64,000 bases of DNA from an uncultured Oscillospiraceae bacterium (GTDB taxonomy: Bacteria > Bacillota > Clostridia > Peptostreptococcales > Anaerovoracaceae): NCBI GenBank assembly GCA_964345365.1, contig CAYFQR010000002.1, positions 33-64,032 of the forward strand, in the 5' to 3' direction. Under the pieces are notes generated by a model that was given only the letters and a program-made list of their open reading frames with translations, was not told where the DNA came from and did no database searches. A program made the translations under genes and the position numbers. This document shows, one piece after another, positions 1 to 64,000 of the stretch. Numbering within the stretch: the stretch's first letter is position 1; every line of letters begins with the position of its first letter.

Positions 1-242
1 ACGCTTACTTGCTTTCTGGTCTTGTCTTTTCTTTCGAATTTGACATCTCCGTCAATCTTAGCAAACAATGTATCATCTCCGCCGATACCTACGTTATTTC
101 CCGGATGGAGCTTGGTTCCTCTCTGTCTGACTAATATGCTGCCTGCGCTTACGAACTGTCCATCGCCGGCTTTTAACCCAAGACGTTTAGACTCAGAGTC
201 GCGACCGTTTTTAGAGCTACCTACACCTTTTTTACTTGCCAT
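1..242 (-). CDS. rpmA: 50S ribosomal protein L27 (C-terminal end cut by window edge)
   Basis: Reverse translation from ATG at 240-242 gives [52 protein letters not shown]..., the L27 signature. It is absent from the ORF track because there is no stop codon inside the window. Confidence 0.9.
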
Positions 243-272
243 AAGTGCACCTCCTAACTAAAAATCAGTAAA

Positions 273-785
273 TTACTTGCCAGCGTTTTCAATAGCTTCG
301 ATGATTACAGCCTTAGTTGCTTTTTCATCGATTGCAATATTGTTAGCTTTAGCAATAGCAATAAGTTCATCTTTTTTCATTGAAGCCGATACTTTAATAG
401 TTTCTGCCGCTACAGCTTCTTCTACTACGGCTTCTGCTTTCGGTTCGGATTTTTTCTCTGCCTTCTTAGGTGCAGCTTTACCGCCGAGTGAAGTAATCTC
501 AACTTCCGTGAACGGCTGTCTGTGTCCCTGTTTCTTTCTGTAGTCCTTCTTAGCCTTATACTTGAAGATAACTACTTTCTTGCCTTTTCCTTCGCTTAAA
601 ACAGTTCCCTCTACTACGTCTCCCGTGTAAGGTGTCCCGATTTTAACGTCGGCACCCTCTCCGATTACGAGAACATGGTCAAAGCTAACCTTCTCGCCTT
701 CTTTGACATTGAGTTTCTCTACTCTTATAACGTCTCCGTTCTCTACTCTGTACTGCTTGCCGCCTGTTTCGATAATTGCGTACAT
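273..785 (-). CDS. rplU: 50S ribosomal protein L21 with a ~68-aa C-terminal extension
   Basis: MYAIIETGGKQYRV... is the L21 signature. I chose the internal ATG at 783-785, which is preceded by AGGAGG. The canonical domain ends near ...FTEVEITSLGG, followed by a K/A/E-rich linker and a helical tail. Confidence 0.9.
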   Translation of the reverse strand: MYAIIETGGKQYRVENGDVIRVEKLNVKEGEKVSFDHVLVIGEGADVKIGTPYTGDVVEGTVLSEGKGKKVVIFKYKAKKDYRKKQGHRQPFTEVEITSLGGKAAPKKAEKKSEPKAEAVVEEAVAAETIKVSASMKKDELIAIAKANNIAIDEKATKAVIIEAIENAGK

Positions 786-882
786 GCTTTTCTTTCCTCC
801 TTTATCAGGTCTCGCCATTAACGGTAGCGATAATTATTTTTATCGCACTTCAAAAAACCGTATTTGAGCGGTCAACCATTAG

Positions 883-911
883 ATAATATCAAAGAACAAT
901 CTAAAAGTCAA
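883..911 (-). promoter_or_regulatory. Candidate sigma-A promoter for rplU-rpmA
   Basis: On the minus strand: TTGACT (plus 906-911), a 17-nt spacer, then TATTAT (plus 883-888). It lies ~95 nt upstream of the rplU start, leaving room for an L21-type leader. Confidence 0.45.
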
Positions 912-933
912 GAAAAACTTCTTGACTTTTAGA
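900..933 (-). terminator. Hairpin downstream of recA, a likely terminator that overlaps the rplU -35 box
   Basis: Perfect 15-bp inverted repeat TCTAAAAGTCAAGAA-aaac-TTCTTGACTTTTAGA, followed on the minus strand by a T-rich stretch (ttgttcttt). Confidence 0.55.
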
Positions 934-1048
934 ATTTATTTACTACTTTTTATAAATTTGGAGTGAAAGCACACAAGAAGACTTATTTTTGGGGTAATTA
1001 TCCCACATATTCCCATGTTTTTTCATTCCAATGAATCGCAAAAATATG

Positions 1049-2155
1049 TTATTTTTCGATTATCACGCCGTCCTCATCGACGAAAAGGTCCATAATTTCG
1101 TCAAGTTCGCTCTGGTTTATATCGTTATCAGCCTCCTGCTCCGAAGCCGGTGTGCTCTTAAGAGTTTCTCGGAGAAGCGTTTCTATCTTATCCATAGTGT
1201 CACGATGCTGAATGAGATAATCCTTGACGTTTTCTCTTCCCTGTCCTATTCTCTCTCCTTCAAAACTGTACCATGAACCGGCTTTGTCGACAATCTTCGC
1301 CTCGACCGCGCAATCCAATATATCGCCCGCTTTTGAGATGCCGTGTCCGTCCATTATGTCGAATTCGGAAATCTTGAACGGAGGGGCCACCTTGTTCTTG
1401 ACTATCTTGACTCTCGTGCGGTTGCCGATGACATTATCTCCGACCTTCAGGCTCTCCACACGCCTGACATCAAACCTCATTGACGAATAGAACTTAAGAG
1501 CCCTGCCGCCTGTCGTAACCTCAGGGTTGCCGAACATGATTCCGACCTTTTCACGAAGCTGGTTGATAAATATGACACAGGTATTTGACTTATTAACCGT
1601 ACCCGTAATCTTACGAAGAGCCTGAGACATAAGCCTTGCCTGCAGACCTACATGTGAGTCTCCCATCTCCCCCTGTATCTCGGCACGCGGCACAAGAGCC
1701 GCTACGGAGTCAATTACGATAATATCGAGAGCTGCTGAGCGTGCGAGCATGTCACAAATCTCAAGCGCCTGTTCTCCTGTATCGGGCTGCGAAACGAGAA
1801 GTTCGTCAACATTGACGCCGAGATTCCTCGCATATGCGGGGTCGAGCGCGTGCTCCGCATCTATGAATGCAGCTCTGCCGCCTGTCTTCTGCGCCTCAGC
1901 CACTATGTGAAGCGCAAGCGTGGTCTTACCTGACGACTCCGGTCCGAAGATTTCAACAATCCTTCCCTTAGGAACACCGCCTATACCCGTTGCGATGTCA
2001 AGCGATATAGAGCCCGTAGAAATCGCGTCGATGTTAAGATGAGTTTCGTCACCAAGTTTCATTATGGAACCCTTCCCGAACTGCTTCTGTATCTGTGCGA
2101 GAGCGGCTTCAAGGGCCTTATCTTTATCGGATTTATTAACTGTATTATTTGCCAT
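1049..2155 (-). CDS. recA: Recombinase RecA
   Basis: 368 aa. Contains [23 protein letters not shown], the Walker A motif [12 protein letters not shown], and RecA core motifs. Confidence 0.98.
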
Positions 2156-2284
2156 AATCTGTCTCCTTAATAAAATAGAACATTTGTTCGTGTTTTAATC
2201 ATACACTAATTTCTTTGTCCGGTCAAGGAAAATTTAAGGATATTATGCAATTATTTAAACTGTCGAAACAGGTTAAATCAAATA

Positions 2285-2884
2285 TTACAATGCTGCGATT
2301 ATCTCATCATAAAGCTCATCGAAAGTTTCAAGAGCTTTGTACATAGGATAGTCTTTTTTCAGCTGCTCGGTACTTCTGAAAAGGAAGCCTTTTTTAGAAG
2401 CCTGAATCATGCCGAGGTCGTTAAAGCTGTCCCCTGCCGCTATCGTTTCAAACCCCATAGCCTGCAAGCATTTTACCGTTGTCAATTTTGATTCTTTACA
2501 TCTCATTTTGAAATCGATTATTTCACCGTTTTCGCCGACCACGAGTTCATTGCAGAATATCGTAGGATAACCCATCTTCTTAACCAGCGGTTCTGCGAAC
2601 TGAGTGAAGGTATCGCTTAGAATAATCACCTGTGTCTTAGCCCTGAGCTTATCCATGAACTCTTTCGCTCCGGGAAGCAGGTCTATCTTTGATATCGTTT
2701 CCTGAATCTCTTTAAGACCCAAGCCGTGTTCCCTTAATATATCCAGCCTGTAATTCATGAGCTTGTCATAATCAGGCTCGTCTCTCGTAGTTCTCCTTAA
2801 TTCAGGTATTCCGGTCTCCTCTGCAAATGCAATCCAAATCTCCGGCGTAAGAACACCCTCCATATCCAAACATACTACGTTCAT
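2285..2884 (-). CDS. thrH: HAD-family phosphoserine phosphatase / homoserine phosphotransferase (ThrH-like)
   Basis: 199 aa. The DMEGVL nucleophile motif and ...PEIWIAFAEETGI...RTTRDEPDYDKLM...ILSDTF... closely track Pseudomonas ThrH as I recall it. Confidence 0.7.
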   Translation of the reverse strand: MNVVCLDMEGVLTPEIWIAFAEETGIPELRRTTRDEPDYDKLMNYRLDILREHGLGLKEIQETISKIDLLPGAKEFMDKLRAKTQVIILSDTFTQFAEPLVKKMGYPTIFCNELVVGENGEIIDFKMRCKESKLTTVKCLQAMGFETIAAGDSFNDLGMIQASKKGFLFRSTEQLKKDYPMYKALETFDELYDEIIAAL

Positions 2885-2886
2885 AC

Positions 2887-3825
2887 TTATTCCTCCTCGT
2901 TTTTTTTATTTGTAAATACGCTCAGCAACCTTCTGAGAAAAGGTTTTGCCGGCACTACATTTTCTATTTTTTCGTTAAAAAGCAGTTTCCTTATGGCGTA
3001 AGCCACCCCTTCGTCCTCATTTGAAAGGGTGATATAGTCCGCAACATCTTTTACCTCGTCCTCACCGTTCGCCATAGCGACTCCGAAGCCCGCTTCCTTT
3101 ATCATATCTATATCGTTCGGACTGTCGCCGAAAGCGATTACCCTCTCAAGCCCTATCCCGGTAAGCTCCGACAGGATTCTGAGCGCGTTCGCCTTTGAAG
3201 TTGTTTCGGCTCCGATTTCAAGGTTCGCCTTGGTAGAAGAAGTCAAAGTGAAACCGCTGAGCTTACCGAGCCTCTCTCTCATTTCAGCCTTGTCTTCCTG
3301 CTCCCTGAAGTGAATATTGATATTTTCTATTTTATCGATATTGTCTCTCCAGAATTGCCATATATCCGGCACCGGCTTCCTCGTGCGTAATATATATTTT
3401 GCGCTCAAAAAATCCGAGCCGTTCAATTTCAAATCGTCATAAAGTGACTGTGAAACGAAAGCTTCTCCTTCAGAAAAAACTTCCACCGGATGCGCCATAT
3501 CTTTCAAGAAATCAACCAACATTGCGGAAGTTTCTGCGTCAATATATCCCGAATAAAGAAAGTTACCCGTCGCAACTTCAACGATGTGGGCGCCGTTTGA
3601 ACAAAGCACGTATTCAAGTCCCTCAATGCCGAGAACATAATCGGGAACCGCAACTATAGGTCTCCCCGTCGCAATCACGACATGATAGCCTCGCCTTATG
3701 GCTTCCTCCAATGTCTCCTTCGTCCTCCTCGTAAGCCCTGCCCTTGTCAATGTAGTGTAGTCAAGGTCGAGTGCGATAAGCCCGATGTCCTCGGGCAAAG
3801 TCCTTTTTGAATTATTTACTGTCAT
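2887..3825 (-). CDS. Cof-type HAD-IIB phosphatase
   Basis: 312 aa. Has LDLDYTTL (DxD motif), ATGRP, and the C-terminal GDSPNDIDM motif. Confidence 0.85.
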   Translation of the reverse strand: MTVNNSKRTLPEDIGLIALDLDYTTLTRAGLTRRTKETLEEAIRRGYHVVIATGRPIVAVPDYVLGIEGLEYVLCSNGAHIVEVATGNFLYSGYIDAETSAMLVDFLKDMAHPVEVFSEGEAFVSQSLYDDLKLNGSDFLSAKYILRTRKPVPDIWQFWRDNIDKIENINIHFREQEDKAEMRERLGKLSGFTLTSSTKANLEIGAETTSKANALRILSELTGIGLERVIAFGDSPNDIDMIKEAGFGVAMANGEDEVKDVADYITLSNEDEGVAYAIRKLLFNEKIENVVPAKPFLRRLLSVFTNKKNEEE

Positions 3826-5054
3826 TTTATCAGCCTGTATACCTCGTTAACCATTCTTAAAGCAAAATATATCCTGTTATATTCTCTGCCCTTGCTCCTC
3901 CTTTTGACTTCAACACACTCGGTTTTTCCCATATATGAAATACCTATATATGCCAGTCCCGCAGGTTTATCGGGGCTTAAGTCATCCGGTCCGGCAACAC
4001 CTGTTATAGATATACAGATGTCCGAACCCGTTTTCTTTTTGAGGCCTTCCGCCATCTCGACGGCAACCTCCTCGGATTCAGCGGTATATTTTTTCAAAGT
4101 TTCGGGTTTCACATATAGCTCTTCCTCTTTCGCTCTATACGAATAGGTGACGATTCCTCTGTCGAAAACCTTTGAAATGCCCGGAACATCCGTGAACATC
4201 TTCGCAAATAAGCCGCCCGTGCAACTCTCACAACAAGAGATGCTTATATTCTTTTCAATAAGAAGCCTGCCGACAATGTCAATGAGATTCTCATTGTTTT
4301 CACTATAAATATAATCGCCGATTATTCCCTTTACTTTCTCTATCATCTCAAGGCAAGCCCTTTCAGCCTCTGCGTAGGTGCTGCGCTTTGAGGTGATTCT
4401 GAGACTGCACTCTCCTTCCTTCGCATAAGTGGCGATAGTAGGGTCGGTCTGGCCGTCAATCAGCGGCAGGAGCATCGTTTCAAGTGTAGACTCCCCAAGG
4501 TTTCTTGTCCTGATTATTCTGTAATAGATTACACCGTCCCTTTTTTTCTCAAGGTACGGAACCACATGTGCATTAAATATCGACTTCATTTCATTAGGCG
4601 GTCCCGGAAGTGCAACCACTACTTTGCCGTTCTTTTCCAGGAGAAATCCCGGTGCCGTTCCCGCAGAATTTGTTAAAACTATCGCATTCAACGGGAAAAA
4701 TGCCTGTTTAAGATTATTGTCCGACCACTTATACTTTGCTTTTTCAAAGTGATTTTTTATCTTTTCGGTTTCTTCGGGGAACTCCACAAGTTCTTCCCCG
4801 AAATACTCCGTTATTATCTCTTTTGTTATGTCATCCTGCGTAGGGCCGAGACCACCCGTTGTGATTACCATATCGCAATCCTCGTACGCGACATCAAGCA
4901 TCTTTTTAAGTCTCTTCGGGTTGTCACCCACCGAATAATGATACAGCACATCCATGCCTAAGTTTTGAAGCTGCTCCGAAATATAGGCAGCATTTGTATT
5001 TACAATTTGTCCGAACAGTATCTCTGTTCCTACCGTCAATATCGCCGTTTTCAT
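3822..5054 (-). CDS. cinA: Competence/damage-inducible protein CinA (MoCF-binding domain plus PncC-type nicotinamide-nucleotide amidase)
   Basis: 410 aa. Has MKTAILTVGTEILFGQIVNTN, and the C-terminal half contains CCESCTGG. Confidence 0.9.
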   Translation of the reverse strand: MKTAILTVGTEILFGQIVNTNAAYISEQLQNLGMDVLYHYSVGDNPKRLKKMLDVAYEDCDMVITTGGLGPTQDDITKEIITEYFGEELVEFPEETEKIKNHFEKAKYKWSDNNLKQAFFPLNAIVLTNSAGTAPGFLLEKNGKVVVALPGPPNEMKSIFNAHVVPYLEKKRDGVIYYRIIRTRNLGESTLETMLLPLIDGQTDPTIATYAKEGECSLRITSKRSTYAEAERACLEMIEKVKGIIGDYIYSENNENLIDIVGRLLIEKNISISCCESCTGGLFAKMFTDVPGISKVFDRGIVTYSYRAKEEELYVKPETLKKYTAESEEVAVEMAEGLKKKTGSDICISITGVAGPDDLSPDKPAGLAYIGISYMGKTECVEVKRRSKGREYNRIYFALRMVNEVYRLIK

Positions 5055-5146
5055 AATTATCCTTTAATTTATTTACCTCGATAAAAATTATAAACTTAAA
5101 TTATAAACTGTATATTGTCAAATCTAAATTTCCTAATACGAAACCG

Positions 5147-5671
5147 TTACTCCGAAAACACCTGCTTGTTATCGAGTACATACTCGATTCCGGAAATTAC
5201 GGTCATGATGAGTGCAGCATAAAGCATTACCTGTGAAGCAGCGAAATACCAATCCGTTTCCATCACGGGACATAAGAGCAGCATACATACCGCTATCATC
5301 TGAAGTACGGTCTTTATTTTGCCGCTCATACGAGCTGCTATGACTATGCCCTCGGATGCAGCCACCGTTCTCACGCCTGCGACCAAAAACTCCCTTGCGA
5401 GTATCAAGACGAACACCCATGCGGGTACATATTTCGGCACCATTAAACAAAACGCGGAATACACAAGGATTTTATCTGCAAGAGGGTCCATAATCTTTCC
5501 GAAATTTGTTATAAGATTATGTTTGCGGGCTATCTGTCCGTCAAGCATATCTGTAAATGATGCCGCAATAAAAATTATGAAAGCAGGAATATACCGGCCT
5601 GTCATATATGCCGCTATAAAAAACGGAACGGCTATCACTCTTGCAACTGTAAGTTTATTAGGCAAATTCAT
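5147..5671 (-). CDS. pgsA: CDP-diacylglycerol--glycerol-3-phosphate 3-phosphatidyltransferase
   Basis: 174 aa membrane protein with the CDP-alcohol phosphatidyltransferase motif DMLDGQIARK...DPLADK. Confidence 0.9.
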   Translation of the reverse strand: MNLPNKLTVARVIAVPFFIAAYMTGRYIPAFIIFIAASFTDMLDGQIARKHNLITNFGKIMDPLADKILVYSAFCLMVPKYVPAWVFVLILAREFLVAGVRTVAASEGIVIAARMSGKIKTVLQMIAVCMLLLCPVMETDWYFAASQVMLYAALIMTVISGIEYVLDNKQVFSE

Positions 5672-6993
5672 CCCTGTTCCTCCACTTCTCTTCCGACAAG
5701 GTCATAATCATAAGCATCGATTATCTCAACCTTTACGATATCTCCTGCCTCTAATTCTCTGTTTGCACTGAATATGACGGAATTATCAATTTCGGGGGCG
5801 TCATATTCCGTTCTCCCGATATAACTGCCGTCATCGTCACGTGCTTCCACAAGTACAGACAGTGTCTTTCCGATTAGATTCCGATTCAGTTCATAGCTGA
5901 TTTCAAGCTGTAACCGCATTACTCGGTCGAGGCGTTCCTGTTTTACGGATTCTTCTATCTGATTATCCATATCGCCCGCAACAGTTCCCTCTTCCCTTGA
6001 ATATGCAAAACATCCGAGCCTGCTGAATCTCTGTTCGCTTACGAAGTTCAAAAGCTCCTCAAAGTCCTTTTCGGTTTCGCCGGGGAAACCGACAATGAGA
6101 GTTGTCCTAATAGCAATATCAGGTACAGCTTCACGGAGCTTCTTAATCGTATCTCTGATGCTCTCCGCAGTCGAGCGTCTTCTCATAGACCTGAGCACGC
6201 TGTCCGACGAATGCTGAATCGGAATATCGATATATTTGCATATCTTAGGCTCATCTTTTATCACTTCAATAAGCTCATCGTCTATCCTGTCTTCATAGCA
6301 ATACATGAGCCTTATCCACTCTATCCCGTCAATCTTGACAAGTGAGCGCAAAAGTTTCGGCAGACATCTCTTTCCATACAAGTCATAACCGTAAATTGTC
6401 ACGTCCTGAGCTATAAGTATCAGCTCTTTACAACCCTTTGAAGCAAGAATCTCAGCTTCATTCAAGATGTCTTCCTCTTTCTTACTCCTGAAACTCCCCC
6501 TTATATGCGGTATTACGCAGTATGCACAGCGATTGTCGCAGCCTTCCGCGATTTTTAGGGTGGCGGAGTAAGGATTATCCGAAAGCACTCTCTCGCTATA
6601 CTTCAAAAAATCATCATGGGAATGAGTTACATTGCACCTTTTCTCGAAATTTCCGAGGCTTTTTAAGATTTCGGGAAGCTTATGATATTCGTTGACACCG
6701 ATAAACATATCGACCTCCGGCATCTCAAGTGTAAGCTCCTGCGAATATCTTTCCGAAAGGCAGCCGGAAACGACAAGTTTCTTTCCGCCGGCTTTATATT
6801 CCGCCATCTCGAATATTTTCTCAATAGACTCCCTTTTGGCATCGTTTATAAAACCGCAGGTGTTAACAACTATGACATCCGCATCGTCGGGGTTGTCGGC
6901 AAGCTCGAAACCGTCTTTTATGAGGAAGCCCTTTGCAACCTCACTGTCATTGAAATTCTTAGGACAACCTAATGTTTCAAAAAATATTTTCAT
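5668..6993 (-). CDS. rimO: Ribosomal protein S12 methylthiotransferase RimO
   Basis: 441 aa. N-terminal LGCPKN, a radical-SAM CxxxCxxC motif (CDNRCAYC) and a TRAM-like C-terminus. The stop overlaps the pgsA start. Confidence 0.85.
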   Translation of the reverse strand: MKIFFETLGCPKNFNDSEVAKGFLIKDGFELADNPDDADVIVVNTCGFINDAKRESIEKIFEMAEYKAGGKKLVVSGCLSERYSQELTLEMPEVDMFIGVNEYHKLPEILKSLGNFEKRCNVTHSHDDFLKYSERVLSDNPYSATLKIAEGCDNRCAYCVIPHIRGSFRSKKEEDILNEAEILASKGCKELILIAQDVTIYGYDLYGKRCLPKLLRSLVKIDGIEWIRLMYCYEDRIDDELIEVIKDEPKICKYIDIPIQHSSDSVLRSMRRRSTAESIRDTIKKLREAVPDIAIRTTLIVGFPGETEKDFEELLNFVSEQRFSRLGCFAYSREEGTVAGDMDNQIEESVKQERLDRVMRLQLEISYELNRNLIGKTLSVLVEARDDDGSYIGRTEYDAPEIDNSVIFSANRELEAGDIVKVEIIDAYDYDLVGREVEEQG

Positions 6994-9557
6994 TAAAACA
7001 ATGTCTCCTGTTTGTTCTGATTTTCGGCATAAGCCTCAAACTCCTCTCTCGTCATCAAAACCTGACGAGGTCTTGAGCCGTCCTGAGGGCCCACAACGCC
7101 CATCTCCTCCATTATATCGACTATCCTCGCCGCTCTGTTATATCCGATTCTGAATCTTCTCTGGAGCATTGATACCGATGCCTGCCCCGAATCTATCACA
7201 AGCTCCATAGCATCCATAAGAAGTTCGTCCGTATCGGCGGAATTACCGTCGGAGGCTCCGTTTCCGTTCACATCCGAGCGCTCAATTCTCGCTAAAATCT
7301 CCTTCTGTTTGCTGTCATCGGCATTGGCGACAGACTGTGATTTCACATAGTCTATTACTGAATTAACCTCTCTGTCGCTCACGAAACAACCCTGTATTCT
7401 GGTCGGCTCACCCTGCCCCATAGGTCTAAACAACATATCGCCTTTACCTAAAAGCTTTTCTGCACCTTTTTCGTCAAGTATAGTCTGTGAATCCACATGT
7501 GAAGATACCGCAAAAGCAATACGTGAAGGTATATTTGCCTTAATCACTCCCGTTAATACATCCACAGACGGCCTCTGAGTCGCGACAATCAGATGCATCC
7601 CGGCCGCACGGGCTTTTTGAGCTATCCTGCAGATCGAATCCTGAACCTGCGAAGATGCCGCCATCATTAAATCCGCAAGCTCGTCTATGACAATGACTAT
7701 TTGCGGAATGACTTTTTCTTCCTCATTGCTCAACCTTACAATATCATTGTATGTTTCAAGGTCTTTCGCACCCTCGGTATGAAATTTATTATACCTTTCC
7801 TCCATTTCCGCAACCGCCCAGTTGAGTGCAGCTGCGGCTTTCGTAGGGTCTGTAACCACCGGTATTAAAAGATGCGGTATACCGTTATAGTTGGAAAGTT
7901 CGACAACCTTAGGGTCGATTATAATCATCTTCACCTCATCGGGAGTCGCCTTGTATAGAAGCGAAGTAATAATTGAATTGATACATACAGATTTACCGGA
8001 ACCGGTAGAGCCGGCGATAAGGAGATGCGGCATAGCTTTAAGGTCTCCTACAATAACGTTTCCCGAAATATTCTTGCCTACCGCAAAAGTAATCTTTGAT
8101 TTTGCTTCCTTAAAGGCGGGTGAATCAATGATTTCCCTCAAGTTGACAGGAGAAAATCCTTCATTCTCTATTTCAATTCCTATCGCCGCCTTTCCCGGTA
8201 TCGGGGCTTCTATCCTGATGCTCCTTGCTCTGAGATTGAGTGCGATGTCATCGGCAAGATTTACAACCTTTGCCACCTTGACACCGACAGCGGGCTGTAT
8301 TTCATACCTTGTGACCGTAGGCCCCTGTGTGACCTGAACCACCGATGCATCGACGTTGAATGAACGGAGAGTTTCTTCAAGCTTCATAGCTTTTGCCTTA
8401 AGAGAGCTCTCCGGCTCTTTATTGGCGGCTACCGCCCTGTTAAGCAGATTTATCGGCGGAAGCTTATATTTCTTACCCGTAGGAGAAATATTCAATTCCT
8501 CGCTTTTAAGCATAGCCTCACTCGCTTCTCTGTTTGTTATCCTCTTTTGAGGCTCCTTGTCAGCCGTACCGTACTCCTGAGAAACAATATTGTCAACGAT
8601 GACGTCATCTCCATCCAGCCCGTAGCCTGACACCTGAACTCTCGGTTCCTCAAGGCCGTAGCTTCCGCTTTCGGTTCTGCCGAACAGAGAATCATCCTTC
8701 ATATAGCCTATAATCGTCTTTTTGCCGGCTGAATTATTGACACCGGTTTCTGCTTTCGCCGACGGAGGTATATATTCCTCTTCTCTTCTTGATGCGACAG
8801 TTCCGGCTGATACGGTCGAAGGCTTTTGAATATCGGTCTTCGACGGTCTTTTAACCTCAGGCCAAGGGTCGTTATTCATCACTGTCTGCGTTCCCTGTTC
8901 GTCTTGGTAAACCTCGTCCAAATGAGAGTGTTCCTTGATAAGACGCCTCTCCTCCAGCTTTTCACTTATCTTATGTATGAATCTTGAAAGCGGTGTATTG
9001 ATTAGTAAAAGAAGACAAACGAGCGCAGTGACTATCGAAAAAATCCAGCAACCTGCAACACCGAGCCATTTAATAAGAGCCGATGCGATGAGCATGCCTA
9101 TGAAGCCGCCGGATTCAAGCAGAATTCCTTTGGTATAGAAACCTGAAAGTGCCGCCTTGCTCCATACTATCTGTTCCGCGGAAACGAATCGAATCGAATT
9201 CATCGTGCAAAGCATGAATATGAATAAAAGCATCAACGGAACCGTTCTTACACTGAAATGAGAGGTTTTTCTTGCGAACAGAAGTACACCGAATATAACC
9301 ATGAAAACGGGCAGGACAAAAGATATCCAACCGAAAGTCCCTCTCATAACTTCTCTTAATATGTTTCCTAATTTTCCGGCACCCTCCGTAAAAACAGCAA
9401 CAGCAAAAAACACGCCGATTGCGATAATGATTATCGCCCATATCTCGTCCATTACACGTTTGTCCGCTTTTCTCTTAGCCTGTATCTCTTCAGCTTTCTG
9501 TCTTGCCCTTGATGTCGGTTTCGATTTTGAAGCACCCCTGCCGCTAGCGTTAGCCAT
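6993..9557 (-). CDS. ftsK: DNA translocase FtsK/SpoIIIE
   Basis: 854 aa. N-terminal transmembrane segments, the motor domain with GSTGSGKSV Walker A, and a C-terminal gamma winged-helix domain (LQRRFRIGYNRAARI). Confidence 0.93.
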   Translation of the reverse strand: MANASGRGASKSKPTSRARQKAEEIQAKRKADKRVMDEIWAIIIIAIGVFFAVAVFTEGAGKLGNILREVMRGTFGWISFVLPVFMVIFGVLLFARKTSHFSVRTVPLMLLFIFMLCTMNSIRFVSAEQIVWSKAALSGFYTKGILLESGGFIGMLIASALIKWLGVAGCWIFSIVTALVCLLLLINTPLSRFIHKISEKLEERRLIKEHSHLDEVYQDEQGTQTVMNNDPWPEVKRPSKTDIQKPSTVSAGTVASRREEEYIPPSAKAETGVNNSAGKKTIIGYMKDDSLFGRTESGSYGLEEPRVQVSGYGLDGDDVIVDNIVSQEYGTADKEPQKRITNREASEAMLKSEELNISPTGKKYKLPPINLLNRAVAANKEPESSLKAKAMKLEETLRSFNVDASVVQVTQGPTVTRYEIQPAVGVKVAKVVNLADDIALNLRARSIRIEAPIPGKAAIGIEIENEGFSPVNLREIIDSPAFKEAKSKITFAVGKNISGNVIVGDLKAMPHLLIAGSTGSGKSVCINSIITSLLYKATPDEVKMIIIDPKVVELSNYNGIPHLLIPVVTDPTKAAAALNWAVAEMEERYNKFHTEGAKDLETYNDIVRLSNEEEKVIPQIVIVIDELADLMMAASSQVQDSICRIAQKARAAGMHLIVATQRPSVDVLTGVIKANIPSRIAFAVSSHVDSQTILDEKGAEKLLGKGDMLFRPMGQGEPTRIQGCFVSDREVNSVIDYVKSQSVANADDSKQKEILARIERSDVNGNGASDGNSADTDELLMDAMELVIDSGQASVSMLQRRFRIGYNRAARIVDIMEEMGVVGPQDGSRPRQVLMTREEFEAYAENQNKQETLF

Positions 9558-9569
9558 AGTGATTTCTCC

Positions 9570-10403
9570 TTAAAAAAACATTGTTTTAGCTATTATCCCT
9601 ACACCGATAACAAATAAATAATAGGAAAAGTATTTCAGCTTATTGTTTTTCACGATTTTCAGCATGACCTTTATTGCAAAAAGCCCGCTGATAAATGAAA
9701 TGAGCACCCCGACAGCAACGGGTCCCGCTTCGCCCGGAGCCAAGCCCGCCTTAATTCCGTCGGGAAGTTCCAAAAGAAATGAACCCAATATTGTGGGAAT
9801 TGAAATTAGGAACACAAACCTAACAGCAAATTCTCTGTCAAGCTTGCAAATCAGCGAAGCAAACAACGTAGAACCCGACCTTGATATTCCGGGTATAATT
9901 GCAATACCTTGCACAATCCCGATAAATAAGGAATTTCTATAATTGAACTGTTCGATATTTCTATCACCGCCACCGTATTCCTCGGCAATCAAAAGCAAAA
10001 CGCCTGTAACGATGAACATCGCGGCAACAAAAGCGGGATAAGCATACATGCTTCCGAAAAGATCTCCGAAAAACAAGCCGATAATTGCGGTCGGCACACA
10101 AGAAACAAGTATCATCACTCCTAATTTTCTGGTTGGATTGTCTTCCAACCTCAAACCTTTGCCCGTACATAAGTCTTTTATTGTTAACACTAATTCTTTC
10201 AGCAATTCCCAAATATCTTTCCAAAATACGATGAAAACTGCAATCAGTGTTCCTAAATGCAGTAGAACGGCAAAGAACACCATGTTTTCTTCTTTGATTC
10301 CGAAATAGTTTTCAACTATTGCCAGATGTCCCGACGATGAAATCGGTAAAAACTCCGAAAGTCCCTGAACGAGTCCGAGAACCGTCGCCTCAAAATAACC
10401 CAT
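9570..10403 (-). CDS. uppP: Undecaprenyl-diphosphatase
   Basis: 277 aa polytopic membrane protein with the BacA signatures LSEFLPISSSGH and PGISRSGST. Confidence 0.9.
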   Translation of the reverse strand: MGYFEATVLGLVQGLSEFLPISSSGHLAIVENYFGIKEENMVFFAVLLHLGTLIAVFIVFWKDIWELLKELVLTIKDLCTGKGLRLEDNPTRKLGVMILVSCVPTAIIGLFFGDLFGSMYAYPAFVAAMFIVTGVLLLIAEEYGGGDRNIEQFNYRNSLFIGIVQGIAIIPGISRSGSTLFASLICKLDREFAVRFVFLISIPTILGSFLLELPDGIKAGLAPGEAGPVAVGVLISFISGLFAIKVMLKIVKNNKLKYFSYYLFVIGVGIIAKTMFF

Positions 10404-10406
10404 TGT

Positions 10407-11501
10407 TTATTTCTCCTTATTTTCCAAATATCCCATTTTATAGAGCGTCTCCGCACCGAGCACTCCCCCGCCTGCGGCTCCACGGAGCGTATTATGTGAA
10501 AGCCCTATGAACTTCCAATCATAAATACTATCTTCTCTTATTCTCCCTACGGAGATTCCCATGCCGTTTTCCCTGTTTACATCCGCCGTTACCTGCGGTC
10601 TGTCATCTTCACGGAAGTACTTTATAAACTGCTTCGGTGCTGACGGAAGCCCATTTTCCTGCGGATATCCCGAATAGTTTTCTATCGCCTCTATCAATTC
10701 TTCTTTAGAGGCTTTCTTTCCGAGTTTGACAAAACAGGCCGCAGTATGACCGTTTAACACCGGAACCCTTATGCATTGACAGCTGATACGGATATTGTCC
10801 GCATTTACTATTGCCCCGTTCTCTATTTTTCCCCATATCTTAAGAGGCTCTTCCTCGGATTTTTGTTCTTCTCCGCTTATATAAGGTATGATGTTTCCTG
10901 CCATTTCCGGCCAGGAGCCAAAATCCTTGCCCGCACCCGAAATAGCCTGATATGTCGTTATGACGGCCTCATAAGGCTCCCACTTTTTCCAAGCCTCAAG
11001 AACAGGCACATATGACTGAATCGAGCAGTTCGGCTTAACCGCAATAAATCCCCTCTTTGTTCCGAGCCTCTTTCTCTGACTTTCAATTATCCTGTAGTGC
11101 TCAGAATTGATTTCAGGAATTACCATAGGAACGTCCTTTGTCCAACGATGTGCCGAATTATTCGATACGACAGGGGTTTCAGCCTTGGCGTAGTCTTCCT
11201 CTATCTTAATTATCTCTTCCTTATCCATATCAAGTGCGCTGAAGCAAAAATCGATAAGATCGGAAACCTCGTCAACCTTGCTCACATCCATCACCTTCAT
11301 TTCTCTGACGGACTCGGGGATATCGATATCCATCTTCCATCTTCCGCTAACCGCTTCCTCATAGCTCATTCCTTCTGAGCGAGGACTTGCGGCAACTGCC
11401 GCTATTTCAAACCACGGGTGATCATGGAGAAGTGTAATAAACCTCTGCCCTACCATTCCTGTAGCTCCTAAAATACCTACTCTTAATTTTTTCATTATCA
11501 T
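10407..11501 (-). CDS. asd: Aspartate-semialdehyde dehydrogenase
   Basis: GILGATGMVGQRF Rossmann motif and PNCSIQ active-site Cys. The start is moved to the internal ATG (11499-11501) after a GAAAGG RBS, because the longer ORF overlaps nth. Confidence 0.85.
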   Translation of the reverse strand: MIMKKLRVGILGATGMVGQRFITLLHDHPWFEIAAVAASPRSEGMSYEEAVSGRWKMDIDIPESVREMKVMDVSKVDEVSDLIDFCFSALDMDKEEIIKIEEDYAKAETPVVSNNSAHRWTKDVPMVIPEINSEHYRIIESQRKRLGTKRGFIAVKPNCSIQSYVPVLEAWKKWEPYEAVITTYQAISGAGKDFGSWPEMAGNIIPYISGEEQKSEEEPLKIWGKIENGAIVNADNIRISCQCIRVPVLNGHTAACFVKLGKKASKEELIEAIENYSGYPQENGLPSAPKQFIKYFREDDRPQVTADVNRENGMGISVGRIREDSIYDWKFIGLSHNTLRGAAGGGVLGAETLYKMGYLENKEK

Positions 11502-11515
11502 CAGCCTTTCTATAT

Positions 11516-12151
11516 TTATTTCTTTGTCTTTTCTTTCCATTCGCACAGCTCGTTTATCGGGCAAGCAGGGCAATCGGGCTTTCTTGCTGAGCATATATTC
11601 CTGCCATGAAAAATCAGGCTGTGGTGTGTCTTTGTCCACCTGTGCTCAGGTATGTTTTTCATCAGTGACAGCTCCGTCTTAAGTACATCTGCGCCCTTTG
11701 CTATGCCTATTCGGTTCGACACCCTGAATACATGAGTGTCCACGGCTATTCGCTGCTCTCCGAAACCTACGGAAAGAACTACATTCGCGGTCTTCCTGCC
11801 GACTCCGGGAAGCTTTATCAGCTCATCGTATTCATTCGGTACTTTTCCGGAATGTTTCTCAACGATAATCTCTGACAGTCCGATTATATTCTTTGCTTTT
11901 TGGTGATACATCCCTATTCTTTTTATACACTCTTCCACTTCACTTATCTCGGCGGACGCAAGCAAGTCCGGAGAAGGATATCTTGCGAAAAGCTCCGGCG
12001 TGACCACATTCACCGCCTTGTCGGTCGTCTGTGCCGACAGAACCACGGCAATCAGCAGTTGGAACACATTTTTATGGTCGAGCGCACACTCCGCTTCGGG
12101 ATATGTCTCTTCTAATATATCTAATATTTTTTTAATTTTTTCTTTTACCAT
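11516..12151 (-). CDS. nth: Endonuclease III
   Basis: 211 aa. HhH-GPD motif (LPGVGRKTANVV) and a C-terminal 4Fe-4S Cys cluster (CSARKPDCPACPINELC). Confidence 0.92.
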   Translation of the reverse strand: MVKEKIKKILDILEETYPEAECALDHKNVFQLLIAVVLSAQTTDKAVNVVTPELFARYPSPDLLASAEISEVEECIKRIGMYHQKAKNIIGLSEIIVEKHSGKVPNEYDELIKLPGVGRKTANVVLSVGFGEQRIAVDTHVFRVSNRIGIAKGADVLKTELSLMKNIPEHRWTKTHHSLIFHGRNICSARKPDCPACPINELCEWKEKTKK

Positions 12152-12208
12152 TGATTTGACACATCTTCTTTGCTAAAATTGTATACAATCTATACCCGGA
12201 GGTTAAAC

Positions 12209-12877
12209 ATGTTAAAATTAGATTTCCTTGACAGTAATTATATTGATAATCGTCCGATATCCGAAAAAATATGCGAACAGTTGAAAATCGAGATTCTTTC
12301 GGGTGAAATAAAGCGCGGCCAGCGCATTACCGAAAGCTCGATATGCGAGAAATATTCGGTTTCACGTCCGCCTGTCCGAGAGATAATGAACAGGCTGGCA
12401 GCAGACGGATATATCTCTCTTATTCGTAACAAAGGAGCCGTTGTGGAGGGTTTTAACGCCCAGGTCGTAGACGACCTCCTTTATATGCGCAATCACCTGT
12501 ATCCTCAGGCAGTTCAATGGGCGATTGAAAGGATTACCGTGGATGAGTTCGATCTTCTCCGAGAAACCATAGGTTTCATCAGATTTTATACGAAGACCGG
12601 TGACGTCGAGAAAATCCTGAAGTTCTGCGACGGTTTCAACAGAATCATATATTATGCCACAAAGAACGCCGAGCTTGAAAACGTAATGATTAAATATGAC
12701 TTCGTTATCAGACATTCGATTAAGCATCAGCGTTTCCCTGTAAATCTCCTTGAAATCCTGAGAGACGAGTATGATGCCATATTCAACGCTTTTCTCAAGA
12801 GAAACGTATCGCAGGGAACGGAAGCCGCTCAGATACATATTTTCAGGTCGCTTCTCAGACTTAAGGCTCAGAAATAG
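12209..12877 (+). CDS. GntR-family transcriptional regulator (FadR/FCD type)
   Basis: N-terminal winged helix-turn-helix (GQRITESSICEKYSVSRPPVREIMNRL) and a helical C-terminal domain. The ATG at 12209 is preceded by GGAGG. Confidence 0.8.
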   Translation: MLKLDFLDSNYIDNRPISEKICEQLKIEILSGEIKRGQRITESSICEKYSVSRPPVREIMNRLAADGYISLIRNKGAVVEGFNAQVVDDLLYMRNHLYPQAVQWAIERITVDEFDLLRETIGFIRFYTKTGDVEKILKFCDGFNRIIYYATKNAELENVMIKYDFVIRHSIKHQRFPVNLLEILRDEYDAIFNAFLKRNVSQGTEAAQIHIFRSLLRLKAQK

Positions 12878-12991
12878 CCGTTTCTCAATCGCATCCAGGC
12901 TTAATACCCTTTCATTGTTTCAGTCGATGCAGGAGAATGTTTCGAAAGTAGCCGCTGCAAAAGACTTTTCACAAGAAGCCGTTGCTCAAAA

Positions 12992-13702
12992 CTATCCCAC
13001 TATAACCGACATCAGCCATACAACCGGCGGTGTTATAATAATCGATGTAACATTAAATATTATAAGTGCCATAAGTATCAAAGTGCCTCTTTGATATATA
13101 GGATACCACCAGCTGTATTTTCTAAGGTCGAATATCTGTGTTATTATACCCCAGCCGTCAAGCGGAGGGCAAGGTATCAGGTTGAATATCATCAGTACGA
13201 GGTTAATATATACCGTAAAGAACACCATGTCGAACAGGATTCCGTTTGCCATTGAGTTCTTAATCATAATCCTTGCAATAATTCCGAAGAACACGGCAAT
13301 CAGTAAATTGATTGTAACTCCCGCTATAGATACGATGAACTCGTCACGCCTTTTGTTCTTATAAAAATACGGGTTTATTTCAACAGGCTTTCCCCAGCCG
13401 AATCCCGCAATGATTATAAAAACCATACCTATGGGATCAATATGTGTCATAGGACTTATAGACAGTCTCCCTTGCGACTTCGGTGTCGGGTCACCCAATA
13501 AATGCGAAGCATAGGCATGCCCCGCCTCATGTAGCGATATTCCTATAATTATACCCGGGAGCAGAACCAACTTAGCATACAGCCAGGCGCCCGGATTACT
13601 CATGTTAAGCAATCTTTCTACAATGAGGATTGCAATAAAAACCCAGAATATCGGGTCCATTCTCCTGAAAAATCTTTTTATATCGTCGATTATTTTTCTC
13701 AT
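12992..13702 (-). CDS. Site-2 protease family (peptidase M50) membrane metalloprotease
   Basis: 236 aa, multi-transmembrane. HEAGHAYASH (HExxH) and NLIPCPPLDG motifs. Confidence 0.8.
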   Translation of the reverse strand: MRKIIDDIKRFFRRMDPIFWVFIAILIVERLLNMSNPGAWLYAKLVLLPGIIIGISLHEAGHAYASHLLGDPTPKSQGRLSISPMTHIDPIGMVFIIIAGFGWGKPVEINPYFYKNKRRDEFIVSIAGVTINLLIAVFFGIIARIMIKNSMANGILFDMVFFTVYINLVLMIFNLIPCPPLDGWGIITQIFDLRKYSWWYPIYQRGTLILMALIIFNVTSIIITPPVVWLMSVIVG

Positions 13703-13778
13703 CTTTCTCCTTTTTAACGGTCATGATTTATCTAAACTGATTTATTCAATTCAGTCTTGACACTCGGCAGTCGGTCTT

Positions 13779-14510
13779 TCAATAATAAAAGCCTCTTTTT
13801 ACATCGGAATATTCCTCAACCCTCGCCAAATACGCCTCCATCGCCGCCTCCTCATGTGCGAGCTTGGGTTCCTCTATCCCGATGCTCCTTAAAAGCATCT
13901 CGGTAAACGGAGGATTAAGCACCAGAAGCGGCCCGATTAAGTATGTCCCGATGAAGTTGTTTTTCTTTATCCCCTCTTCCGTAATTTCGGGGTTAAAACC
14001 TGAGCCTCGTTTTGTCATAAAAGCATAACACTCTTCGACGCCGGTATAGCAGCTATGTGAAAACTGTGATTTATATCCGACAATAATTGTATCGCCGTAC
14101 TTACCGGAATATTCTCCGAGATAGAGCGAATTAAATCTCTTCATAAGGTCAAGCTTCGCATATGTATTGAAGATACCGAGACACCTGAAGATTTCCCCGT
14201 CCGCAGATTCAATCCTGTCACCGAAGACTTCGATTGCATTTCCCGTTATCAAAAAATGCACGCCCAGCTCTATGAGCTCTCTTATTCTCTCCACATATTT
14301 TCCGAGTTTGTCCGTCACAAGACGCTGTGATGACTCCGACATCGTGCCCATATATATTAAGTCGGGCAGATTATTTGCAAAATACGGTTCTTCGGTCAGG
14401 TAATCCTCAACAACCTCAATCTCGTCCGAACATTTTTTTAGATAGCTTATATTCTCAAGGTCACCGTAAAGATTGGCGACCTCCGGAAACAATATTTCTA
14501 TTTTAATCAT
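13779..14510 (-). CDS. GatD-like CobQ-type amidotransferase homologue lacking the catalytic Cys and His (pair A)
   Basis: Collinear with S. aureus GatD as I recall it (NLYGD..., GTY.xGP). The nucleophile elbow reads LITGNAIEVFG instead of LTICGGYQFLG, and GTYLIGP replaces GTYLHGP. The ATG at 14508-14510 follows GGAGGG and overlaps the upstream stop by 8 nt. Confidence 0.75.
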   Translation of the reverse strand: MIKIEILFPEVANLYGDLENISYLKKCSDEIEVVEDYLTEEPYFANNLPDLIYMGTMSESSQRLVTDKLGKYVERIRELIELGVHFLITGNAIEVFGDRIESADGEIFRCLGIFNTYAKLDLMKRFNSLYLGEYSGKYGDTIIVGYKSQFSHSCYTGVEECYAFMTKRGSGFNPEITEEGIKKNNFIGTYLIGPLLVLNPPFTEMLLRSIGIEEPKLAHEEAAMEAYLARVEEYSDVKRGFYY

Positions 14511-15882
14511 TGAAGTCGCCCTCCTCAAGCCTTTTTTTAACCATATCGGCAACCTTTATTCCGAGTTCCAAAGAATCCGTTCCATAGAGAACAAATATAT
14601 TATCATTCTCAAAAAACTTCAATCTGTCCGGTGCATCGATTTCCTTTTCGGCGAATGAAAGACGGCTTTCATCTACGCCTGCGAGCAAAAGTCTGAGCTT
14701 ATGGTCGTGCCTTCTCGGGCCGCAGAGCACGATATTCTTAATATTATCTCTGTTAAGAAACTCGAAATCGCAGTCATAAAGCCAGCAGGTATTTTCACTC
14801 CAGTGTTTCATATCTCCCTGACATGAGTTCATCAGAATTATTTCCTTGTCGCCCGGCATCCCTGAAATATAATCAAAAACCCTCGTCGTAGCGAAAGCAT
14901 TTTTTTCTTTTGCGAGCATTCTGAACAGCTTCTTATCCCCGAATTGTTCTTCATCAAATCTCGACTCGACCAAGTTTACCCTTTCAAAAAATCCTTTTAT
15001 TTCTCCTGAGCCGTATCCGAGTTCAAACAAAAGCGTTATTACGGAAACTTGGTTATATATATTAAATATGCTGTCGTTCAAAAGGCGGTAACAGCCCGTT
15101 TCTGACGGCGTGTTCACGTCAATCGACATTCTGTCGGTGTCCGGGTTTTCCGCCGTATAATCGTATTCCGGAGACTTAAATCCGCAATTATCACAATAAG
15201 CCTTGCCGATATGATTATACCTCAGATACTCGTATTTCAACCTGTGGCTGCAAACGGGACAAACTTGAAAGTCATTTATAAGATTAATGCATTCCGTAAT
15301 GTCATTCTCAAGCCTGTTAACACCGTAATATACCCTCTTGTTTAACGGTGCTATTCTCGAAGATATAAGGTCATCAGCATTTAGAATGAGTATCGAATCC
15401 TCGGGTATATTATTTGACAGGAAATCGGCGATATATTCAGGGTGAGCATTTCTCATTATCGAATCTCTGCTTAGGTTTGTTACCAATATATATTCGGGCT
15501 TCAAGAAAGGAAATACCCTCTTCGCCGACCTCTCGTCAACCTCAAAAACTCCTATCTCGTATTTTTCCGAGCCGAAAATGCTCATTCCCTGCACGAGTGC
15601 CGTGGCAATTCCCGTGTCAATATTGGAACCCGCCGAGTTATTCAGAACTATTTTATTGTCAACTCTTAAAATGTCGGTTATCAGATTGGAACAAGTAGTC
15701 TTGCCGTTTGTACCGGTAACCGCAATTATTTTTTTCGGCTTTTTTGCATAGCTTAAGAATGACGGGCAGATCTTAAGTGCGACAATACCCGGGAAATTTG
15801 TCCCGTTATGTTTGGTTATCCTAAGTGCGACAATCGCAAGCTTAGCCGCCCAAAGCGCTATGATATATCTGATAAAGCCCAT
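14503..15882 (-). CDS. MurT-like Mur-ligase-family protein with a DUF1727-type C-terminal domain (pair A)
   Basis: VTGTNGKTT P-loop, FEVDE, TNLSRD, a Cys4 ribbon (CPVC...17 aa...CDNC) and a C-terminal WLYDCDFEFL...KLRLLLAGV segment. The start is set at ATG 15880-15882 (GGAGG RBS, TAATG overlap with the upstream stop). The resulting N-terminus matches paralogue B. Confidence 0.8.
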   Translation of the reverse strand: MGFIRYIIALWAAKLAIVALRITKHNGTNFPGIVALKICPSFLSYAKKPKKIIAVTGTNGKTTCSNLITDILRVDNKIVLNNSAGSNIDTGIATALVQGMSIFGSEKYEIGVFEVDERSAKRVFPFLKPEYILVTNLSRDSIMRNAHPEYIADFLSNNIPEDSILILNADDLISSRIAPLNKRVYYGVNRLENDITECINLINDFQVCPVCSHRLKYEYLRYNHIGKAYCDNCGFKSPEYDYTAENPDTDRMSIDVNTPSETGCYRLLNDSIFNIYNQVSVITLLFELGYGSGEIKGFFERVNLVESRFDEEQFGDKKLFRMLAKEKNAFATTRVFDYISGMPGDKEIILMNSCQGDMKHWSENTCWLYDCDFEFLNRDNIKNIVLCGPRRHDHKLRLLLAGVDESRLSFAEKEIDAPDRLKFFENDNIFVLYGTDSLELGIKVADMVKKRLEEGDFND

Positions 15883-16934
15883 TATTTTATCGCCTCCGTT
15901 ATGGATTTGTATGTTCCCTGTTTCAGCTTCAAATCTTGACAAAGGTCTTGTGACGGGTAGCTGTTTCCTTCAATCAGAAGAGGCCCGTGGTCCTCGGAGA
16001 TGCATACGTCCCATCCGACATAACCCACCTGCGGCACCAGATTGGCTGCTTCCTGAATCATGCCGAGAACTTCGTCCCATTTCGGAATTCGGAAACCCTT
16101 CAGCACCGTTCCTGAACCGGGTACTCTCTCGAACACATTTCTGTCTTTATCGAAACCGTCGGAAATGATTTCTCCCGTCTTAAAATCATAAATTGTAGAA
16201 ATACCGCCGTTATTGAAATTATCCACCACAGAACCGGGTTTACCCATCCTTATCCCGCCGGAAACTATTACAGCCTTGCCGTCTTTTAATATTGTGATAA
16301 CCCTAATGGTGTTCACGGAATCGGCGCTTAAGAGATTCATCGTCTTGTCCTGTTTCACCACTTCCTCCGCAAGCGGCTTATCATTATCTACGAGGTACAT
16401 ATAAAGCTCCTCGGTATCCCAATCCGAAACTTTAATCTTTTCGATACCTCTTCCGCAGCTCTCATGAAGAGGCTTGACCATTATATATTCTTTGCCTACA
16501 AGAAAAGCTTTGAAGGCTTCAGCATCGCTTCCCTCGACTCTGTCCGTTTCCTTAAGTGCAGTCCCTTTGATGTCTCCGAACATCTTCCCTTTGCCGAGGA
16601 CTATCCAGTCGCGCTTCATAAAGCTGTTGAATTTTTTGTTAAAAATCGCCTTGTCCTCGAAATACTGTATATATCTCCTGTCGTTGAACCTTTTGAAGAT
16701 CTTGTTATTCTTGCCGAGTGTGAGGATTTCATCCCTCTCCTTATGGTTTTTATTGTACATCTCAAAAAACTCATAATCGACATGGCCCGAGCCGTACCTG
16801 AGCGTACAGTAAAATATGTCCCGACGTACCGCCCTCCACGATTTCCCCGTTTTAGCGGCTATCCTCTTTGCCGTTTCATCGAACCTCGACAAGTCTGTTG
16901 TTTTAAGTTTTTTAATGTAGAAGCTAAGATTCAT
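15882..16934 (-). CDS. ATP-grasp fold ligase (resembles the sugar-transfer-associated ATP-grasp / RimK-related amino-acid ligase family)
   Basis: 350 aa. The C-terminal half (IMVKPLHESCGRGI..., NFNNGGI, VGYVGWDVCISEDHGPLLIEGNSYP) is typical of an ATP-grasp fold. ATGA overlap with the upstream gene. Confidence 0.7.
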   Translation of the reverse strand: MNLSFYIKKLKTTDLSRFDETAKRIAAKTGKSWRAVRRDIFYCTLRYGSGHVDYEFFEMYNKNHKERDEILTLGKNNKIFKRFNDRRYIQYFEDKAIFNKKFNSFMKRDWIVLGKGKMFGDIKGTALKETDRVEGSDAEAFKAFLVGKEYIMVKPLHESCGRGIEKIKVSDWDTEELYMYLVDNDKPLAEEVVKQDKTMNLLSADSVNTIRVITILKDGKAVIVSGGIRMGKPGSVVDNFNNGGISTIYDFKTGEIISDGFDKDRNVFERVPGSGTVLKGFRIPKWDEVLGMIQEAANLVPQVGYVGWDVCISEDHGPLLIEGNSYPSQDLCQDLKLKQGTYKSITEAIK

Positions 16935-17647
16935 GTAAGTGTTCTCCTCAATTCGTTAAGTCTGTAATTATATGCCTCAATGATGTTTTTTTCAAACGCT
17001 ATCTCATCATTGAGTCCCATAAGTCTCAAGAGATATTTGACAAAATACGGGTTAAAGATGAGATATGGCCCGAGAGAGTACGTGGCAAAGAAATTATTGA
17101 CATGAATCCCCTCTCTCCCGGTTTCCGGATTCATCCCGATTCCCGTTTCAATTTTCAAAAAATAATCCTTAAACTCACCGTAGCTGAAGCTGAATTGGCT
17201 CCGGTGCCCGAGCAGCGTCATGTCTTCAAACGTCGCTATATACTGCGAATTATGCCTCGGCAAATCCATATTCCTCACGGAATAAAAATCAAACAACCCG
17301 AGTGCGGGCACTTCTTTTATCAAATTGCCCGACAAGTCATTTTCTTTTATTAGATTCCCGAATATTTCGATTGCATTGCCCGTTACCAAAAATATGGTGC
17401 CGGCAGCTATCGCCGCCTCTATCTCGCCTCGATACCCCCTCAAAAGCTCTATCGTCTTTTCCTGATGTCTTTCCGTCATGCATCCGATATAGACCATATC
17501 GGCATCTGCTGTGAGGAACCTCGGCTTTTCGAGATGATGTGTCATGATAACCTCAAGCTCGTCGCTGCTTTTTTTGAGATATTCGATATTGTAACATTCA
17601 CCGTAGATATTGGTAAACTCAGGATAAATAAATTCAATCTTTTTCAA
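16931..17647 (-). CDS. GatD-like CobQ-type amidotransferase homologue lacking the catalytic Cys and His (pair B)
   Basis: 238 aa. Has FLVTGNAIEIFG at the nucleophile elbow and ATYSLGP at the His position. TTG start in a TTGA overlap with the upstream stop, preceded by an AAGGGGG RBS. Confidence 0.75.
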   Translation of the reverse strand: MKKIEFIYPEFTNIYGECYNIEYLKKSSDELEVIMTHHLEKPRFLTADADMVYIGCMTERHQEKTIELLRGYRGEIEAAIAAGTIFLVTGNAIEIFGNLIKENDLSGNLIKEVPALGLFDFYSVRNMDLPRHNSQYIATFEDMTLLGHRSQFSFSYGEFKDYFLKIETGIGMNPETGREGIHVNNFFATYSLGPYLIFNPYFVKYLLRLMGLNDEIAFEKNIIEAYNYRLNELRRTLT

Positions 17648-19002
17648 CTGTTTGCCCCCTTCGCATATTCTACGATGCTGTCACGCATATTTTTCGCCTT
17701 GGTAACATAATCAATTTCAAAAAGCACATATACTTTATCTATTCCTTCCCTGTCCACATGCTGCGGAATATCAGCCTCCTCCTCAACCGCCACAATCTTT
17801 TCCTCTGGCACTCCTGCGAGGAGCAGCCTCAGCTTATGATTGAGAAACATGTGTCCGCCCACCACAATCTTCTTGATATGCGGGCGATTCAAAAACTCAT
17901 AGTCGGTTTCATAAAGCCATGAAATCGTTTCGGTCGGATGATGTCTATCCTGCACCTCGTCCATAAGAAGAACCACATTTTTGTCGGACGGCTCGTCTGC
18001 CATATATTCGAATACCGTAGCAGCCGCCGAAACATTCTGCGATTTAGCCGCATAAGCAAAATATTCTATCCCGTTATACGTTACCGACGACTCTCTGATA
18101 TCCGTTATCTTCTGCCTTTGCATAAACTCCGAAATAACACCCATCTCATAGCCAAGTTCCAGAAAAAGAGCCGCTGCGGTAAGCACGTTGAAGCAGTTGA
18201 ACATCGTATCCGAAATCAGAGGCACGGTTTCTCCGTTCAATGTCATCGTTTTATTTAAGAGGTCTATATTTTTTGCGAGATATTTGCTCTCGGGAGTCTT
18301 GAAATCACAGCTCTCGCAGTGATATTTTCCTATATGTCTGTAGAGTCTGTAATCGTATTTTATCTTGCCGTCGCATACGGGACAGACTGAAATATCCCTC
18401 GAAATATTCGGCAGCGGTCTGAAACTGTCATCATCGATACCGAAAAATACCCTTTCAATATTTTTGGCAAGCCCGATTGAAATCGGGTCATTGGCATTTA
18501 ATATCGCCTTTGCGCCTTTTTTTGACATCCTCATGCACTTTTCCATGTGATTGAAGATGTTCTCGGGATGCCCGTTTCGTCTTAAACTGTCCTTGCATAT
18601 ATTGGTTACAACTATGTAATCCGGCTTAAGCTTCACCATCTCCGTATCCATCGAAAGCTCATCCGCCTCAAGCACCGAGCAGTCCACCTGCGGCTTGTTG
18701 AAAATATTCACTCCCCTGATGAGATTAACGGCAAACCCCGCCATGAGATTTGCACCCCAGTCGTTAAAAGAAGTCGACAGTCCCCGCTCGCTCAAAAAAT
18801 CGTTCACAAGCACGGATGTCGTAGTCTTGCCGTTTGTGCCTGTAATGGCTATCGTGAGCTTCGGTTTAGAAACAATTTCTAAAAAATCCGGACAAATCTT
18901 ACACGCCAGGAGCCCCGGCATATCCGTCTTCGGTGTGCCTCTGAGCTTATAGAATAACATCATCATTTTCGCTCCCCACAGAGCGATAAAAAATCTGAGC
19001 AT
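17644..19002 (-). CDS. MurT-like Mur-ligase-family protein with a DUF1727-type C-terminal domain (pair B)
   Basis: 452 aa. ITGTNGKTT, LEADE, TNICKD, a Cys4 ribbon (CPVC...17 aa...CESC) and SWLYETDYEFL...KLRLLLAGV. GGGAG RBS. It starts 10 nt after the cls stop. Confidence 0.8.
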   Translation of the reverse strand: MLRFFIALWGAKMMMLFYKLRGTPKTDMPGLLACKICPDFLEIVSKPKLTIAITGTNGKTTTSVLVNDFLSERGLSTSFNDWGANLMAGFAVNLIRGVNIFNKPQVDCSVLEADELSMDTEMVKLKPDYIVVTNICKDSLRRNGHPENIFNHMEKCMRMSKKGAKAILNANDPISIGLAKNIERVFFGIDDDSFRPLPNISRDISVCPVCDGKIKYDYRLYRHIGKYHCESCDFKTPESKYLAKNIDLLNKTMTLNGETVPLISDTMFNCFNVLTAAALFLELGYEMGVISEFMQRQKITDIRESSVTYNGIEYFAYAAKSQNVSAAATVFEYMADEPSDKNVVLLMDEVQDRHHPTETISWLYETDYEFLNRPHIKKIVVGGHMFLNHKLRLLLAGVPEEKIVAVEEEADIPQHVDREGIDKVYVLFEIDYVTKAKNMRDSIVEYAKGANS

Positions 19003-19012
19003 ATTGCACTCC

Positions 19013-20488
19013 CTAAAGTATCTCGGTGAGAAGCCTTGAGATACTCTCCTTGAATCTTACAAAAATCGGACGTTTATTATAATCTTCCATTGTCAGTTCA
19101 CGGCTGTTCTTCATATCTTCCTCAAAGGATTTTACCATTTGCTCCGTAAATTCCTTATCGAAGATAAATGCATTTGTTTCAAAATTCAGCTTAAACGACC
19201 TTATGTCGAAGTTACATGAACCTATGGACGTGACCTCCCCGTCCGCAAATATCGCTTTTGCATGCAGGAAACCTCCGTCATAGATGAACACCCTGCATCC
19301 GTCCTTGAGCAGCTCTCCCACATTGGAAAGGGTCGCCCAATATACGAAAATATGGTCAGGCTTATTCGGTATCATTATGTTGACTTTAACTCCCGATTGC
19401 GATGCCATCTTGCATGACTCTATAATCGATGCGTCCGGAACGAAATAAGGAGATTGAATATATACGGAATCCGTAGCAGCGGTAATCATCTTCATGAAAC
19501 CGCGCTTGATTTCCTGCTTTGGAGCTTCAGGCCCGCATGAAACGATTTGCAGTCCCATATCGCCGGCAACCTCGGTATTGATACGCCCCGCATCAAGCAA
19601 ATCGAGCTTCTCCTTAGTTACGAAACGCCAATCGAGAATGAATCTCGTGTTAAGCTCGTTCACTCCCGTTCCCCTGATTCTCACGTGTGAATCACGCCAA
19701 TGTCCGAATTTCGGTGCCAAATCACAATATTCGTTGCCGATATTATATCCGCCCGTATACCCTATTTTGTTGTCGACCACCAGAATCTTTCTGTGGTTTC
19801 GGTAGTTGAGGTTAAGCCCTATCTTTATCCCCATCCTTGCCAATCTCGGAGGGAAAAAATATGCCACCTTGCCGCCTGCTTTAATATATTCTCTGAGCAC
19901 TAAGTTATTCAAACCTCTTGAGCCGAGAGAGTCTACGAGCAGCCGAACTTCCACGCCTTCTCTCGCTTTCTCCGTCAGCGCCGCTATGAAACGCTTGGCT
20001 GTCTTATCATTTTTGATTATAAAATATTCCGCATTAACGGACGTTTCGGCATTTCTTATATCTTCAAGCATCCTGTCAAACAGCTCATTCCCGTCCACGA
20101 TGAGTTCTATATCATTCGTTTCGCTATATATGGCATTGCCGTAAACCTGATTCAGTATTACCAAATCCCTCCACTTGTATGCGGAGTAGTTATCAAGCCT
20201 GAGTTTCCCTTCCTCCAGCTCTTTAATCTGATAATCGAGATAGCCTCTTATAACGCTTTCCTCGTTATCATAGAGTTTGTTTATCTTGATTCGGGTAAGG
20301 TTCTGATTAAAAATCAAGTATAGTATGAACCCCAACACCGGAACAAACGCCAAAACCATAATCCACGCCAAAGTAGCAGTCGATGTTTTTCTCTCGAAGA
20401 ATATGACTGCCACGATTAATATGAAGTTTATTCCATATACCACCATTGTAGAGGATATATAGCCAAGCGGCGTTTCCATTTCAAACAT
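19013..20488 (-). CDS. cls: Cardiolipin synthase (PLD family)
   Basis: 491 aa. Two N-terminal transmembrane helices and two HKD motifs (NHRKILVVDN..., FLHAKAIFADG...). Confidence 0.9.
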   Translation of the reverse strand: MFEMETPLGYISSTMVVYGINFILIVAVIFFERKTSTATLAWIMVLAFVPVLGFILYLIFNQNLTRIKINKLYDNEESVIRGYLDYQIKELEEGKLRLDNYSAYKWRDLVILNQVYGNAIYSETNDIELIVDGNELFDRMLEDIRNAETSVNAEYFIIKNDKTAKRFIAALTEKAREGVEVRLLVDSLGSRGLNNLVLREYIKAGGKVAYFFPPRLARMGIKIGLNLNYRNHRKILVVDNKIGYTGGYNIGNEYCDLAPKFGHWRDSHVRIRGTGVNELNTRFILDWRFVTKEKLDLLDAGRINTEVAGDMGLQIVSCGPEAPKQEIKRGFMKMITAATDSVYIQSPYFVPDASIIESCKMASQSGVKVNIMIPNKPDHIFVYWATLSNVGELLKDGCRVFIYDGGFLHAKAIFADGEVTSIGSCNFDIRSFKLNFETNAFIFDKEFTEQMVKSFEEDMKNSRELTMEDYNKRPIFVRFKESISRLLTEIL

Positions 20489-20490
20489 GA

Positions 20491-21816
20491 TTAAATCAAT
20501 TCTCCTTCTAAGCTGAAAGTGTTTGAAGCTGTTATTTTAATATCTGCAAGTTCACCTGTCATACCCGGCTTTCCTTTGAAATTAACGAGTTTGAAGGTTT
20601 CGGTTCTTCCGCTGTAATTGTTTGAGTTACGTTTCGAAAGTCCGTCAACCAATACTTTCTGTACGGTACCGACATATTCGGCATTTTTTTCGGCGGAAAT
20701 CCTGTTTATACATTCGACGAGCCTGTTAAACCTTTCGTGTTTGACCGTTTCAGGAATCTGATTCTCATATCCCGCCGCCGGTGTTCCTTTTCTTATCGAA
20801 TAGAGAAAGGTAAATGCGGAGTCGAATCTTATCTCCTCGCAAAGACTCAGCGTTTCGTCAAATTCGTCCTCGGTTTCCCCCGGAAAACCTACGATAATAT
20901 CGGTGCTGATAGCAATCTTAGGGTCAACCGCCCTGAGTTTTTTAATAAGCTCGATATACTTTTCTCTGCTGTATCTCCTGTTCATCTTAGATAGAACATT
21001 ACTGCTTCCCGACTGAACGGGAAGATGAAAATAATGGCAAAGGCTCTTGCAATCCCGATAACACTCTATGAGTTTATCCGAAAGATCCTTGGGATGAGAT
21101 GTCATAAATCTTATCCTCTCGATACCCTCTATCTTGTCAACGGCCCTTATCAGATCCGGAAAGTCCCACTTCACGCCGGAGCTTTCGCCAATATAGCTGT
21201 TTACATTTTGACCGAGGAATGTAACTTCTTTAACGCCTTCGGAAACGAGTTTTTTCACTTCATTTATGATGTCCTCGGGTTTCCTCGACCTCTCACGCCC
21301 CCTTACATACGGTACTATGCAATATGTGCAAAAATTGTTACAGCCGAAGGTAATATTGACATAAGCTTTGTGCTTAAAAAGTCTCTTTGACGGAAGGTCT
21401 TCCACTATCTCCGCACCGTCTTGCCAAATTTCAAGCTGTTTCCGCTTTTCGTTGTATAAATTATCAAGGAGCTTAGGCAGCTCATGTATATTATGAGTGC
21501 CGAAAACGATGTCGACCCACGGATATTTTGATTTTAACGTGTCGATTATATGCTGTTGCTGCATCATACAGCCACAGACGCAGACCGTAAGGTTCTCACC
21601 CTCCTGTATTTTTCTGTGCTTAAGTTGTCCGAGCGTGCCGAAGAATCTCTTATCGGCATTTTCTCTTATGGAGCATGTGTTAAAAAGAACTATATCCGCT
21701 TCCTTTCTCTCCCGAACAGGTTCATATCCTTTTTCGATAAGCATACCTGCAATTATCTCCGAATCATGCTCATTCATCTGACAACCGAATGTTGTAATAT
21801 GAAATCTCTTACTCAT
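20491..21816 (-). CDS. miaB: tRNA-2-methylthio-N6-dimethylallyladenosine synthase MiaB
   Basis: FHITTFGCQMNEHDSE, radical-SAM CNNFCTYC, and a TRAM C-terminus. The start is set at ATG 21814-21816 (AGGAAAG RBS). Confidence 0.88.
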   Translation of the reverse strand: MSKRFHITTFGCQMNEHDSEIIAGMLIEKGYEPVRERKEADIVLFNTCSIRENADKRFFGTLGQLKHRKIQEGENLTVCVCGCMMQQQHIIDTLKSKYPWVDIVFGTHNIHELPKLLDNLYNEKRKQLEIWQDGAEIVEDLPSKRLFKHKAYVNITFGCNNFCTYCIVPYVRGRERSRKPEDIINEVKKLVSEGVKEVTFLGQNVNSYIGESSGVKWDFPDLIRAVDKIEGIERIRFMTSHPKDLSDKLIECYRDCKSLCHYFHLPVQSGSSNVLSKMNRRYSREKYIELIKKLRAVDPKIAISTDIIVGFPGETEDEFDETLSLCEEIRFDSAFTFLYSIRKGTPAAGYENQIPETVKHERFNRLVECINRISAEKNAEYVGTVQKVLVDGLSKRNSNNYSGRTETFKLVNFKGKPGMTGELADIKITASNTFSLEGELI

Positions 21817-22792
21817 GTTTTTCTTTCCTGCCCATGAGAAGTCCCACACTCTCTTCCGCAGTGACTTTCCCTTCTATGAGCTTATACATAAGCTCCGTTA
21901 TAGGCATCTCAACTTTATATTTTTTTGCAAGCTCATAAGCCGCCTTTGTGGTGGTTATCCCTTCCACAACCATTCCGACTTTCTCTTTGGCGGCGTCGAC
22001 ATTCATGCCCTTGCCGATTAAAATTCCGCATCTCCTGTTTCTTGAATGCATCGAAGTACAAGTTACAATCAGGTCTCCAAGCCCCGTCAGACCCGAAAAA
22101 GTCTCGGGTTTGGCACCCATCGCTTCACCGAGCCTTATCATTTCCGCGAGTCCCCTCGTCATGAGAGCGGCTTTGGAATTGTCGCCGAGTCCGATTCCGT
22201 CGCAGACTCCGGCACCGAGTGCAATAATATTTTTGAGCGCACCGCCGAGCTCAGCACCTATTATGTCGTTATTGGTATATACTCTGAAATTTTCCGACAT
22301 GAAAATCTTCTGAACCTTTAGTGCAAACTCGCGGTCTTCCGAAGATACCGTAACTGTAGTCGGCAGAAATCTCGCGACCTCCTCGGCATGTGACGGCCCC
22401 GAAAGACAGGCATATTTCGCAGATGTACAAACCTCTGCAGCAACCTCCGAAAGCCTTTTGAGAGTCTTGATTTCCAAGCCCTTTGCAACGTCTACTATAT
22501 TAAGTGAATCCGAAATATTTTTAACCTCTGTAAGAAGCTCTCGAAACGACTGCGCAGGCACGGCGAATACCTGAATATCGGAATCTTTTATCGCTTCACT
22601 CAGATTGGATGTAATCCCAAGTCCCTCCGGAAGCTCTATGCCCGGAAGATATTTGTGGTTCCCTTTCGTTTTGGACATCATATCCGCCTGAACCTGATTT
22701 CTCGCCCAAAGCACGGTGTCGAACCCCTTTGCGCTGAGCTGAATTGCGAGAGACGTTCCGAAGCTTCCCGCACCTAATACTGCAATTCTCAT
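21809..22792 (-). CDS. gpsA: NAD(P)H-dependent glycerol-3-phosphate dehydrogenase
   Basis: MRIAVLGAGSFGTSLA Rossmann motif and GpsA core motifs. ATG at 22790-22792 follows a GGTGGAG RBS. Confidence 0.9.
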   Translation of the reverse strand: MRIAVLGAGSFGTSLAIQLSAKGFDTVLWARNQVQADMMSKTKGNHKYLPGIELPEGLGITSNLSEAIKDSDIQVFAVPAQSFRELLTEVKNISDSLNIVDVAKGLEIKTLKRLSEVAAEVCTSAKYACLSGPSHAEEVARFLPTTVTVSSEDREFALKVQKIFMSENFRVYTNNDIIGAELGGALKNIIALGAGVCDGIGLGDNSKAALMTRGLAEMIRLGEAMGAKPETFSGLTGLGDLIVTCTSMHSRNRRCGILIGKGMNVDAAKEKVGMVVEGITTTKAAYELAKKYKVEMPITELMYKLIEGKVTAEESVGLLMGRKEKHE

Positions 22793-22793
22793 G

Positions 22794-23417
22794 TTAACCG
22801 TCTCCACCTTTCTTTTTTACGAATATTGACATCGGAGGCTCTTCTCCCTTGATGAGCCTCGCTATATTTCCCTTATGCTTGACAAGTATTACGGTCGCCA
22901 GAACCGCGGCAAACGGCAGGAACTCCGGTTCAAGCAGCCAAGCTGTCGGCACGGCACTTATCGCCCCGGCAATGGAACCTACCGACATCCTCTTGGAAAG
23001 TACGGTGAGCACCGCAACAATGAGCAGCAGAATAAGTGCAAGCTTCCAATTCACACCTAAAAGTCCGCCGAAGGCTACCGCCACGCCCTTTCCTCCCTTA
23101 AAGCTGTAATAAACAGGGAAGATATGACCTATAAATGCAGCCGCACAGGCAAAATATCCGAAAAGCGGGTCTCCCGTAAGCGTTGCCGACAAAAAAACCG
23201 CAGCAGTCCCTTTCAATATATCAATGCATAGAGTTATAACGGCTGCTTTGCCCCCGAGCACCCTCAGAGCATTGGTGGTGCCGGCATTTCCGCTCCCCTC
23301 TTTTTTTATGTCGATGCCCCTCATCTTAGCGATTATGGTGGATGGAGAAATGCTGCCGATAAGATAGGACGCCGCTATTACGACTATGTAGAATATAATT
23401 TGATTCCTGTCAGCCAA
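22794..23417 (-). CDS. plsY: Glycerol-3-phosphate acyltransferase PlsY
   Basis: 207 aa membrane protein with GSGNAGTTNALR and FKGGKGVA motifs. Confidence 0.9.
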   Translation of the reverse strand: MADRNQIIFYIVVIAASYLIGSISPSTIIAKMRGIDIKKEGSGNAGTTNALRVLGGKAAVITLCIDILKGTAAVFLSATLTGDPLFGYFACAAAFIGHIFPVYYSFKGGKGVAVAFGGLLGVNWKLALILLLIVAVLTVLSKRMSVGSIAGAISAVPTAWLLEPEFLPFAAVLATVILVKHKGNIARLIKGEEPPMSIFVKKKGGDG

Positions 23418-24744
23418 TGTAATCGTCCCTCTCTCCTTTTTCTCTGAAAACGAATTTCACCGATGTCCCCTCGAAACCGAAACTCTCTCGAATCCTGTTC
23501 TCAAGATATCTCGAATATGAGAAGTGCATCAGCTCCCTCTTGTTAATTTGAAAGCTGAACAGAGGCGGTTTAACACCTATCTGTGTCACATAATATATCT
23601 TTAGCCTCTTGCCCTTATCCGAAGGAGGCTGCTTCATAAGAATCGCGTCTTGAATGAGCGAATTGAGCTGCCCTGTAGGAACCCTCATGCTTCTGTTTTC
23701 CGATACAGCCTTACAAATATCCATAACTTGATTTACTCTCTGTTTTTCAAGAACGGAAATAAAGATTATCGGAGCATAGCTCATAAACAGGAGCTCCGCC
23801 TCAAGTCCGCGCTTAAAGTCACGCATGGTATTTGTTTCTTTCTCAATCAAATCCCATTTGTTTACAGCTACTACAATACCCTTGCCCGCTTCATGTGCAA
23901 TTCCGGCAATTTTTTTGTCCTGTTCCGTCAAGCCCTCCACCGCGTCAATCATTACAAGACATACGTCACAGCGTTCAACAGCTGCAACGGCCCTGATTAC
24001 CGAAAATTTTTCGATATCGTCACTTATCTTTGACTGTCTCCTGATACCTGCGGTATCTATGAGAACGTATTTCTCTCCGTCCTTTTCAAAAGGCGTATCA
24101 ATGGAATCCCTTGTGGTTCCCGCTATATCCGAAACTATCACTCTATTTTCGCCGAGCAGGCAATTCACAAGCGAAGACTTGCCTACATTCGGCTTACCTA
24201 TAACCGCAATCTTAATGCTGTCGTCGTCTTCCTCATATGCTTCCTTAGGGAAATTCTCAACTATCTCATCGAGCACATCGCTGAAATTGAGCATATTTGC
24301 TGCTGATACCGGAATGGGCTCGCCTAAACCGAGTTCATAAAAATCATAGAAGAAATCCGGTAGCTTGCTCGGTTTATCAATCTTGTTAATTATTAGGATG
24401 ACTTTTTTGCCCGTCCTTCTGAGCATATCCGCCACCTCGATATCTGCATGAGTAATCCCTTCCTTGCCGTCGCAAATAAACAGGATTACATCCGACAGAT
24501 CCATCGCAATCTGTGCCTGTTCCCTCATCTGTGAAAGTATAACATCCGAGGATGAGGGTTCTATTCCGCCGGTATCAATCAGACCGAATACTATGCCGTT
24601 CCAGTCGGTTTCGGCATATATCCTGTCTCTCGTAACTCCCGGCGTATCTTCCACGATGGAGATTCTCCTGCCGACAAGCCTGTTAAACAATGTACTTTTC
24701 CCGACATTCGGTCTCCCGACTATCGCAACAACCGGTTTACTCAT
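23410..24744 (-). CDS. der: Ribosome-biogenesis GTPase Der (EngA)
   Basis: 444 aa. Two tandem GTPase domains (GRPNVGKST and GKPNVGKSS) plus a KH-like C-terminus. Confidence 0.93.
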
Positions 24745-25636
24745 TGAATATTCCTCCGATAAAAGTTTCGGGGTCGAAGACTTCCAAATCCTCTATCCCC
24801 TCACCTGTGCCTATGAACTTAACGGGCATATCAAACTCTTCGGAAATGGTTATGGCTATGCCGCCTTTAGCGGTTCCGTCAAGTTTAGTTATAACTATAC
24901 CCGTCAAATCGGCGACCGTGCCGAATTCCTTAGCTTGAGATATGGCATTCTTGCCTGTCGTAGCGTCTAAAATGAGAAGTGTCTCTCTCTCCGCCTCAGG
25001 CCACTCCATCGAAATAACCTTATTCATCTTTTCAAGTTCGTTCATGAGATTCTTTTTGTTTTGGAGTCTGCCTGCCGTGTCGCAGATAAGCACGTCGGTT
25101 CCCCTCGCCTTAGCAGACTGAATCGCATCGAATATAACAGCCGACGGGTCGGCACCTTCCTTGTGTTTAACCACATTAACGCCGCATCTGTCTCCCCATA
25201 TCGAGAGCTGCTCCGAAGCCGCCGCTCTGAATGTATCGGCAGCAGCAAGCATAATTTTGTTCCCTTCTCCCTGCAGTCTGTGAGCAAGCTTGCCTATCGT
25301 GGTAGTCTTACCGCCTCCGTTTATGCCTATCATCAGCACGACAAGCGGTCTTTTATCGGAAAGCCTATGTCTTTCACCCTTGTCAACACATTCTTTTATG
25401 ATACCGGTCAAGGCTTTTTTAACATTCTCCGGCTTTACTATATAGTCAACGGATAGTTTTTCTCTCAGCTTATCCATAATAACCATCGTCGTCTCCATAC
25501 CGATATCTGATGTAATAAGAGTCTCCTCTATTTCATCCATAACATTCTCGTCAACCTCCATCCTCGCACGCAAAGTATTGGAAATTTTTTCTCCGAGACT
25601 CCCGAAAAACCCCTTTTTTTCTTTGAAAACACTCAT
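24737..25636 (-). CDS. ftsY: Signal recognition particle receptor FtsY
   Basis: 299 aa. NG domain with [20 protein letters not shown] and [10 protein letters not shown]. Confidence 0.93.
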
Positions 25637-25648
25637 ATGTTTCTCCTT

Positions 25649-28600
25649 TTATATTTCGAATTCATCGCCGAGCTTAAGCGAGAGCACCTTGGAAATGCCC
25701 TGCTCAGGCATGGTAACTCCGTAGAGTACGTCGGCATACTCCATAGTAGCTTTTTGGTGAGTTACTACCGCGAATTGAATGTCGTTAAACTTTTTAAGAT
25801 ATCTTGCAAATCTGTCAATGTTCGCATCGTCAAGCGCCGCTTCCACCTCGTCCAAAATGCAGAAAGGGGTCGGCTTGGTCTTTAACACCGCAAACATGAG
25901 CGCAATGGCGGTCATCGACTTCTCTCCGCCCGAAAGAAGATTGATATTCTGGAGCTTCTTTCCGGGCGGCTGTGCAATTATATCTATCCCCGACTCTAAA
26001 GGATTGTCCTCATCCTCAAGCCTGAGTTCCGCTGTACCTCCGCCAAAAAGCTCGCGGAATATCTCCTCAAAATTGACGACAATCTCGTTAAAGTTCTTTT
26101 TGAACCTCGACTTAATGTTTATGTCCATATCGCTTATTATGTCATTAAGCTCATCCATAGCATCGGTGATATCTTTTCTCTGCTCCTTCAGAAAGCCGTA
26201 TCTTTCGGAAACTCTGTCAAACTCGTCGATTGCACCTACGTTTATCTCTCCTAATTCTTCAAGCCTGTTCTTGATTTCACGGCTTTCTTTTACGGCACTT
26301 GAGTAAACAAAATCTTCTTTTTTAAGTTCGAGCGCCTGTGCATAATTGATTTCAAAGTCTTCAATGAGCTTCTGTTTGGCTGCTTCGAGTTGGGCTTCGT
26401 TTCTCGCAAATCTGATTTCCTGCTGCTGCTTTTGATCCGCATAGGAGTTATATTCCTCCGTAATTCTGTCAAACTCGAGCTTAATCTCTGAAATCTCCGA
26501 AATCACGCCTGCCCTATCCTTATCGACATGTTCGATATATTCCTCTAATTCCTGCTTTTCAGAACACAAGTTATTGTAAACCTCTATCGAATCCCCCGAC
26601 CCGAACATAAGCTTATCTCTATAGCCTTCTATTCTTTCTTTGTCCTCTACCTTGCTGTCTATCTGCTCGGTAAATTCATCTATATTATCCTGGGATATCT
26701 CCAGCAATGTTTCGAGCGAATCAAGCTTGTTATCAATTTCGGTCTTCTTAACCCTTGCCTCCGTAATAGCTTCGTTTGATAAGCTTATCTTCGCCTGAAT
26801 ATCTTCAAGAAGCTCCATTTCCTTCAAAGAATCTTCTTCAAGGGCCTTTATCTGTTCATCCAATCCGTCAGCCTTCAGGTTTGCCTCCTCAATCAGTTTA
26901 TCGGCATTCCGGTAATCATTTTCGATAGCATCAAGCTCCCTGTCCCTCTTCTCATTAGCTTCCTGAGCGTTTCTGCCCGTTTCGTTAAGAGTTATAATCT
27001 TCGCCTGAATATTGGCTTCACGGAGCATAAGTTCGGACAAGCCGCTTTCAAGCACCTCTATTTCTTTTTCAAGACCGCTCTTCAAAGCCTCTTTTTCAGA
27101 AATTGCGTCCTTTGTCTCTTTTAACGATTTTTCGAACGCCGTAAGTTTTTCTTCCAACTTGGAAATCTCATTTTTTCTTGCAAGAAGATCGGCTGTTTGA
27201 TTCTTATATTTTCCGCCTGTAATGGCACCCGACGCGTTTATGACCTCTCCGTCAAGAGTTACGAATCTGATGCCGCTGCCGACATTTTTCGACAACCTTA
27301 TGGCAGTATCGATATGATCAACAATAACAACCCTGCCGAGCAGATATTCGGCAATTCCGCCGTATTTTTTTTCAAAACTTACGATATCCGACGCAAGCCC
27401 TTCAAATCCTCTCGCACCCGATATGGTCTTATCCAAGTTGATTTTTTTGCCGCGTACGGACTCGATGGGCAGAAAAGTCAGTCTTCCGGACTTTGTATCC
27501 TTAAGGAGATTTATCGCTTTCTTCGCATCTTCGTCCTTTTCACAAACAATATTCTGAAGGGAACCGCCGAGGGCCGTTTCTATAGCAACCTCGTAACCTT
27601 TGGGTACATTTATGAGCTCGGCGACAACACCTGAAATACCCCTGAGGTTACTTTTCATTATAAACTTTACGGCTCCGTTATATCCCTCGTAATTTGCTTC
27701 CATTTCCTCTATCGTAGTCTTTCTCGACAGAGCCTGTGAGGATTTTATCCTGAGCTCCTCACCCCTCGTGAAGAGCTCCTTCAATTCTTTCGACAGCTTA
27801 TTTTTATGCTCGATTGCGGAAAATTTCTTTTCGGTTTTTTCTGAAATCCGGCGTTCTGTTTCATCTTTTTCTTTTTCTGCCTTTTCTATCTCGGCGTAAA
27901 CCGCACCGGAGCTTGAAGCAAGTTCCTCCGCTTCGGCGATTACCTCTTCTTTTCTCTTAAGGAGAGACTCCTTAAGCCCTCTTACCGAAGCAGCTTCGCT
28001 CCTCAAGGATGAAACCTTGTTTGAGATTCCCAAAATCATATTCTTATTCTCATCAATAGCAGATTGATGTTCCAGAGATGATTTTAAGAGCTTATTATAT
28101 TCATCAATTCGCTCAGCAAGTTCAAGAGACGATTTCTCTATGCCGACCGAAAGCTCTTCCTTTTTCTTTTCATTTTCGTAAGAAGCTGTGATTTCTTTTT
28201 CGAGCTTGGCGTTCAAGGCTTCTATTTCTCTGCCCAGTCTTCCTAAATCTCTCTCGAATCCGGCCATCTTTTCGTCGGAAAGTTGATTTTCATTGGTCAT
28301 GCGGTTGATTTCATTGACCTTATCGAGCAGCTTTTCCCTCGCCTCATTGCCGAGCTGAAGCAAGGCTTCACTTCTGTCGCGGGCCTCCTGTATCTTGACT
28401 TCAAGTGTGTTCCTATCAACCGTAAGCCTGTTTATGTCCTTGGAAAGCTTGGAAATATCATCTGCTCCGGATTCATTGGAATCATTGAATTTCTCAATAT
28501 TACGAAGCGTGATATTGATGTCGAGTTCTCTTTTCTTTTCCCTGAGTACGAGAGCCTCTTTAGCCTTTATGCTCTCATCTTCAAGCGAACCTATCCTGTC

Positions 28601-29197
28601 CTCAATCTCGCCGATTATATCATTTACCCTGTCAAGGTTAATATTCGCATTTGCGAGCTTACGCTCCGCTTCCTGTTTTTTGGTTTTGTACATCACAACG
28701 CCGGCTGATTCCTCGAAGATTTCTCTCCTTTCATCAGCCTTTCCGTCTATGATATTCTGTATTTTCCCCTGTCCTATCAAAGAATACCCGTCAACACCGA
28801 TTCCGGTATCCATGATAAGCTCTCTTATATCTCTTAAACGGCACTGATTATTATTAATCAGATATTCGGATTCGCCGGAACGATACATCCTTCTGGTAAT
28901 CGCAACTTCATTGTAATCAATGGGTAATATGTTTTCGGAATTATCGATTACAAGCGTAACTTCCGCCATTCCTCTGGATTTTCTGGAGGCCGTGCCGTTA
29001 AAGATTACCTCTTCCATTTTGCCGCCCCTCAGCATTTTAGGGCTCTGCTCACCGAGTGCCCAACGGATTGCATCGCTTATATTTGATTTTCCCGAACCGT
29101 TCGGCCCTACAATACAGGTAACTCCCGGATGGAAGTCTATTATCACCGGCTCCGCAAAGGACTTGAACCCGTGCATTTCAATTCTCTTAAAATACAT
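25649..29197 (-). CDS. smc: Chromosome partition protein Smc
   Basis: 1182 aa. N-terminal GPNGSGKSN Walker A, long coiled coils, a hinge, and C-terminal LSGGEKSMTAIAL plus Walker B ILDEVEAALD. Confidence 0.95.
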   Translation of the reverse strand: MYFKRIEMHGFKSFAEPVIIDFHPGVTCIVGPNGSGKSNISDAIRWALGEQSPKMLRGGKMEEVIFNGTASRKSRGMAEVTLVIDNSENILPIDYNEVAITRRMYRSGESEYLINNNQCRLRDIRELIMDTGIGVDGYSLIGQGKIQNIIDGKADERREIFEESAGVVMYKTKKQEAERKLANANINLDRVNDIIGEIEDRIGSLEDESIKAKEALVLREKKRELDINITLRNIEKFNDSNESGADDISKLSKDINRLTVDRNTLEVKIQEARDRSEALLQLGNEAREKLLDKVNEINRMTNENQLSDEKMAGFERDLGRLGREIEALNAKLEKEITASYENEKKKEELSVGIEKSSLELAERIDEYNKLLKSSLEHQSAIDENKNMILGISNKVSSLRSEAASVRGLKESLLKRKEEVIAEAEELASSSGAVYAEIEKAEKEKDETERRISEKTEKKFSAIEHKNKLSKELKELFTRGEELRIKSSQALSRKTTIEEMEANYEGYNGAVKFIMKSNLRGISGVVAELINVPKGYEVAIETALGGSLQNIVCEKDEDAKKAINLLKDTKSGRLTFLPIESVRGKKINLDKTISGARGFEGLASDIVSFEKKYGGIAEYLLGRVVIVDHIDTAIRLSKNVGSGIRFVTLDGEVINASGAITGGKYKNQTADLLARKNEISKLEEKLTAFEKSLKETKDAISEKEALKSGLEKEIEVLESGLSELMLREANIQAKIITLNETGRNAQEANEKRDRELDAIENDYRNADKLIEEANLKADGLDEQIKALEEDSLKEMELLEDIQAKISLSNEAITEARVKKTEIDNKLDSLETLLEISQDNIDEFTEQIDSKVEDKERIEGYRDKLMFGSGDSIEVYNNLCSEKQELEEYIEHVDKDRAGVISEISEIKLEFDRITEEYNSYADQKQQQEIRFARNEAQLEAAKQKLIEDFEINYAQALELKKEDFVYSSAVKESREIKNRLEELGEINVGAIDEFDRVSERYGFLKEQRKDITDAMDELNDIISDMDINIKSRFKKNFNEIVVNFEEIFRELFGGGTAELRLEDEDNPLESGIDIIAQPPGKKLQNINLLSGGEKSMTAIALMFAVLKTKPTPFCILDEVEAALDDANIDRFARYLKKFNDIQFAVVTHQKATMEYADVLYGVTMPEQGISKVLSLKLGDEFEI

Positions 29198-29200
29198 TTA

Positions 29201-29890
29201 TTACCTCTCAATTAACTCAAGTGTTGCTTTTGCGGCATTCTGTTCCGCCTCTTTTTTTGTTTTGCCGCAACCTCTTCCGTATTTTTTGCCGTCACATATA
29301 AGATGCGCATAAAACAGCTTGTCATGTGCAGGGCCTTCTTCTCCGTCAATTATGTAGCTGAGATCCACATTGCCGTGCTTAGCCTGAAAAAGCTCCTGAA
29401 TCTCGGACTTGTAATCCGAAAATATCTCTCCGTCAATGGCTTTTTTTATGGTTGGCTCGAATAATCGTTTAATCATCGCCATCGTCTCATCCAAATCGCT
29501 ATCCATAAAAATCGCCCCTATAATTGCTTCCAGACAGTCTGCAAGTATGGAGTCCTTATCTCTGCCGCCGTAATGTTTTTCACCGTTACTTAAATAAATG
29601 AACTCGCCCAGATTAAGTTTCCTCGCTATTTCCGCAAGTGACCTCTCACATACCACCTTCGCTCTCGTCTTCGAAAGTACTCCCTCCGACACCGTCGGCA
29701 TCTTTTCATAAAGCACGAGGCCGATGACAGCATCTAAAAGAGCATCTCCTATGAATTCGAGTCTCTCATTAAATTCGGACTTCTTCATCCCGACATCATT
29801 TCCATAGGAGCTGTGCGTAAGCGCCGTCTTCAAAAGTTTTATATCCTTAAACTCATAGCCGAGCAAGCTCATAAGTTTTTTCTCATTCAT
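29201..29890 (-). CDS. rnc: Ribonuclease III
   Basis: 229 aa. NERLEFIGDALLD signature and a C-terminal dsRBD. Confidence 0.93.
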   Translation of the reverse strand: MNEKKLMSLLGYEFKDIKLLKTALTHSSYGNDVGMKKSEFNERLEFIGDALLDAVIGLVLYEKMPTVSEGVLSKTRAKVVCERSLAEIARKLNLGEFIYLSNGEKHYGGRDKDSILADCLEAIIGAIFMDSDLDETMAMIKRLFEPTIKKAIDGEIFSDYKSEIQELFQAKHGNVDLSYIIDGEEGPAHDKLFYAHLICDGKKYGRGCGKTKKEAEQNAAKATLELIER

Positions 29891-30882
29891 TTGATATATT
29901 CCTGAATCTTCTCCACTACATCCTTTTCCACAAAAGGAATAGCCTTTAATATCGTGTTCTTTACGCCTTTACCGGAAGACGAACCGTGCATTTTGACAAG
30001 CGGTTTTTTGAGCCCTAAAATCGGTGCTCCGCCATACTCTGAATAATCCGTCTCTTTCTTTATCTCCATGAGCTTGTCCACAAGGAGAAGCGAGCCTATT
30101 CTGGCATGAATACCGCTCGTAAATTTTTTCTTGATAACCTTGAAGATATTCCATGCCATCCCCTCGGTGAGCTTAAGAATTACATTGCCGGTAAATCCGT
30201 CCGTCACTATTACATCGCACCTTCCTTTAGGTACGTCTCTTGCTTCCATATTGCCGATGAAATTAATTCCGCTCTCTTTAAGGAGCCCGTAAGCCTCCTT
30301 AGTGAGAGATGTCCCTTTTTTTTCTTCGGTTCCGATATTTACAAGAGCGACCATAGGATTTTCTCTGCCAATTACTTTTTCCATGTATATGGAGCCCATA
30401 ATGCCGAAATCATATAAATTCTTCGGCTTGCATTCCGCATTGGCTCCAGCATCACAAAGAAGTGAAGGCCTCCCGCCGATTATAGGGTATATGCTGCAAA
30501 TCGCAGGCCTGTCTATGCCCTTGACTCTTCCGATATTGAACAATCCGGCAGCAAGCAAAGCTCCCGTCGAACCGCCGGAAATAAAGATATCCGCCTCTCC
30601 GTCCTTTAACATTCCTATGCCTTTAACGATAGTGGAATCTTTCTTTTTTCTGACCGCAAGAGCAGGGCTCTCGGAATTGGTAATAACCTCCGTAGCGTCT
30701 ACAAAGGAAATGCTGCCCTTTAGCTGCCTCTTTTTCATATGTTTTTCGGCCAAAGACCGTATCGTCTCAATAGGCCCTATAATACAAATCTCATGTTCGG
30801 TTTCCGTTGCCGCTAAAACCGCACCCTCTACTACCGCTTCAGGAGCGTTATCTCCGCCCATTCCGTCTATTAATATTCTCAA
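29887..30882 (-). CDS. plsX: Phosphate acyltransferase PlsX
   Basis: 331 aa. Has MRILIDGMGGDNAPEAVVEG and PlsX core motifs. The stop overlaps the rnc start. Confidence 0.92.
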   Translation of the reverse strand: MRILIDGMGGDNAPEAVVEGAVLAATETEHEICIIGPIETIRSLAEKHMKKRQLKGSISFVDATEVITNSESPALAVRKKKDSTIVKGIGMLKDGEADIFISGGSTGALLAAGLFNIGRVKGIDRPAICSIYPIIGGRPSLLCDAGANAECKPKNLYDFGIMGSIYMEKVIGRENPMVALVNIGTEEKKGTSLTKEAYGLLKESGINFIGNMEARDVPKGRCDVIVTDGFTGNVILKLTEGMAWNIFKVIKKKFTSGIHARIGSLLLVDKLMEIKKETDYSEYGGAPILGLKKPLVKMHGSSSGKGVKNTILKAIPFVEKDVVEKIQEYIK

Positions 30883-30940
30883 GTCATTCCTCCTATTTCA
30901 GGACACAAATTTACGAGTACTATTTTAACACAAAAAATGC

Positions 30941-30968
30941 AAAAAAGCCAATGTTTATTGGCTTTTTT
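30941..30968 (-). terminator. Rho-independent terminator after glyA (bidirectional shape)
   Basis: AAAAGCCAAT-gttt-ATTGGCTTTT hairpin flanked by A and T runs. It lies 22 nt downstream of the glyA stop. Confidence 0.75.
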
Positions 30969-30989
30969 GGAGTAAAACCCGGGATTTTT

Positions 30990-32219
30990 TTACGCTTTTT
31001 TTTCTTCTCTCAATTCTTTTATGATAGCGTCGATTCTTCTGACAACAACTCTGAAATCTTCCTCGCCGTAACCCCTTGTAGTCATAGGTGCGGTACCGAT
31101 CCTCACACCCGAAGTCTGCATAGGAGAACGCTTCTCGTTCGGAACGCAATTCTTATTAAGCGTGATGCCTCTTAAGTCACATTTCTCCTGAAGTTCCTTG
31201 CCGCTGAACGCCTCATCGGATAAGTCCAAAAGAATTAAGTGATTATCGGTTCCGCCGGTAACAACCTTATATCCCAGTTTGATAAATTCATCGCAGAGAG
31301 CCGCACAATTTTTAACGACCTTTTGAGCATATTCCTTGAAGTCCGGTCTGAGAGCCTCTGTAGCACAAACGGCTTTTCCGGCGATTATGTGTTCGAGCGG
31401 GCCGCCCTGAGCAAAAGGAAAAATAGCCGAATCGACTTTTTTTGCAAGCTCAAGCTTGGAGAATATAAGACCGCCTCTCGGTCCCCTTAATGTCTTGTGA
31501 GTTGTTGTGGTGATGAGGTCGGCAATTCCGAACGGAGAAGGATGTACGCCTCCTGCTACAAGCCCCGCAATATGAGCCATGTCCACCATGAAATATGCGC
31601 CGACTTCCTTTGCAATCTTACCGAACGCCTCAAAATCTATAATTCTCGAATATGCGGATGCACCCGTAAGAATGAGTTTAGGCTTACATTCAAGAGCCTT
31701 TTCTCTCACGCTGTTCATATCGATGAAACCGTTTTCATCGACATCATAAAACACCATATTATATGTCTTACCGCTGAAATTCACAGGGGAACCGTGCGTA
31801 AGGTGTCCGCCATGGTCAAGGTCGAAGCTCAGAACGGTATCACCCGGCTGAAGCACGGCATTAAACGCACCGAAATTAGCCTGCGACCCCGAATGCGGTT
31901 GAACGTTCACATGATAGTCGGTATTAAAAACCTTTCTCCACAGGTCGCAACAATATTCTTCAAGCTGATCGACGAATTCGGTTCCGCCATAGTATCTCCC
32001 CTTGTTTCCCGAATATCTTTCATAAGGATAACCCTCCGCATACTTCCATGAAAGACAGCTTCCGCAAGCAGCCATAACGGCATCCGAGCAATAATTCTCC
32101 GATGCGATAAGCTCAACATTATTTGTCTGTCTGTCAAACTCCTTTTGGACAAGATCGGCCACTTCAGGCGAAGCGGTTCTGATTACATCGATGTTTTCCT
32201 TATTGTATTTCTCATACAT
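30990..32219 (-). CDS. glyA: Serine hydroxymethyltransferase
   Basis: 409 aa. ELIASENY, and TTTTHKTLRGPRGG (PLP-binding Lys). Confidence 0.95.
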   Translation of the reverse strand: MYEKYNKENIDVIRTASPEVADLVQKEFDRQTNNVELIASENYCSDAVMAACGSCLSWKYAEGYPYERYSGNKGRYYGGTEFVDQLEEYCCDLWRKVFNTDYHVNVQPHSGSQANFGAFNAVLQPGDTVLSFDLDHGGHLTHGSPVNFSGKTYNMVFYDVDENGFIDMNSVREKALECKPKLILTGASAYSRIIDFEAFGKIAKEVGAYFMVDMAHIAGLVAGGVHPSPFGIADLITTTTHKTLRGPRGGLIFSKLELAKKVDSAIFPFAQGGPLEHIIAGKAVCATEALRPDFKEYAQKVVKNCAALCDEFIKLGYKVVTGGTDNHLILLDLSDEAFSGKELQEKCDLRGITLNKNCVPNEKRSPMQTSGVRIGTAPMTTRGYGEEDFRVVVRRIDAIIKELREEKKA

Positions 32220-32441
32220 AACTAAGTCCCTCTTTTCGTTAGTTTATAGCAAATAAGCTTAAATTTGTGCATGAGCCTCTCAATCTCATACCACAGATAG
32301 ATACATTATATATATTCGCCGATGAAAAATCAATCTTCTATTGCGCATATTTTATTAAAAATCCGAACCTGCCGACCTTGATTTTGACAGCATCATATTG
32401 TAAAATATCGTCAGACAAAACAATTAACAGGGAGAAACCGA

Positions 32442-33113
32442 TTGAAAAGAACGAAATTGTCGGACAGAGAGCTTCCCGATTACACAGGAGGCGAAGAAAT
32501 ACTTAATACCGTTTCACATTCGGTTGGCGCCGTCTTGGGCGTCCTCGCTTTAATTTTTTGTCTGATACGCTCCGTAAATCATCAAAATGTCTGGGCAATC
32601 GTCGGCAGCACCATATACGGTTCATCACTCATATGGCTCTATACGATGTCCTCCGTTTACCACGGAGTCACTAAGCCAATGCCGAAAAAAGTCCTCCAGA
32701 TACTTGACCATTGCACCATATATTTTCTGATATGCGGCTCATACACGCCCATACTTCTCTGCTCTATACGTCTCGTATCACCGCTTACCTGTTGGTTGCT
32801 TTTCTCTGCAATATGGGGCATTGCGGTAATCGCCATAGTCTTCACGGCCATTGACCTCAAAAAATACGCCGTATTCTCAATGGTCTGTTATATCGGGCTC
32901 GGCTGGTCTGTGGTTTTCGCAATAAAACCTACCTTACAGGCACTTCCGATGCCGGCAATAATATGGCTTCTGGCAGGAGGTATTGCATATACCGTAGGTG
33001 CCGTCATGTATGGATTCGGGTCGAAATACCGCTACATACATTCGGTATTTCACATATTCGTGCTGCTCGGAAGCATATTGCAATTCATCGCGATATATGA
33101 ATATGTTATCTGA
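32442..33113 (+). CDS. Hemolysin-III / PAQR family membrane protein
   Basis: 223 aa with 7 predicted transmembrane helices. The N-terminal EEILNTVSH, SSVYH and C-terminal HSVFH motifs are typical of the family. TTG start after GGGAGAAA. Confidence 0.8.
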   Translation: MKRTKLSDRELPDYTGGEEILNTVSHSVGAVLGVLALIFCLIRSVNHQNVWAIVGSTIYGSSLIWLYTMSSVYHGVTKPMPKKVLQILDHCTIYFLICGSYTPILLCSIRLVSPLTCWLLFSAIWGIAVIAIVFTAIDLKKYAVFSMVCYIGLGWSVVFAIKPTLQALPMPAIIWLLAGGIAYTVGAVMYGFGSKYRYIHSVFHIFVLLGSILQFIAIYEYVI

Positions 33114-33225
33114 CCTGTCACTAATCGACATTGACGGAAAAAATTCGGCATTTACGAGAAATAATCTGCATTGACAGCAAAAAAGACTGTTCAAAGCAAT
33201 ACAAAAACTTTCAAGGAGGAAGCAG

Positions 33226-34152
33226 ATGAATATAAAAGGACTATTGGTTCCTGCACTCACTTTTTTTAATAAAGACGGAAGCCTTGCGAAAGATTTCATA
33301 AGGTGGCATCTTAACTGGCAGCTTTCAAACGGAGTAAACGGTCTGTTCGTCACAGGGACATACGGCTCCGGCTATCTCATGAAACCCGAAGAACGCGCAA
33401 GAGTTTACTCCATAGCAAAAGAAGTAAGCGCGACACATGCCGGCAGCTTCGTAATAGCTCACGTCGGCACAAACGATACTGACAGCTCCGCATATTTGAC
33501 TTCTGAAGCAAAAAAGCTCGGAATTGATGCGGTTGCTGCAGTCAACCCCTGTACATTCAAATATACCGATGACGAACTCGTTTCTTATTATCGCTCGCTT
33601 ACGGATGCGGCAGACGGCATGCCCGTATTCGCATATAACAACCCTTCCCTCACTTCTAAACCCATAGATATCGAGCTTATTAAGAAATTGGTTTCAGTAG
33701 GAGTGTGCGGCATCAAGGATTCCACTTCAAATGTTGAATATGCCGAGAAAATACTCTCTGAAATACCGAATTTCCAATATATCGCCGGCTCTACAAAAAA
33801 CTGGGCAAAAATGCGCAAGCTCGGAATCGATACGCTCATATCCGGAATGTGCAACTATATCCCTGAACTGATATCATCGATGTATACAGCTTCAATGAAC
33901 GATGACGAAGAACTTTTCTACGCTCTGTTTAATATGCTTGAAGATGTCGGTGACACGGTTAAAAAAGGGAATTCCGTCGTTTCATCACAGCTTGCCCTGA
34001 AATCAAGAGGCTACAATGTACCTTATATGAAACGTCCCCTTTTCGCAGACTATGATAATAATGCGTCCCGGATGTCCGAGATGTCCGAAATAATCTCGGA
34101 AACGGACAAAAAAATAAAAGACCTCATTTCCGACTTCAGATTCGTAGAATGA
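33226..34152 (+). CDS. Dihydrodipicolinate synthase / N-acetylneuraminate lyase family protein (substrate unknown)
   Basis: 308 aa. Class-I aldolase pattern: GLFVTGTYGSG, FAYNNP (Tyr) and GIKDS (Schiff-base Lys). GGAGGAAG RBS. Confidence 0.7.
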   Translation: MNIKGLLVPALTFFNKDGSLAKDFIRWHLNWQLSNGVNGLFVTGTYGSGYLMKPEERARVYSIAKEVSATHAGSFVIAHVGTNDTDSSAYLTSEAKKLGIDAVAAVNPCTFKYTDDELVSYYRSLTDAADGMPVFAYNNPSLTSKPIDIELIKKLVSVGVCGIKDSTSNVEYAEKILSEIPNFQYIAGSTKNWAKMRKLGIDTLISGMCNYIPELISSMYTASMNDDEELFYALFNMLEDVGDTVKKGNSVVSSQLALKSRGYNVPYMKRPLFADYDNNASRMSEMSEIISETDKKIKDLISDFRFVE

Positions 34153-34185
34153 GGTAAGCATTGACTTGCCTTATATTAAACTGAA

Positions 34186-34626
34186 TCAAAACTCCAACTT
34201 CATGACCTTAGGGAAACATGAAACCTCGTATTGAGGACATTGACCGCACTCGAAGAAATTCGGTGCGGTTTCGTTGTCTATCGCAGTAAATCCGAGTTTT
34301 TCAAAAAATGCGGGAACTTTGGCAACAAGGAAAACTCTGTTTCCGCCGCGACTCTTTATCTCCTCTACAGCCTTATCGAGCATTATTCTTCCGATACCGG
34401 TCTTTCTCATTGGAGGGTCGACCGCTATACCGTCTATAATATATTCTCCCTCTCTCATTGCCAAAATTATTCCTCCGACGAGAAAATCAGGTTCTTGAGT
34501 TACTTTCCAGCACTTTATTATATCCGTGTCGACTTCATCCTCAACATCAAATTCCAAGCCGAAAGGAATCATGAAATCAACCAATCTGTCATATTCGTCA
34601 GTCTGACTGAGTTTGAATCTCATCAT
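34186..34626 (-). CDS. GNAT-family N-acetyltransferase
   Basis: 146 aa. Acetyl-CoA binding motif (RKTGIGRIMLDKAVEE) and a Cys-containing C-terminus. Confidence 0.7.
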   Translation of the reverse strand: MMRFKLSQTDEYDRLVDFMIPFGLEFDVEDEVDTDIIKCWKVTQEPDFLVGGIILAMREGEYIIDGIAVDPPMRKTGIGRIMLDKAVEEIKSRGGNRVFLVAKVPAFFEKLGFTAIDNETAPNFFECGQCPQYEVSCFPKVMKLEF

Positions 34627-34637
34627 AGTTTATCGCC

Positions 34638-35927
34638 TCATTTGTTTTTCTTGTCCGTGACATGTTTTTTAACATACTCGGAATAATATCTGTATACTAT
34701 TACGACAACCAAAAATCCGAGAGATATGGCTAACGCAACCTCAAGCGCAATTTTCCCGAAATACGCCGCGTACTTTTCTTCATCTTCAATTATGAACCTC
34801 ATCGTGCTGTATAGCGCCGAGCCCGGGATAAGAGTTACAGCACCCGGTGCCAAGAAAACCGTTGCAGGCGCTTTTTTCGTTTTAGCCATAATCTCCGCAT
34901 AAACAGCTGCGAAAATTGCCGCCAATAAGTTCGTAATAAAGAGGTCATGTTTGAATATCGAAGATAAAAAAAGATATATACCCCAAGTCAGAGTACCGCC
35001 TACGGCTGCATAAACGACATGGTTTTTCTTAAGATTATAATAAAGTGAAAAACCTACGCATCCGATAAACGCAGCCGATATCTGCACCGCAATCCTGAAA
35101 TCCCCGCTTCTTGCCGCAATCGACAGCGCATTGGGAAACAGCTCTATCGGTAAGACATTTTGCAGCTGCCTTATAAATGCCAGCGGTATCGCGAAACCGA
35201 ATGCTATAAACAAGGCTGTCAGTATCGAATTGACAAGCCTTATCATGCCCGATGCGACATCACCGATAAGCATATCCCTTATGGAGTTAGTCATGGCAAT
35301 GCCCGGTATCAAAAGCATAATACTTCCGATAGCAATCTTATCTACCGCGCCGAGTCCGAGAGCCGATAAGGTGATTGATACCGTGCCCGCTACAAGCGAG
35401 GTGGTAAATATCAAAGCAATTTGGTTCCTGCCGTATTTCCCGAGGTGTATCAGGAAAAACATGATAACCATTCCGACTAAAGCGGAACTTAAGCCGTCAA
35501 TAAAGGTTCCGTCAAAGAATACGGCGAAACCGCCCGCAACCGTTATCGCACTTAAATATCTGATAAATGGCGAGTATTTCGGCTTTGACATCACCTCATC
35601 ATATCTTCTTTTTATTTCTTCACGGTCAGGCTTATAGCTGCATATATATCTCGACAAGTCATTCAGGCGGTCGATTCTTTCATAATTGGAGTCAGATCTG
35701 ATAACCTGTCTTATCTGTGTAATGATATTACCTTCCGGGTCTTCAAATGTCACCTGAATATTGGATGTTATGATGAACACATTTACTCTCGTAGGATCAC
35801 AGCCGTAAGCGGCACACATCCTGACAATGCTGTCCTCAACTCTATTGACTTCGGCACCTGCAACGAGCATCTCCTCGGCTATATCCAAAACCGTCTGTAA
35901 AAATTTACTATAATTCATTTCTGTCAC
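34638..35927 (-). CDS. Threonine/serine exporter (ThrE) family membrane protein, fused two-domain form
   Basis: 429 aa. The N-terminal part (LDIAEEMLVAGAEVNRVEDSI) is followed by about 10 transmembrane helices. Confidence 0.75.
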   Translation of the reverse strand: MTEMNYSKFLQTVLDIAEEMLVAGAEVNRVEDSIVRMCAAYGCDPTRVNVFIITSNIQVTFEDPEGNIITQIRQVIRSDSNYERIDRLNDLSRYICSYKPDREEIKRRYDEVMSKPKYSPFIRYLSAITVAGGFAVFFDGTFIDGLSSALVGMVIMFFLIHLGKYGRNQIALIFTTSLVAGTVSITLSALGLGAVDKIAIGSIMLLIPGIAMTNSIRDMLIGDVASGMIRLVNSILTALFIAFGFAIPLAFIRQLQNVLPIELFPNALSIAARSGDFRIAVQISAAFIGCVGFSLYYNLKKNHVVYAAVGGTLTWGIYLFLSSIFKHDLFITNLLAAIFAAVYAEIMAKTKKAPATVFLAPGAVTLIPGSALYSTMRFIIEDEEKYAAYFGKIALEVALAISLGFLVVVIVYRYYSEYVKKHVTDKKNK

Positions 35928-35934
35928 CTAATTG

Positions 35935-37221
35935 TTATGACTGTCGGAGTATGCTCCTTGCCGCTCCGATGAAGTAAAGTGAGCCTGTAAACAATATTAA
36001 CTCATACTCTTCTTTTAATCCTATTGCCTTTTTCACGGCATCTCTGCAGTCATCAACAGCTTCAACCCTTGCTCCCTTTGCTTCAAGCTTCTTTTTCAGT
36101 TCCTCCGCTTCCATTTTGCGTGAATTTTCGGGCTCTGTCGCAATAAAATCACTTGCTATGGACGTTAATTGCTCTATTATTTCGTCGGTATCCTTATCCT
36201 TTAACATTCCCGTAACAATGAGAGTTTTTTTATCCGGAGCATATCTTAAGACTGTGTCAACAAGCATGTGTGCCCCGTCCGCGTTATGTGCACCGTCGAT
36301 GACGATAAGCGGTTCTCTTTTCATTATTTCGAATCTGCCTATCTGTTTGGCTCTTAAAAATCCTTCAAGAACCGCTTTTCTGCTTATCTTAAAGTCGGTG
36401 GTCACCTCATATATTGCAAGAGCCGCCAAAGCTGCAACCGCATTTTCAACTTGATGCCTGCCCGCCATGCCGATCCTCAGATTTTCGACATTGACGCCTT
36501 GAATCAGAACGTCCATTAGTGTGCCGTCTATCGATTCCTCTTTGATGTTGACAGGAAGGTTTTTTGTGAAAAAGAACAGCGAGCCTTCTTCTTTTGCCTT
36601 TTCTTCGATTACCGCAAGAGCCTCCTCATCCTTTACGGAAGTAACTACGGGACAGCCTTTTTTGGTAATACCCGCCTTGTTCGCCGCTATCTCCGAAAGC
36701 GTATTCCCGAGCCTGTCCATATGGTCGTATGAAATAGAGCTTATGACGGAAACCACAGGGTTCTTTATGATATTGGTGGAGTCGCCGATTCCGCCGAGTC
36801 CCACTTCAAGCACCACATAATCGGCTTTTTTTTCTTTGAAATAAAGAAAAGCCACAGCGGTTATTACTTCAAATTCAGTCGGAGAATCCTCTCCCCTGTC
36901 TGTGAGTATTTTTACTTTTTCAAGAACTGTGTCCGTGTACTTTTCCAAGTCTTCATCCGAGATAAATGCATGGTCAAACTCTATCCTCTCATTAAAAACT
37001 TCAAGAAAAGGAGATGTATACAAGCCTGTTTTGAAGCCTTCCGCTTGAAGCGCCTCATAAATATACTTACATACGGAGCCCTTGCCGTTCGTGCCCGCCA
37101 CATGAAAACATTTCAGTTCATCCTGGGGATTCCCGAGCTCAGCCATAAGCGAGGTCATTCTCTCAAGACCGAGTATGCTCCCGAACTTCTCAAATTCGTG
37201 TATTTTATCTATCGCGTTCAT
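35935..37221 (-). CDS. folC: Bifunctional folylpolyglutamate synthase / dihydrofolate synthase
   Basis: 428 aa Mur-ligase-fold protein with HVAGTNGKGS P-loop and FolC core motifs. Confidence 0.88.
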   Translation of the reverse strand: MNAIDKIHEFEKFGSILGLERMTSLMAELGNPQDELKCFHVAGTNGKGSVCKYIYEALQAEGFKTGLYTSPFLEVFNERIEFDHAFISDEDLEKYTDTVLEKVKILTDRGEDSPTEFEVITAVAFLYFKEKKADYVVLEVGLGGIGDSTNIIKNPVVSVISSISYDHMDRLGNTLSEIAANKAGITKKGCPVVTSVKDEEALAVIEEKAKEEGSLFFFTKNLPVNIKEESIDGTLMDVLIQGVNVENLRIGMAGRHQVENAVAALAALAIYEVTTDFKISRKAVLEGFLRAKQIGRFEIMKREPLIVIDGAHNADGAHMLVDTVLRYAPDKKTLIVTGMLKDKDTDEIIEQLTSIASDFIATEPENSRKMEAEELKKKLEAKGARVEAVDDCRDAVKKAIGLKEEYELILFTGSLYFIGAARSILRQS

Positions 37222-37280
37222 TATATTCCCCCTTGCCGTTTTCCCCCGTACCGTAATAATATTTAATGCGATAACAGTCC

Positions 37281-39995
37281 TTATATCTTGTCGCGGACAG
37301 CTTCCAGCTGCTCGTTAACTTTTTCGAGCATCTCCTCATAAGATTTCAGCTTATCTCGCTCCGCCTGTATCTTGTCTTGAGGTGCCTTGGAGGTGAAACC
37401 CGTATTGTTAAGCATTCCGGAAGAACGCTTAACCTCTCCCTCAAGTCTTGTTTTTTCCTTTGTCAGTCTCTCAAATTCCTCTCTGAAGTCAACAAGCTCA
37501 TCTAAAGGCAGATATATTTCGGCACCGTCTATAACAGCGGATACGGCATCGGCAGGGATATCTTTTCTGTCATCGGTGAAAACCAGTTCGCTTATATTAG
37601 CGAGATTTTTGAGATAAGCCTCGCCTGCCTTTATAGTACCGAGCTTTTCATCGGCCAATATCACCGTACTGATTTTTTTGGACGGTGCAACATTTTTTTC
37701 AGCTTTGATGTTTCTTATCGCCTTGACAGCCTCCATGGACATCTCGACCACCCTTACGGCCTCAGGGAAAATATAATTGAGACTCGTCTTCGGCCAATCG
37801 GCTTTTATTAAGAAGTTATTCTCTTCCTCATTAGGCAGGAAGCTCCATATCTCTTCAGTAATGAACGGCATGAACGGATGAAGGAGCTTCAGCATGTTTT
37901 TGAGGCACATAACAAGAACGAATCTGACAACCTTCTTATCGTCCTCATCATCACCATACAGCCTCGGTTTCACGAGCTCAATATACCAATCGCAGAATTC
38001 ATTCCATATCAGGTCATAGACTTTTTGACCCGCAAGCGCTAAATCATATCTGTCCATAGACTGATTGATATATGCGGTAGCATCGTTAACCTTATTGATT
38101 ATCCACTTATCTTCATCCTTTAATGCGATATTTGTAAAGTCGGTGGTGTTGGAGCATGCGCAGCCGCAGCAATCCGCACAACACTTGGCAAGCTCCTTAA
38201 AGCTTCCGTCCTCTTTCTTGAGATTCATTATTACGAATCTCGATGCATTCCAAAGCTTGTTCGCAAAATTGCGCGCGGATTCGATTTTTTCCGTCTGGAA
38301 CCTCATATCGTTCCCCGGTGAAATGCCGGTGGAAAGCGTGAACCTCAAAGCGTCGGCTCCGTACGAATCTATTATTTCAAGAGGGTCAATTCCGTTTCCG
38401 AGGGACTTGCTCATCTTCCTGCCTTCCGCGTCTCTTACGAGCCCGTGAATATACACGTCGTAGAACGGAACTTCACCCATATATTCAAGTCCGGAGAACA
38501 TCATCCTTACAACCCAGAAGAATATAATATCATATCCGGTAATCATTGACGTCGTCGGATAAAAATATTCGAGATCCGGTGTTTTTTCAGGCCAGCCCAA
38601 AGTCGAAAACGGCCATAAAGCACTTGAGAACCAAGTATCCAATACGTCTTCATCCTGACGGAGATGTGTGCTGCCGCACTTTGGACATGAGTTCGGCTCA
38701 TCATAAGCAACGATTATCTCGGGGCATTCGTCGCAGTAATATGCCGGTATTCTGTGCCCCCACCAAAGCTGACGCGAAATACACCAGTCTTTGATTCCCT
38801 CAAGCCAATGAAAATATGTCTTGTCGAATCTTTCAGGGATGAACCTGGTGGTTCCGTCCTTTACTGCTTTTATCGCAGGTTTAGCGAGCTCTTCCATGGC
38901 TACGAACCATTGATCACTGAGCATAGGCTCTATTGCAGTGTGGCATCTGTAGCATTCGCCCTGCGGTATTACGACTTTTTCAAGTTTAACAAGATATCCT
39001 GCTTCATCTAAGTCCTTAACCCACGCTTTTCTGCATTCATACCTGTCCATTCCCTCATACTTACCCGCCAATGCCGTCATCTTTGCATCCAATCCTATGC
39101 ATGACTCATATTTGAGACCGTGTCTCTGTCCGACCTCGAAGTCGTTAAAATCATGAGCCGGAGTAATCTTTACAGCACCCGTACCTTTTTCAGGGTCGGG
39201 ATAATCGTCGGCAATAACAGGGATTTCCCTGTTCGTAAGCGGAAGGATGACTTTTTTGCCTATTATATCGGCATATCTCTCATCATCACCGCGAACCGCT
39301 ATCGCTACGTCGGCAAACATAGTTTCAGGTCTTGAGGTGGCAACGGTGACTCCTTCAAACGAGCCGTCTGCTGACGGATATCTGAAATACCAATAATTTC
39401 CGTCCCTGTCATTATGCTCAACCTCGGCATCCGAAAGCGAGGTTCCGCAATCAGGGCACCAGTTTATAAGTCTGTTTCCCCTATAGATGAGCCCCTTTTC
39501 ATATAGCTTTATAAAGGCAGCTTTTACCGCTTCGGAGCATCCCTCATCCATTGTGAATCTTTCTCTTGACCAGTCGCATGAATCTCCCAACTTACGACAC
39601 TGACGAGTTATCCTGCCGCCGTATTCTTCTTTCCATGCCCAGGCACGTTTGAGGAACTCATCTCTTCCGAGTTCTTCCTTTTCAAGACCTTCCTCAGCTC
39701 TAATTTTCTCTATTACTTTAACCTCGGTAGCTATTGACGCATGGTCGGAACCGGGGAGCCAAAGAGCCGAAAACCCCTGCATTCTCTTATACCTCGTAAG
39801 TACGTCCTGAAGGGTATGATCAAGCGCATGTCCCATGTGAAGCTGACCGGTTATATTAGGAGGAGGCATTACTATAGTGTACGGTTTCTTGTTCTCATCA
39901 ATGTGAGCAATGAAACAGCCCTCAGTTTCCCACTTTTCGTATATTCTCTCCTCAAAGTCTTTCGGATTATATGTCTTTGACAAGTTGTTTTTCAT
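37281..39995 (-). CDS. valS: Valine--tRNA ligase
   Basis: 904 aa. PPPNITGQLHMGH (HIGH), KMSKSLGN (KMSKS), a CP1 editing domain and a C-terminal coiled coil. Confidence 0.96.
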   Translation of the reverse strand: MKNNLSKTYNPKDFEERIYEKWETEGCFIAHIDENKKPYTIVMPPPNITGQLHMGHALDHTLQDVLTRYKRMQGFSALWLPGSDHASIATEVKVIEKIRAEEGLEKEELGRDEFLKRAWAWKEEYGGRITRQCRKLGDSCDWSRERFTMDEGCSEAVKAAFIKLYEKGLIYRGNRLINWCPDCGTSLSDAEVEHNDRDGNYWYFRYPSADGSFEGVTVATSRPETMFADVAIAVRGDDERYADIIGKKVILPLTNREIPVIADDYPDPEKGTGAVKITPAHDFNDFEVGQRHGLKYESCIGLDAKMTALAGKYEGMDRYECRKAWVKDLDEAGYLVKLEKVVIPQGECYRCHTAIEPMLSDQWFVAMEELAKPAIKAVKDGTTRFIPERFDKTYFHWLEGIKDWCISRQLWWGHRIPAYYCDECPEIIVAYDEPNSCPKCGSTHLRQDEDVLDTWFSSALWPFSTLGWPEKTPDLEYFYPTTSMITGYDIIFFWVVRMMFSGLEYMGEVPFYDVYIHGLVRDAEGRKMSKSLGNGIDPLEIIDSYGADALRFTLSTGISPGNDMRFQTEKIESARNFANKLWNASRFVIMNLKKEDGSFKELAKCCADCCGCACSNTTDFTNIALKDEDKWIINKVNDATAYINQSMDRYDLALAGQKVYDLIWNEFCDWYIELVKPRLYGDDEDDKKVVRFVLVMCLKNMLKLLHPFMPFITEEIWSFLPNEEENNFLIKADWPKTSLNYIFPEAVRVVEMSMEAVKAIRNIKAEKNVAPSKKISTVILADEKLGTIKAGEAYLKNLANISELVFTDDRKDIPADAVSAVIDGAEIYLPLDELVDFREEFERLTKEKTRLEGEVKRSSGMLNNTGFTSKAPQDKIQAERDKLKSYEEMLEKVNEQLEAVRDKI

Positions 39996-40028
39996 CAGCC
40001 GGCGTCTCCTTTTAACTATATTTTTAGT

Positions 40029-40613
40029 TTACAATAAATTACTTATGAAAATTTTAATGCCTATCAGTATAAGTATCGTTCCACCTAAAACAGATGCTTT
40101 ACCGGCAAGTAAAACACCCGCTTTTTTCCCGGCTTTGACCCCGAGAAGACACAATGCGTATGTCACCGCAGCTATTATGCCTGCCTCTGCCAAGGCGGAT
40201 AAGATATTGAGCTCCGATATCGTAAACCCGACCGACAGAGCATCTATCGACGTTGCTATCCCCTGCAAGATAAGAGTCCTTGTTTCAAGATTATCCTTAC
40301 CGCCTGCAATATCGCAACTGATTTGATTTCTTTCCTTAATCATCTTAATGCCGATATAGGCGAGAAGAATAAGAGCAATCCAAGGGATGTATACACTCAT
40401 TCTGCTAAAATATATTACAAAAGAATGTACAAGGAACCACCCAATGAGCGGCATTATAAACTGAAAACCCGCAAAAGTAAGCGCAATTAGATTTTCTTTC
40501 GATTTCGAAAGAGAGCTTATGCACATTCCGTTTGCAAGAGAAACCGAGAAGGCATCTGCAGCCAAGCCCGAACCGAGCAGCACCGCCGTAATAATAAAAG
40601 AAATATCTAACAC
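40029..40613 (-). CDS. mntP: Manganese efflux pump MntP
   Basis: 194 aa with 6 transmembrane helices and paired DAFSVS / DALSVG motifs. GTG start after GAGGA. Confidence 0.82.
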   Translation of the reverse strand: MLDISFIITAVLLGSGLAADAFSVSLANGMCISSLSKSKENLIALTFAGFQFIMPLIGWFLVHSFVIYFSRMSVYIPWIALILLAYIGIKMIKERNQISCDIAGGKDNLETRTLILQGIATSIDALSVGFTISELNILSALAEAGIIAAVTYALCLLGVKAGKKAGVLLAGKASVLGGTILILIGIKIFISNLL

Positions 40614-40935
40614 TGAGTTTTTTCCTCGCCTAAATTAATTCAGTTAAATCAATATAAACAGATTTAATATATTGATAAGCCTTGCACGATATAAATGCTG
40701 TAATTTTTGTTTTCATAATTAAGCAATTATATAGTATTTTCAATTAAAATGTATATTATAGTATTATATCATGTTTACAACTAAAAGTACAAAAAATTTA
40801 TTCTCAAGTTTTCTGAAAATTTACGTTTTTTGTATTTACTATGTTGATTTGGTGTGTTAATATATTTGCATATTTATTTTTGGCAAAATAAAACGGTTCA
40901 ACCGATATAATAAAAAAACAACTTGGAGGTGTCAA

Positions 40936-42114
40936 ATGAAAAAAAGAAAAATTCACTGCTTAAACTCTATTTCCCCTGTCGGTCTCGACCTTTTCAGAAA
41001 GGGATATTCTATAACAGATAAGATTGAAGAATCTGCCGGTATCCTCGTTCGTTCAGCCAACATGCTTGATATTGATTTTCCGCGCGATCTACGAGCCGTC
41101 GCCCGTGCCGGAGCGGGTGTCAATAATATTCCTCTCGAAAGATGTGCCGAGCAAGGCATAGTTGTCTTCAATACACCGGGTGCAAACGCCAACTCGGTAA
41201 AAGAACTGGTGCTTACCGCTCTTCTGCTCTCATCAAGAAATATTTTAGAGGCAACTGAATGGATTAAAGCCAACAAAGACGATGAAAATATTGCTAAAAC
41301 AGTTGAAAAAGCCAAGTCTCAATTTAAAGGTTCCGAAATAAAGGGCAAATCTTTAGGAGTTATCGGTCTGGGTGCAATAGGCGTTCTCGTATGCAATATG
41401 GCGATAGAACTCGGAATGAACGTCTACGGATACGACCCTTTCGTTTCTCTTAAGTCCGCTTGGAACCTTCATCCAAAGGTAAAATATGTGGATAATCTTA
41501 ATAAGCTATGCTCTCAGTGTGATTTTGTTACGATTCACGTACCTGCAGTGGAAGCGACTAAAAACATGATAGATGCGAAGCTGATTTCAAATATGAAACA
41601 AGGCGTCCGTTTCCTAAACTTCTCAAGAGACAGCCTCGTTGATGAGGTTGCTATGAGCAAGGCGCTTTCCGAAGGAAAGGTTGCAAAATACATTACAGAT
41701 TTTGCGAATCCGCTCTCCGTTCATTTTGAAAACGCAATAGTATTTCCACATCTCGGCGCTTCGACAAATGAAGCGGAAGATAACTGCGCTATAATGGCGG
41801 TACAGCAGCTACAGGACTACCTTGATAACGGTAACATAAGTAATTCCGTGAACTTCCCGGCAATCGATGCCGGCATATGCACTTCCGAAGCAAGAGTGGC
41901 CATACTCCATAGGAACATCCCTAATATGCTCTCACTCATAACCGCATTTTTCGGAAAAAATGAGCTCAACATCGAAAAAATGGTAAACGAAAGCAGGGAC
42001 GGCTATGCATACACATTGATTGACCTGTCTATGCCGATGCCGCGAGACACCGTTGCCACACTTCAAAAAATCGAAGGCGTATTGAGAGTCAGAAGAATAT
42101 ATGAGAATAACTGA
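40936..42114 (+). CDS. serA: D-3-phosphoglycerate dehydrogenase with a C-terminal ACT-like domain
   Basis: 392 aa 2-hydroxyacid dehydrogenase. GVIGLGAIG NAD motif and HLGAST. GGAGG RBS. Confidence 0.85.
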   Translation: MKKRKIHCLNSISPVGLDLFRKGYSITDKIEESAGILVRSANMLDIDFPRDLRAVARAGAGVNNIPLERCAEQGIVVFNTPGANANSVKELVLTALLLSSRNILEATEWIKANKDDENIAKTVEKAKSQFKGSEIKGKSLGVIGLGAIGVLVCNMAIELGMNVYGYDPFVSLKSAWNLHPKVKYVDNLNKLCSQCDFVTIHVPAVEATKNMIDAKLISNMKQGVRFLNFSRDSLVDEVAMSKALSEGKVAKYITDFANPLSVHFENAIVFPHLGASTNEAEDNCAIMAVQQLQDYLDNGNISNSVNFPAIDAGICTSEARVAILHRNIPNMLSLITAFFGKNELNIEKMVNESRDGYAYTLIDLSMPMPRDTVATLQKIEGVLRVRRIYENN

Positions 42115-42171
42115 TTGCCTAAACGGTATTTTCTGTTGCAATCAAACTCATTCACTTGTAAAATAAATATT

Positions 42172-42227
42172 AACAGCCTGCACTATCAGAAGTTTTACCC
42201 TCAGTTTAACCCTAAGTGCAGGCTGTT
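42172..42227. terminator. Long-stem hairpin between convergent serA and the GNAT gene (bidirectional terminator candidate)
   Basis: 12-bp perfect stem AACAGCCTGCAC...GTGCAGGCTGTT with a 32-nt loop. A T-rich tail follows on the plus strand. Confidence 0.5.
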
Positions 42228-42317
42228 TTATTCTGCAATACCGACAATCCGCTCAGGACGATGAACAATCCTGACAATATTTGTATCCCAATACTCGTGG
42301 CTCCGGTCACAAGAGGT

Positions 42318-42656
42318 TTAACCCCTTTTGATGCCGCATGCAGGCCCTGCCAACATTTCGGCTTTTTCATATTCCTTTTCGGGATCCTTCAGCACATCTT
42401 CATATTCCCTATGCATTGCGAACCATTTTGACGAATAAGAACAGGACAGCACCGCTTGCTTACCTTGTTTCCTCAATTCCTCTGCAAGAGCCTCCGTCAT
42501 CTTACCCGCAATGCCCTGCCCGGTCAGCGAGCCGTCAACAAAAGTATGAGTAATATCGACTGTTTCTTCATCAATCTTCGGAAAATCTATCACTGCTACA
42601 GTTCTTCCGGATTCATCTTCAAGCCAAAGCTTCTTCTCGTTCTTCTTAAATTCCAT
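42318..42656 (-). CDS. Small GNAT-like N-acetyltransferase (YjdJ-type)
   Basis: 112 aa. Has THTFVDGSLTGQGIAGKM...LSCSY, typical of the single-domain YjdJ-like family. Confidence 0.7.
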   Translation of the reverse strand: MEFKKNEKKLWLEDESGRTVAVIDFPKIDEETVDITHTFVDGSLTGQGIAGKMTEALAEELRKQGKQAVLSCSYSSKWFAMHREYEDVLKDPEKEYEKAEMLAGPACGIKRG

Positions 42657-42671
42657 GTCACGCCTCCATAT

Positions 42672-43331
42672 TTATAGTATGTTTTTCAAAAAAGACCTTC
42701 TGTGAATCGGACAAATACCATGTTCCTTTATTCCGGCATAATGTGCCGCCGTGCCGTAGCCTTTGTTTCTTTCAAAAGCATAATGAGGGTACTCTTTCGA
42801 GTATTCCGTCATTAGCCTGTCTCTCGTAACCTTCGCGACGATTGAAGCCGCAGCTATCGAAAGACTCGTCGCATCGCCCTTTACAACACTCGTTTGCTCC
42901 ACAGACAAGCCTTCAAGCTTAACCGCATCTATGAGAACATGCTGAAGTCCCAAACAACCTTTTGATTTTAACGACGTATCTGCGGCGTCAATTGCCTCTT
43001 TCATCGCTCTTTTGGTCGCTTCAAGTATATTTATCACATCGATGACTTCACTCGACACGGAGCCGATTCCGTAAGCAATGCAGCCCGATATGATAAGAGC
43101 ATAAAGCTCTTCTCTCTTCTTTTCGGAAAGCTTCTTCGAGTCATCGATTCCGAGTATTTCGAAATCTTTGGGAAGCACAACACATGCGGTAACCACCGGC
43201 CCTGCTAAGGGGCCGCGTCCGACCTCGTCAACTCCTCCGAAAAACTCGGCACCTCCGGAAGCCTCAATATCGAAGCTCTTCATAAGGTTGAATCTCTCTA
43301 TCAGTTTCTGTTCTCTTTCAGTTTTTGTCAT
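42672..43331 (-). CDS. rnhB: Ribonuclease HII
   Basis: 219 aa. GVDEVGRGPLAGPVV and DDSKKL motifs. Confidence 0.93.
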   Translation of the reverse strand: MTKTEREQKLIERFNLMKSFDIEASGGAEFFGGVDEVGRGPLAGPVVTACVVLPKDFEILGIDDSKKLSEKKREELYALIISGCIAYGIGSVSSEVIDVINILEATKRAMKEAIDAADTSLKSKGCLGLQHVLIDAVKLEGLSVEQTSVVKGDATSLSIAAASIVAKVTRDRLMTEYSKEYPHYAFERNKGYGTAAHYAGIKEHGICPIHRRSFLKNIL

Positions 43332-43369
43332 ATTATATTCCCTTTATATCAATGATTAAACAATATGCC

Positions 43370-44272
43370 TTAATCACTCGGCAGTTCAAGAGTGATTTTG
43401 CCGATAAGCGCCGACCTGAACTCATCCAAGACGGTCTTAGCGGTTCTCTCGTAGTCAATACGCCTGCCCGACAGTATGAAACCTCTTTTTTTTGCGATGG
43501 CTTCCATGTTGGCAATGGCAGCCTCCTGTTCTCCGTCAATCTCACGCCCCGATTCTTCGCTATAATCGCCGTCCTTCAAAATATCGTCGAGCTTATACCT
43601 GTTTATCAGAAGCTCGGGATACCTCTTTGAAAGAATCTTTATCAGCTCAAGCGACAGCTCAGTAAGGTCAATTATCTCATCCTTTATCGAGCCGCAAAAC
43701 GCAAGATTGAGCCCGACCTTAGGGTCATCGAACTTCGGCCATAGAATGCCCGGTGTATCAAGGAGCTGCATATTATTTTCTAAGCTGAGCCACTGTTTGC
43801 CCCGTGTCACGCCAGGTCTGTCACCGATTTTGGCTGATTTTTTGCCGGTCATTCTGTTTATCAACGAGGATTTACCTACATTAGGTACGCCGACTATCAT
43901 CATCCTTAGCGGCTTCTTGAGAGCTTTTTTGTTATTTTTTTCATCCTGAACCTTCTCAAGAAGTCTGAAAAGCTCCTTTATGCCGTCACCCCTGTTTGAA
44001 TTCATCCTGATGACCATATCCCCGTCTTTTCTGAATTTCTTCTCCCACTCGGCATTAGCCTTATCATCCGAAAGGTCGCTCTTGTTGAGCACAATGAGCC
44101 TCTGTTTAGATTTAACAAGCTCGTCAATGATAGGATTTCTTGATGAAACGGGTATCCTCGAATCGATAACTTCTATCACCAAATCAACCATTTTAAGATT
44201 CTCCTGTATGAGCTCTCTGGTCTTTTTCATGTGTCCGGGGTACCAGTTGATATTTTTCAAATTATCGTTCAT
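43370..44272 (-). CDS. rbgA: Ribosome biogenesis GTPase A (YlqF/RbgA)
   Basis: 300 aa circularly permuted GTPase. WYPGHMKK, NKSDL and [12 protein letters not shown]. Confidence 0.9.
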   Translation of the reverse strand: MNDNLKNINWYPGHMKKTRELIQENLKMVDLVIEVIDSRIPVSSRNPIIDELVKSKQRLIVLNKSDLSDDKANAEWEKKFRKDGDMVIRMNSNRGDGIKELFRLLEKVQDEKNNKKALKKPLRMMIVGVPNVGKSSLINRMTGKKSAKIGDRPGVTRGKQWLSLENNMQLLDTPGILWPKFDDPKVGLNLAFCGSIKDEIIDLTELSLELIKILSKRYPELLINRYKLDDILKDGDYSEESGREIDGEQEAAIANMEAIAKKRGFILSGRRIDYERTAKTVLDEFRSALIGKITLELPSD

Positions 44273-44317
44273 TTCATCTTCCCTTAGCTTTTGCCGTATA
44301 TTTTTATTGTTCCGCGG

Positions 44318-44737
44318 TTAAATGCTGTGAATTGCGTCACAGTAAATGCAACGGTATGCTCTCTCCTCTTTATCGACAAGACGGAACTCGTGCACGATTT
44401 CCTGCTCAACCGAAGTGATGCACCGCGGATTCTTACACTTGATTACATCTCTGAGCGTAGTTGGAAGCGCCATGTGAAGCTTCTTAAAAAGCTTGTGGTT
44501 CTTAACTATATTAACCGTGATGTTGCTGTCCACATATCCTAACTTATTATAGTCCAAATCTATAATTTCGTCTATCTTTATAATGTCTTTCTTTCCGTAT
44601 TTCACGCTTGAAGCGTTCTGAATAACCGCCACGCAATTATCGAGCTTGTCGAGCCCCAACAGCTCATATATTTCCATACTCTTGCCCGCTTTGATATGGT
44701 CGAGTATGATTCCGTTTTCTACACCGTCAATATTCAT
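44318..44737 (-). CDS. pyrI: Aspartate carbamoyltransferase regulatory chain
   Basis: 139 aa. IENGIILDHI-type N-terminus and a Zn-binding Cys4 (CKNPRC...CIYC). Confidence 0.9.
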   Translation of the reverse strand: MNIDGVENGIILDHIKAGKSMEIYELLGLDKLDNCVAVIQNASSVKYGKKDIIKIDEIIDLDYNKLGYVDSNITVNIVKNHKLFKKLHMALPTTLRDVIKCKNPRCITSVEQEIVHEFRLVDKEERAYRCIYCDAIHSI

Positions 44738-44822
44738 CTCTTACCCTCCGTATATATCTCAATCTTTTTCATCCGACATATTTCACTCGCAAAAAACACG
44801 CAAGCAAAATATTTTAAACTTT

Positions 44823-45758
44823 TTACTTTTTATTTTCCTTTTTTATTCCGAGCAGGAATAAAATCAGCGCCATCCTTATATGCTTACCCGACATAGCCTG
44901 ATAAAAATAACATGCTCTCGGGTCATCATCAACCTCCACGGATATTTCATTCACTCTCGGCAGCGGGTGAAGTATTATAAGATTCTCTTTTGCCGTCTTG
45001 AGCTTTTCCAAAGTGAGAATATAGCTGTCTTTGAGCCTTATATAGTCTTCTTCGTTAAAGAAGCGTTCTTTCTGAACCCTCGTCATATAGAGAACATCAA
45101 GCTCCGGCATCGCATCCTCAAGAGAAGTCACCTCTTCCCATTCCGCACCCTTATTATCCATCCTTTCCTTTACATAGTCGGGAATCTGCAGCTCTACCGG
45201 CGATATGAGAACGAATTTGATTCCATGATATCTGAGTAATGCTTCAATGAGTGAATGTACCGTTCTTCCGAACTTAAGGTCTCCGCAAAGACCGACAGTC
45301 ATATTATCGAAACCGCCTTTTTTTCTTTTAATAGTGAGAAGATCCGTCAATGTCTGTGTCGGATGAAAATGCCCTCCGTCACCGCCGTTTATGATTGGCA
45401 CGGTAGTCTTCTGTGAAGCGACTATCGGTGCTCCTTCCTTAGGGTGCCGCATTGCTATAATGTCAGCATAGCATCCTACTGTCCTTATGGTGTCTGATAC
45501 GCTTTCTCCTTTTGCCGCAGAGCTTGAATCCGCCGACGAAAATCCGAGAACGCTGCCTCCGAGTTCAAGCATTGCCGATTCAAAGCTCAGCCTCGTCCTC
45601 GTGCTCGGTTCAAAGAAGAGAGTCGCGAGTTTTTTGTGTCTGCATATATCCTCGTAATCCGCAGGATTTTCAGCTATATCGTCCGCCACTTCGATTAGAC
45701 CTTCTATCTCCTCAAAGGTCAAATCCGTAATATTTATCAGATTTCTGATTTCTCTCAT
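44823..45758 (-). CDS. pyrB: Aspartate carbamoyltransferase catalytic chain
   Basis: [17 protein letters not shown] and HPLPR motifs. The start is set at ATG 45756-45758 (GGAGAGAGGAG RBS, TAATG overlap with the pyrE stop). Confidence 0.93.
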
Positions 45759-46405
45759 TATTTTCTCTCCTCTCTCCAACTCTCATCCGACGGATTGTTT
45801 CTGAACCTTATAATTTTTTCTTTATCGCTTTCTTTAATATATCCTTCCGTAACGGCAATCTCCACTAAGGCGTCAAGGTCACAAAGGCTTACATTCCTTA
45901 CGTTGCTCTCAGCCATTCTGTCGAGACCTCTTTTCATGCCGTAGGTGAATATGCTTGCTATTCCGAGTACCTCGGCACCGAAATCCCTGAGAATATTTAC
46001 CGTTTCTAAAACCGAACCGGCCGTTGAAATCAGGTCTTCAATAACCACTACTTTCTGTCCCTTTTCGAGTTTGCCCTCTATCCGATTGCTTCTTCCGTGA
46101 TCCTTCGCCGACCCTCTCACATATCCCATAGGAATATTCATAAGGTGAGCCGTTATTGCCGCATGTGCTATTCCGGCTGTACTCGTGCCCATAAGCACCT
46201 CACATTCAGGGAAGTTTTCAAGTATAACTTCCTTAAGGCTCTCCTCAATGACAGTTCTCACTTCCGGTGCTGTCAGCGTAAGCCTGTTATCACAATAAAT
46301 CGGGCTCTTGATTCCGCTCGCCCATATAAACGGCTCCTCCGGTCTCAAAAAAACCGCGCCTATCGAAAGCAGCCCCTCCGCCACCTTTTTCTTAATCTCA
46401 CTCAT
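45758..46405 (-). CDS. pyrE: Orotate phosphoribosyltransferase
   Basis: 215 aa. PRPP-binding motif [13 protein letters not shown]. Confidence 0.9.
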
Positions 46406-46433
46406 ATTCAGCCTCCTGATTTACATAATTTTT

Positions 46434-47132
46434 TTATCCTAAAAACTCTCTATATGCTCTCTTATATGCATCTACCGGATTCAACGCCTCCGTTATCGGT
46501 CTGCCGACAACGATATAATCCGAACCTAATTCCTTTGCTTTTTCAGGGGTTGTCACCCTTTTTTGGTCGCCTTTCTCTCCCCCTTCGAACCTGACTCCCG
46601 GAGTCACTGTCAAAAAACCTTCTCCACAGACCCTATGCACTCTACCGGACTCAAGCGGTGAACACACCACTCCGTCAAGTCCGGCTTCCTTTGCATTTGC
46701 CGCATATTTTTCAACCACCTCTTCGAGCGGTCTGTCTATCAAAAGCTCTCGCCGCATCGTTTCTTCATCCGTTGAAGTAAGTTGAGTAACAGCGATGAGC
46801 AGCGGTCTTTTGCCGTTCTCTACCGTTAGCCCGTCAATCGCTGCGGACATCATCTTGGCCGTTCCCGCCGCATGAACGTTCACCATGTCTATGTCCAATC
46901 TGCTGAGCGATCTCATGGCCTTCATAACGGTATTCGGTATATCGTGAAGCTTCAAATCGAGAAAAACCTTATGTCCCCTCTTTTTTATTTCCCTCACCAT
47001 ATCAGGCCCTTCCGCATAAAAAAGCTCCATGCCTATCTTGACAAACGGCTTGTCTTCCTCGAACCTGTCCAAAAACTCAAGAGTTTCTTTTTTACTTGCG
47101 AAATCGCAGGCGATTATTACATCCTTTCCCAT
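46434..47132 (-). CDS. pyrF: Orotidine 5'-phosphate decarboxylase
   Basis: 232 aa. IIACDF, and FLDLKLHDIPNT. Confidence 0.92.
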   Translation of the reverse strand: MGKDVIIACDFASKKETLEFLDRFEEDKPFVKIGMELFYAEGPDMVREIKKRGHKVFLDLKLHDIPNTVMKAMRSLSRLDIDMVNVHAAGTAKMMSAAIDGLTVENGKRPLLIAVTQLTSTDEETMRRELLIDRPLEEVVEKYAANAKEAGLDGVVCSPLESGRVHRVCGEGFLTVTPGVRFEGGEKGDQKRVTTPEKAKELGSDYIVVGRPITEALNPVDAYKRAYREFLG

Positions 47133-48046
47133 TCTCTTAAACCCCCTATAATATCACTCAATTTATCTATGCCGTACTTATCCATTACGGCGGGAAGCTC
47201 CTCTATTATTTCCTTGCAGGCGAAAGGATTGACGAGGTTCGCCGCGCCGACCTGAACCGCCGTCGCACCCGCAAGCATCATCTCGATTACGTCCTCCGCC
47301 TTAGAGATTCCGCCCATCCCGACTACGGGAATCTTTACCGCCTCATAGACCTGATATACCATCCTGAGAGCCACCGGGAATACGGCGGGGCCGCTCATGC
47401 CGCCCGTTATATTGGCTAAAACCGGCTTTCTCCTGTTTAGGTCAATCCTCATCCCGAGCAGCGTGTTTATGAGGCTGATTCCGTCCGCGCCTTCACTCTC
47501 ACAGGCTGAAGCTATCTCGGCAATATCGGTTACATTGGGCGAAAGTTTAATGATTACCGGCTTTTCGGTAACTTTCTTAACGGACTTCGTAACCTCGGCA
47601 GCCGCTTTTTTATCAGTACCGAAAGCCATTCCGCCACCATGTACATTCGGGCAGCTTATATTTATCTCGAACCAGCCTATCTGCTCGGAATCGTTCAATA
47701 TCCTGACGGTCTCCACATAATCATCTATGCTGAAACCGCTGACATTAGCCATGACGGGCTTATGAAAATAACCTCTCATCTCCGGCAGTATTTCATCTCT
47801 CACACGGATTGCACCCGGATTTTCAAGCCCTACGGAGTTTAACATTCCCTGCGGTATCTCAGCTATTCTCGGCAGCGGGTTTCCCTCTCTCTCATTAAGT
47901 GTGGTTCCTTTGAAAGAGAAAGTTCCGAGCATGTTGATATCATATAGCTCGCTGAATTCCTTCCCGAATCCGAATGTACCGGACGCGGGTATGATAGGGT
48001 TGTCAAGCTCGATATTACATAGCTTTGTTTTCAATCTGTCTACCAT
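47117..48046 (-). CDS. pyrD: Dihydroorotate dehydrogenase 1B, catalytic subunit
   Basis: NPIIPASGTFGFG and ISCPNV motifs. The start is set at ATG 48044-48046 (GGAGG RBS), overlapping the pyrK stop. Confidence 0.9.
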   Translation of the reverse strand: MVDRLKTKLCNIELDNPIIPASGTFGFGKEFSELYDINMLGTFSFKGTTLNEREGNPLPRIAEIPQGMLNSVGLENPGAIRVRDEILPEMRGYFHKPVMANVSGFSIDDYVETVRILNDSEQIGWFEINISCPNVHGGGMAFGTDKKAAAEVTKSVKKVTEKPVIIKLSPNVTDIAEIASACESEGADGISLINTLLGMRIDLNRRKPVLANITGGMSGPAVFPVALRMVYQVYEAVKIPVVGMGGISKAEDVIEMMLAGATAVQVGAANLVNPFACKEIIEELPAVMDKYGIDKLSDIIGGLREWERM

Positions 48047-48777
48047 ATTATTTCCTCCCTCTTGAGTACCGGGCCGTCTTTGCAGATTCTCTTGTTTCCG
48101 TATTTTGTCTTGCACGAACAGCCCATGCATACACCGAAGCCGCAGCCCATGCGCTCCTCGAAGCTGTACTCACCGCCTGATGCGGCAATCTTCTCTATCG
48201 CCTCAAACATTGCCATCGGCCCGCAGGTATACAAATATGTATAGCTGAGGGTTTTCATAACGTCAGTCACGAAACCCTTCTCGCCCACACTTCCGTCTAC
48301 CGTGCAGACATAGGTGTTCACTCCAAGCGCCCTGAACTCATCCGAAAAAAAGACCTCATCAGAACCGTTAAATCCCAAAATTACCGAGATATCTTCAGGC
48401 TTAACTGTCTTAATAAGTTCCTTTGCGAGTTCATACATCGGCGGTATCCCTACGCCTCCCCCGATCAGCAGAGGTCTATTGCCCGCCCTTGATACGTCAA
48501 AGCCGTTTCCGAGCCCTGTGAGGACATCGAGGGTTTCGCCCGTCTTCATCTCCGACATTTTGCCCGTACCCGCTCCTACTTTTTTATAGATTATCGTAAG
48601 TTTATCGCCGTCCGAAGAAGCTACCGAAATCGGTCTCCTCAGATAGAGCCCGTCGAGCTTTATGTTTATGAACTGTCCGGGCTTCGTAAGAGCAGAGCAG
48701 TCTCCCTCAAGCTCCATGAGGTAGATTTTCTTCGCAATCTCCCTGTTGTCCCTTATTCTAAATATCCCTTGCTTCAT
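48040..48777 (-). CDS. pyrK: Dihydroorotate dehydrogenase 1B, electron-transfer subunit
   Basis: 245 aa. FAD/NAD-binding fold and a C-terminal 2Fe-2S Cys cluster (CGFGVCMGCSC). Confidence 0.88.
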   Translation of the reverse strand: MKQGIFRIRDNREIAKKIYLMELEGDCSALTKPGQFINIKLDGLYLRRPISVASSDGDKLTIIYKKVGAGTGKMSEMKTGETLDVLTGLGNGFDVSRAGNRPLLIGGGVGIPPMYELAKELIKTVKPEDISVILGFNGSDEVFFSDEFRALGVNTYVCTVDGSVGEKGFVTDVMKTLSYTYLYTCGPMAMFEAIEKIAASGGEYSFEERMGCGFGVCMGCSCKTKYGNKRICKDGPVLKREEIIW

Positions 48778-48891
48778 GTATTTTTACCTGCCTTATTTTT
48801 TTTCATATTCATAGACATGTTTATTAATTATCAGCCGCCCTGTCACTGATGTGCCTATTAAATGCTTTTCCGAACTTATTTAGAGTTGCAT

Positions 48892-50085
48892 CTATATATT
48901 CTCATGGATTCTGAATCCGTCCACAACGCTTAATATACACCTTCCGTAAACCTTCATGCCTGTGAACGGAGTGGCTCTTCCCATCGACTTGAAACTCTCC
49001 GGCTTTATCTCATACTCGTTCTTTACCTCCCAAACCGAGAAGTTTTCCGTCCTGTCCAATTCATCAAGCCCGAATCTCCTTCTCGGATTCGCGCTCATAA
49101 GTTCAACGAGCTTTTCGAGGCTGATAATTCCTTTTTTTACGAAGTTCGAATACATTATCGGGAAGCAGGTCTCAAGCCCGACTATCCCCATCGCGCTGTC
49201 CCTCAGCCCCTTGGATTTTTCTTCTACGGAATGAGGCGCATGGTCTGTCGCTATCATATCTATCGTGCCGTCCTTAAGCCCCTCGACAAGTGCGAGCCTG
49301 TCTTCCTCACTCCTTATCGGCGGATTCATCTTGAATCTTCCGTCTTCCTCAAGGCACATATCATTTAATATAAGGTAGTGAGGCGCCGTTTCGCAGCTTA
49401 TGTCTATACCCTCGTTTTTAGCCTTACGAATCAATTCTACGCTTTCTTTTGTCGATATGTGACATACATGGAACTTACAGCCTGTTTCTCTCGCGAGCCT
49501 TATATCCCTTTCTATCGGCTTCCACTCACTCTCGGATGATATGCCCGCATGCCCGTGCAGCCTTGCATATTCACCCTCATGAATATATCCTTTATTTCTC
49601 AGCTTCATATCCTCGCAATGCGCCGCTATCACTTTATTTAATTTTTTTGCACGGAACATAGCATCTCGCATGAGTTCTTCATTATTGAGCCCAACTCCGT
49701 CATCCGAGAAACCACAGACAAAAGGTGCAATTTCTTCAAGCTCCGAAAGCTCAAACCCCCGCTCTCCCTTGGTAATCGACCCGTACGGAATAACGCTTAT
49801 GTATGAATCTCTGTTAATTATGTCGAGCTGTTCTTTCAGGTTCTCCAAACAATCAGGGACAGGATTGAGATTAGGCATGCTGAAAACATGCGAGTAGCCT
49901 GAAACTGCCGCCGCCTCGGTTCCCGTCTTTATGGTTTCTTTATAAAAAAATCCCGGCTCTCTCAGATGTACGTGAACATCTGTAAAAGACGGGACAATAA
50001 TAATATCGGATTCCGGGTATTCCGATAAACGTGAATACTGCTCCTCCGTGACATATTTTTTTATGTTTTCCCTTTCGGTTATCAC
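48892..50085 (-). CDS. pyrC: Dihydroorotase
   Basis: 397 aa amidohydrolase. DVHVHLREPG and DHAPH motifs. GTG start after AGGAGG. Confidence 0.88.
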   Translation of the reverse strand: MITERENIKKYVTEEQYSRLSEYPESDIIIVPSFTDVHVHLREPGFFYKETIKTGTEAAAVSGYSHVFSMPNLNPVPDCLENLKEQLDIINRDSYISVIPYGSITKGERGFELSELEEIAPFVCGFSDDGVGLNNEELMRDAMFRAKKLNKVIAAHCEDMKLRNKGYIHEGEYARLHGHAGISSESEWKPIERDIRLARETGCKFHVCHISTKESVELIRKAKNEGIDISCETAPHYLILNDMCLEEDGRFKMNPPIRSEEDRLALVEGLKDGTIDMIATDHAPHSVEEKSKGLRDSAMGIVGLETCFPIMYSNFVKKGIISLEKLVELMSANPRRRFGLDELDRTENFSVWEVKNEYEIKPESFKSMGRATPFTGMKVYGRCILSVVDGFRIHENI

Positions 50086-50106
50086 GCCAAATTCCTCCTA
50101 CGATAT

Positions 50107-50228
50107 GAAAAAACGGCTATTCACTAAAGAACAGCCGTATGCATGACAAAATAATTATATCGCATAATATATAATCGAACTCGATCTTTAGCTGTCCTTC
50201 GCGGCCTCTCCGGACCGTCTCTTAAAGT
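50107..50228 (-). promoter_or_regulatory. PyrR-type transcription attenuator in the pyrC leader (binding loop plus terminator)
   Basis: The minus-strand RNA has CUUUAAGAGACGGUCCGGAGAGGCCGCGAAGGACAGCUAAAG (plus 50186-50227), matching the conserved PyrR-binding ...GUCCAGAGAGGC..GAAGGA... element. It is followed by the hairpin ACGGCU-N14-AGCCGU plus U6 (plus 50107-50138), just upstream of the RBS. Confidence 0.6.
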
Positions 50229-50236
50229 ACAACTAC

Positions 50237-50265
50237 ATGATAAAACAAATCTCTGAAAAATTCAA
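50237..50265 (-). promoter_or_regulatory. Candidate sigma-A promoter of the pyr operon
   Basis: On the minus strand: TTGAAT (plus 50260-50265), a 17-nt spacer, then TATCAT (plus 50237-50242). It sits immediately upstream of the PyrR-binding element. Confidence 0.45.
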
Positions 50266-50315
50266 CTGTTTTTTTGAAAGTTCCCCTGCAAAAAATTTGC
50301 AGAAAACTTGCACCT

Positions 50316-53300
50316 TTACTTCTTAAAATACTCGACCGCGGCTCTGAACAGCTGCATGTCATAATTGCCCGGCACATTCATATAAAGGCCGTTTCCGATT
50401 CTCTCGGAGTGTCCCATTTTGCCGAATACCCTGCCGTCCGGCGACAACAAGCCTTCCACAGCCAAGTCCGAGCCGTTAGGGTTGAATTGAACATCGAATG
50501 TGGCATTCCCCTCTAAATCCACATACTGTGTCATAATCTGCCCTCTGCCGATGAGTTCTCTCTTAAGCTTCTCGGGTGCTATGAATCTTCCTTCGCCGTG
50601 TGAAATAGGAACGGAATATATTTCGCCTACTTCACAGTATTTGAGCCATGGGGAATTCACCGAAGCTATCCTCGTCCTTACTATCTTCGACTGGTGGCGT
50701 GCTATCCTGTTAAATGTTAAAGTCGCACATTCCTCATCGGTGTCGATTATCTTACCGTACGGTACGAGCCCGAGCTTGATGAGGGCTTGGAAGCCGTTGC
50801 ATATTCCCGCCATGAGACCGTCCCTATTGTCTAAAAGGTCAGTCACAGCCTCTTTAATTTCCTCGTTTCTGAAGAATGCCGTTATAAACTTGCCGGAACC
50901 CGACGGTTCGTCTCCTCCCGAAAATCCGCCCGGAATAAATATCATCTGACTGCTTCTTATCTCTTTTGCAAAATCCTCCACGGATTTTTCCACCATTGCG
51001 GAATTTAGGTTCTTTATTATGAATATCTCCGTATCCGCTCCTGCCGCCCTGAATGCCTTGGCGGAATCATATTCGCAATTTGTACCCGGGAATACCGGAA
51101 TCAGAACCTTAGGCGTTTCAACCCTTCTCACAGGACTTGCCATCGGTCTTGCTCGGAACGAAATATTCGAAACTTCGTCTGACGGCGTTTCAATGTTACA
51201 TGTAAACACAGGCTCCAGTTTATCCTCATATATCTTTTCAAGTTCGGCGATTTCGATTTTTTCACCGGCCCTTGAAATATATGATTCGCTTGTCGTCATA
51301 CCGAGTAGCGTGCCGAAGAACGCGGCATTTTCAAGTACTGAATACCTGATTTCCTCCGCCGCTTCCAAAATGAACGAGCCGTAAGAATAGCCGAATATTT
51401 CTTCAAGTGAAATGTCGTTGGCATAAATGAAGCCATGTCCGTTACCGATACACATCTTGAATACCGCTTCCGCGATTCCTCCGTATGTCGGAGTGTAGAG
51501 CGCATTTATGTTTTGATTTTTCTTTTGTTCTCCTATGAATCTGAAAATTTCCTTTAAGGAATCTCTGTCCGGAAGTCCTCGCTCATCATATCTCGGCTTT
51601 AACAGATATACCCTTGAATCCGATTTTTTGAACTCCGGCGAAATTACGTCGGTTAGCCTGCCCGTAGTAACGGCAAATGATATAAGTGTAGGAGGAACGT
51701 GAATGTCCTCGAATGTTCCCGACATCGAGTCCTTGCCGCCGATTGCAGCGAAGCCCATATCCATCTGAGCGTCGAGTGCGCCGAGAAGCGCCGCGAAAGG
51801 AACTCCCCATTTACGCGGGTCTTTTCCGAGTTTCTCAAAATATTCCTGGAACGAAAGATATACATCCTTAAGCTCCGCTCCGTGTGCTGCCAGCTTACAT
51901 ATAGATTCGATTACCGCAAGATATGCTCCGTTAAAAGGATTCCTCTCGGTGATAAACGGGTTATATCCGTATGACATGAAGCTTACGGTGTCCGTATCTT
52001 CCTTCTCAACGGATATTTTGTTAACCATTGCCTGTACAGGCGTCCTCTGATATTTGCCGCCGAAAGGCATGAGCACCGAGCCTGCACCTATCGTGGAGTC
52101 AAACCTCTCGGAGAGCCCGCGCTTAGAGCAAACATTGAGGTCTCCTACAAGCTCGGCATACCCTGCCTTAAAGTCGTCCGGAACATCTTTTTCATATTCT
52201 GAAATCTCGCCGACGTTTACGCTCATGTGCTTTTCCGCACCGTTTGAGTCAAGGAATTCTCTCGAAATGTCCACTATAGCCCTGCCGTTCCAATTAAGAA
52301 CGAGCCTCGGTTCTTCCGTCACAACGGCAACCTCCGTCGCTTCCAGGTTCTCCGTTTCGGCAAGCTCGATGAATCTTTCTTTATCTTCAGCCTCAATAAC
52401 GACAGCCATTCTCTCCTGAGATTCGGATATGGCAAGCTCAGTTCCGTCAAGTCCCTCATATTTCTTTGGAACTTTGTTGAGGTCAACTATAAGTCCGTCG
52501 GCAAGCTCGCCTATCGCAACGGAAACACCGCCCGCGCCGAAGTCGTTGCAGCGTTTTATAAGCGATGATGCCTCATGATTCCTGAAAAGCCTCTGCAGCT
52601 TTCTTTCTTCGGGCGCATTGCCTTTCTGAACCTCCGCCCCGCAGGATTCGAGTGATTCCACACTGTGTGACTTAGAGGAGCCTGTCGCGCCGCCGAGTCC
52701 GTCTCTTCCCGTCCTCCCGCCGAGGAGTATAACAATATCTCCCGGAGCGGGAACCTCGCGCCTTACGTTCCTTTGAGGAGCCGCAGCGATAACCGCGCCG
52801 ACTTCCATTCTCTTTGCTATGTATCCCGGATGATAGATTTCCTCAACCTGTCCGGTTGCGAGCCCTATCTGATTGCCGTAAGAGCTGTAGCCGTTTGCGG
52901 CGGTTTTGACAATCGTCCTCTGAGGAAGCTTGCCCGGCAATGTTTCACTTACCGGAACAAGCGGGTTGCCGGCACCCGTAACTCTCATTGCCGCATAAAC
53001 ATAACTTCTTCCCGAAAGAGGGTCTCTTATTGCGCCGCCTACGCATGTTGCCGCACCGCCGAAGGGCTCGATTTCGGTAGGATGATTGTGAGTTTCGTTC
53101 TTGAAAAGCAGAAGCCAATCTTCGTCTTTGTCCCCAACTCTTACCTTTATCTTTACCGTACAAGCATTTATCTCGTCGCTTTCATCAAGCTTATCTAAAA
53201 GTCCGCGCTTTTTAAGAGATTTCGCGGCAATAGTTCCGATATCCATAAGAGATATCGGTTTCGTTCTGCCCAGGTCTTTTCTTATGTTGATATATCTCTC

Positions 53301-54032
53301 ATACGCTTCTTGGATATAATCGTCATCAAAGAGCACACCGTCTATTATCGTATTAAAAGTGGTATGTCTGCAGTGATCCGACCAATAAGTGTCTATCACC
53401 TTTATTTCCGTGACGGTAGGATTTCTTCTTTCAGAAGCAAAATATTCTCTGCAAAAGATTAAATCCGGCAAGTCCATAGCAAGTCCGGTCTCTTTAATCA
53501 TCTCTTCAAGTTCTTCATCGGAACTGTCGATGAAACCGTCAAGAACCTCAACATCCGAAGGTATTTCATACTTCATCTCGAGAGAATTCGGAACTTCAAG
53601 AGACGCTTCTCTTGATTCAACAGGATTTATGAGATATGTTTTTATTTCACATAATTCATTTTCTGTCAACTCGCCCGAAAGAAGATAAACTCTTGCCGAC
53701 CTTACCTCAGGTCTTTCGCCTTTTGATATGAGCTGAATACATTCGGCGGCGGAAGAAGCTCTCTGGTCAAACTGTCCGGGCAGATATTCGACTGCGAATA
53801 CGTAGTCCGCTTCAGGCAGCTCGGTCATGGTTTTGTCGAGCTGCGGCTCAGAGAACACCGTTCTTACGGCGTAGTCAAACAGCTCGCTGCTTATCCCTTC
53901 ACAATCATATCGGTTAAGAAGTCTGAGCCTTTTTAAGCCGCTTATTCCGAGCAGCTCTTTTATGTCAGCTAAAACTCCTCTCGCCTCATTGTCAAGTCCC
54001 TGTTTTTTTTCAACATAAATTCTGAATACCAT
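50316..54032 (-). CDS. purL: Phosphoribosylformylglycinamidine synthase, large single-chain form (PurS/PurL/PurQ fused)
   Basis: 1238 aa. The C-terminal glutaminase is intact: nucleophile GICNGFQ and MGHSER. Confidence 0.93.
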   Translation of the reverse strand: MVFRIYVEKKQGLDNEARGVLADIKELLGISGLKRLRLLNRYDCEGISSELFDYAVRTVFSEPQLDKTMTELPEADYVFAVEYLPGQFDQRASSAAECIQLISKGERPEVRSARVYLLSGELTENELCEIKTYLINPVESREASLEVPNSLEMKYEIPSDVEVLDGFIDSSDEELEEMIKETGLAMDLPDLIFCREYFASERRNPTVTEIKVIDTYWSDHCRHTTFNTIIDGVLFDDDYIQEAYERYINIRKDLGRTKPISLMDIGTIAAKSLKKRGLLDKLDESDEINACTVKIKVRVGDKDEDWLLLFKNETHNHPTEIEPFGGAATCVGGAIRDPLSGRSYVYAAMRVTGAGNPLVPVSETLPGKLPQRTIVKTAANGYSSYGNQIGLATGQVEEIYHPGYIAKRMEVGAVIAAAPQRNVRREVPAPGDIVILLGGRTGRDGLGGATGSSKSHSVESLESCGAEVQKGNAPEERKLQRLFRNHEASSLIKRCNDFGAGGVSVAIGELADGLIVDLNKVPKKYEGLDGTELAISESQERMAVVIEAEDKERFIELAETENLEATEVAVVTEEPRLVLNWNGRAIVDISREFLDSNGAEKHMSVNVGEISEYEKDVPDDFKAGYAELVGDLNVCSKRGLSERFDSTIGAGSVLMPFGGKYQRTPVQAMVNKISVEKEDTDTVSFMSYGYNPFITERNPFNGAYLAVIESICKLAAHGAELKDVYLSFQEYFEKLGKDPRKWGVPFAALLGALDAQMDMGFAAIGGKDSMSGTFEDIHVPPTLISFAVTTGRLTDVISPEFKKSDSRVYLLKPRYDERGLPDRDSLKEIFRFIGEQKKNQNINALYTPTYGGIAEAVFKMCIGNGHGFIYANDISLEEIFGYSYGSFILEAAEEIRYSVLENAAFFGTLLGMTTSESYISRAGEKIEIAELEKIYEDKLEPVFTCNIETPSDEVSNISFRARPMASPVRRVETPKVLIPVFPGTNCEYDSAKAFRAAGADTEIFIIKNLNSAMVEKSVEDFAKEIRSSQMIFIPGGFSGGDEPSGSGKFITAFFRNEEIKEAVTDLLDNRDGLMAGICNGFQALIKLGLVPYGKIIDTDEECATLTFNRIARHQSKIVRTRIASVNSPWLKYCEVGEIYSVPISHGEGRFIAPEKLKRELIGRGQIMTQYVDLEGNATFDVQFNPNGSDLAVEGLLSPDGRVFGKMGHSERIGNGLYMNVPGNYDMQLFRAAVEYFKK

Positions 54033-54052
54033 TGTTTTTCTCCTACTCTGTT

Positions 54053-55312
54053 TCAGTTTTTTGCTTCAAGAGCTCGTTTTCCTATATCTTTTCTATAAAA
54101 CGCATTTTCAAAATGAACGCTCTTTAGAGTTTCATATGCTCTGTTAATCGCTTCTTCAAGGGTCGGCGCGGTTTCGGTAACTCCGAGCACCCTGCCGCCC
54201 GATGTCACCAATCGTCCGCTGTCGAGCTTCGCCCCTGCCACATATATGTTCTTTTCAGAAGGCATTTCTATCTCAAAGCCTTTTTCGTAGCTTTCAGGGT
54301 ATCCCTTTGACGCCATTACCACGCAGCAAGCCGAGTCGTCGCTGAAGCATACATCGGCATCCGCAAGTTTTCCTTCGCTTATCTTAATCATTATATCAAC
54401 CAAATCCGATTCAAGCAGCGGAAGCACCACCTGAGTTTCCGGGTCTCCGAACCTGCAGTTATATTCTATAACCTTAGGCCCGTCCGATGTGAGCATCAGC
54501 CCGAAATAAAGACAGCCCGAAAAAGTTCTTCCTTCTTTATTCATTGCCTCAACCGTCGGGATAAATATCTTTTCCATGCATTCAGCCGCAATTTCATCGG
54601 TATAATAAGGGTTGGGAGCTACTGCGCCCATTCCGCCCGTATTGAGGCCCATATCGCCGTCCAGCGCTCTTTTGTGGTCCATTGAGGAAACCATCGGTAC
54701 TATGGTCTTACCGTCCGTAAAGGAAAGTACGGATACCTCAGGACCCGTTAGAAACTCCTCGATAACCACCGAATTACCGGAAGCGCCGAACTTTTTCTCA
54801 TTCATTATCTCGTTCAAGGCATCAAGCGCGGCCTCTCTCGTTTCACAGATTAAAACACCCTTCCCGAGCGCAAGACCGTCAGCCTTCACAACCACAGGTA
54901 TCTTACATTGGCTTACATATTCAGCAGCAGCCTCATATTCGGAAAAAACCCCATACTCCGCAGTCGGTATGCCGTATTTCTTCATGAGATTTTTAGAAAA
55001 CACCTTTGAGCCTTCGATGACTGCCGCTTTTTTGTCAGGTCCGAACGTCCTTATTCCCGCCTCTCTAAGAAGGTCAACCGCTCCGAGCACCAGAGGGTCA
55101 TCAGGTGCAACTATTACCAAGTCAACTTTTTTCTCCACGGCAAAATCTCTGACAGCTTCAATGTCCGTAGCACCGATGCTTATACATTCCGCATCGCTCG
55201 CAATCCCGCCGTTCCCCGGGAGCGCATAGATTTTTGCTACCGATTCCGATTCTTTGATTTTTTTGATAATGGCGTGCTCCCGTCCGCCGCCGCCGACCAC
55301 AACTACTTTCAA
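54053..55312 (-). CDS. purD: Phosphoribosylamine--glycine ligase
   Basis: 419 aa ATP-grasp protein. MKVVVVGGGGREHA. TTG start after AGGAG. Confidence 0.93.
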   Translation of the reverse strand: MKVVVVGGGGREHAIIKKIKESESVAKIYALPGNGGIASDAECISIGATDIEAVRDFAVEKKVDLVIVAPDDPLVLGAVDLLREAGIRTFGPDKKAAVIEGSKVFSKNLMKKYGIPTAEYGVFSEYEAAAEYVSQCKIPVVVKADGLALGKGVLICETREAALDALNEIMNEKKFGASGNSVVIEEFLTGPEVSVLSFTDGKTIVPMVSSMDHKRALDGDMGLNTGGMGAVAPNPYYTDEIAAECMEKIFIPTVEAMNKEGRTFSGCLYFGLMLTSDGPKVIEYNCRFGDPETQVVLPLLESDLVDIMIKISEGKLADADVCFSDDSACCVVMASKGYPESYEKGFEIEMPSEKNIYVAGAKLDSGRLVTSGGRVLGVTETAPTLEEAINRAYETLKSVHFENAFYRKDIGKRALEAKN

Positions 55313-55440
55313 TTCAGTTCTCCTCGTATAAAATGTTTTACCGACACATTTTCTTATTGAAAAATGTCATAAAATAACTTGTCCTAATTGAACACTCCAT
55401 CCATACAAATGTTATCGGATGCTCTGATATAATCGAAAAA

Positions 55441-56625
55441 TCAGTGATGGAACAGCCTTATCCCCGTAAACACCATGAGCATATCGTATCGATTACAGGT
55501 CTCGATTACATTATCGTCCCTGACGGAGCCGCCCGGCTGAATTACATAACTCACGCCGCTCTTATATGCACGGTCAATATTGTCACCGAACGGGAAAAAT
55601 GCGTCCGAGCCGAGAGTAACTCCGCTTATACCGCTCAGATATTCCCTCTGTTCTTCCCTTGTGAATGCAGCAGGCTTCTCATAAAAAAGCCTCTCCCAGC
55701 ATCCGTCCCCTATTACTTCCTCACAATCTTCCGAAAGATACAAGTCTATCGCATTATCCCTGTCAGGTCTTCCTATTTCTTCCTTAAACGGAAGCGAAAG
55801 AACCCTGTCAGACTGCCTGAGATGCCATTTATCCGCTTTTTCTCCCGCAAGCCTCGTGCAGTGAATTCTCGACTGCTGCCCGGCGCCTACGCCGATTGCC
55901 TGGCCTTTCTCAGCGAATACGACAGAGTTCGACTGAGTATATTTCAGCGTTATAAGGGCAACCATCATATCTCTCTTTATCTCGGGGGTCAGCTCTTTTC
56001 TTACGGTTACTATATTCTCGAAATTCTCATTCCTTACCTTGAAATCGTTATGTCCCTGCTCGAAACAAACTCCGAAAACCTGTTTTTTCTCAATAGGCGC
56101 ACATGCATAGTCCGGATTGATTTTTATTATGGCATAGTTTCCTTTTTTCTTCTTTTTCAGTATTTCGAGAGCCTCATCATCATAGTCCGGTGCAATGATT
56201 CCGTCCGAAACTTCTCTTGCGATAAGCCTTGCGCAAGTCAGGTCACATTTTTCGGAAAGAGCTATCCAGTCACCGAAAGAGCTCATCCTGTCAGTTCCTC
56301 TCGCTTTGGCATAAGCGGTAGCGATTCGGGATTCATCTATGCCCTCTATATCATCGACAAAAAACGCCTTCTTTTCTCTTTCGCTCAATTTCACATATAC
56401 GGCCGCTGAAGTAGGACTTACATGCTTGAACGATGTGGCGGCGGGAAGTCCGACAGCCTCGCTAAGCTCCTTTACAAGCTGCCAGCTGTTAAACGCATCG
56501 AGCAGATTGATGTATCCCGCACGCCCGTTAAGCACCTCGAAAGGAAGCTCACTTCCGTCATCCATATATATCTTCGCGGGTTTCTGATTCGGATTACATC
56601 CGTATTTAAGTTCGTATTCCTTCAT
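55441..56625 (-). CDS. purH: AICAR formyltransferase (PurH C-terminal domain only, no MGS-like IMP cyclohydrolase domain)
   Basis: 394 aa. Starts with ...YGCNPNQ and ends with GGSVRDD...FTGIRLFHH, which is the AICARFT domain alone. Confidence 0.85.
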   Translation of the reverse strand: MKEYELKYGCNPNQKPAKIYMDDGSELPFEVLNGRAGYINLLDAFNSWQLVKELSEAVGLPAATSFKHVSPTSAAVYVKLSEREKKAFFVDDIEGIDESRIATAYAKARGTDRMSSFGDWIALSEKCDLTCARLIAREVSDGIIAPDYDDEALEILKKKKKGNYAIIKINPDYACAPIEKKQVFGVCFEQGHNDFKVRNENFENIVTVRKELTPEIKRDMMVALITLKYTQSNSVVFAEKGQAIGVGAGQQSRIHCTRLAGEKADKWHLRQSDRVLSLPFKEEIGRPDRDNAIDLYLSEDCEEVIGDGCWERLFYEKPAAFTREEQREYLSGISGVTLGSDAFFPFGDNIDRAYKSGVSYVIQPGGSVRDDNVIETCNRYDMLMVFTGIRLFHH

Positions 56626-56714
56626 TGCAATCTCCCATATTCAATGCTTATATTTATGTACACATTATACAACTATCTAACTGTTTCTATATATATCATA
56701 TCCCCTCGCTGAGC

Positions 56715-56783
56715 CGCTATGCTTTTAATTTCGCAGCGTGGATATCATGCTATCATAGCCTGCTATGCTTTTGATTTCGCAGC
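56715..56783. repeat. Two copies of a 23-nt direct repeat (21/23 identical, 46-bp period) in the intergenic gap between the IMP cyclohydrolase gene and purH
   Basis: cgctatgcttttaatttcgcagc (56715-56737) and tgctatgcttttgatttcgcagc (56761-56783). Extra GCTAT/ATAGC palindromic pieces lie between them. Confidence 0.8.
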
Positions 56784-56800
56784 AGTCATATCAGGTTATA

Positions 56801-57523
56801 TTATTGTGTATTCCTGTTAAACGTTATTTTCTCACTCTCAAGTGTTTCTATGTCTACATATCTGACATGAAGCGAAATCCTGTTTTCGCCATTAAGGTTC
56901 TCCCATATTTCCTTGAAAAGCTCCTCTTTGGTGTCGGGGATGATTACCCTCTTGGGCTCCCCGACAAAAGACGGCAGAGGATTGCCGTCACCCATGTATG
57001 TATGTATGAAATGACCAAGTCCCGCCATAGAACCGTATGAGAAGGTATATCTCGCACAAGATGAACCCTGAGCATCCATGCTTTTTAATACACTCATTTC
57101 ATAGGAAAAATCATGATGCTCAAAATTAACTATTCCCGATATCCTCGGTGTGAGGTTCGGCGCATCAGGCTCGAAACACCTTGTTTCAAGGGCTTTTTTG
57201 AATTCAACTCCCCTCTTAAGACCCTCAAACACGGTATCCGTCTGGTCGCCGTTTGTCACAATAATTATATTATTGTAAACTTTAATCGGCGAGTAAATAA
57301 TGAGGCTCGGGTCCTCGACTTTAGCTTCATCAAACGGATAAATAACGAGATTTTCACCGTCTTCAACAAACACCCTGTTTCTCGAATTCACCGACCTTCC
57401 CATTATAAAATAAGCGATTACGGCTTTTTTACCGTCTGCGGACTTTCCGATAATGATGCCTCTTCCCTGATAGCTGCTTTCTTTAAGCAGAGTTCCGATT
57501 CCGCTCTTTTCAAAATAATCCAT
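56801..57523 (-). CDS. IMP cyclohydrolase, archaeal PurO-like family
   Basis: Has YQGRGIIIGKSADGKKAVIAYFIMGRSVNSRNR...IVTNGDQTD, typical of the stand-alone IMP cyclohydrolase family. The start is set at ATG 57521-57523 (GAGGTGG RBS). Confidence 0.75.
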   Translation of the reverse strand: MDYFEKSGIGTLLKESSYQGRGIIIGKSADGKKAVIAYFIMGRSVNSRNRVFVEDGENLVIYPFDEAKVEDPSLIIYSPIKVYNNIIIVTNGDQTDTVFEGLKRGVEFKKALETRCFEPDAPNLTPRISGIVNFEHHDFSYEMSVLKSMDAQGSSCARYTFSYGSMAGLGHFIHTYMGDGNPLPSFVGEPKRVIIPDTKEELFKEIWENLNGENRISLHVRYVDIETLESEKITFNRNTQ

Positions 57524-57533
57524 GACTGCCACC

Positions 57534-58151
57534 TCACTGTTTAGACATGCTCTTAAGATATTGCCTGCACACATATTCCGTTGCCTGAGGGAGTATTATC
57601 CACTCCGCTTCCCTCATAACCCTCTGCTGAAGGCTCAGAGCATTATCATCAGGCTCCACATCTACCGCTTTCTGAAGAATTATCTCACCCCCGTCAGGTA
57701 TCTCGTTCACGTAGTGTACCGTCGCCCCCGTAACCTTAACGCCGTGTTTAAGCGCCGCCTCATGCACATGTATACCGTAATATCCTTTACCGCAGAATGC
57801 AGGGATAAGAGAAGGATGTATGTTGATAATCCGTCTCGGATATGAGTCTATAAAGTCAGGGCTTAATATGGCCATATATCCTGCCAAAACAATTATATCA
57901 ATTTCATATTTCTGTAAAACACCCTTAATCGCTTCTTCAAACTCGGCATGGCTTTCGTAATCCCTTTTTTTAATAACAGCATAAGGGATACCGCTTGCCT
58001 CGGCTCTCCTGATTCCGTAAGCCTCGTCATTATTTGAAACCACGAGAGCAATCTCCCCGGTTTCAAGTATTCCCTTCTTTTCAGAATCTATAAGTGCTTG
58101 GAGATTCGTTCCGTTTCCCGATATGAATACGGCAATCCTGACCTTTAGCAT
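57534..58151 (-). CDS. purN: Phosphoribosylglycinamide formyltransferase
   Basis: 205 aa. [14 protein letters not shown], and NIHPSL. Confidence 0.92.
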
Positions 58152-59194
58152 AATTCCACCTTTTCATCATCACGTGCCTTAACTGTTTCCCCAAGTATAT
58201 AAGCCTCGATTCCTTGATTATTTAATATATCAAGAGCTTTCTCACAATCATCCCTTGATACTACGGCAACCATGCCTACCCCCATATTGAAGGTGTTATA
58301 CATATCCCTTTCAGGTATGCTTCCTGTAGCCATTATATGGTCGAATATCGGCAGCACTCTCACATCTTCTTTTTTGATTTTAGCCATATATCCGTCAGGG
58401 ATTGAACGAGGGATATTCTCATAGAAGCCGCCGCCCGTTATGTGAGAAACCGCCTTAACCGTAAGAGACTCTATAAGCTTTAGCATAGGTTTGACATAGA
58501 TGACAGTCGGTGTAAGCAATGTCTCACCGAGCGACTTTCCGCCAAGCTCCGCTACCGGCTTACTTAAATCGCGGTTTTCGATATCAAAGACCTTTCGTAC
58601 AAGCGAGAAGCCGTTTGAATGAACTCCCGACGAAGGGAGCGCTATAATCACATCGCCCTCCTTTATCTCGGAATTATTTAATAACTTGCTCTTATCAACC
58701 GCACCTACCGAAAAACCGGCTAAGTCATATTCGTCTACAGGATAAAAGCCCGGCATCTCGGCGGTCTCACCGCCGATAAGCTCACATCCCGATTGAACGC
58801 AGCCCTCCGCAACACCGGAAACTATCTCTGCAATCTTTTCAGGATAATTCTTGCCGCATGCGATATAGTCAAGGAAAAACAGAGGCTTGGCGCCGCAGCA
58901 TATTATATCGTTAACGCACATTGCCACACAGTCGATTCCGACCGTGTCATGCTTATCCATGAGAAATGCGAGTTTCAGTTTCGTCCCTACACCGTCCGTT
59001 CCGGAAACGAGAACAGGTCTTGTCATGCCGGTCATATCAAGCTCAAACAAGCCGCCGAATCCTCCTATGTCCGCGCTGCGCCCGCCGAGCATAGTCCTCG
59101 CAATATGCTTCTTCATAAGCTCCACCGCCTCATAGCCTGCGGTTATATCCACACCCGATAATGCATAGCTTTCAGATTGAGATTTTTTGTTCAT
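58145..59194 (-). CDS. purM: Phosphoribosylformylglycinamidine cyclo-ligase
   Basis: YALSGVDI, and DGVGTKL. The start is set at ATG 59192-59194, 2 nt after the purF stop. Confidence 0.92.
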
Positions 59195-59196
59195 TT

Positions 59197-60621
59197 CTAT
59201 TCCTTTCCGCTCCAGCAATATGTGCACAGCTTGCACTTGTCAATACCGATGGCTTCTGTTACACCCTCAAGCGTCTGAAATTCAATCGAGTCGAAATTAA
59301 AACGCTCACAGATTGCCTTTCTCAGATTCTTGCCGCGCTCCGTCTTTGAATCGGAGTATTCGTCTATGTGCCCAAGCCCCTCCTCGCCCTCAAGTTCGAT
59401 TATTATTCTCCTCGACAGAAGCTCCGTCTCGTTTTTTGAGGCTGAAAAATTGAGAAACTTACATACGTACATTATAGGCGGGCAGGCAGAACGCATGTGT
59501 ACCTCATCGGCGCCGTTCATATACAAAAAATCAACGGTTTCTTTCAACTGAGTTCCGCGGACTATCGAATCATCCACAAACATAAGTTTTTTGCCTTTTA
59601 TGAGCTCCGGAACAGGTATCAACTTCATTCTCGCAATCTTGTTCCTCTCGCTCTGATTTGCCGGCATGAAGCTTCTCGGCCATGTAGGAGTATATTTGAT
59701 GAACGGCCTTGAAAACTTGATTCCGGTCTCATTCGAGTAACCGATTGCATGAGGTGTCCCCGAATCCGGAACCCCGCAAACATTATCAAGTCTTGGAGCT
59801 AAACCGCTCTCTATGTCATAACGTGCCATGATTTCGCCGTTCCTGTAGCGCATCTGCTCGACATTGATTCCTTCATAATTGGAATTCGGATAACCGTAAT
59901 AAGACCAGAGAAATGCGCATATTCTCATTTCATCCCCCGGTTCTTTCAGTACCTTCAGTTCATCCGCACTTATCTCGACGATTTCTCCGGGGCCTAAGTC
60001 TCTCACATCCTCATATCCCAACTTTGTATATGCAAAAGATTCCAGCGAAACACAATACCCGCACTGACTTCTTCCTATTGAAACCGGCAATCTGCCCAGT
60101 TTGTCTCTTGAAGCGATCAGTCTGCCGTCGTCGAGCATTATTAAAATCGACATCGTGCCGTCAACAAGCTCCTGAACGTACTCGATTCCTTCGACAATTT
60201 TTTCTTTGCGGTTGATTATTGCCGCTACAAGCTCCGTAGTATTCACCTTACCGCCTGTCATCGCACTGAAGTGACCCGAGTTACCCGAAAGATATTCGTC
60301 AATAAGATTTTTTTCATTCCTGATAAGTCCGACAGTGCATATGGCATAAGTCCCGAACCTCGACCTTATTAAAAGAGGCTGAGGGTCTGAATCGCTTATG
60401 CAGCCGATAACCGAGGTGCCGCGCATCTCATTAAAAATATTCTCAAACTTCGTTCTGAAAGGAGAGTTCTCAATATTATGAATCTCCCTCTGAAGCCCTA
60501 TTTCAGGGTCATAAGCCGCCAAGCCTCCCCTTCTCGTTCCAAGATGCGAATGATAGTCCACCCCGAAAAACACATCGGAAAGAGCATCATACTTGGATAC
60601 TACTCCGAAAAATCCACCCAT
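59197..60621 (-). CDS. purF: Amidophosphoribosyltransferase homologue lacking the N-terminal nucleophile Cys
   Basis: The PRTase half is canonical ([17 protein letters not shown]). The N-terminus reads M-G-G-F-F-G-V instead of (M)CG(I/V)xG. ATG at 60619-60621 follows AAAGGAAAAG. Confidence 0.8.
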
Positions 60622-60781
60622 CAAGCTTTTCCTTTCTGCTATAATATATTTCAGTCATCTGTTATTTTGCCGAACTTGTAAAATCAAGACAATCACACGG
60701 CGATATAATTCCATATAACAGCAGCGTTTGCAGCTGTTACACCTTACATTCGACAAGGAGCTATCCGCCTTATTACTTAAG

Positions 60782-61468
60782 CTACTTAAAAAACAGCTCA
60801 GACAATGTCATAGGCTCTATATAGCTTCCGTCCTTGTATACCCTCATATTTCCGGATGCTATTTCATCTATGAGCATTACCCTGCCGTCCTTATCATATC
60901 CGAATTCAAATTTAATATCATACAGAACCAGGCCTTTTTCAGCGAGGTCATCCGCTACAATCTTCGTAATCTTTTGTGTCATCAGCTTGATGTCCTCATA
61001 CTGCTCATCAGATAAAACACCTAAAGCAATGAGCGCGTCTTTGGTTACGAGAGGGTCACCCTTCTCATCGTTCTTAAAAGTGGTTTCCACATATGAAGGA
61101 AGCACCGCTCCCTCCTCGATATATTCGCCGTATCTTCTGATAAAGCTTCCGACGGCTCTGTTTCTGCAAATAACCTCAAGACCGTGACCGAACGGTTTGG
61201 CAGGAAGAACTTCCATGGTCGTGCTGTTTAAGTCTGCCGATACGAAATGAGTCAATATGCCCGCGGCATTTACCTTTTCGAAGAAATATACCGACATGCG
61301 AAGATTCACATCGCCCACACCCTCTATTGTAAGACCTACCGTGTTTTCACCCGGGTCGAACACGCCGTCCTTTCCTGTGCAGTCATCCTTAAATTTAAGA
61401 AGATAATTGCCGTTTTCAAGTTCAAAAACATCTTTAGTTTTACCCGTATAAACCAATTTTATAGCCAT
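60782..61468 (-). CDS. purC: Phosphoribosylaminoimidazole-succinocarboxamide synthase
   Basis: [11 protein letters not shown] and SAICAR synthase core motifs. ATG at 61466-61468 follows AGGAGG. Confidence 0.92.
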
Positions 61469-61511
61469 ATTTTGCTCCTCCTGATATATAAACATTTGAT
61501 AGATTTCAGTT

Positions 61512-62006
61512 TTATTTATTAAACTCTATCTCAACTTCAGCATTCTTTTTAAGTACCGCTTCACTGTCCTTTTTTCTCTTAGCCTTGAGTTTTTCGGCAA
61601 GCTCCGCATCGGATATTGCGAGCATCTCCGCCGCCAAAATCGCGGCGTTCGCCGCGCCGTCTATCGCAACAGTTGCAACCGGTATTCCTGTCGGCATCTG
61701 CACCGTGGCTAATAATGCGTCGAGTCCGTCCAAATTAGCTGACTTCACCGGTACACCGATTACCGGAAGAACGGTATTTGCCGCCACGGCTCCCGCCAAG
61801 TGAGCCGCCATACCCGCAAGACAAATTATGACGCCGAAACCGTTTTTTTCGGCACCTTGTGAAAACCTGCCCGCTTCCCCGGGCGTCCTGTGAGCGGAGT
61901 AAACATGAACCTCGTATCCGACACCGAGCTCATCAAGAATTGCGCACGCCTTTTTTGCTACTTCAAGGTCGCTGTAAGACCCCATAACTATACCGATTTT
62001 TTTCAT
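61512..62006 (-). CDS. purE: N5-carboxyaminoimidazole ribonucleotide mutase (class-I-like PurE)
   Basis: 164 aa. [14 protein letters not shown] and AGMAAHLAG motifs (class-I pattern). Confidence 0.88.
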
Positions 62007-62067
62007 TTTATCCTCCGAAAAAATATATAAAAACGTCTAAAAAATATTCCGCCATTTTACATCTTTA

Positions 62068-62095
62068 ATGATAACAAAACTGTAGAAAATTACAA
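62068..62095 (-). promoter_or_regulatory. Candidate sigma-A promoter of the pur operon
   Basis: On the minus strand: TTGTAA (plus 62090-62095), a 16-nt spacer, then TATCAT (plus 62068-62073). It lies directly downstream of the lipid-kinase terminator. Confidence 0.35.
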
Positions 62096-62097
62096 TT

Positions 62098-62137
62098 AAA
62101 AACAGCCAAAAACCTGTGATATATTGGCTGTTTTTTT
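62098..62137 (-). terminator. Rho-independent terminator after the lipid kinase gene (bidirectional shape)
   Basis: AAACAGCCAA-N14-TTGGCTGTTT stem flanked by A5 and T7 runs. Confidence 0.7.
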
Positions 62138-62232
62138 ATCAATGTTCAATATAACTCGAACATTTATATTATGCTGTGCTGATTTATACGGATTATGCCG
62201 CCTTAATAACACAAATTTCAATAATAATTCAC

Positions 62233-63126
62233 CTACCTTTTCGGAACAATCAGCTGCGCCGCATGCATCTTGTTCTCAATGAAAATCTCCGAACTTCCCT
62301 TCTGATATTCACCGTCAAGCGACCAGTCCACATCTTCATCTATTTGAATATTAAACTTGGAACCCTCGACAAAAATAAACATATCGCTTTGTTCATACTG
62401 TTGGAGCGTTATGGCATTTACTATTTCGCCGAGTTCCATTAAATCATGCGGAACTTTAACAAGAAGCATCTCGAACTTGCCGTCGGACATATCAACGTCA
62501 TCCGGCTTAATCCTCAAAACGCCTCCCATGGAAGTAGAATTGGAGACGGCACCGAACAAATACTTATCCTCATATATTGCGCCCTCACTCTCAACCCTTA
62601 CCTTGATGGGTCTGATATCCGTAATTGATGTCATCCCGCTTAAAATATATGCTAAATGTCCGAGCACATTCTTAAACGGCTGCGGCGTTTCGTAAGTTAC
62701 GTTCGTGAACGCCCCGAAGCTTGCAACATATGTGAACACCCTGTCATTAAACAGCCCTATATCTACCGCCCTCGTCACGCCTGTGCAAACTACCTCTGCG
62801 GCGTCTTCAATCACCTTCGGAATGCCCATAGAAGTGGCGAAATCATTGGTAGAGCCCGTAGGTATATAGCCTATTCGTGCCTTGCTTCCCGCCTTTATCA
62901 TGCCGGAAACCACTTCATTATAAGTGCCATCTCCGCCCATAGCGACAACCAAATCATATTCCCCGGAAAACTTCTCCGCATACCTTACGGCATCCCCCTG
63001 CTTTAATGTGGATAGGCATGTGCTGATATAACCGTGTTTACTGAAAATTTCAATAACCGTGGATAGATTTTTTGCGGCCTTACGCGTACCCGAATTGGGA
63101 TTGTAAATCAAAAGTAATGTTTTCAT
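62233..63126 (-). CDS. Diacylglycerol kinase-family lipid kinase (YegS/DagK type)
   Basis: LLIYNPNSG, and MGGDGTYNEV. The start is set at ATG 63124-63126 (GAGGA RBS). The longer ORF has no support. Confidence 0.85.
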   Translation of the reverse strand: MKTLLLIYNPNSGTRKAAKNLSTVIEIFSKHGYISTCLSTLKQGDAVRYAEKFSGEYDLVVAMGGDGTYNEVVSGMIKAGSKARIGYIPTGSTNDFATSMGIPKVIEDAAEVVCTGVTRAVDIGLFNDRVFTYVASFGAFTNVTYETPQPFKNVLGHLAYILSGMTSITDIRPIKVRVESEGAIYEDKYLFGAVSNSTSMGGVLRIKPDDVDMSDGKFEMLLVKVPHDLMELGEIVNAITLQQYEQSDMFIFVEGSKFNIQIDEDVDWSLDGEYQKGSSEIFIENKMHAAQLIVPKR

Positions 63127-63203
63127 AAATTTCCTCTTAAAATATGCCTTCCTAACCCGAACAAAAAAACCGCATCGGTTATTTATGCACTCATTATTGT
63201 TAT

Positions 63204-63232
63204 ATTGTATCAAAGAATCATATTATTGGCAA
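63204..63232 (-). promoter_or_regulatory. Candidate promoter for the lipid kinase gene
   Basis: On the minus strand: TTGCCA (plus 63227-63232), a 17-nt spacer, then TGaTACAAT, an extended -10 (plus 63204-63212). It abuts the rplS terminator. Confidence 0.45.
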
Positions 63233-63257
63233 CAAAAAACCCCTGCCGAAGCAGAGG
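63233..63257 (-). terminator. Rho-independent terminator after rplS
   Basis: Minus-strand CCUCUGC-uucg-GCAGGGG hairpin followed by UUUUUUG. It lies 39 nt after the rplS stop. Confidence 0.75.
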
Positions 63258-63295
63258 TTCGGTTTGGTTTTTAATTTTGTCTTCGCTTTATCGGA

Positions 63296-63640
63296 TTATC
63301 TGTCCTTTGCCTTGATTCTGGCAGACTTGCCGGTTCTCTTGCGCATGTAGTTGAGCTTAGCTCTTCTGACACGACCCTCTCTTACAACCTCAATCCTGTC
63401 AATCTTAGGCGAATGAAGCGGGAATGTCTTCTCGACTCCTATGCCGCCGGAGAGTTTTCTTACCGTGAAAGTTTCGGATATTCCTCCGTTCTGTCTCTTA
63501 AGAACAAAACCTTCGAAAATCTGAATTCTCTCTCTGTTACCTTCTTTTATCTTGATGTGCACGCGAACCGTATCGCCCACACCAAAAGCAGGGATATCAT
63601 TTTTTTCGTATTCCTGAGTTATTGATTTAATTAAATCCAT
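63296..63640 (-). CDS. rplS: 50S ribosomal protein L19
   Basis: 114 aa. [29 protein letters not shown] is the L19 signature. Confidence 0.95.
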
Positions 63641-63740
63641 TTATTTTTCCTCCTTCCCTCCAAGGCGTTCATGGTATACACGGCTATTAACAATCCGTGT
63701 AAAAAAGGTCTCCAGAGGACCGCCCGTACTCAACTTTGAT

Positions 63741-63780
63741 ATTATAACAAAAAAAAAGTGCTTTGACAAGCACTTTTTTA
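63741..63780 (-). promoter_or_regulatory. rplS promoter overlapping the terminator hairpin of the upstream recombinase gene
   Basis: On the minus strand: TTGTCA (plus 63764-63769), a 17-nt spacer, then TATAAT (plus 63741-63746). The -35 box sits in the loop and 3' arm of the AGTGCTT-tgac-AAGCACT hairpin (63757-63774), which is flanked by A and T runs. Confidence 0.6.
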
Positions 63781-63812
63781 TTATAATCTAAGCTCTATTG
63801 TTTTTTCCGTTA

Positions 63813-64000
63813 TTAAGCTCTCGGATGAGTCTTATCATATACATCCTTTATCCTGTTTTTAGTTACGGCCAAATATGCCTGGGTTGCCGCAATGTCCTCA
63901 TGACCCATGAGTTCCTGAAGTGACTTGAGGTCAGCACCGTTTTGAAGCATGTGGACAGCGAAGCTGTTTCTGATAATCTGAGGAGTAAGACTGACGTCGA
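63813..64000 (-). CDS. Tyrosine recombinase, XerC/XerD-like (C-terminal fragment; N-terminus outside the window)
   Basis: Reverse translation gives ...[61 protein letters not shown]. This carries the R..H..LLGH...Y catalytic C-terminal pattern. Confidence 0.75.

What the first reader, a model, noticed from the sequence alone, without database searches (positions are those of the whole stretch)
13779..19002. Translationally coupled five-gene cassette: two diverged MurT-like/GatD-like pairs flanking a stand-alone ATP-grasp ligase
Seen in sequence:
- Five minus-strand genes run in this order: MurT-like B, GatD-like B, ATP-grasp, MurT-like A, GatD-like A.
- Every junction overlaps: TTGA at 17644-17647, ATGA at 16931-16934, TAATG at 15880-15884, and 8 nt at 14503-14510.
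- Each start has its own GGAGG-type RBS.

Established knowledge:
- Canonical MurT (Mur-ligase fold plus DUF1727) and GatD (CobQ-type glutaminase) form one heterodimer. It amidates the alpha-carboxyl of D-iso-Glu in lipid II.
- ATP-grasp ligases such as the enterococcal D-aspartate ligase add side-chain residues to stem peptides.
- Cyanophycin synthetase combines an ATP-grasp module with a Mur-ligase-like module.

Inference:
- Three ATP-dependent carboxylate-activating ligases with two non-catalytic partners look like a dedicated amide-bond machine.
- One plausible job is decorating the peptidoglycan stem peptide. Examples are an amino acid or polyamine on the D-Glu alpha-carboxyl, as in type-B or cadaverine-linked murein, or modification of mDAP.
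- Another is building a cyanophycin-like branched peptide.
- I know of no characterised system with this architecture.
Basis: partly seen in the sequence, partly recalled or inferred. Interest (0 to 1): 0.88.

Follow-up and report, generated by a model that had tools for sequence, protein, structure and literature searches.

The report
MurT-like ligases with dead glutaminase partners
Five tightly packed genes encode an ATP-grasp peptide ligase flanked by two diverged copies of the cell-wall enzyme pair MurT/GatD whose glutaminase half is inactivated; this conserved, unstudied module of gut and rumen Clostridia most likely adds unknown amide-linked groups to cell-wall precursors.

Summary
Five minus-strand genes lie at the stated coordinates with overlapping junctions and their own ribosome-binding sites.

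[quoted passage not shown] They lack Asp349 and the DNAAD motif. They score 146 and 187 bits against an 800-bit orthologue cut-off.
- **GatD-like proteins:** both have the GatD fold (TM 0.81). Cys94, His189 and both oxyanion glycines are replaced by a conserved T-G-N-[AS]-x-E motif, in all 49 relatives examined.
- **Family:** they belong to a large paralogue family (454 clusters at E<1e-30), separated from canonical MurT with 97% bootstrap.
- **Conservation:** the same gene order recurs in six other species-level genomes. The five-gene set is not the basic unit, though. The core is pair B plus the ATP-grasp, or the ATP-grasp plus pair A. A and B are not sister clades.
- **Fusions:** relatives carry ATP-grasp–MurT-like, MurT-like–GatD-like and MurJ/SpoVB-type flippase–MurT-like fusions.
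- **Neighbours:** MurJ-like flippases, MurA, MurC, alanine racemase, NlpC/P60 and GH25.

The likeliest function is glutamine-independent amide-bond formation on lipid-linked peptidoglycan precursors. The nucleophile (ammonia, or an amino acid or amine) is unresolved. No literature on this family was found.

The parts
17644..19002 (-). MurT-like ligase B (452 aa): Mur-ligase central domain, Cys4 zinc ribbon and MurT_C domain. Core member of the module.
   Evidence: Pfam MurT_C 3e-19 and Mur_ligase_M 6e-13. The NCBIfam MurT equivalog scores 146 bits against a cut-off of 800. The P-loop TGTNGKTTT, E108, N267 and the Cys4 ribbon are kept; Asp349 is Thr and DNAAD is absent. Clade B has 100/100 bootstrap.
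16931..17647 (-). Pseudo-GatD B (238 aa): GatD-type class I amidotransferase homologue without the catalytic residues. TTG start overlaps the MurT-like B stop (TTGA).
   Evidence: GATase_3 scores 32.1 bits. The GatD equivalog scores 45 bits against a cut-off of 450. The sequence reads FLVTGNAIEIFG and TYSLGP where GatD has the Cys94 and His189 motifs.
15882..16934 (-). ATP-grasp ligase of the ATPgrasp_ST family (350 aa).
   Evidence: PF14397 scores 161 bits against a cut-off of 31.4. The AF2 model has pLDDT 91.5. The nearest folds are Ddl, RimK, ArgX, PsnB and GshB, at TM of only 0.38-0.45. K154, E190, E191, D309, E322 and N324 are invariant in 44 homologues. In P0152 and P0169 this domain is fused to a MurT-like domain.
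14503..15882 (-). MurT-like ligase A (459 aa), an accessory paralogue. Its ATG shares one base with the ATP-grasp stop (TAATG).
   Evidence: Pfam MurT_C 3e-21 and Mur_ligase_M 6e-11. The equivalog scores 187 bits against 800. It is 38% identical to B and 31.5% to S. aureus MurT. Asp349 is Asn, with the loop KHWSENTCW. Clade A has 82/100 bootstrap and groups with stand-alone pairs.
13779..14510 (-). Pseudo-GatD A (243 aa). Its ATG overlaps the MurT-like A stop by 8 nt.
   Evidence: phmmer best hit is S. aureus GatD at 2e-12, with Cys94 aligned to Gly and His189 to Ile. The AF2 model (pLDDT 89.6) matches 5n9m and 6gs2 GatD at TM 0.81. It is 39% identical to pseudo-GatD B.
19013..20488 (-). Cardiolipin synthase, probably co-transcribed: 10 nt separate its stop from the MurT-like B start. 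It is a conserved neighbour within the Anaerovoracaceae-type loci and probably not a functional member of the module.
   Evidence: TIGR04265 scores 507 bits against a cut-off of 290. It lies directly upstream of MurT-like B in 11 of 23 species-level loci and in L003, and is absent in 11 others.
12992..13702 (-). Small M50/site-2-protease-like membrane protein, 76 nt downstream. A recurrent neighbour of unknown relevance.
   Evidence: Peptidase_M50 3e-11. It follows the cassette in L001, L008-L012, L014-L016 and L027. M50 proteins also flank three ATP-grasp-only loci.

Best explanation
The locus encodes a cytoplasmic, ATP-dependent amide-bond module that most likely tailors the lipid-linked peptidoglycan precursor (lipid II or lipid I).

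**Shown**
- Each MurT-like protein keeps the Mur-ligase ATP site.
- Each is paired, by translational coupling, with a GatD-fold subunit that has lost the glutaminase nucleophile, the catalytic His and the oxyanion hole.
- The MurT-borne triad Asp is also gone.
- An ATPgrasp_ST peptide ligase sits between the pairs. In other lineages it is fused to a MurT-like domain.

**Inferred**
- As in MurT, each MurT-like enzyme phosphorylates a free carboxylate of the stem peptide. Candidates are the D-iGlu alpha-carboxyl, the mDAP epsilon-carboxyl, or the free carboxyl of a residue newly added by the ATP-grasp.
- The acyl-phosphate is captured by an amine that does not come from glutamine hydrolysis.
- I slightly favour an amino acid or diamine (about 0.6 of this hypothesis) over free ammonia (about 0.4).
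- The pseudo-GatD serves as the obligatory structural partner. Its remodelled but highly conserved former active site may hold the nucleophile.
- The ATP-grasp adds or extends a side-chain residue.
- Pairs A and B act on different carboxylates or use different nucleophiles.
For: **Homology**
- The best PDB hits are MurT (2e-49) and GatD (2e-12) of S. aureus.
- The GatD-like A model matches GatD at TM 0.81.

**Active ligase**
- The P-loop, E108, N267 and the Cys4 ribbon are conserved in all 33 locus-derived MurT-like sequences aligned.

**Glutaminase excluded**
- Cys94 is Gly in 47 of 49 sequences and Gly95 is Asn in 48 of 49.
- His189 is Leu, Ile or Val, and Gly60 is replaced.
- Asp349 is Asn in A and Thr in B.
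- In S. aureus, GatD-C94G and MurT-D349N abolish or severely reduce glutamine-dependent activity.

**Not decaying**
- The replacement motifs are conserved across the family: T-G-N-[AS]-x-E, [RK]DSxxRN[AG]H, HPTET and HWSEN.

**Functional linkage**
- ATP-grasp–MurT-like fusions: P0152 and P0169.
- MurT-like–GatD-like fusions: P0145, P0146, P0226 and P0238.
- All 23 best-scoring ATP-grasp loci carry a B-type GatD-like gene, a MurT-like gene, or both. Two of them hold only GatD-B: L012 is cut by the contig end, and no MurT-like was labelled in L026.

**Lipid-linked peptidoglycan link**
- P0124 is a MurJ/SpoVB-type MOP flippase fused to a MurT-like domain, seen on 6 contigs.
- Such flippases lie next to the module in L024, L090 and L095.
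- MurA is a neighbour in L090 and in 5 ATP-grasp-only loci.
- Other neighbours: alanine racemase in L095, NlpC/P60 inside the cassette in L028, GH25 in L092, and MurC/GlmU in L176 and L179.

**Role of the dead partner**
- Published data show MurT is inactive without GatD even with ammonia as donor. That explains why a dead partner is retained.
Against: - No muropeptide or biochemical data exist for any organism with this module. I found no peptidoglycan chemotype for Anaerovoracaceae.
- In the window itself the neighbours are general housekeeping genes: Cls, MiaB, GpsA, PlsY, EndoIII, FtsK. No flippase occurs within 64 kb.
- Most cassette loci have variable, uninformative flanks.
- The peptidoglycan-related neighbours come from different loci. 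Each is seen once or a few times, and no enrichment statistic was computed.
- I could not test whether these genomes also hold a canonical murT/gatD.
- The ATPgrasp_ST family is nominally associated with surface polysaccharides, not peptidoglycan.
Confidence: 0.55

Rival explanations
1. Ammonia-dependent amidotransferases. The pairs do the same chemistry as MurT/GatD (carboxylate to carboxamide) but take free NH3 from the ammonia-rich gut or rumen instead of hydrolysing glutamine. The dead GatD is kept only because MurT needs it structurally. The two pairs amidate two different carboxylates, for example D-iGlu and a D-Asp or D-Glu branch added by the ATP-grasp, or mDAP. (This is a sub-case of the peptidoglycan explanation; its confidence is counted inside the 0.55 given there.)
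For: - S. aureus MurT/GatD-C94G carries exactly the substitution seen here. It loses glutamine-dependent activity but keeps NH3-dependent lipid II amidation at pH 8.5, and MurT alone is inactive.
- The equivalents of loop residues Asp136 and Arg140 of S. pneumoniae MurT are kept in the [RK]DSxxR motif. That loop lies at the MurT/GatD interface and may form the ammonia channel.
- Carriers are rumen and gut anaerobes (record titles).
- This is the simplest evolutionary step from MurT/GatD.
Against: - At neutral pH the S. aureus enzyme shows no NH3-dependent activity.
- The former glutaminase pocket and the MurT loop that faces it are remodelled into strongly conserved, clade-specific motifs rather than drifting.
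- The family has diversified into many co-occurring paralogue clades, with up to three pairs near one locus in L024 and L025.
- Tight coupling or fusion with a peptide-forming ATP-grasp suggests more than amidation.
Confidence: 0.25
2. The module tailors another lipid-linked surface glycopolymer rather than peptidoglycan. Candidates are a teichuronic-acid-like or capsular repeat unit carrying uronic or other carboxylates, which would be amidated with amino acids.
For: - Pfam defines PF14397 as 'sugar-transfer associated'.
- More distant ATP-grasp homologues sit next to LytR-CpsA-Psr (L005).
- They also sit next to Wzz and Polysacc_synt genes.
- MOP flippases export many lipid-linked glycans, and those found here score below the SpoVB and MurJ cut-offs.
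Against: - No glycosyltransferase, sugar-nucleotide or polymerase gene accompanies the cassette in any of the cassette loci whose neighbours I scanned.
- The closest characterised relative of the ligase acts on lipid II.
- The flippases match SpoVB and MurJ best, not Wzx.
- Murein-specific neighbours occur: MurA, MurC, Alr, NlpC/P60 and GH25.
Confidence: 0.13
3. The module is a split cyanophycin-synthetase-like machine that makes a cytoplasmic branched peptide polymer or small peptide. The ATP-grasp extends a backbone and the MurT-like ligases add side-chain residues.
For: - The ATP-grasp to Mur-ligase order in fusions P0152 and P0169 mirrors the G-to-M order of CphA1.
- The module is self-contained, with no export gene in the window.
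- The ATP-grasp's best weak family hit is a RimK-related alpha-L-glutamate ligase (TIGR02291, 53 bits). RimK is among its nearest folds.
Against: - Cyanophycin synthetase models score only 23-30 bits against cut-offs of 850-877.
- There is no CphA N-domain.
- No cyanophycinase appeared among the scanned or annotated neighbours.
- The MurT-specific features (MurT_C, Cys4 ribbon, truncated N-terminus, GatD partner) are all retained.
- Fusion and adjacency to membrane flippases point to a lipid-linked substrate.
Confidence: 0.08
4. The pairs are ordinary orthologous MurT/GatD lipid II isoglutaminyl synthases, duplicated, or else decaying non-functional copies.
For: - Their best database relatives are MurT and GatD.
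- One source auto-annotates a homologue as 'lipid II isoglutaminyl synthase (glutamine-hydrolysing)'.
Against: - Equivalog scores are 146 and 187 against 800, and 45 and 60 against 450.
- All three triad residues are missing.
- These sequences separate from canonical MurT with 97% bootstrap. Canonical pairs recovered from metagenomes keep CGGYQ, and three of the four also keep YLHGP.
- Decay is excluded by intact reading frames, conserved motifs and conservation across many species and 454 clusters.
Confidence: 0.02

Closest known systems
MurT/GatD lipid II isoglutaminyl synthase (S. aureus 6GS2/7Q8E, S. pneumoniae 6FQB)
   Same: - Two-gene, translationally coupled pair.
- MurT architecture: a Mur-ligase central domain with P-loop, E108 and N267, a Cys4 zinc ribbon and MurT_C, with no UDP-binding N-domain.
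- The partner has the GatD fold, including the extra C-terminal helix (TM 0.81).
   Different: - Cys94, His189, Gly60 and Gly95 of GatD, and Asp349 and DNAAD of MurT, are all replaced by other conserved motifs, so glutamine cannot be the nitrogen donor.
- These sequences form a separate clade (97% bootstrap).
- They score far below the orthologue cut-offs.
- They occur in multiple paralogues per locus and are linked or fused to an ATP-grasp ligase.
Cyanophycin synthetase CphA1
   Same: It combines an ATP-grasp module with a Mur-ligase-like module that act on one growing substrate. Relatives P0152 and P0169 have the same ATP-grasp to Mur-ligase fusion order.
   Different: - There is no CphA N-domain.
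- The Mur-ligase part is MurT-type, not MurE/F-like.
- It has a GatD-fold partner.
- CphA models score 23-30 bits against cut-offs of 850-877.
- It is associated with flippases and murein genes.
ATP-grasp branch ligases of peptidoglycan (e.g. the E. faecium D-aspartate ligase Aslfm) and RimK-type ligases
   Same: These are ATP-grasp enzymes that add a residue to a peptide or precursor through an acyl-phosphate. Established knowledge holds that D-Asp and D-Glu cross-bridge residues are added by ATP-grasp ligases.
   Different: - The ATP-grasp here belongs to PF14397, which has no characterised member and no close structure (TM at most 0.45).
- I had no Aslfm sequence to compare against.
- The RimK-related model scores 53 bits against a cut-off of 314.
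Pseudo-glutaminase or obligate non-catalytic partner subunits, as shown experimentally by S. aureus GatD-C94G
   Same: A catalytically dead GatD still supports MurT activity with ammonia, and MurT alone is inactive.
   Different: Here the dead state is natural, ancient and family-wide, and it comes with a conserved replacement motif.

Membership tests
MurT (lipid II isoglutaminyl synthase, ligase subunit) | Mur_ligase_M plus MurT_C architecture with a truncated N-terminus | tested here: met
   Pfam hits for both proteins are above the cut-offs.
MurT (lipid II isoglutaminyl synthase, ligase subunit) | ATP-site residues (GTNGKT P-loop, E108, N267) and the Cys4 zinc ribbon | tested here: met
   Alignment with S. 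aureus MurT shows all are conserved in A, B and 31 relatives.
MurT (lipid II isoglutaminyl synthase, ligase subunit) | [quoted passage not shown] | tested here: not met
   Residue 349 is Asn in A and Thr in B. DNAAD is replaced by NSCQGD (A) and DEVQD (B).
MurT (lipid II isoglutaminyl synthase, ligase subunit) | Orthology: NCBIfam equivalog score and clade membership | tested here: not met
   Scores are 146 and 187 bits against a cut-off of 800. The proteins are separated from canonical plus intermediate MurT in 97 of 100 NJ bootstraps.
MurT (lipid II isoglutaminyl synthase, ligase subunit) | ATP-dependent amidation of the D-iGlu alpha-carboxyl of lipid II | not testable with these tools
   This requires a biochemical assay.
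GatD (class I glutamine amidotransferase subunit) | GatD fold with the extra C-terminal helix | tested here: met
   The AF2 model of A (pLDDT 89.6) matches 5n9m and 6gs2 at TM 0.80-0.81.
GatD (class I glutamine amidotransferase subunit) | Nucleophile Cys94, catalytic His189, and oxyanion-hole residues Gly60 and Gly95 | tested here: not met
   Cys94 is Gly, Gly95 is Asn, His189 is Leu, Ile or Val, and Gly60 is mostly Cys, Ser, Thr or Pro, in A, B and 47 relatives. The four canonical controls keep all of them.
GatD (class I glutamine amidotransferase subunit) | Equivalog score | tested here: not met
   Scores are 45 and 60 bits against a cut-off of 450. For A the Pfam GATase_3 score is 26.7 against 27.
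ATPgrasp_ST (PF14397) | Profile match above the gathering score, with the ATP-grasp fold and conserved Mg/ATP residues | tested here: met
   The score is 161 bits against 31.4. The confident model hits ATP-grasp ligases. K154, E190, E191, D309, E322 and N324 are invariant. Their assignment to ATP/Mg binding is by analogy.
Cyanophycin synthetase | CphA profile match, N-domain, fused G and M domains | tested here: not met
   Scores are 23-30 bits against cut-offs of 850-877. The genes are separate here, and no N-domain is present.
Peptidoglycan D-aspartate ligase family (Aslfm) | Sequence membership in the Asl family | not tested
No NCBIfam hit other than TIGR02291 appeared.

The most novel reading that the evidence does not exclude
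The MurT-like/pseudo-GatD pairs would be a new class of Mur-type ligases. They would attach an amino acid or diamine, not ammonia, to the D-iGlu alpha-carboxyl or another free carboxyl of lipid II. The former glutaminase pocket would be repurposed as the nucleophile-binding site. Together with the ATP-grasp they would build a peptide branch on the stem peptide. This would identify enzymes for alpha-carboxyl-substituted or type-B-like cross-bridges, and it would reveal unrecognised murein chemistry in abundant gut and rumen Clostridia.
Probability: 0.3. Interest if true: 0.85.

Novelty: new variant of a known kind. Interest (0 to 1): 0.62.

Why it matters
MurT/GatD is an essential, drug-targeted cell-wall enzyme.

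- **Scale of the finding:** this locus exposes a large sister family (hundreds of 50%-identity clusters) in which the glutaminase is systematically dead yet conserved, and which is coupled to an uncharacterised ATP-grasp ligase family.
- **If it acts on lipid II:** it predicts unknown stem-peptide modifications in uncultured or barely studied gut and rumen Firmicutes. Those modifications would bear on cross-linking, lysozyme and antibiotic susceptibility, and NOD1/NOD2 sensing of commensal muropeptides.
- **A natural test case:** it shows how an amidotransferase can evolve into a different ligase while keeping a pseudo-enzyme partner.
- **Annotation error:** some pipelines already label these proteins 'lipid II isoglutaminyl synthase (glutamine-hydrolysing)', which the sequences contradict.

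Tried and rejected
- **Rfam scan of the whole window:** no hit.
- **Promoter and terminator scan of 12.8-23.6 kb:** no convincing operon boundary, and no terminator in the 76-nt gap before the M50 gene.
- **PDB sequence search with the ATP-grasp profile:** nothing significant.
- **Literature searches:** nothing on this family for PF14397/ATPgrasp_ST, MurT-like/GatD-like, MurT paralogues, pseudo-glutaminase, or B-type/cadaverine-linked murein with MurT. The 'MurT-like' of the pseudomurein papers is an archaeal clade without a GatD partner and is unrelated to this finding.
- **Cardiolipin synthase as a sixth functional member:** downgraded.
  - It is a bona fide Cls (507 bits against 290).
  - It is adjacent only in the Anaerovoracaceae-type loci and absent in 11 of 23.
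- **Identity threshold separating cassette-linked from free ATP-grasps:** none exists. The ranges overlap (40-44%), although the 23 best E-values are all cassette-linked.
- **Metagenome scan with the A-type alignment:** it chose generic P-loop patterns, so only about 15 of 80 loci were relevant.
- **Gln-binding Arg128 of GatD:** the alignment is too gappy in that region to call its conservation.
- **Peptidoglycan chemotype of Anaerovoracaceae:** not found.
- **My greedy ORF caller:** it once picked a wrong-strand ORF in L024. This was corrected by tblastn, which showed a flippase there.

Full report
**1. Observation**

The ORF table and the sequence confirm five consecutive minus-strand genes:

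| Gene | Coordinates | Length |
|---|---|---|
| MurT-like B | 17644-19002 | 452 aa |
| GatD-like B | 16931-17647 | 238 aa, TTG start |
| ATP-grasp | 15882-16934 | 350 aa |
| MurT-like A | 14503-15882 | 459 aa |
| GatD-like A | 13779-14510 | 243 aa |

- Every start is preceded by a purine-rich Shine-Dalgarno (GGAG, AAGGGGG, GAGGAG, GGAGG, GAGGAGG).
- Pfam gives Mur_ligase_M plus MurT_C for both large proteins and ATPgrasp_ST (3e-47) for the middle one. GATase_3 is weak for the two small ones, at 32.1 and 26.7 bits against a cut-off of 27.
- The packed run continues upstream. A bona fide cardiolipin synthase (507 bits against 290) ends 10 nt before MurT-like B.
- The wider region is ordinary chromosome: SMC, FtsY, Der, PlsY, GpsA, MiaB, Cls, the cassette, M50-like, GntR, EndoIII, Asd, BacA, FtsK. 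GC content is even.
- No other MurT or GatD homologue lies in the 64 kb.

**2. The pairs are paralogues with a dead glutaminase, not MurT/GatD orthologues**

- NCBIfam MurT equivalogs score 146 (B) and 187 (A) bits against a cut-off of 800. GatD equivalogs score 45 and 60 bits against 450.
- The best solved relatives are S. aureus MurT (2e-49) and GatD (2e-12).
- Against S. aureus MurT, both proteins and 31 relatives keep the P-loop, E108, N267 and the Cys4 ribbon. Asp349 is Asn (A) or Thr (B), and DNAAD is gone.
- I compared 49 GatD-like sequences with four canonical controls:

| S. aureus GatD residue | In the GatD-like sequences |
|---|---|
| Cys94 | Gly in 47 of 49 |
| Gly95 | Asn in 48 of 49 |
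| Ile93 | Thr in 48 of 49 |
| Gln98 | Glu in 46 of 49 |
| His189 | Leu, Ile or Val |
| Gly60 | Cys, Ser, Thr or Pro in most |

- The controls keep every catalytic residue.
- Published mutagenesis shows that GatD-C94G abolishes, and MurT-D349N severely reduces, glutamine-dependent lipid II amidation. C94A, H189A and R128A kill glutaminase activity.
- The AF2 model of GatD-like A (pLDDT 89.6) still superposes on GatD at TM 0.81.
- So these are GatD-fold pseudo-glutaminases, and their replacement residues are conserved rather than decayed.

**3. A large family**

- phmmer of MurT-like B against 1.84 billion cluster representatives found 454 with E<1e-30.
- Nearly all of the top 150 share [RQ]DSxxRN[AG]H where canonical MurT has RDQMDRFGE. 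They have [ST]E[NT]xxW where it has GRD349TSW.
- I built an NJ tree of 63 sequences over 449 columns:
  - Clade B: 100/100 bootstrap.
  - Clade A: 82/100.
  - All dead-type sequences against canonical plus a small intermediate group: 97/100.
- A and B are only 38% (MurT) and 39% (GatD) identical, and they are not sisters.
  - B groups with ATP-grasp-linked and fused forms.
  - A groups with stand-alone pairs.
- Canonical pairs recovered from metagenomes have CGGYQ, and three of the four also have YLHGP.

**4. Conservation and the real unit**

- I scanned one genome per GTDB species with an ATP-grasp alignment and labelled the loci by blastp.
- The 23 best loci all carry a B-type GatD-like or MurT-like gene next to the ATP-grasp. 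In two of them only GatD-B was labelled. L012 is cut by the contig end. In L026 no MurT-like was labelled.
- Six loci have the full B–ATP-grasp–A order: L007, L015, L016, L018, L027 and L028. So do the metagenome contigs L003/L004.
- L001 (the same contig as L013) and seven species (L008-L014) have only B + ATP-grasp, in the same synteny as the window.
- Others carry B + ATP-grasp in unrelated flanks, including the cultured Mobilibacterium timonense (L020).
- L176-L178 show the converse: ATP-grasp + an A-type pair. L179/L180 have pair B, an inverted ATP-grasp and pair A.
- A-like pairs also occur alone, in L096-L101 and L110.
- The next 57 ATP-grasp loci have no MurT-like gene within 8 kb.
- Hence the conserved unit is a MurT-like/pseudo-GatD pair, often joined to an ATPgrasp_ST ligase. 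The five-gene set is one recurrent combination.

**5. Fusions and neighbours**

- P0152 and P0169 fuse ATPgrasp_ST to a MurT-like domain.
- P0145, P0146, P0226 and P0238 fuse a MurT-like domain to a dead-type GatD-like domain.
- P0124 fuses a MOP flippase to a MurT-like domain and is followed by a GatD-like gene on six contigs. The flippase matches Pfam Polysacc_synt, MatE and MurJ. Its best NCBIfam hits are SpoVB and MurJ, below cut-off.
- Similar flippases lie next to the module in L024, L090 and L095.
- Murein-related neighbours seen:
  - MurA in L090 and in five ATP-grasp-only loci
  - alanine racemase in L095
  - NlpC/P60 inserted in the cassette in L028
  - GH25 in L092
  - MurC and GlmU in L176 and L179
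- Most other flanks are unrelated housekeeping genes.
- These associations are suggestive. They are not statistically tested.

**6. The ATP-grasp**

- The model is confident (pLDDT 91.5).
- Its nearest structures are Ddl, RimK, ArgX, PsnB and GshB, at TM of only 0.38-0.45.
- The only NCBIfam hit is a RimK-related ligase model, at 53 bits against 314.
- It is an amide-forming ATP-grasp of an uncharacterised family.

**7. Mechanism**

- Shown: there are three intact ATP-dependent ligase scaffolds, two obligate-looking pseudo-glutaminase partners, and functional linkage by fusion.
- Inferred: by analogy with MurT, each MurT-like enzyme forms an acyl-phosphate on a free carboxylate of a lipid-linked murein precursor.
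- The nucleophile cannot be glutamine-derived ammonia.
- Two options remain:
  - **Free NH3.** This is supported by the C94G experiment and the NH3-rich habitats.
  - **An amino acid or amine.** This is supported by the conserved, clade-specific remodelling of the old active site and the facing MurT loop, the diversification into many paralogues, and the coupling to a peptide ligase.
- I put about 0.55 on murein-precursor tailoring overall, split roughly 0.3 for an amino acid or amine and 0.25 for ammonia.
- Another surface glycopolymer gets about 0.13.
- A cyanophycin-like cytoplasmic product gets about 0.08.

**8. Novelty**

I found no paper, structure or curated model for this family. One source auto-names a homologue 'lipid II isoglutaminyl synthase (glutamine-hydrolysing)', which the sequence contradicts. 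I rate it a new variant of a known kind.

Noticed in passing
window 19003-19012 and 19013-20488: Cardiolipin synthase ends 10 nt before MurT-like B, and the ribosome-binding site sits in the gap. The same adjacency occurs in 11 of 23 species-level loci even where the genes further upstream differ (L003, L015, L016, L018, L027). This could be co-transcription of membrane-lipid and envelope functions, or plain inherited synteny.
   Followed up: partly
window 12992-13702: A small (236 aa) M50/site-2-protease-like membrane protein with HExxH and NxxPxxxLDG follows the cassette here and in at least 10 related loci. M50 proteins also flank three ATP-grasp-only loci. Its role is unknown.
   Followed up: partly
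P0124 (L087:7800-10814; also L088, L089): A 1004-aa protein fuses a MurJ/SpoVB-type MOP flippase to a MurT-like ligase and is followed by a pseudo-GatD gene. A flippase covalently tied to a cytoplasmic precursor-modifying ligase is unusual in itself.
   Followed up: partly
L052, L057, L060, L071 (around 5000-10600): Tandem pairs of ATPgrasp_ST genes sit next to MurJ-like or Polysacc_synt flippases in Clostridia and Oscillospiraceae MAGs that have no MurT-like gene nearby. This may be a different branch-building system using two ATP-grasps.
   Followed up: no
L092:2957-3868 and L099:7556-8803: A class-III aminotransferase lies immediately downstream of two independent MurT-like/pseudo-GatD units. 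This family includes diaminobutyrate, ornithine and putrescine aminotransferases. It may hint at a diamine or diamino-acid nucleophile, or it may be coincidence.
   Followed up: no
P0250, P0260, P0263, P0264, P0266, P0269; L025:3778-5848: A small 'intermediate' MurT group has RDQLTRNG[HN]. Most members (P0250, P0260, P0263, P0266, P0269) carry Asp at position 349; P0264 and L025 carry Glu. The group clusters with canonical MurT. The one member seen with its partner (L025) has a dead-type GatD (TGNS, MIGP). It may represent a transitional state.
   Followed up: no
P0278 (homologue of window 13779-14510): A JGI record names a pseudo-GatD homologue 'lipid II isoglutaminyl synthase (glutamine-hydrolysing)'. 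Because the catalytic Cys and His are absent family-wide, this is probably a propagating misannotation.
   Followed up: partly
window 10407-11639: The listed 410-aa GTG ORF for aspartate-semialdehyde dehydrogenase overlaps the EndoIII gene (11516-12151) by over 100 nt. The true start is probably the internal MKKLRVGILGATG. Asd and BacA (9570-10403) are murein-precursor-related genes, and they lie 2-4 kb downstream of the cassette.
   Followed up: partly
window 1-64000: No Rfam family reached its gathering score anywhere in the 64 kb. That means no tRNA, rRNA, riboswitch or leader was found, in a region made almost entirely of minus-strand genes.
   Followed up: no

What the first reader, a model, noticed from the sequence alone, without database searches (positions are those of the whole stretch)
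13779..17647. Both GatD-like proteins lack the glutaminase Cys and His, and the replacement motifs are conserved between the paralogues
Seen in sequence:
- I hand-aligned both proteins to S. aureus GatD as recalled from memory (LTICGGYQFLG ... GTYLHGP).
- Pair A reads LITGNAIEVFG, with Gly90 (codon 14241-14243) at the Cys position. It reads GTYLIGP, with Ile192 (codon 13935-13937) at the His position.
- Pair B reads LVTGNAIEIFG, with Gly90 (codon 17378-17380), and ATYSLGP, with Leu192 (codon 17072-17074).
- The two paralogues are only about 45% identical over the first 100 residues by my hand count.
- Despite that divergence, they share TGNAIE, R(F/H)NS, G(Y/H)(K/R)SQFS and TYxxGP.

Established knowledge: GatD needs Cys94 and His189 (S. 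aureus numbering) for glutamine hydrolysis.

Inference:
- These are pseudo-glutaminases kept under purifying selection.
- They could act as a structural or substrate-presenting subunit, or as a pocket for a different amine donor.
- A simpler alternative is that free NH3 is used, which is plausible in an ammonia-rich gut or rumen niche.
Basis: partly seen in the sequence, partly recalled or inferred. Interest (0 to 1): 0.8.

Follow-up and report, generated by a model that had tools for sequence, protein, structure and literature searches.

The report
MurT/GatD-like ligase pairs without glutaminase triad
Two neighbouring enzyme pairs resemble the cell-wall amidating complex MurT/GatD but have lost the three residues that split glutamine; the loss is fixed across hundreds of gut and rumen species, so they probably take ammonia or another amine directly.

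Summary
HMMER alignments to solved GatD structures, MAFFT and a predicted structure all place Gly90 of both GatD-like proteins at the catalytic Cys94. They place Ile192 (pair A) and Leu192 (pair B) at His189.

New here:
- The third triad residue, MurT Asp349, is also replaced: Asn in MurT-like A and Thr in MurT-like B.
- The ligase machinery is invariant: P-loop, Glu108, Zn-ribbon, acceptor-binding G-x-N and the GatD-contacting Trp.
- The substitutions are fixed in 240/240 close homologues.
- They hold in almost all of the 150 best 50%-identity representatives.
- Relatives occur in 393 GTDB species and in four natural MurT–GatD fusions.
- dN/dS is about 0.1.

This is an old, selected, uncurated clade, not decay. 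S. aureus mutants with the same changes (GatD C94G, MurT D349N) lose glutamine-dependent activity. C94G keeps NH3-dependent lipid II amidation and still needs GatD.

My best reading (about 0.45) is glutamine-independent, NH3-using ATP-dependent amidoligases acting on peptidoglycan-type precursors. The GatD-like subunit would be an obligatory, remodelled partner. A different amine donor is not excluded (about 0.25). An ATP-grasp ligase is a conserved partner.

The pur-operon PurF in the same window also lacks its catalytic Cys. I call this a new variant of a known kind.

The parts
17644..19002 (-). MurT-like ligase B (452 aa)
   Evidence: Pfam Mur_ligase_M plus MurT_C. E = 1e-38 to S. aureus MurT 7q8e/6gs2_B. 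NCBIfam MurT equivalog scores 146 bits against a cutoff of 800. P-loop GTNGKTT at 18820-18840 and Zn-ribbon CPVC...CESC at 18307-18384.
17926..17928 (-). Thr359 of MurT-like B, at the position of the triad residue S. aureus MurT Asp349. The preceding Glu358 (17929-17931) is invariant.
   Evidence: phmmer and MAFFT alignments. Thr in 8/8 B-type orthologues and Glu at position 348 in 8/8. Coordinates.
16931..17647 (-). GatD-like protein B (238 aa, TTG start overlapping the MurT-B stop by 4 nt)
   Evidence: Pfam GATase_3, 32 bits. E = 3e-7 to S. aureus GatD. NCBIfam GatD equivalog scores 45 bits against a cutoff of 450. Gene junction.
17366..17383 (-). TGNAIE motif of B replacing the nucleophile elbow TICGGYQ. 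Gly90 (17378-17380) sits at the Cys94 position.
   Evidence: T-G-N-A-x-E is present in 120/120 B-family homologues.
17072..17074 (-). Leu192 of B at the His189 position
   Evidence: Leu in 120/120 homologues.
17480..17482 (-). Cys56 of B at the oxyanion-strand position (S. aureus Gly60). It is invariant in family B only.
   Evidence: Cys in 120/120 of family B, but Thr/Ser in family A. At this position the table (columns offset by one) gave Ser/Pro/Ala as the commonest residues.
15882..16934 (-). ATP-grasp ligase (350 aa). Its start overlaps the GatD-B stop by 4 nt and its stop overlaps the MurT-A start by 1 nt.
   Evidence: Pfam PF14397 ATPgrasp_ST, E = 3e-47. No solved relative by sequence. 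An ATP-grasp of this family lies directly upstream of MurT-A in 45 of 83 loci. It is 90% identical in L001, with dN 0.06.
14503..15882 (-). MurT-like ligase A (459 aa from the ATG at 15882; the longest ORF starts at a TTG at 15942)
   Evidence: Pfam Mur_ligase_M plus MurT_C. E = 2e-49 to S. aureus MurT. NCBIfam MurT equivalog scores 187 bits against a cutoff of 800. P-loop at 15694-15714 and Zn-ribbon at 15184-15261.
14791..14793 (-). Asn364 of MurT-like A at the position of S. aureus MurT Asp349, within the motif S-E-N-T-C-W. Glu363 (14794-14796) is invariant.
   Evidence: Asn in 74/74 A-type orthologues, Glu at position 348 in 74/74 and Trp352 in 74/74.
13779..14510 (-). GatD-like protein A (243 aa, ATG at 14510 overlapping the MurT-A stop by 8 nt)
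   Evidence: Pfam GATase_3, 26.7 bits, just under the cutoff of 27. E = 2e-12 to S. aureus GatD 5n9m_A. AlphaFold model pLDDT 88, TM 0.82 to 5n9m_A.
14229..14246 (-). TGNAIE motif of A. Gly90 (14241-14243) sits at the Cys94 position.
   Evidence: Thr, Gly, Asn and Glu are each present in 120/120 homologues.
13935..13937 (-). Ile192 of A at the His189 position
   Evidence: Ile in 117 and Leu in 3 of 120 homologues.

Best explanation
What it is
- The five translationally coupled genes at 13779-19002 (minus strand) encode two MurT/GatD-type heterodimeric Mur-ligase complexes and an ATP-grasp ligase.
- Both complexes belong to an old, widespread clade in Clostridia, with outliers in Coriobacteriia.
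- In this clade the composite Cys-His-Asp glutaminase triad has been replaced on both subunits. GatD Cys94 becomes Gly and His189 becomes Ile/Leu. MurT Asp349 becomes Asn/Thr.
- The ATP-dependent carboxylate-activating machinery of MurT and the subunit interface are intact.

What is shown
- The canonical glutaminase residues are absent, the replacements are strongly conserved, the ligase motifs are intact, and the two subunits are obligate partners (natural fusions exist).

What is inferred
- MurT-like A and B phosphorylate a carboxylate of a lipid-linked peptidoglycan-type precursor. For the universal pair A this is most likely the alpha-carboxyl of D-iso-Glu. For pair B it would be a second carboxylate, such as that of the diamino acid or of a residue added by the ATP-grasp.
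- The acyl-phosphate is then resolved by a nitrogen nucleophile taken directly from the cytoplasm, most likely NH3/NH4+.
- The GatD-like subunit no longer makes ammonia. It is kept because MurT needs it. Its former active site, facing MurT, has been remodelled into a conserved polar entry site: Asn at position 95 and Glu at position 98 in GatD, and Ser347-Glu348 in MurT.
For: Triad loss
- Loss on GatD is shown.
- Loss on MurT: Asn 74/74 and Thr 8/8 at Asp349.
- No conserved Cys anywhere in family A.

Ligase side intact
- GTNGKTT, Glu108, four Zn-ribbon Cys, the G-(S/A)-N85 acceptor-carboxylate motif, Trp352 and Asp/Glu355 are all invariant.

Selection and spread
- 240/240 homologues carry the substitutions.
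- 273 clusters at 50% identity have E <= 1e-30, and the top 150 nearly all carry [TS]-G-N-A-x-[ED] and a hydrophobic residue at the His position.
- 393 GTDB species genomes hold a relative.
- dN 0.19 against dS about 2.
- Four natural MurT-GatD fusion clusters exist.

Experimental precedent with the same substitutions
- S. aureus GatD C94G loses glutamine-dependent lipid II amidation but keeps NH3-dependent amidation at pH 8.5, and MurT alone is inactive with any donor (PMC3266927).
- MurT D349N is severely impaired in the assay with glutamine (PMC6113224).
- C94A, H189A and R128A have no glutaminase activity (PMC5871853).

Context
- The cluster sits in core chromosome next to cardiolipin synthase, UppP and GpsA. 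In another species it lies near murC and glmU.
- There are no defence-system hits.
- The contigs come from rumen and gut samples.
- The pur-operon PurF in the same window also has Gly in place of its catalytic Cys, in 120/120 homologues. This points to a lineage habit of using NH3 directly.
Against: - No substrate or product is known for any member, and the nucleophile is inferred only.
- Every column invariant between the A and B families lies in the former active-site segments, and new invariant polar residues exist. This fits a ligand-binding pocket at least as well as an ammonia entry site.
- The same segments also face MurT, so conservation alone cannot separate a pocket role from an interface role.
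- Two pairs plus an ATP-grasp in one operon are not needed for a single amidation.
- FGAM synthase in the same window keeps its glutaminase Cys/His/Glu. The organism has therefore not given up glutamine-dependent amidotransfer in general.
- S. aureus C94G used NH3 only at pH 8.5.
- Family B has an invariant Cys56 beside the old site.
- Whether these genomes also carry a canonical MurT/GatD could not be tested.
Confidence: 0.45

Rival explanations
1. The remodelled GatD pocket binds and presents an amine other than ammonia, such as an amino acid, a D-amino acid or a diamine. The MurT-like subunit ligates that amine to the activated carboxylate. The complexes would then be peptide- or amine-adding enzymes. 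Examples would be substitution of the D-Glu alpha-carboxyl, a 2-to-4 type bridge, or decoration of a residue added by the ATP-grasp.
For: - The former glutamine-site segments are the most conserved parts of both families. They carry new invariant polar residues: Asn95, Glu98 and an invariant Arg in the Arg128 loop.
- Facing them is an invariant Ser-Glu in MurT.
- The A and B families each have their own invariant pocket residues, as expected for different specificities. Family A has Thr60, Lys147 and His152. Family B has Cys60, His146, Arg147 and Phe152.
- The MurT DNAAD motif proposed for stem-peptide recognition is replaced differently in A and B.
- The conserved partnership with an ATP-grasp peptide ligase suggests stepwise peptide building.
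- ATP-grasp ligases make D-amino-acid cross-bridges in Gram-positive walls (PMC2922099).
Against: - In solved MurT/GatD structures the GatD site is separated from the MurT ATP site by a large open space and linked to the MurT active site only through a proposed ammonia channel. A bulky amine would need a different route (PMC6113224, PMC6085368).
- None of the taxa I recall as having substituted D-Glu or B-type walls (Microbacteriaceae, Erysipelotrichaceae, Eubacterium limosum, Negativicutes) appeared among the 80 loci listed or the named proteins. Only the best 80 of 393 were seen.
- The same segments also form the MurT interface, which could explain their conservation.
Confidence: 0.25
2. The complexes act on something other than peptidoglycan precursors, for example a secondary cell-wall polymer, a lipid head group or a cyanophycin-like poly-acidic peptide. 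The ATP-grasp would build a backbone and the Mur-type ligases would modify its side-chain carboxylates. In that case the resemblance to MurT/GatD reflects chemistry only.
For: - The scores fall far below the NCBIfam equivalog cutoffs for MurT (187 and 146 against 800) and GatD (60 and 45 against 450).
- The ATP-grasp belongs to the 'sugar-transfer associated' family PF14397.
- There is frequent adjacency to cardiolipin synthase, in 22 loci.
- From my own knowledge, cyanophycin synthetase combines an ATP-grasp module with a Mur-ligase-like module.
Against: - The closest relatives by a wide margin are lipid II isoglutaminyl synthase subunits. MurT-specific features are kept: the Zn-ribbon insertion, the MurT_C domain, the G-x-N85 acceptor motif and Trp352.
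- The neighbours are housekeeping envelope genes (UppP; murC and glmU in L081-83).
- No glycosyltransferase or polymer-export genes lie next to the cluster.
Confidence: 0.15
3. Glutamine is still hydrolysed, but by relocated catalytic residues. This applies mainly to pair B, whose invariant Cys56 sits on the oxyanion strand next to the old nucleophile position, with invariant His132 and His148 nearby in sequence.
For: - Cys56 is present in 120/120, His132 in 120/120 and His148 in 119/120 of family B.
- Many GatD-specific motifs outside the triad are retained: the N-x-Y-G-D/E capping loop, G-x-G-x-N-x-E...EG and Y-x-x-G-P.
Against: - Family A has no conserved Cys at all, and its only well conserved His (His152) is Phe in family B.
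- At the position where family B has Cys, the table of 150 representatives (columns offset by one) gave Ser/Pro/Ala/Thr as the commonest residues.
- The oxyanion glycines Gly60 and Gly95 are both replaced, and MurT Asp349 is lost in B too.
- No three-dimensional check of Cys56 geometry was possible.
Confidence: 0.1
4. The finding is an artefact or decay: a misalignment, a sequencing error, or pseudogenes on their way out.
For: None found.
Against: - Three independent alignment methods and a structure model agree.
- The reading frames are intact and translationally coupled.
- The substitutions are invariant across 240 homologues, 150 divergent representatives and 393 species.
- dN is far below dS.
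Confidence: 0.01

Closest known systems
Lipid II isoglutaminyl synthase MurT/GatD (S. aureus 6GS2/6H5E/5N9M, S. pneumoniae 6FQB, S. pyogenes 9SQ9)
   Same: - Two-gene operon with overlapping genes.
- MurT side: Mur-ligase central domain with a GTNGKTT P-loop, Glu108, the Cys4 zinc-ribbon insertion, the MurT_C domain, the G-x-N85 acceptor motif and Trp352, which contacts GatD.
- GatD side: class I GATase_3 fold with the extra C-terminal helix (TM 0.82), the N-x-Y-G-D/E capping loop and the Y-x-x-G-P loop.
- Sources.
   Different: - All three residues of the composite triad are replaced: Cys94 to Gly, His189 to Ile/Leu and MurT Asp349 to Asn/Thr.
- The oxyanion residues Gly60 and Gly95 become Thr/Cys and Asn.
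- Gln98 becomes Glu, the ENHGGR loop becomes (K/R)SQFS, and the DNAAD motif is not kept.
- New invariant Ser347-Glu348 appear in MurT.
- Identity is 25-31%, and the scores are far below the NCBIfam equivalog cutoffs.
- The pairs are duplicated and linked to an ATP-grasp ligase.
- Sources.
Engineered S. aureus mutants GatD C94G and MurT D349N
   Same: The natural proteins carry exactly these substitutions: Gly at position 94 in both pairs, and Asn at position 349 in pair A.
   Different: - The mutants are single changes in a glutamine-dependent background.
- C94G retains only NH3-dependent activity at pH 8.5, and D349N is severely impaired (PMC3266927 and PMC6113224).
- The natural clade has many further co-varying changes around the site.
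Amidotransferases with a dead or missing glutaminase part that use free ammonia, for example mitochondrial carbamoyl-phosphate synthetase I and NH3-dependent NAD synthetase (from my own knowledge, not tested here)
   Same: The synthetase chemistry is retained while the glutaminase nucleophile is lost. In CPS I the dead domain is kept as a structural part.
   Different: - These are different folds and pathways.
- In the present case the dead subunit is a separate polypeptide with a strongly conserved, remodelled site.
- The use of NH3 is inferred here, not shown.
Archaeal 'MurT-like' proteins of pseudomurein-containing methanogens (PMC11915815)
   Same: They are divergent MurT relatives that are not canonical lipid II isoglutaminyl synthases.
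   Different: According to that paper, archaeal species that carry only MurT-like have no GatD homologue at all. The proteins here always have a GatD-like partner or are fused to one.

Membership tests
GatD (glutaminase subunit of lipid II isoglutaminyl synthase) | Class I / GATase_3 fold with the GatD-specific C-terminal helix | tested here: met
   - Pfam GATase_3: 26.7 bits (A) and 32.1 bits (B) against a cutoff of 27.
- AlphaFold model pLDDT 88 with helix 220-235.
- The top nine Foldseek PDB hits are all GatD chains, TM 0.73-0.82.
GatD (glutaminase subunit of lipid II isoglutaminyl synthase) | Catalytic Cys94 in the nucleophile elbow T-I-C-G-G | tested here: not met
   Gly is at this position in A, in B and in 240/240 homologues. 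C94G, C94S and C94A are inactive with glutamine.
GatD (glutaminase subunit of lipid II isoglutaminyl synthase) | Catalytic His189 in Y-L-H-G-P | tested here: not met
   Ile (A) or Leu (B) is at this position, and Ile/Leu in 240/240 homologues. H189A is inactive.
GatD (glutaminase subunit of lipid II isoglutaminyl synthase) | Oxyanion-hole glycines Gly60 and Gly95 | tested here: not met
   Gly60 becomes Thr (A) or Cys (B). Gly95 becomes Asn in 240/240.
GatD (glutaminase subunit of lipid II isoglutaminyl synthase) | Glutamine-capturing Arg128 | tested here: inconclusive
   An invariant Arg (A Arg125, B Arg131) lies in the same loop. It aligns with Arg128 but two residues upstream of it.
GatD (glutaminase subunit of lipid II isoglutaminyl synthase) | NCBIfam equivalog score (NF052463 cutoff 450; NF045636 cutoff 400) | tested here: not met
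   59.8 and 49.9 bits for A; 45.3 and 30.6 bits for B.
GatD (glutaminase subunit of lipid II isoglutaminyl synthase) | Glutaminase activity in complex with MurT | not testable with these tools
   This needs an assay of the purified complex.
MurT (ligase subunit of lipid II isoglutaminyl synthase) | Mur-ligase central domain with the GTNGKT P-loop and Mg-binding Glu108 | tested here: met
   Invariant in 74 A-type and 8 B-type orthologues and in both window proteins.
MurT (ligase subunit of lipid II isoglutaminyl synthase) | Cys4 zinc-ribbon insertion and the MurT_C (DUF1727) domain | tested here: met
   CPVC...C..C is present in both proteins. The first two zinc-ribbon Cys (Cys202, Cys205) are invariant in the orthologues. 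PF08353 has E = 3e-21 and 3e-19.
MurT (ligase subunit of lipid II isoglutaminyl synthase) | Acceptor-carboxylate motif G-A-N85 and the GatD-contacting Trp (Sa Trp352 / Sp Trp360) | tested here: met
   G-(S/A)-N and Trp are invariant in 82/82 orthologues. Their roles are taken from PMC6085368.
MurT (ligase subunit of lipid II isoglutaminyl synthase) | Asp349, which completes the glutaminase triad | tested here: not met
   Asn in 74/74 A-type and Thr in 8/8 B-type orthologues.
MurT (ligase subunit of lipid II isoglutaminyl synthase) | DNAAD motif proposed for stem-peptide Lys recognition | tested here: not met
   Family A has D-x-x-H-W and family B has D-R-(N/H)-H-P.
MurT (ligase subunit of lipid II isoglutaminyl synthase) | NCBIfam equivalog score (cutoff 800) | tested here: not met
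   186.7 and 157.4 bits for A; 146.4 and 127.4 bits for B.
MurT (ligase subunit of lipid II isoglutaminyl synthase) | ATP-dependent amidation of the D-iso-Glu alpha-carboxyl of lipid I/II | not testable with these tools
   This needs in vitro reconstitution or muropeptide analysis.
ATPgrasp_ST (PF14397) ATP-grasp amidoligases | Match to the family model above its cutoff | tested here: met
   161.4 bits against a cutoff of 31.4, covering profile positions 3-262 of 278. The substrate is unknown. There is no solved relative by sequence.
Known anti-phage defence systems | Match to any PADLOC model | tested here: not met
   No hit for any of the five proteins at E <= 0.01.

The most novel reading that the evidence does not exclude
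The dead GatD pocket has been repurposed to bind and deliver a non-ammonia amine, such as an amino acid, a D-amino acid or a diamine.
- These MurT/GatD-like pairs, working with the ATP-grasp, would then be unidentified ligases. They would substitute or bridge the D-Glu alpha-carboxyl or another stem-peptide carboxylate in the walls of gut Clostridia and Coriobacteriia.
- Alternatively, they would build a branched, cyanophycin-like peptide.
- Pairs A and B would have different donor or acceptor specificities.
Probability: 0.22. Interest if true: 0.85.

Novelty: new variant of a known kind. Interest (0 to 1): 0.62.

Why it matters
- MurT/GatD is an essential drug target and the textbook route to D-iso-glutamine in Gram-positive cell walls.
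- Homology surveys report the operon as widespread in Clostridia (PMC6085368). Some pipelines name these proteins 'lipid II isoglutaminyl synthase (glutamine-hydrolysing)' or 'glutamine amidotransferase'.
- A clade found in at least 393 species, including abundant human-gut and rumen anaerobes, cannot work by that mechanism.
- If the clade uses free ammonia, wall amidation in these organisms is tied to ammonia supply rather than to glutamine. The same may hold for purine synthesis, through the Cys-less PurF.
- If it uses another amine, it points to unassigned wall-modifying enzymes and new muropeptide structures relevant to host immune sensing.
- In either case the clade needs its own family model and a corrected annotation.
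- It also offers a natural experiment on how a glutaminase site is remodelled rather than lost.

Tried and rejected
- Literature. Searches for MurT/GatD paralogues, MurT-like/GatD-like proteins, MurT with ATP-grasp, and alpha-carboxyl D-Glu ligases found no description of a triad-less GatD. The only 'MurT-like' usage was for archaeal proteins in species without a GatD homologue.
- Wall chemistry. A search for the wall chemistry of Anaerovoracaceae returned nothing usable.
- ATP-grasp. A sequence search against the PDB gave no relative, so its substrate stays open.
- Defence system. Rejected, with no PADLOC hits and a core-genome context.
- Operon boundaries. The promoter and terminator scan gave nothing decisive.
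- B-type wall or polyamine idea. None of the taxa I recall as having such walls appeared among the 80 listed loci or the named proteins. This does not exclude them among the 313 loci not listed.
- Co-occurrence. Whether carrier genomes also have a canonical MurT/GatD could not be tested.
- Pocket geometry. It could not be inspected because the structure tool returns no coordinates, so the Arg128 equivalence and the position of B Cys56 remain open.
- dS. Between the window and its closest orthologue (L001), dS is at or beyond saturation. The dN/dS of about 0.1 is therefore only approximate, and for GatD-B it could not be computed.
- An error of mine. My first column mapping was off by one. The conclusions from that call rest on the printed motif strings, not on the miscounted table.

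Full report
**Observation.** The region 13779-19002 on the minus strand holds five tightly packed genes:
- MurT-like B, 17644-19002.
- GatD-like B, 16931-17647.
- An ATP-grasp ligase, 15882-16934.
- MurT-like A, 14503-15882.
- GatD-like A, 13779-14510.

Neighbouring genes overlap by 4, 4, 1 and 8 nt (TTGA, ATGA, TAATG, ATGATTAA), so they form one translationally coupled operon.

**Is the alignment right?**
- phmmer against all PDB chains finds GatD of S. aureus (5n9m_A, 6gs2_A), S. pneumoniae (6fqb_E) and S. pyogenes (9sq9_C) as the only real matches. E-values are 2e-12 to 3e-6 for A and 3e-7 to 0.012 for B.
- The printed alignments put the Gly of L-I/V-T-G-N-A-I-E under the Cys of L-T-I-C-G-G-Y-Q. 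They put Ile/Leu under the His of Y-L-H-G-P.
- MAFFT with 120 and then 240 homologues gives the same columns.
- An AlphaFold model of A built on a 21-sequence alignment has pLDDT 88.3 and pTM 0.89. It has strand 85-89 followed directly by helix 90-96, which is the nucleophile-elbow geometry, and it has the GatD-specific C-terminal helix.
- The nine best Foldseek PDB matches are all GatD chains, with TM 0.73-0.82. The next matches, HisH and Pdx2, reach about 0.5-0.6.
- The refutation test [quoted passage not shown] therefore fails.

**Conservation.**
- Among the 120 best homologues of A (52-100% identical), the residue at the Cys94 position is Gly in 120. At Gly95 it is Asn in 120, at Gln98 Glu in 120, and at His189 Ile in 117 and Leu in 3.
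- Among the 120 best homologues of B, the same positions are Gly 120, Asn 120, Glu 120 and Leu 120.
- A profile search of 1.84 billion 50%-identity representatives found 273 clusters at E <= 1e-30. Nearly all of the top 150 carry [T/S]-G-N-A-x-[E/D] and a hydrophobic residue at the His position. The exceptions were one sequence with a Cys near the elbow and one with His at the His position; none had both.
- Family A has no conserved Cys anywhere.
- Against the closest orthologous locus (L001), dN is 0.19 for both GatD-like genes. dS is about 2 for A and beyond saturation for B, so omega is roughly 0.1 or less.
- This is a long-lived, selected state and not decay.

**The partner subunit changed too.**
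- In S. aureus the triad is composite: GatD Cys94, GatD His189 and MurT Asp349 (PMC6113224).
- MurT-like A has Asn at that position (S-E-N-T-C-W, codon 14791-14793). MurT-like B has Thr (T-E-T-I-S-W, codon 17926-17928).
- In orthologues taken from 83 loci, the residue is Asn in 74/74 A-type proteins and Thr in 8/8 B-type proteins. The two preceding residues are a near-invariant Ser (81/82) and an invariant Glu, where S. aureus has Gly-Arg.
- The following are invariant: the P-loop GTNGKTT, Glu108, the zinc-ribbon cysteines, the G-(S/A)-N85 motif and the Trp. In S. pneumoniae, N85 contacts the acceptor carboxylate and the Trp is needed to hold GatD (PMC6085368).
- The DNAAD motif proposed for stem-peptide recognition is not kept, and it differs between A and B.
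- These are therefore active-looking Mur-type ligases bound to a GatD-like subunit, with a glutaminase site that has been rebuilt from both sides.
- Four separate representative clusters are natural MurT-GatD fusions of 698-758 aa, with the same motifs.

**Distribution and context.**
- One scan of GTDB species genomes found 393 species with a relative. The best 80 are Anaerovoracaceae (Brotomerdimonas butyrica, Lentihominibacter hominis, Emergencia), Peptostreptococcaceae, Lachnospiraceae, Oscillospiraceae and Ruminococcus MAGs from gut and rumen. A few bins are labelled Bacteroidaceae or Alistipes and are probably mis-binned.
- More distant members are named Fastidiosipila and Enorma (Coriobacteriia).
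- The closest locus (L001, an Anaerovoracaceae MAG) shares the whole arrangement with the window.
- GatD-A is present in all 83 loci, with MurT-A beside it wherever the contig reaches upstream (77 of 83).
- An ATP-grasp of the same Pfam family lies directly upstream in 45 loci. Cardiolipin synthase lies upstream in 22, and an M50-like peptidase downstream in 25.
- The full five-gene module occurs in L001, L003-5, L047 and L081-83. In all of these except L001 and the window, the ATP-grasp is on the opposite strand.
- Lachnospiraceae and Oscillospiraceae loci mostly have pair A alone.
- Neighbours are core genes: MiaB, GpsA, SpoIVA, Nth and UppP. In the common human-gut species of L081-83 they are murC, a GlmU-like gene and prs.
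- There are no PADLOC hits.
- The window contains only these two GatD-like and two MurT-like genes.

**What experiments on the canonical enzyme say.**
- S. aureus GatD C94G, the very substitution found here, abolishes glutamine-dependent lipid II amidation. It leaves NH3-dependent amidation at pH 8.5 untouched.
- MurT alone is inactive whatever the donor, so GatD is needed even when it makes no ammonia (PMC3266927).
- MurT D349N, the substitution found in pair A, is severely impaired in vitro (PMC6113224).
- C94A, H189A and R128A have no glutaminase activity. Gly60 and Gly95 form the oxyanion hole (PMC5871853).
- Here Gly60 is Thr (A) or Cys (B), and Gly95 is Asn.

**Most likely mechanism.**
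- Shown: the canonical glutaminase is gone, the ligase is intact, and the two subunits remain obligate partners.
- Inferred: each MurT-like subunit phosphorylates a carboxylate of a lipid-linked peptidoglycan-type precursor, and a nitrogen nucleophile taken directly from the cytoplasm resolves the acyl-phosphate.
- I favour NH3/NH4+ as that nucleophile (about 0.45) for four reasons. The C94G mutant proves the chemistry is feasible. The habitat is ammonia-rich. The new invariant acidic and polar residues at the subunit interface (GatD Asn95 and Glu98, MurT Ser347-Glu348) could plausibly recruit and deprotonate ammonium at the mouth of the old ammonia path. A second amidotransferase in this same window has lost its nucleophile.
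- That second enzyme is the pur-operon PurF-like protein (59197-60621). It starts M-G-G-F-F-G, with Gly aligned to the N-terminal catalytic Cys of B. subtilis PurF, and so do 120/120 of its homologues.
- Pair A, which is universal in the clade, would carry out the D-iso-Glu amidation.
- Pair B is restricted to a subset of genomes that also have pair A and the ATP-grasp. It would amidate a second carboxylate, that of the diamino acid or of a residue added by the ATP-grasp.
- From my own knowledge, not tested here, this would parallel the Asl / AsnH / MurT-GatD trio of Enterococcus faecium.

**Rivals.**
- (a) A different amine donor held in the remodelled pocket (about 0.25). Every column invariant between A and B lies in the former active-site segments. 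Each family has its own invariant pocket residues. The ATP-grasp suggests stepwise peptide building. Against this, solved complexes link the GatD site to the MurT active site only through a proposed ammonia channel, and no taxon I recall as having substituted D-Glu was seen.
- (b) A non-peptidoglycan substrate (about 0.15).
- (c) Relocated catalytic residues, which is relevant only to B, with its invariant Cys56, His132 and His148 (about 0.1).
- (d) Artefact or decay, which is effectively excluded.
- As a counter-weight to a blanket "ammonia lifestyle" argument, FGAM synthase in the window keeps its A-G-I-C-N-G-F-Q Cys and G-H-S-E His/Glu.

**Comparison with the known.**
- These proteins work like MurT/GatD on the ligase side. 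They share its architecture but fail the defining catalytic features of GatD (Cys94, His189, oxyanion glycines) and of MurT (Asp349, DNAAD).
- They also fail the NCBIfam equivalog cutoffs by a wide margin.
- No curated family covers them. Pfam GATase_3 is at or just under its threshold.
- Sources call them 'hypothetical protein', 'glutamine amidotransferase', 'CobQ-like glutamine amidotransferase family enzyme' or 'lipid II isoglutaminyl synthase (glutamine-hydrolysing)'. The last name is very probably wrong as to the nitrogen donor.
- I found no paper describing them.
- I rate this a new variant of a known kind.

**Limits.**
- No substrate, product or nucleophile is demonstrated.
- The Arg128 equivalence is ambiguous (disagree).
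- Pocket geometry could not be inspected.
- Co-occurrence with canonical MurT/GatD in the same genomes could not be tested.
- Only 80 of the 393 genome loci were seen.

Noticed in passing
window 59197-60621 (-): The PurF-like amidophosphoribosyltransferase sits in a pur operon and starts M-G-G-F-F-G. The neighbouring ORFs are of purE, purC, purM, purN and purD size and lie next to FGAM synthase. Gly2 aligns with the N-terminal catalytic Cys1 of B. subtilis PurF (1ao0_A), and the R-G-Q and N-G glutaminase motifs are also changed. All 120 best homologues (70-100% identical; Anaerovoracaceae, Ruminococcaceae and other Clostridia MAGs) start MGGFFG. The score is 174 bits against a TIGR01134 cutoff of 350. 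This is a second, unrelated amidotransferase in the window without its glutaminase nucleophile.
   Followed up: partly
window 50316-54032 (-): The single-chain FGAM synthase (PurL/PurQ fusion, TIGR01857, 1865 bits) keeps its glutaminase Cys (A-G-I-C-N-G-F-Q, Cys1078) and its His/Glu (G-H-S-E). The organism has therefore not lost glutamine-dependent amidotransfer in general.
   Followed up: yes
window 17480-17482 (-), GatD-like B Cys56: Family B has an invariant Cys (120/120) at the oxyanion-strand position where GatD has Gly60. It also has invariant His132 and His148. Family A has Thr/Ser at the Cys position. At this position the table (columns offset by one) gave Ser/Pro/Ala as the commonest residues in the wider clade. 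The meaning of this is unknown.
   Followed up: partly
proteins P0249, P0274, P0300, P0329 (from the representative search): These are natural single-chain fusions of a MurT-like N-terminal part and a triad-less GatD-like C-terminal part, 698-758 aa long. They carry GTNGKT and [TC]-[GS]-N-A-x-E.
   Followed up: partly
L003-L005, L047, L081-L083 compared with the window and L001: In most five-gene modules the ATP-grasp lies on the opposite strand between the two pairs and is only about 36% identical to the window's. In the window and L001 it is co-directional and 90% identical. The ATP-grasp directly upstream of pair A in 45 loci is only 28-32% identical. Several ATP-grasp subtypes therefore accompany these pairs.
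   Followed up: partly
window 9570-10403 (-), 19013-20488 (-) and 12992-13702 (-): Envelope genes flank the cluster. They are undecaprenyl-diphosphatase UppP, cardiolipin synthase (directly upstream, separated by 10 nt) and an M50-like membrane metalloprotease (downstream). The protease has weak similarity to RiPP-maturation HExxH proteases. Cls and M50 recur next to the pair in 22 and 25 loci.
   Followed up: partly
L002, L003, L010, L016, L017, L043, L065: Contigs carrying this Clostridia-type cluster are filed in bins named Bacteroidaceae, Bacteroides stercoris, Alistipes communis, Flexilinea or Alloprevotella. On L010, L016 and L017 the neighbouring genes match the Anaerovoracaceae arrangement; for the other four only the MurT/GatD-like genes themselves could be compared. 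These are probably binning errors in the public assemblies.
   Followed up: no
window 1-64000: GC skew is negative in every 2-kb bin (cumulative -5.4), and almost all long ORFs are on the minus strand. The window therefore lies on one replichore with strongly co-oriented core genes: FtsK, Der, SMC, ValS, FolC and the pur operon.
   Followed up: no

What the first reader, a model, noticed from the sequence alone, without database searches (positions are those of the whole stretch)
14503..19002. The MurT-like paralogues keep the ligase core and Zn ribbon but diverge where canonical MurT contributes the triad Asp
Seen in sequence:
- Both proteins keep the Mur-ligase P-loop (GTNGKTT), the (F/L)E(V/A)DE and TN(L/I)x(R/K)D motifs, and a Cys4 ribbon.
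- The ribbon reads CPVCSHRLKYEYLRYNHIGKAYCDNCGF in A and CPVCDGKIKYDYRLYRHIGKYHCESCDF in B. This is the pattern I recall for MurT.
- The C-terminal segment that I recall as ...NDNxADGxD(T/V)SWI(W/Y)DxDFE in canonical MurT differs here.
- It reads NSCQGDMKHWSENTCWLYDCDFE in A and DEVQDRHHPTETISWLYETDYE in B.

Established knowledge: the MurT Asp in that segment (D349 in S. aureus) completes the GatD Cys-His-Asp triad.

Inference:
- ATP-dependent carboxylate activation is probably retained.
- The ammonia-channelling interface has been remodelled in step with the GatD-like partner.
- This fits a changed nucleophile or acceptor.
Basis: partly seen in the sequence, partly recalled or inferred. Interest (0 to 1): 0.7.

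Follow-up and report, generated by a model that had tools for sequence, protein, structure and literature searches.

The report
Glutaminase-dead MurT/GatD-like cell-wall ligase operon
This operon has two copies of the cell-wall enzyme pair MurT/GatD in which the ammonia-making half is dead but conserved, plus a third ligase, so it probably adds something other than ammonia (likely amino acids) to the cell-wall building block.

Summary
Window 13779-19002 (minus strand) is a translationally coupled five-gene operon:
- MurT-like B
- GatD-like B
- an ATPgrasp_ST ligase
- MurT-like A
- GatD-like A

**What is kept and lost**
- Both MurT-likes keep every ATP/Mg/acyl-phosphate residue, the Cys4 ribbon and the MurT fold.
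- The triad Asp (S. aureus D349) is Asn in A and Thr in B.
- Both partners have lost Cys94, His189 and the oxyanion glycines. They keep Arg128.
- A therefore carries naturally the D349N and C94G changes that abolish glutamine-dependent activity in S. aureus.

**Not decay**
- The replacement motifs are conserved.
- dN/dS is at most 0.1 where it could be computed.
- The pair belongs to a large clade of at least 150 clusters at 50% identity.
- About 55 distinct locus pairs show a perfect split: ADGxD with Cys/His, or S-E-x with TGNA and no His.

**Context**
- Clade members are fused to GatD-like domains, to ATPgrasp_ST, and to a SpoVB/MurJ-type flippase.
- Actinobacterial members with organism names all come from Microbacteriaceae. 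Their B-type peptidoglycan hangs its cross-bridge on the D-Glu alpha-carboxyl that MurT activates.

**Best reading (inferred, about 0.5):** these ligases add amino acids or amines, not glutamine-derived ammonia, to lipid II. No paper describing this was found.

The parts
17644..19002 (-). MurT-like ligase B (452 aa): Mur_ligase_M + MurT_C, Cys4 ribbon. It has T-E-T where canonical MurT has G-R-D349.
   Evidence: Pfam. PDB phmmer E 1.1e-38 to S. aureus MurT. Its family is widespread at 58-82% identity. NCBIfam MurT equivalog scores 146 bits against a cut-off of 800.
17896..17961 (-). Divergent C-terminal-domain loop of B (DEVQDRHHPTETISWLYETDYE). Invariant Glu358 is followed by Thr359 at the D349 position.
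   Evidence: The loop is conserved as QD(R/K)(H/N)HP(T/P)ET(I/L)(S/T)WLYETDYE in orthologues.
16931..17647 (-). GatD-like B (238 aa): GATase_3 fold with no catalytic residues (VTGNAIE for ICGGYQ; YSLGP for YLHGP). The Arg128 equivalent is kept.
   Evidence: Pfam PF07685 32.1 bits. NCBIfam GatD 45 bits against a cut-off of 450. Alignments to 5n9m/6gs2. Its TTG start overlaps the MurT-B stop as TTGA.
15882..16934 (-). ATP-grasp ligase (350 aa) of family PF14397 ATPgrasp_ST. The Mg/ATP motif residues are present (K154, D309, E322-x-N324).
   Evidence: Pfam 161 bits against a cut-off of 31.4. Invariant columns in the alignment. Start and stop overlap the neighbouring genes as ATGA and TAATG.
14503..15882 (-). 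MurT-like ligase A (459 aa from the ATG at 15882; the ORF extends to 15942). It has S-E-N where canonical MurT has G-R-D349.
   Evidence: Pfam. PDB phmmer E 2.4e-49. AlphaFold model pLDDT 86.6, with the top 13 PDB fold matches all MurT chains. NCBIfam MurT equivalog 187 bits against 800.
14761..14829 (-). Divergent loop of A (NSCQGDMKHWSENTCWLYDCDFE). Invariant Glu363 is followed by Asn364 at the D349 position.
   Evidence: GD.KHWSEN.CWLYD.DFE is nearly invariant across orthologues that are only 57-82% identical overall. E363 is invariant in 58 diverse clade members.
13779..14510 (-). GatD-like A (243 aa from the ATG at 14510; the ORF extends to 14552): no Cys94 (ITGNAIE) and no His189 (YLIGP). 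Arg kept (KRFNS).
   Evidence: The start overlaps the MurT-A stop by 8 nt (ATGATTAA) behind GAGGAGGG. dN/dS against L001 is 0.095.

Best explanation
Shown:
- The region is one translationally coupled operon for three ATP-dependent amide-bond ligases. Two are MurT-type Mur ligases, each with its own GatD-like partner. One is an ATPgrasp_ST ligase.
- The MurT-likes keep the machinery that phosphorylates a carboxylate.
- The GatD-likes cannot hydrolyse glutamine: nucleophile Cys, His, oxyanion glycines and the MurT Asp are all replaced. They are nevertheless under purifying selection and carry their own conserved motifs.

Inferred:
- The GatD-likes survive as obligatory non-catalytic subunits. 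S. aureus MurT is inactive without GatD whatever the nitrogen donor.
- The remodelled interface loop, with its invariant Glu, and a clade-specific Lys form a site for a nucleophile larger than ammonia.
- Each MurT-like pair activates a carboxylate of a lipid-linked peptidoglycan precursor. This is most likely the alpha-carboxyl of D-iso-Glu in lipid II.
- That carboxylate is then ligated to an amino acid or diamine, not to glutamine-derived NH3.
- A and B come from different deep subclades, so they would add different residues. The ATP-grasp would add a further one. Together they would build a two- to three-residue branch or cross-bridge before flipping.
For: 1. Ligase core retained and MurT fold.

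2. Whole triad lost in both pairs. MurT D349 is N or T. GatD C94 is G, G95 is N, H189 is I or L, and G60 is T or C. In S. aureus, D349N and C94G/S abolish glutamine-dependent amidation (PMC6113224; PMC3266927).

3. Not decay.
- The replacement motifs are conserved.
- dN/dS is 0.03-0.10 where computable.
- The genes overlap.
- At least 150 representative clusters score 247-516 bits to A. S. aureus MurT scores 171.

4. Perfect co-variation over about 55 distinct pairs, with canonical MurT monophyletic in a neighbour-joining tree.

5. A partner is still needed. MurT alone is inactive with any donor, and MurT can replace MurE in vitro, meaning it can ligate L-Lys (PMC3266927).

6. Natural fusions.
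- MurT-like::GatD-like.
- ATPgrasp_ST::MurT-like.
- SpoVB/MurJ-type flippase::MurT-like, seen on 6 contigs.
- A second genome has a SpoVB-like flippase gene directly upstream of an ATPgrasp::MurT-like fusion, with murA nearby.

7. Microbacteriaceae link.
- The only organism names among 120 actinobacterial homologues are Protaetiibacter, Galbitalea and Pseudolysinimonas.
- 117 of the 120 carry V-E-N, and the Galbitalea partner lacks Cys and His.
- That family has B-type peptidoglycan (PMC7033078; PMC4156110).
- From my own knowledge of Schleifer & Kandler 1972: in B-type walls the bridge is attached to the alpha-carboxyl of D-Glu.

8. Clade-specific conserved charged residues in the ligase, absent from canonical MurT: D70, R183, K346, E363, E414.
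Against: - No biochemical or muropeptide data exist for any member.
- The peptidoglycan type of the window's uncultured Anaerovoracaceae-like lineage is unknown.
- The clade also occurs in Olsenella, which is not known to me as a B-type organism. B-type cannot therefore be the whole story.
- The Microbacteriaceae link is one taxonomic correlation. It rests on three named genera plus unnamed metagenome proteins.
- In the S. aureus structures the GatD active site lies 20-40 Angstrom from the ATP gamma-phosphate. A nucleophile held by the GatD-like subunit could not attack directly without large closure.
- S. aureus MurT/GatD-C94G still uses free NH3 at pH 8.5. An ammonia-dependent amidase is therefore chemically possible.
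- The residue at the D349 position is the same (Asn) in Microbacteriaceae genera that use different diamino acids. It is not a simple specificity code.
- I could not check whether carrier genomes also hold a canonical MurT/GatD.
Confidence: 0.5

Rival explanations
1. Ammonia-dependent iso-glutamine synthases. The pairs still amidate D-iso-Glu of lipid II, or one pair amidates D-Glu and the other a second carboxyl such as meso-DAP. They would take free NH3/NH4+ from an ammonia-rich gut habitat. The dead GatD-like would be kept only as a structural subunit.
For: - S. aureus MurT with GatD-C94G keeps NH3-dependent activity at pH 8.5, and MurT alone is inactive (PMC3266927).
- The ligase core is unchanged.
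- Many clade members are plain bicistrons in housekeeping contexts, like murT-gatD.
Against: - Microbacteriaceae carry the clade as a conserved rpoD-adjacent pair. Yet their B-type wall uses the D-Glu alpha-carboxyl for the bridge, not an amide (plus my own knowledge).
- Two anciently diverged pairs plus an ATP-grasp in one operon is hard to explain by amidation alone.
- New invariant or charged residues (E363, K346) and a strongly conserved pseudo-active site are not needed for NH3 (TGNA, GxM(S/T)ExxQ, G(Y/F)K(S/T)QF, R kept).
Confidence: 0.2
2. The acceptor is not peptidoglycan. The three ligases would decorate or polymerise another carboxylate-bearing envelope molecule, such as a uronic-acid polysaccharide repeat unit. 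Alternatively they would make a cyanophycin-like branched polyamide.
For: - The ATP-grasp belongs to the Pfam family named 'sugar-transfer associated'.
- ATPgrasp_ST::MurT-like fusions mimic the ATP-grasp + Mur-ligase layout of cyanophycin synthetase. CphA1 appears among the structural matches.
- The DNAAD motif, proposed to read stem-peptide Lys, is altered.
- MOP flippases also export polysaccharide units.
Against: - No glycosyltransferase or polysaccharide genes lie next to the cassette in the window or in about 45 related loci. The contexts are housekeeping.
- The fused and adjacent flippases score best to SpoVB and then MurJ, the lipid II type.
- murA lies near one locus.
- MurT-specific features are kept: no N-terminal domain, Zn ribbon, MurT_C.
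- Cyanophycin synthetase models score only 23-30 bits against a cut-off of about 850.
Confidence: 0.15
3. Non-functional relics. The paralogues would be decaying duplicates of murT-gatD with no present catalytic role.
For: Loss of every glutaminase catalytic residue. Scores fall far below the curated MurT/GatD equivalog cut-offs.
Against: - The ORFs are intact and overlap one another.
- dN/dS is 0.03-0.10.
- The motifs are near-invariant over 57-82% identity.
- Hundreds of clusters exist across Clostridia, Bacilli, Actinobacteria and Coriobacteriia.
- Gene fusions are conserved.
Confidence: 0.02

Closest known systems
MurT/GatD lipid II isoglutaminyl synthase (S. aureus 6GS2/7Q8E, S. pneumoniae 6FQB, S. 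pyogenes 9SQ9)
   Same: - Two-gene unit: a Mur ligase (middle + MurT_C domains, no N-terminal domain, Cys4 ribbon) followed by a GATase_3-fold partner.
- ATP/Mg/acyl-phosphate residues identical.
- Best sequence and fold matches.
- GatD Arg128 kept.
   Different: - Triad Asp349, GatD Cys94, His189 and oxyanion Gly60/Gly95 are all replaced.
- R348 becomes an invariant Glu. Q135 becomes Ser.
- A 4-residue insertion lies before the loop, and the DNAAD motif is altered.
- Equivalog HMM scores are 146-187 against 800, and 45-60 against 450.
- Two pairs plus an ATP-grasp sit in one operon.
Amino-acid-adding Mur ligases MurC-F and archaeal pseudomurein ligases (pMurC, 6VR7)
   Same: Same ATP-dependent acyl-phosphate chemistry, with an amino acid as nucleophile bound by the C-terminal domain. 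They are the next-best structural matches after MurT. S. aureus MurT can stand in for MurE in vitro.
   Different: - Those enzymes have an N-terminal UDP-binding domain and no GatD-type partner.
- They act on nucleotide precursors and extend the main chain.
- Sequence similarity is limited to the middle domain.
Cyanophycin synthetase CphA1 (ATP-grasp G domain + Mur-ligase-like M domain)
   Same: It combines an ATP-grasp ligase and a Mur-type ligase to build a branched amide product. ATPgrasp_ST::MurT-like fusions in this clade have the same domain order.
   Different: - There is no CphA N domain.
- The Mur part here is MurT-type, with a Zn ribbon and a GatD-like partner.
- HMM scores are negligible.
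- The genomic and flippase links point to lipid II.
ATP-grasp side-chain ligases of peptidoglycan precursors, such as the D-aspartate ligase Aslfm of Enterococcus faecium (from my own knowledge, not tested here)
   Same: An ATP-grasp enzyme that adds a cross-bridge residue to a peptidoglycan precursor. This is the role proposed here for the ATPgrasp_ST protein.
   Different: The window protein belongs to PF14397. It has no detectable solved-structure relative, even with a profile. No comparison with Aslfm was run.

Membership tests
MurT, lipid II isoglutaminyl synthase ligase subunit (NCBIfam NF052464 / NF045635) | Mur_ligase_M + MurT_C architecture without an N-terminal UDP-binding domain | tested here: met
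   Pfam hits for A and B. The AlphaFold model of A has all of its top 13 fold matches on MurT chains, TM up to 0.79.
MurT, lipid II isoglutaminyl synthase ligase subunit (NCBIfam NF052464 / NF045635) | GTNGKT P-loop, Mg-binding E108 and the other ATP/acyl-phosphate residues | tested here: met
   The P-loop, E108, D110, E111, N130, D134, R138, R298, K315, N316 and R382 are shared at 89% or more in both groups.
MurT, lipid II isoglutaminyl synthase ligase subunit (NCBIfam NF052464 / NF045635) | Cys4 zinc ribbon in the middle domain | tested here: met
   A has C208, C211, C230 and C233. B has C207, C210, C229 and C232.
MurT, lipid II isoglutaminyl synthase ligase subunit (NCBIfam NF052464 / NF045635) | Triad Asp (S. 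aureus D349) within ADG(R/T)D(V/I/T)SW | tested here: not met
   N364 in A and T359 in B. R348 is replaced by an invariant Glu.
MurT, lipid II isoglutaminyl synthase ligase subunit (NCBIfam NF052464 / NF045635) | Score at or above the curated equivalog cut-off (800 bits) | tested here: not met
   187 and 157 bits for A; 146 and 127 bits for B.
MurT, lipid II isoglutaminyl synthase ligase subunit (NCBIfam NF052464 / NF045635) | Glutamine-dependent amidation of the D-iso-Glu alpha-carboxyl of lipid II | not testable with these tools
   This needs an enzyme assay. The partner lacks all glutaminase residues, so glutamine dependence is not expected.
GatD glutaminase subunit (GATase_3 / CobB-CobQ-like; NCBIfam NF052463 / NF045636) | GATase_3 fold/HMM match | tested here: inconclusive
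   PF07685 scores 26.4 bits for A, just under the gathering score of 27, and 32.1 for B. Full-length phmmer alignment to S. aureus GatD gives E 2.4e-12 and 3.2e-7. NCBIfam scores are 60 and 45 bits against a cut-off of 450.
GatD glutaminase subunit (GATase_3 / CobB-CobQ-like; NCBIfam NF052463 / NF045636) | Nucleophile Cys94 in the elbow T-I-C-G-G | tested here: not met
   I-T-G-N-A in A and V-T-G-N-A in B. Gly is found at this position in 96% of clade partners.
GatD glutaminase subunit (GATase_3 / CobB-CobQ-like; NCBIfam NF052463 / NF045636) | Catalytic His189 | tested here: not met
   Ile in A and Leu in B. No clade partner has His here.
GatD glutaminase subunit (GATase_3 / CobB-CobQ-like; NCBIfam NF052463 / NF045636) | Oxyanion-hole glycines G60 and G95 (Leisico 2018) | tested here: not met
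   G60 becomes T (A) or C (B). G95 becomes N in 100% of clade partners.
GatD glutaminase subunit (GATase_3 / CobB-CobQ-like; NCBIfam NF052463 / NF045636) | Substrate-sequestering Arg128 | tested here: met
   Arg is 100% conserved in both canonical and clade partners: R125 in A and R131 in B. Its role is taken from PMC5871853.
ATPgrasp_ST (Pfam PF14397) | HMM score above the gathering threshold and ATP-grasp Mg/ATP residues | tested here: met
   161.4 bits against 31.4. K154, D309, E322 and N324 are invariant among 10 homologues.
Cyanophycin synthetase (TIGR02068 / NF010623) | Full-length match including N, G and M domains above the cut-off | tested here: not met
   23-30 bits against cut-offs of 850-877, over the P-loop region only.
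   No CapB/FolC family appears among the Pfam, NCBIfam, PDB-sequence or fold hits. MurT is first in all of them.

The most novel reading that the evidence does not exclude
This clade (MurT-like with S-E-x loop plus catalytically dead GatD-like) would be the long-missing enzyme family that attaches the first cross-bridge or substituent residue to the alpha-carboxyl of D-Glu in lipid II. Candidate residues are a diamino acid, glycine or a diamine. That step defines B-type peptidoglycan (Microbacteriaceae and others) and other alpha-substituted variants. The former glutaminase would be repurposed as a non-catalytic, possibly amino-acid-binding subunit. The window's five-gene operon would assemble a two- to three-residue branch through two such pairs and an ATPgrasp_ST ligase.
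Probability: 0.4. Interest if true: 0.85.

Novelty: new variant of a known kind. Interest (0 to 1): 0.72.

Why it matters
**An unassigned step.** MurT/GatD is an essential, drug-targeted step of Gram-positive wall synthesis. As far as I know, and within the library I could search, no gene has been assigned to the reaction that puts an amino acid rather than an amide on the D-Glu alpha-carboxyl. That reaction defines B-type peptidoglycan, first described around 1970.

**A testable candidate.** A large, conserved, glutaminase-dead sister clade of MurT/GatD is a concrete candidate. Purified pairs could be assayed with lipid II, ATP and a panel of amines.

**A pseudoenzyme case.** It would also be a clean example of a pseudoenzyme subunit kept for structural or substrate-presenting reasons.

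**Annotation.** Current database labels are probably wrong for these proteins, for example 'lipid II isoglutaminyl synthase (glutamine-hydrolysing)' on the Microbacteriaceae proteins. Gut-microbiome muropeptide repertoires relevant to host sensing may therefore contain unrecognised structures.

Tried and rejected
- **CapB/FolC or other non-MurT Mur ligase:** rejected. MurT is first in the Pfam, NCBIfam, PDB-sequence and fold searches.
- **Recent tandem duplication of one pair:** rejected. A and B are 37% identical and fall in different deep subclades, each with its own widespread orthologues.
- **Pseudogene decay:** rejected.
- **Riboswitch or T-box that might name the amino acid:** no Rfam or tRNA hits in the window.
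- **Structure of the ATP-grasp:**
  - No PDB sequence relative was found with the single sequence or a 10-sequence profile.
  - The single-sequence model is unusable (pLDDT 34) and was not searched.
- **Heterodimer modelling:** not possible, because the tool folds one chain and returns no coordinates.
- **Metagenome scan:** the 58-sequence alignment was too diverse. The 14-sequence alignment worked, but its P-loop pattern pulled in many unrelated Mur ligases.
- **Protaetiibacter locus (P0487):** not on record.
- **Schleifer & Kandler 1972 (PMC408328):** not held. The definition of B-type cross-linking therefore rests on my own knowledge.
- **Literature:** ten full-text searches found no paper linking MurT-like or pseudo-GatD proteins to B-type walls, glycine or diamino-acid addition, or ATPgrasp_ST.
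- **Peptidoglycan chemotype of Anaerovoracaceae:** nothing found.
- **Canonical MurT/GatD in the same genomes:** could not be checked, because no whole-genome access was available.

Full report
**What is there**

On the minus strand, downstream of a cardiolipin synthase (19013-20488), lie five genes:
- MurT-like B (17644-19002)
- GatD-like B (16931-17647)
- an ATP-grasp protein (15882-16934)
- MurT-like A (14503-15882)
- GatD-like A (13779-14510)

An M50-type peptidase follows at 12992-13702.

Successive genes overlap as TTGA, ATGA, TAATG and ATGATTAA, each behind a Shine-Dalgarno sequence. MurT-B starts 10 nt after the cls stop. This is one translationally coupled operon.

These junctions also set two starts:
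- MurT-like A starts at the ATG at 15882 (459 aa, as in its homologues), not at the TTG at 15942.
- GatD-like A starts at 14510.

G+C content is unremarkable, and the flanks are core genes: recA, ftsK, uppP, asd, miaB, gpsA, plsY, der, smc, then pyrimidine and purine genes.

**Checking the observation**

- Both proteins match Pfam Mur_ligase_M and MurT_C (E 3.5e-21 and 3.1e-19).
- Their best solved-structure relatives are S. aureus MurT (E 2.4e-49 and 1.1e-38), then S. pneumoniae and S. pyogenes MurT.
- An AlphaFold2 model of A was built on 42 homologues (pLDDT 86.6, pTM 0.80).
  - Its top 13 PDB fold matches are all MurT chains (E 1e-24 to 1e-29, TM up to 0.79).
  - Only then come pMurC, MurF, MurE and cyanophycin synthetase.
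- The least confident part of the model is the loop at residues 351-370. That is the segment in question, which in MurT lies at the GatD interface.
- Counting along the 7q8e alignment, D349 is the D of A-D-G-R-D-T-S-W. It aligns with Asn364 of A (S-E-N) and Thr359 of B (T-E-T). Both have a four-residue insertion just before it.

**The partner subunits**

Both GatD-likes align over their whole length with S. aureus GatD, but the catalytic apparatus is gone:

| S. aureus GatD | Role | A | B |
|---|---|---|---|
| T-I-C94-G-G | nucleophile elbow | I-T-G-N-A | V-T-G-N-A |
| Y-L-H189-G-P | catalytic His | Y-L-I-G-P | Y-S-L-G-P |
| Gly60 | oxyanion hole | Thr | Cys |
| Gly95 | oxyanion hole | Asn | Asn |

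The roles are from PMC5871853.

Arg128, which sequesters glutamine in S. aureus GatD, is the one substrate-related residue kept. It is 100% conserved.

In S. aureus, MurT-D349N and GatD-C94G or C94S abolish or severely reduce amidation (PMC6113224; PMC3266927). Pair A carries exactly Asn and Gly at these positions. Glutamine hydrolysis can therefore be excluded with high confidence.

**Not decay but a distinct, large clade**

- The A segment GD.KHWSEN.CWLYD.DFE is almost invariant in orthologues that are only 57-82% identical overall. B has its own conserved version.
- Against the closest relative (L001), dN/dS is 0.028 for the ATP-grasp, 0.042 for MurT-A and 0.095 for GatD-A. dS is saturated for the other genes.
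- An exhaustive search of 1.84 billion representatives gave 3445 hits.
  - The best 150, each standing for a 50%-identity cluster, score 247-516 bits.
  - S. aureus MurT scores 171 bits.
- In those 150 the residue at the D349 column varies: N 70, T 26, D 17, I 9, F 6, S 6, Y 5 and others. The preceding residue is an invariant Glu (E363 of A), where canonical MurT has Arg/Thr/Gln.
- I extracted MurT/GatD neighbours from 122 fetched loci. The result is a clean dichotomy over about 55 distinct pairs:
  - Every ADGxD MurT sits next to a GatD with Cys94 and His189.
  - Every S-E-x MurT-like sits next to a partner with T-G-N-A and no His.
  - This includes the few S-E-D members.
- In a crude neighbour-joining tree, canonical MurT is monophyletic. 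A and B fall in different deep subclades, so they are old paralogues, not a recent duplication.
- A signature comparison shows which ligase residues are shared. These are the P-loop, E108, D110, E111, N130, D134, R138, N163, the four Cys, R298, K315, N316, W352 and R382.
- Clade-specific switches in the ligase are Q135S, G319A and R348E.
- Clade-only conserved charged residues in the ligase are D70, R183, K346 and E414.
- The partner has its own motifs:
  - G-x-M-(S/T)-E-x-x-Q
  - T-G-N-A-x-E
  - R-x-N-S
  - G-(Y/F)-K-(S/T)-Q-F
  - (I/L/V)-G-P-x-L-x-x-N-P

**Genomic context and fusions**

- In 28 Anaerovoracaceae-like or uncultured Clostridia genomes, the same syntenic slot holds a three-gene form: ATPgrasp_ST, MurT-like A, GatD-like A. 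The slot reads miaB ... cls ... cassette ... M50 ... gntR.
- The ATP-grasp of the three-gene form is only about 30% identical to the window's.
- The five-gene form occurs in the window, in L001 and in L034-L036.
- More distant members are plain bicistrons in varied housekeeping contexts.
- Fusions tie the parts together:
  - MurT-like::GatD-like (P0254, P0265, P0342)
  - ATPgrasp_ST::MurT-like (P0303, P0336)
  - MOP flippase::MurT-like (P0312)
- P0312 is seen on six contigs from independent samples and is followed by a GatD-like gene. Its flippase part scores best to SpoVB (140 bits) and MurJ (41 bits), both below their cut-offs.
- In a second genome, a separate SpoVB-like flippase gene (155 bits) lies directly upstream of an ATPgrasp::MurT-like fusion. 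fba and murA lie downstream.
- No glycosyltransferase or polysaccharide genes were seen near any member.
- These links point to a lipid-linked peptidoglycan precursor as acceptor, as for canonical MurT.

**The Microbacteriaceae lead**

One metagenome locus (L049) was actinobacterial: rpoD, then MurT-like with V-E-N, then a partner with F-T-H-N-A and S-L-I-G-P.
- Its 120 best homologues (56-100% identical) carry organism names only from Protaetiibacter larvae, Galbitalea and Pseudolysinimonas. All three are Microbacteriaceae.
- 117 of the 120 have V-E-N.
- The Galbitalea locus has the same rpoD-adjacent pair, and its partner lacks Cys and His.
- Microbacteriaceae are characterised by B-type peptidoglycan (ten genera in Table 3 of PMC7033078; Rhodoluna, PMC4156110).
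- From my own knowledge of Schleifer & Kandler 1972: in B-type walls the interpeptide bridge, containing a diamino acid, is attached to the alpha-carboxyl of D-Glu at position 2. This is precisely the carboxylate that MurT phosphorylates.
- An amide there would be pointless in such walls. An amino-acid ligase of MurT ancestry is what the chemistry requires.
- S. aureus MurT can even replace MurE in vitro, which means it can ligate L-Lys. It is inactive without GatD whatever the nitrogen donor (PMC3266927). That explains why a dead partner would be retained.

**Most likely mechanism**

Shown:
- an intact ATP-dependent carboxylate-activating core
- a complete and co-ordinated loss of the glutaminase
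- purifying selection
- physical and genetic coupling of MurT-like, GatD-like, ATPgrasp_ST and a lipid II-type flippase

Inferred:
- Each pair ligates an amine larger than ammonia to a carboxylate of lipid II. The amine is probably an amino acid or diamino acid, and the carboxylate is most likely the D-iso-Glu alpha-carboxyl.
- The invariant Glu and the clade-specific Lys of the C-terminal domain would help bind the zwitterionic nucleophile.
- The GatD-like would act as an obligatory structural subunit, possibly one that presents the substrate.
- In this operon, A, B and the ATP-grasp would add different residues to build a short branch.

I put about 0.5 on this.

**Rival readings**

| Reading | Probability | Main point |
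|---|---|---|
| Ammonia-dependent amidation | about 0.2 | The C94G S. aureus enzyme uses NH3 at pH 8.5 |
| Non-peptidoglycan acceptor or cyanophycin-like polymer | about 0.15 | ATP-grasp + Mur-ligase layout and the Pfam family name |
| Relics | about 0.02 | Effectively excluded by conservation |

**Points against my reading**
- There is no biochemistry for any member.
- The wall chemistry of the window's lineage is unknown.
- The clade also occurs in Olsenella urininfantis.
- The 20-40 Angstrom gap between the GatD site and ATP in the crystal structures argues against direct delivery from the partner.
- Asn at the D349 column is constant in Microbacteriaceae genera that use different diamino acids.

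**Comparison with the known, and novelty**

The proteins are MurT/GatD homologues by fold, architecture and ligase chemistry. They fail the defining catalytic features of the glutamine-dependent isoglutaminyl synthase (triad, oxyanion hole, equivalog scores). They should not be annotated as such.

Ten full-text searches found no description of this clade or of a gene for B-type bridge attachment. Databases call them 'MurT ligase domain-containing', 'DUF1727', or, probably wrongly, 'lipid II isoglutaminyl synthase (glutamine-hydrolysing)'.

I rate it a new variant of a known kind, with interest 0.72. The structural finding is solid and would surprise a specialist. It also makes an old open question directly testable.

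Noticed in passing
L041 7800-10814 (also L042 8001-11015): A 1004-aa protein fuses a SpoVB/MurJ-type MOP flippase to a MurT-like ligase (S-E-T loop). A GatD-like gene follows it. The fusion is seen on six contigs from independent samples.
   Followed up: partly
L126 5225-11872 (also L127): Gene order: SpoVB-like flippase gene, then an ATPgrasp_ST::MurT-like fusion (786 aa), then GatD-like, fructose-bisphosphate aldolase and murA.
   Followed up: partly
window 16536-16595 (ATP-grasp residues 114-133): The window's ATP-grasp carries a 20-residue insertion (GKGKMFGDIKGTALKETDRV). It is shared only with the closest relative L001 and is absent from the other nine aligned homologues.
   Followed up: no
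L002-L028 versus window 15882-16934: The ATP-grasp upstream of MurT-like A comes in two versions only about 30% identical. One goes with the three-gene cassette. The other goes with the five-gene cassette that also has pair B. This hints that the ATP-grasp and pair B arrived or changed together.
   Followed up: partly
window 12992-13702: An M50-type membrane metallopeptidase lies just downstream of the cassette in many relatives, 15 nt away in L037. It has a faint hit (25.7 bits against a cut-off of 225) to YydH/LiaK epipeptide maturation proteases. Whether it is functionally linked is unknown.
   Followed up: partly
L003, L005, L009: Contigs filed under Absicoccus, Bacteroides stercoris and Bacteroidaceae bins carry the Clostridia-type cassette with the same flanking genes as the Anaerovoracaceae-like MAGs. 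This is probably binning contamination.
   Followed up: no
L050 7001-9063: An intermediate form. The MurT-like has Lys-Asp at the 348-349 positions, so the Asp is kept. Its partner nevertheless has V-T-G-S-A and no His. It branches next to the canonical clade in the neighbour-joining tree.
   Followed up: no
L124 2883-10118: The Olsenella-type pair (T-E-F loop, with a partner that has no Pfam hit) lies divergently next to a response regulator, a histidine kinase and an ABC/FtsX transporter. That arrangement resembles Bce-type cell-envelope stress modules.
   Followed up: no
window 35935-37221: Another Mur-ligase-superfamily ORF (428 aa, P-loop AGTNGKGS). By position next to valS and by motif it looks like FolC/FPGS. 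It is unrelated to the cassette.
   Followed up: no
P0437, P0447 and other JGI entries: Microbacteriaceae members of the glutaminase-dead clade are annotated 'lipid II isoglutaminyl synthase (glutamine-hydrolysing)'. That name is unlikely to be correct, given the missing Cys/His/Asp.
   Followed up: partly
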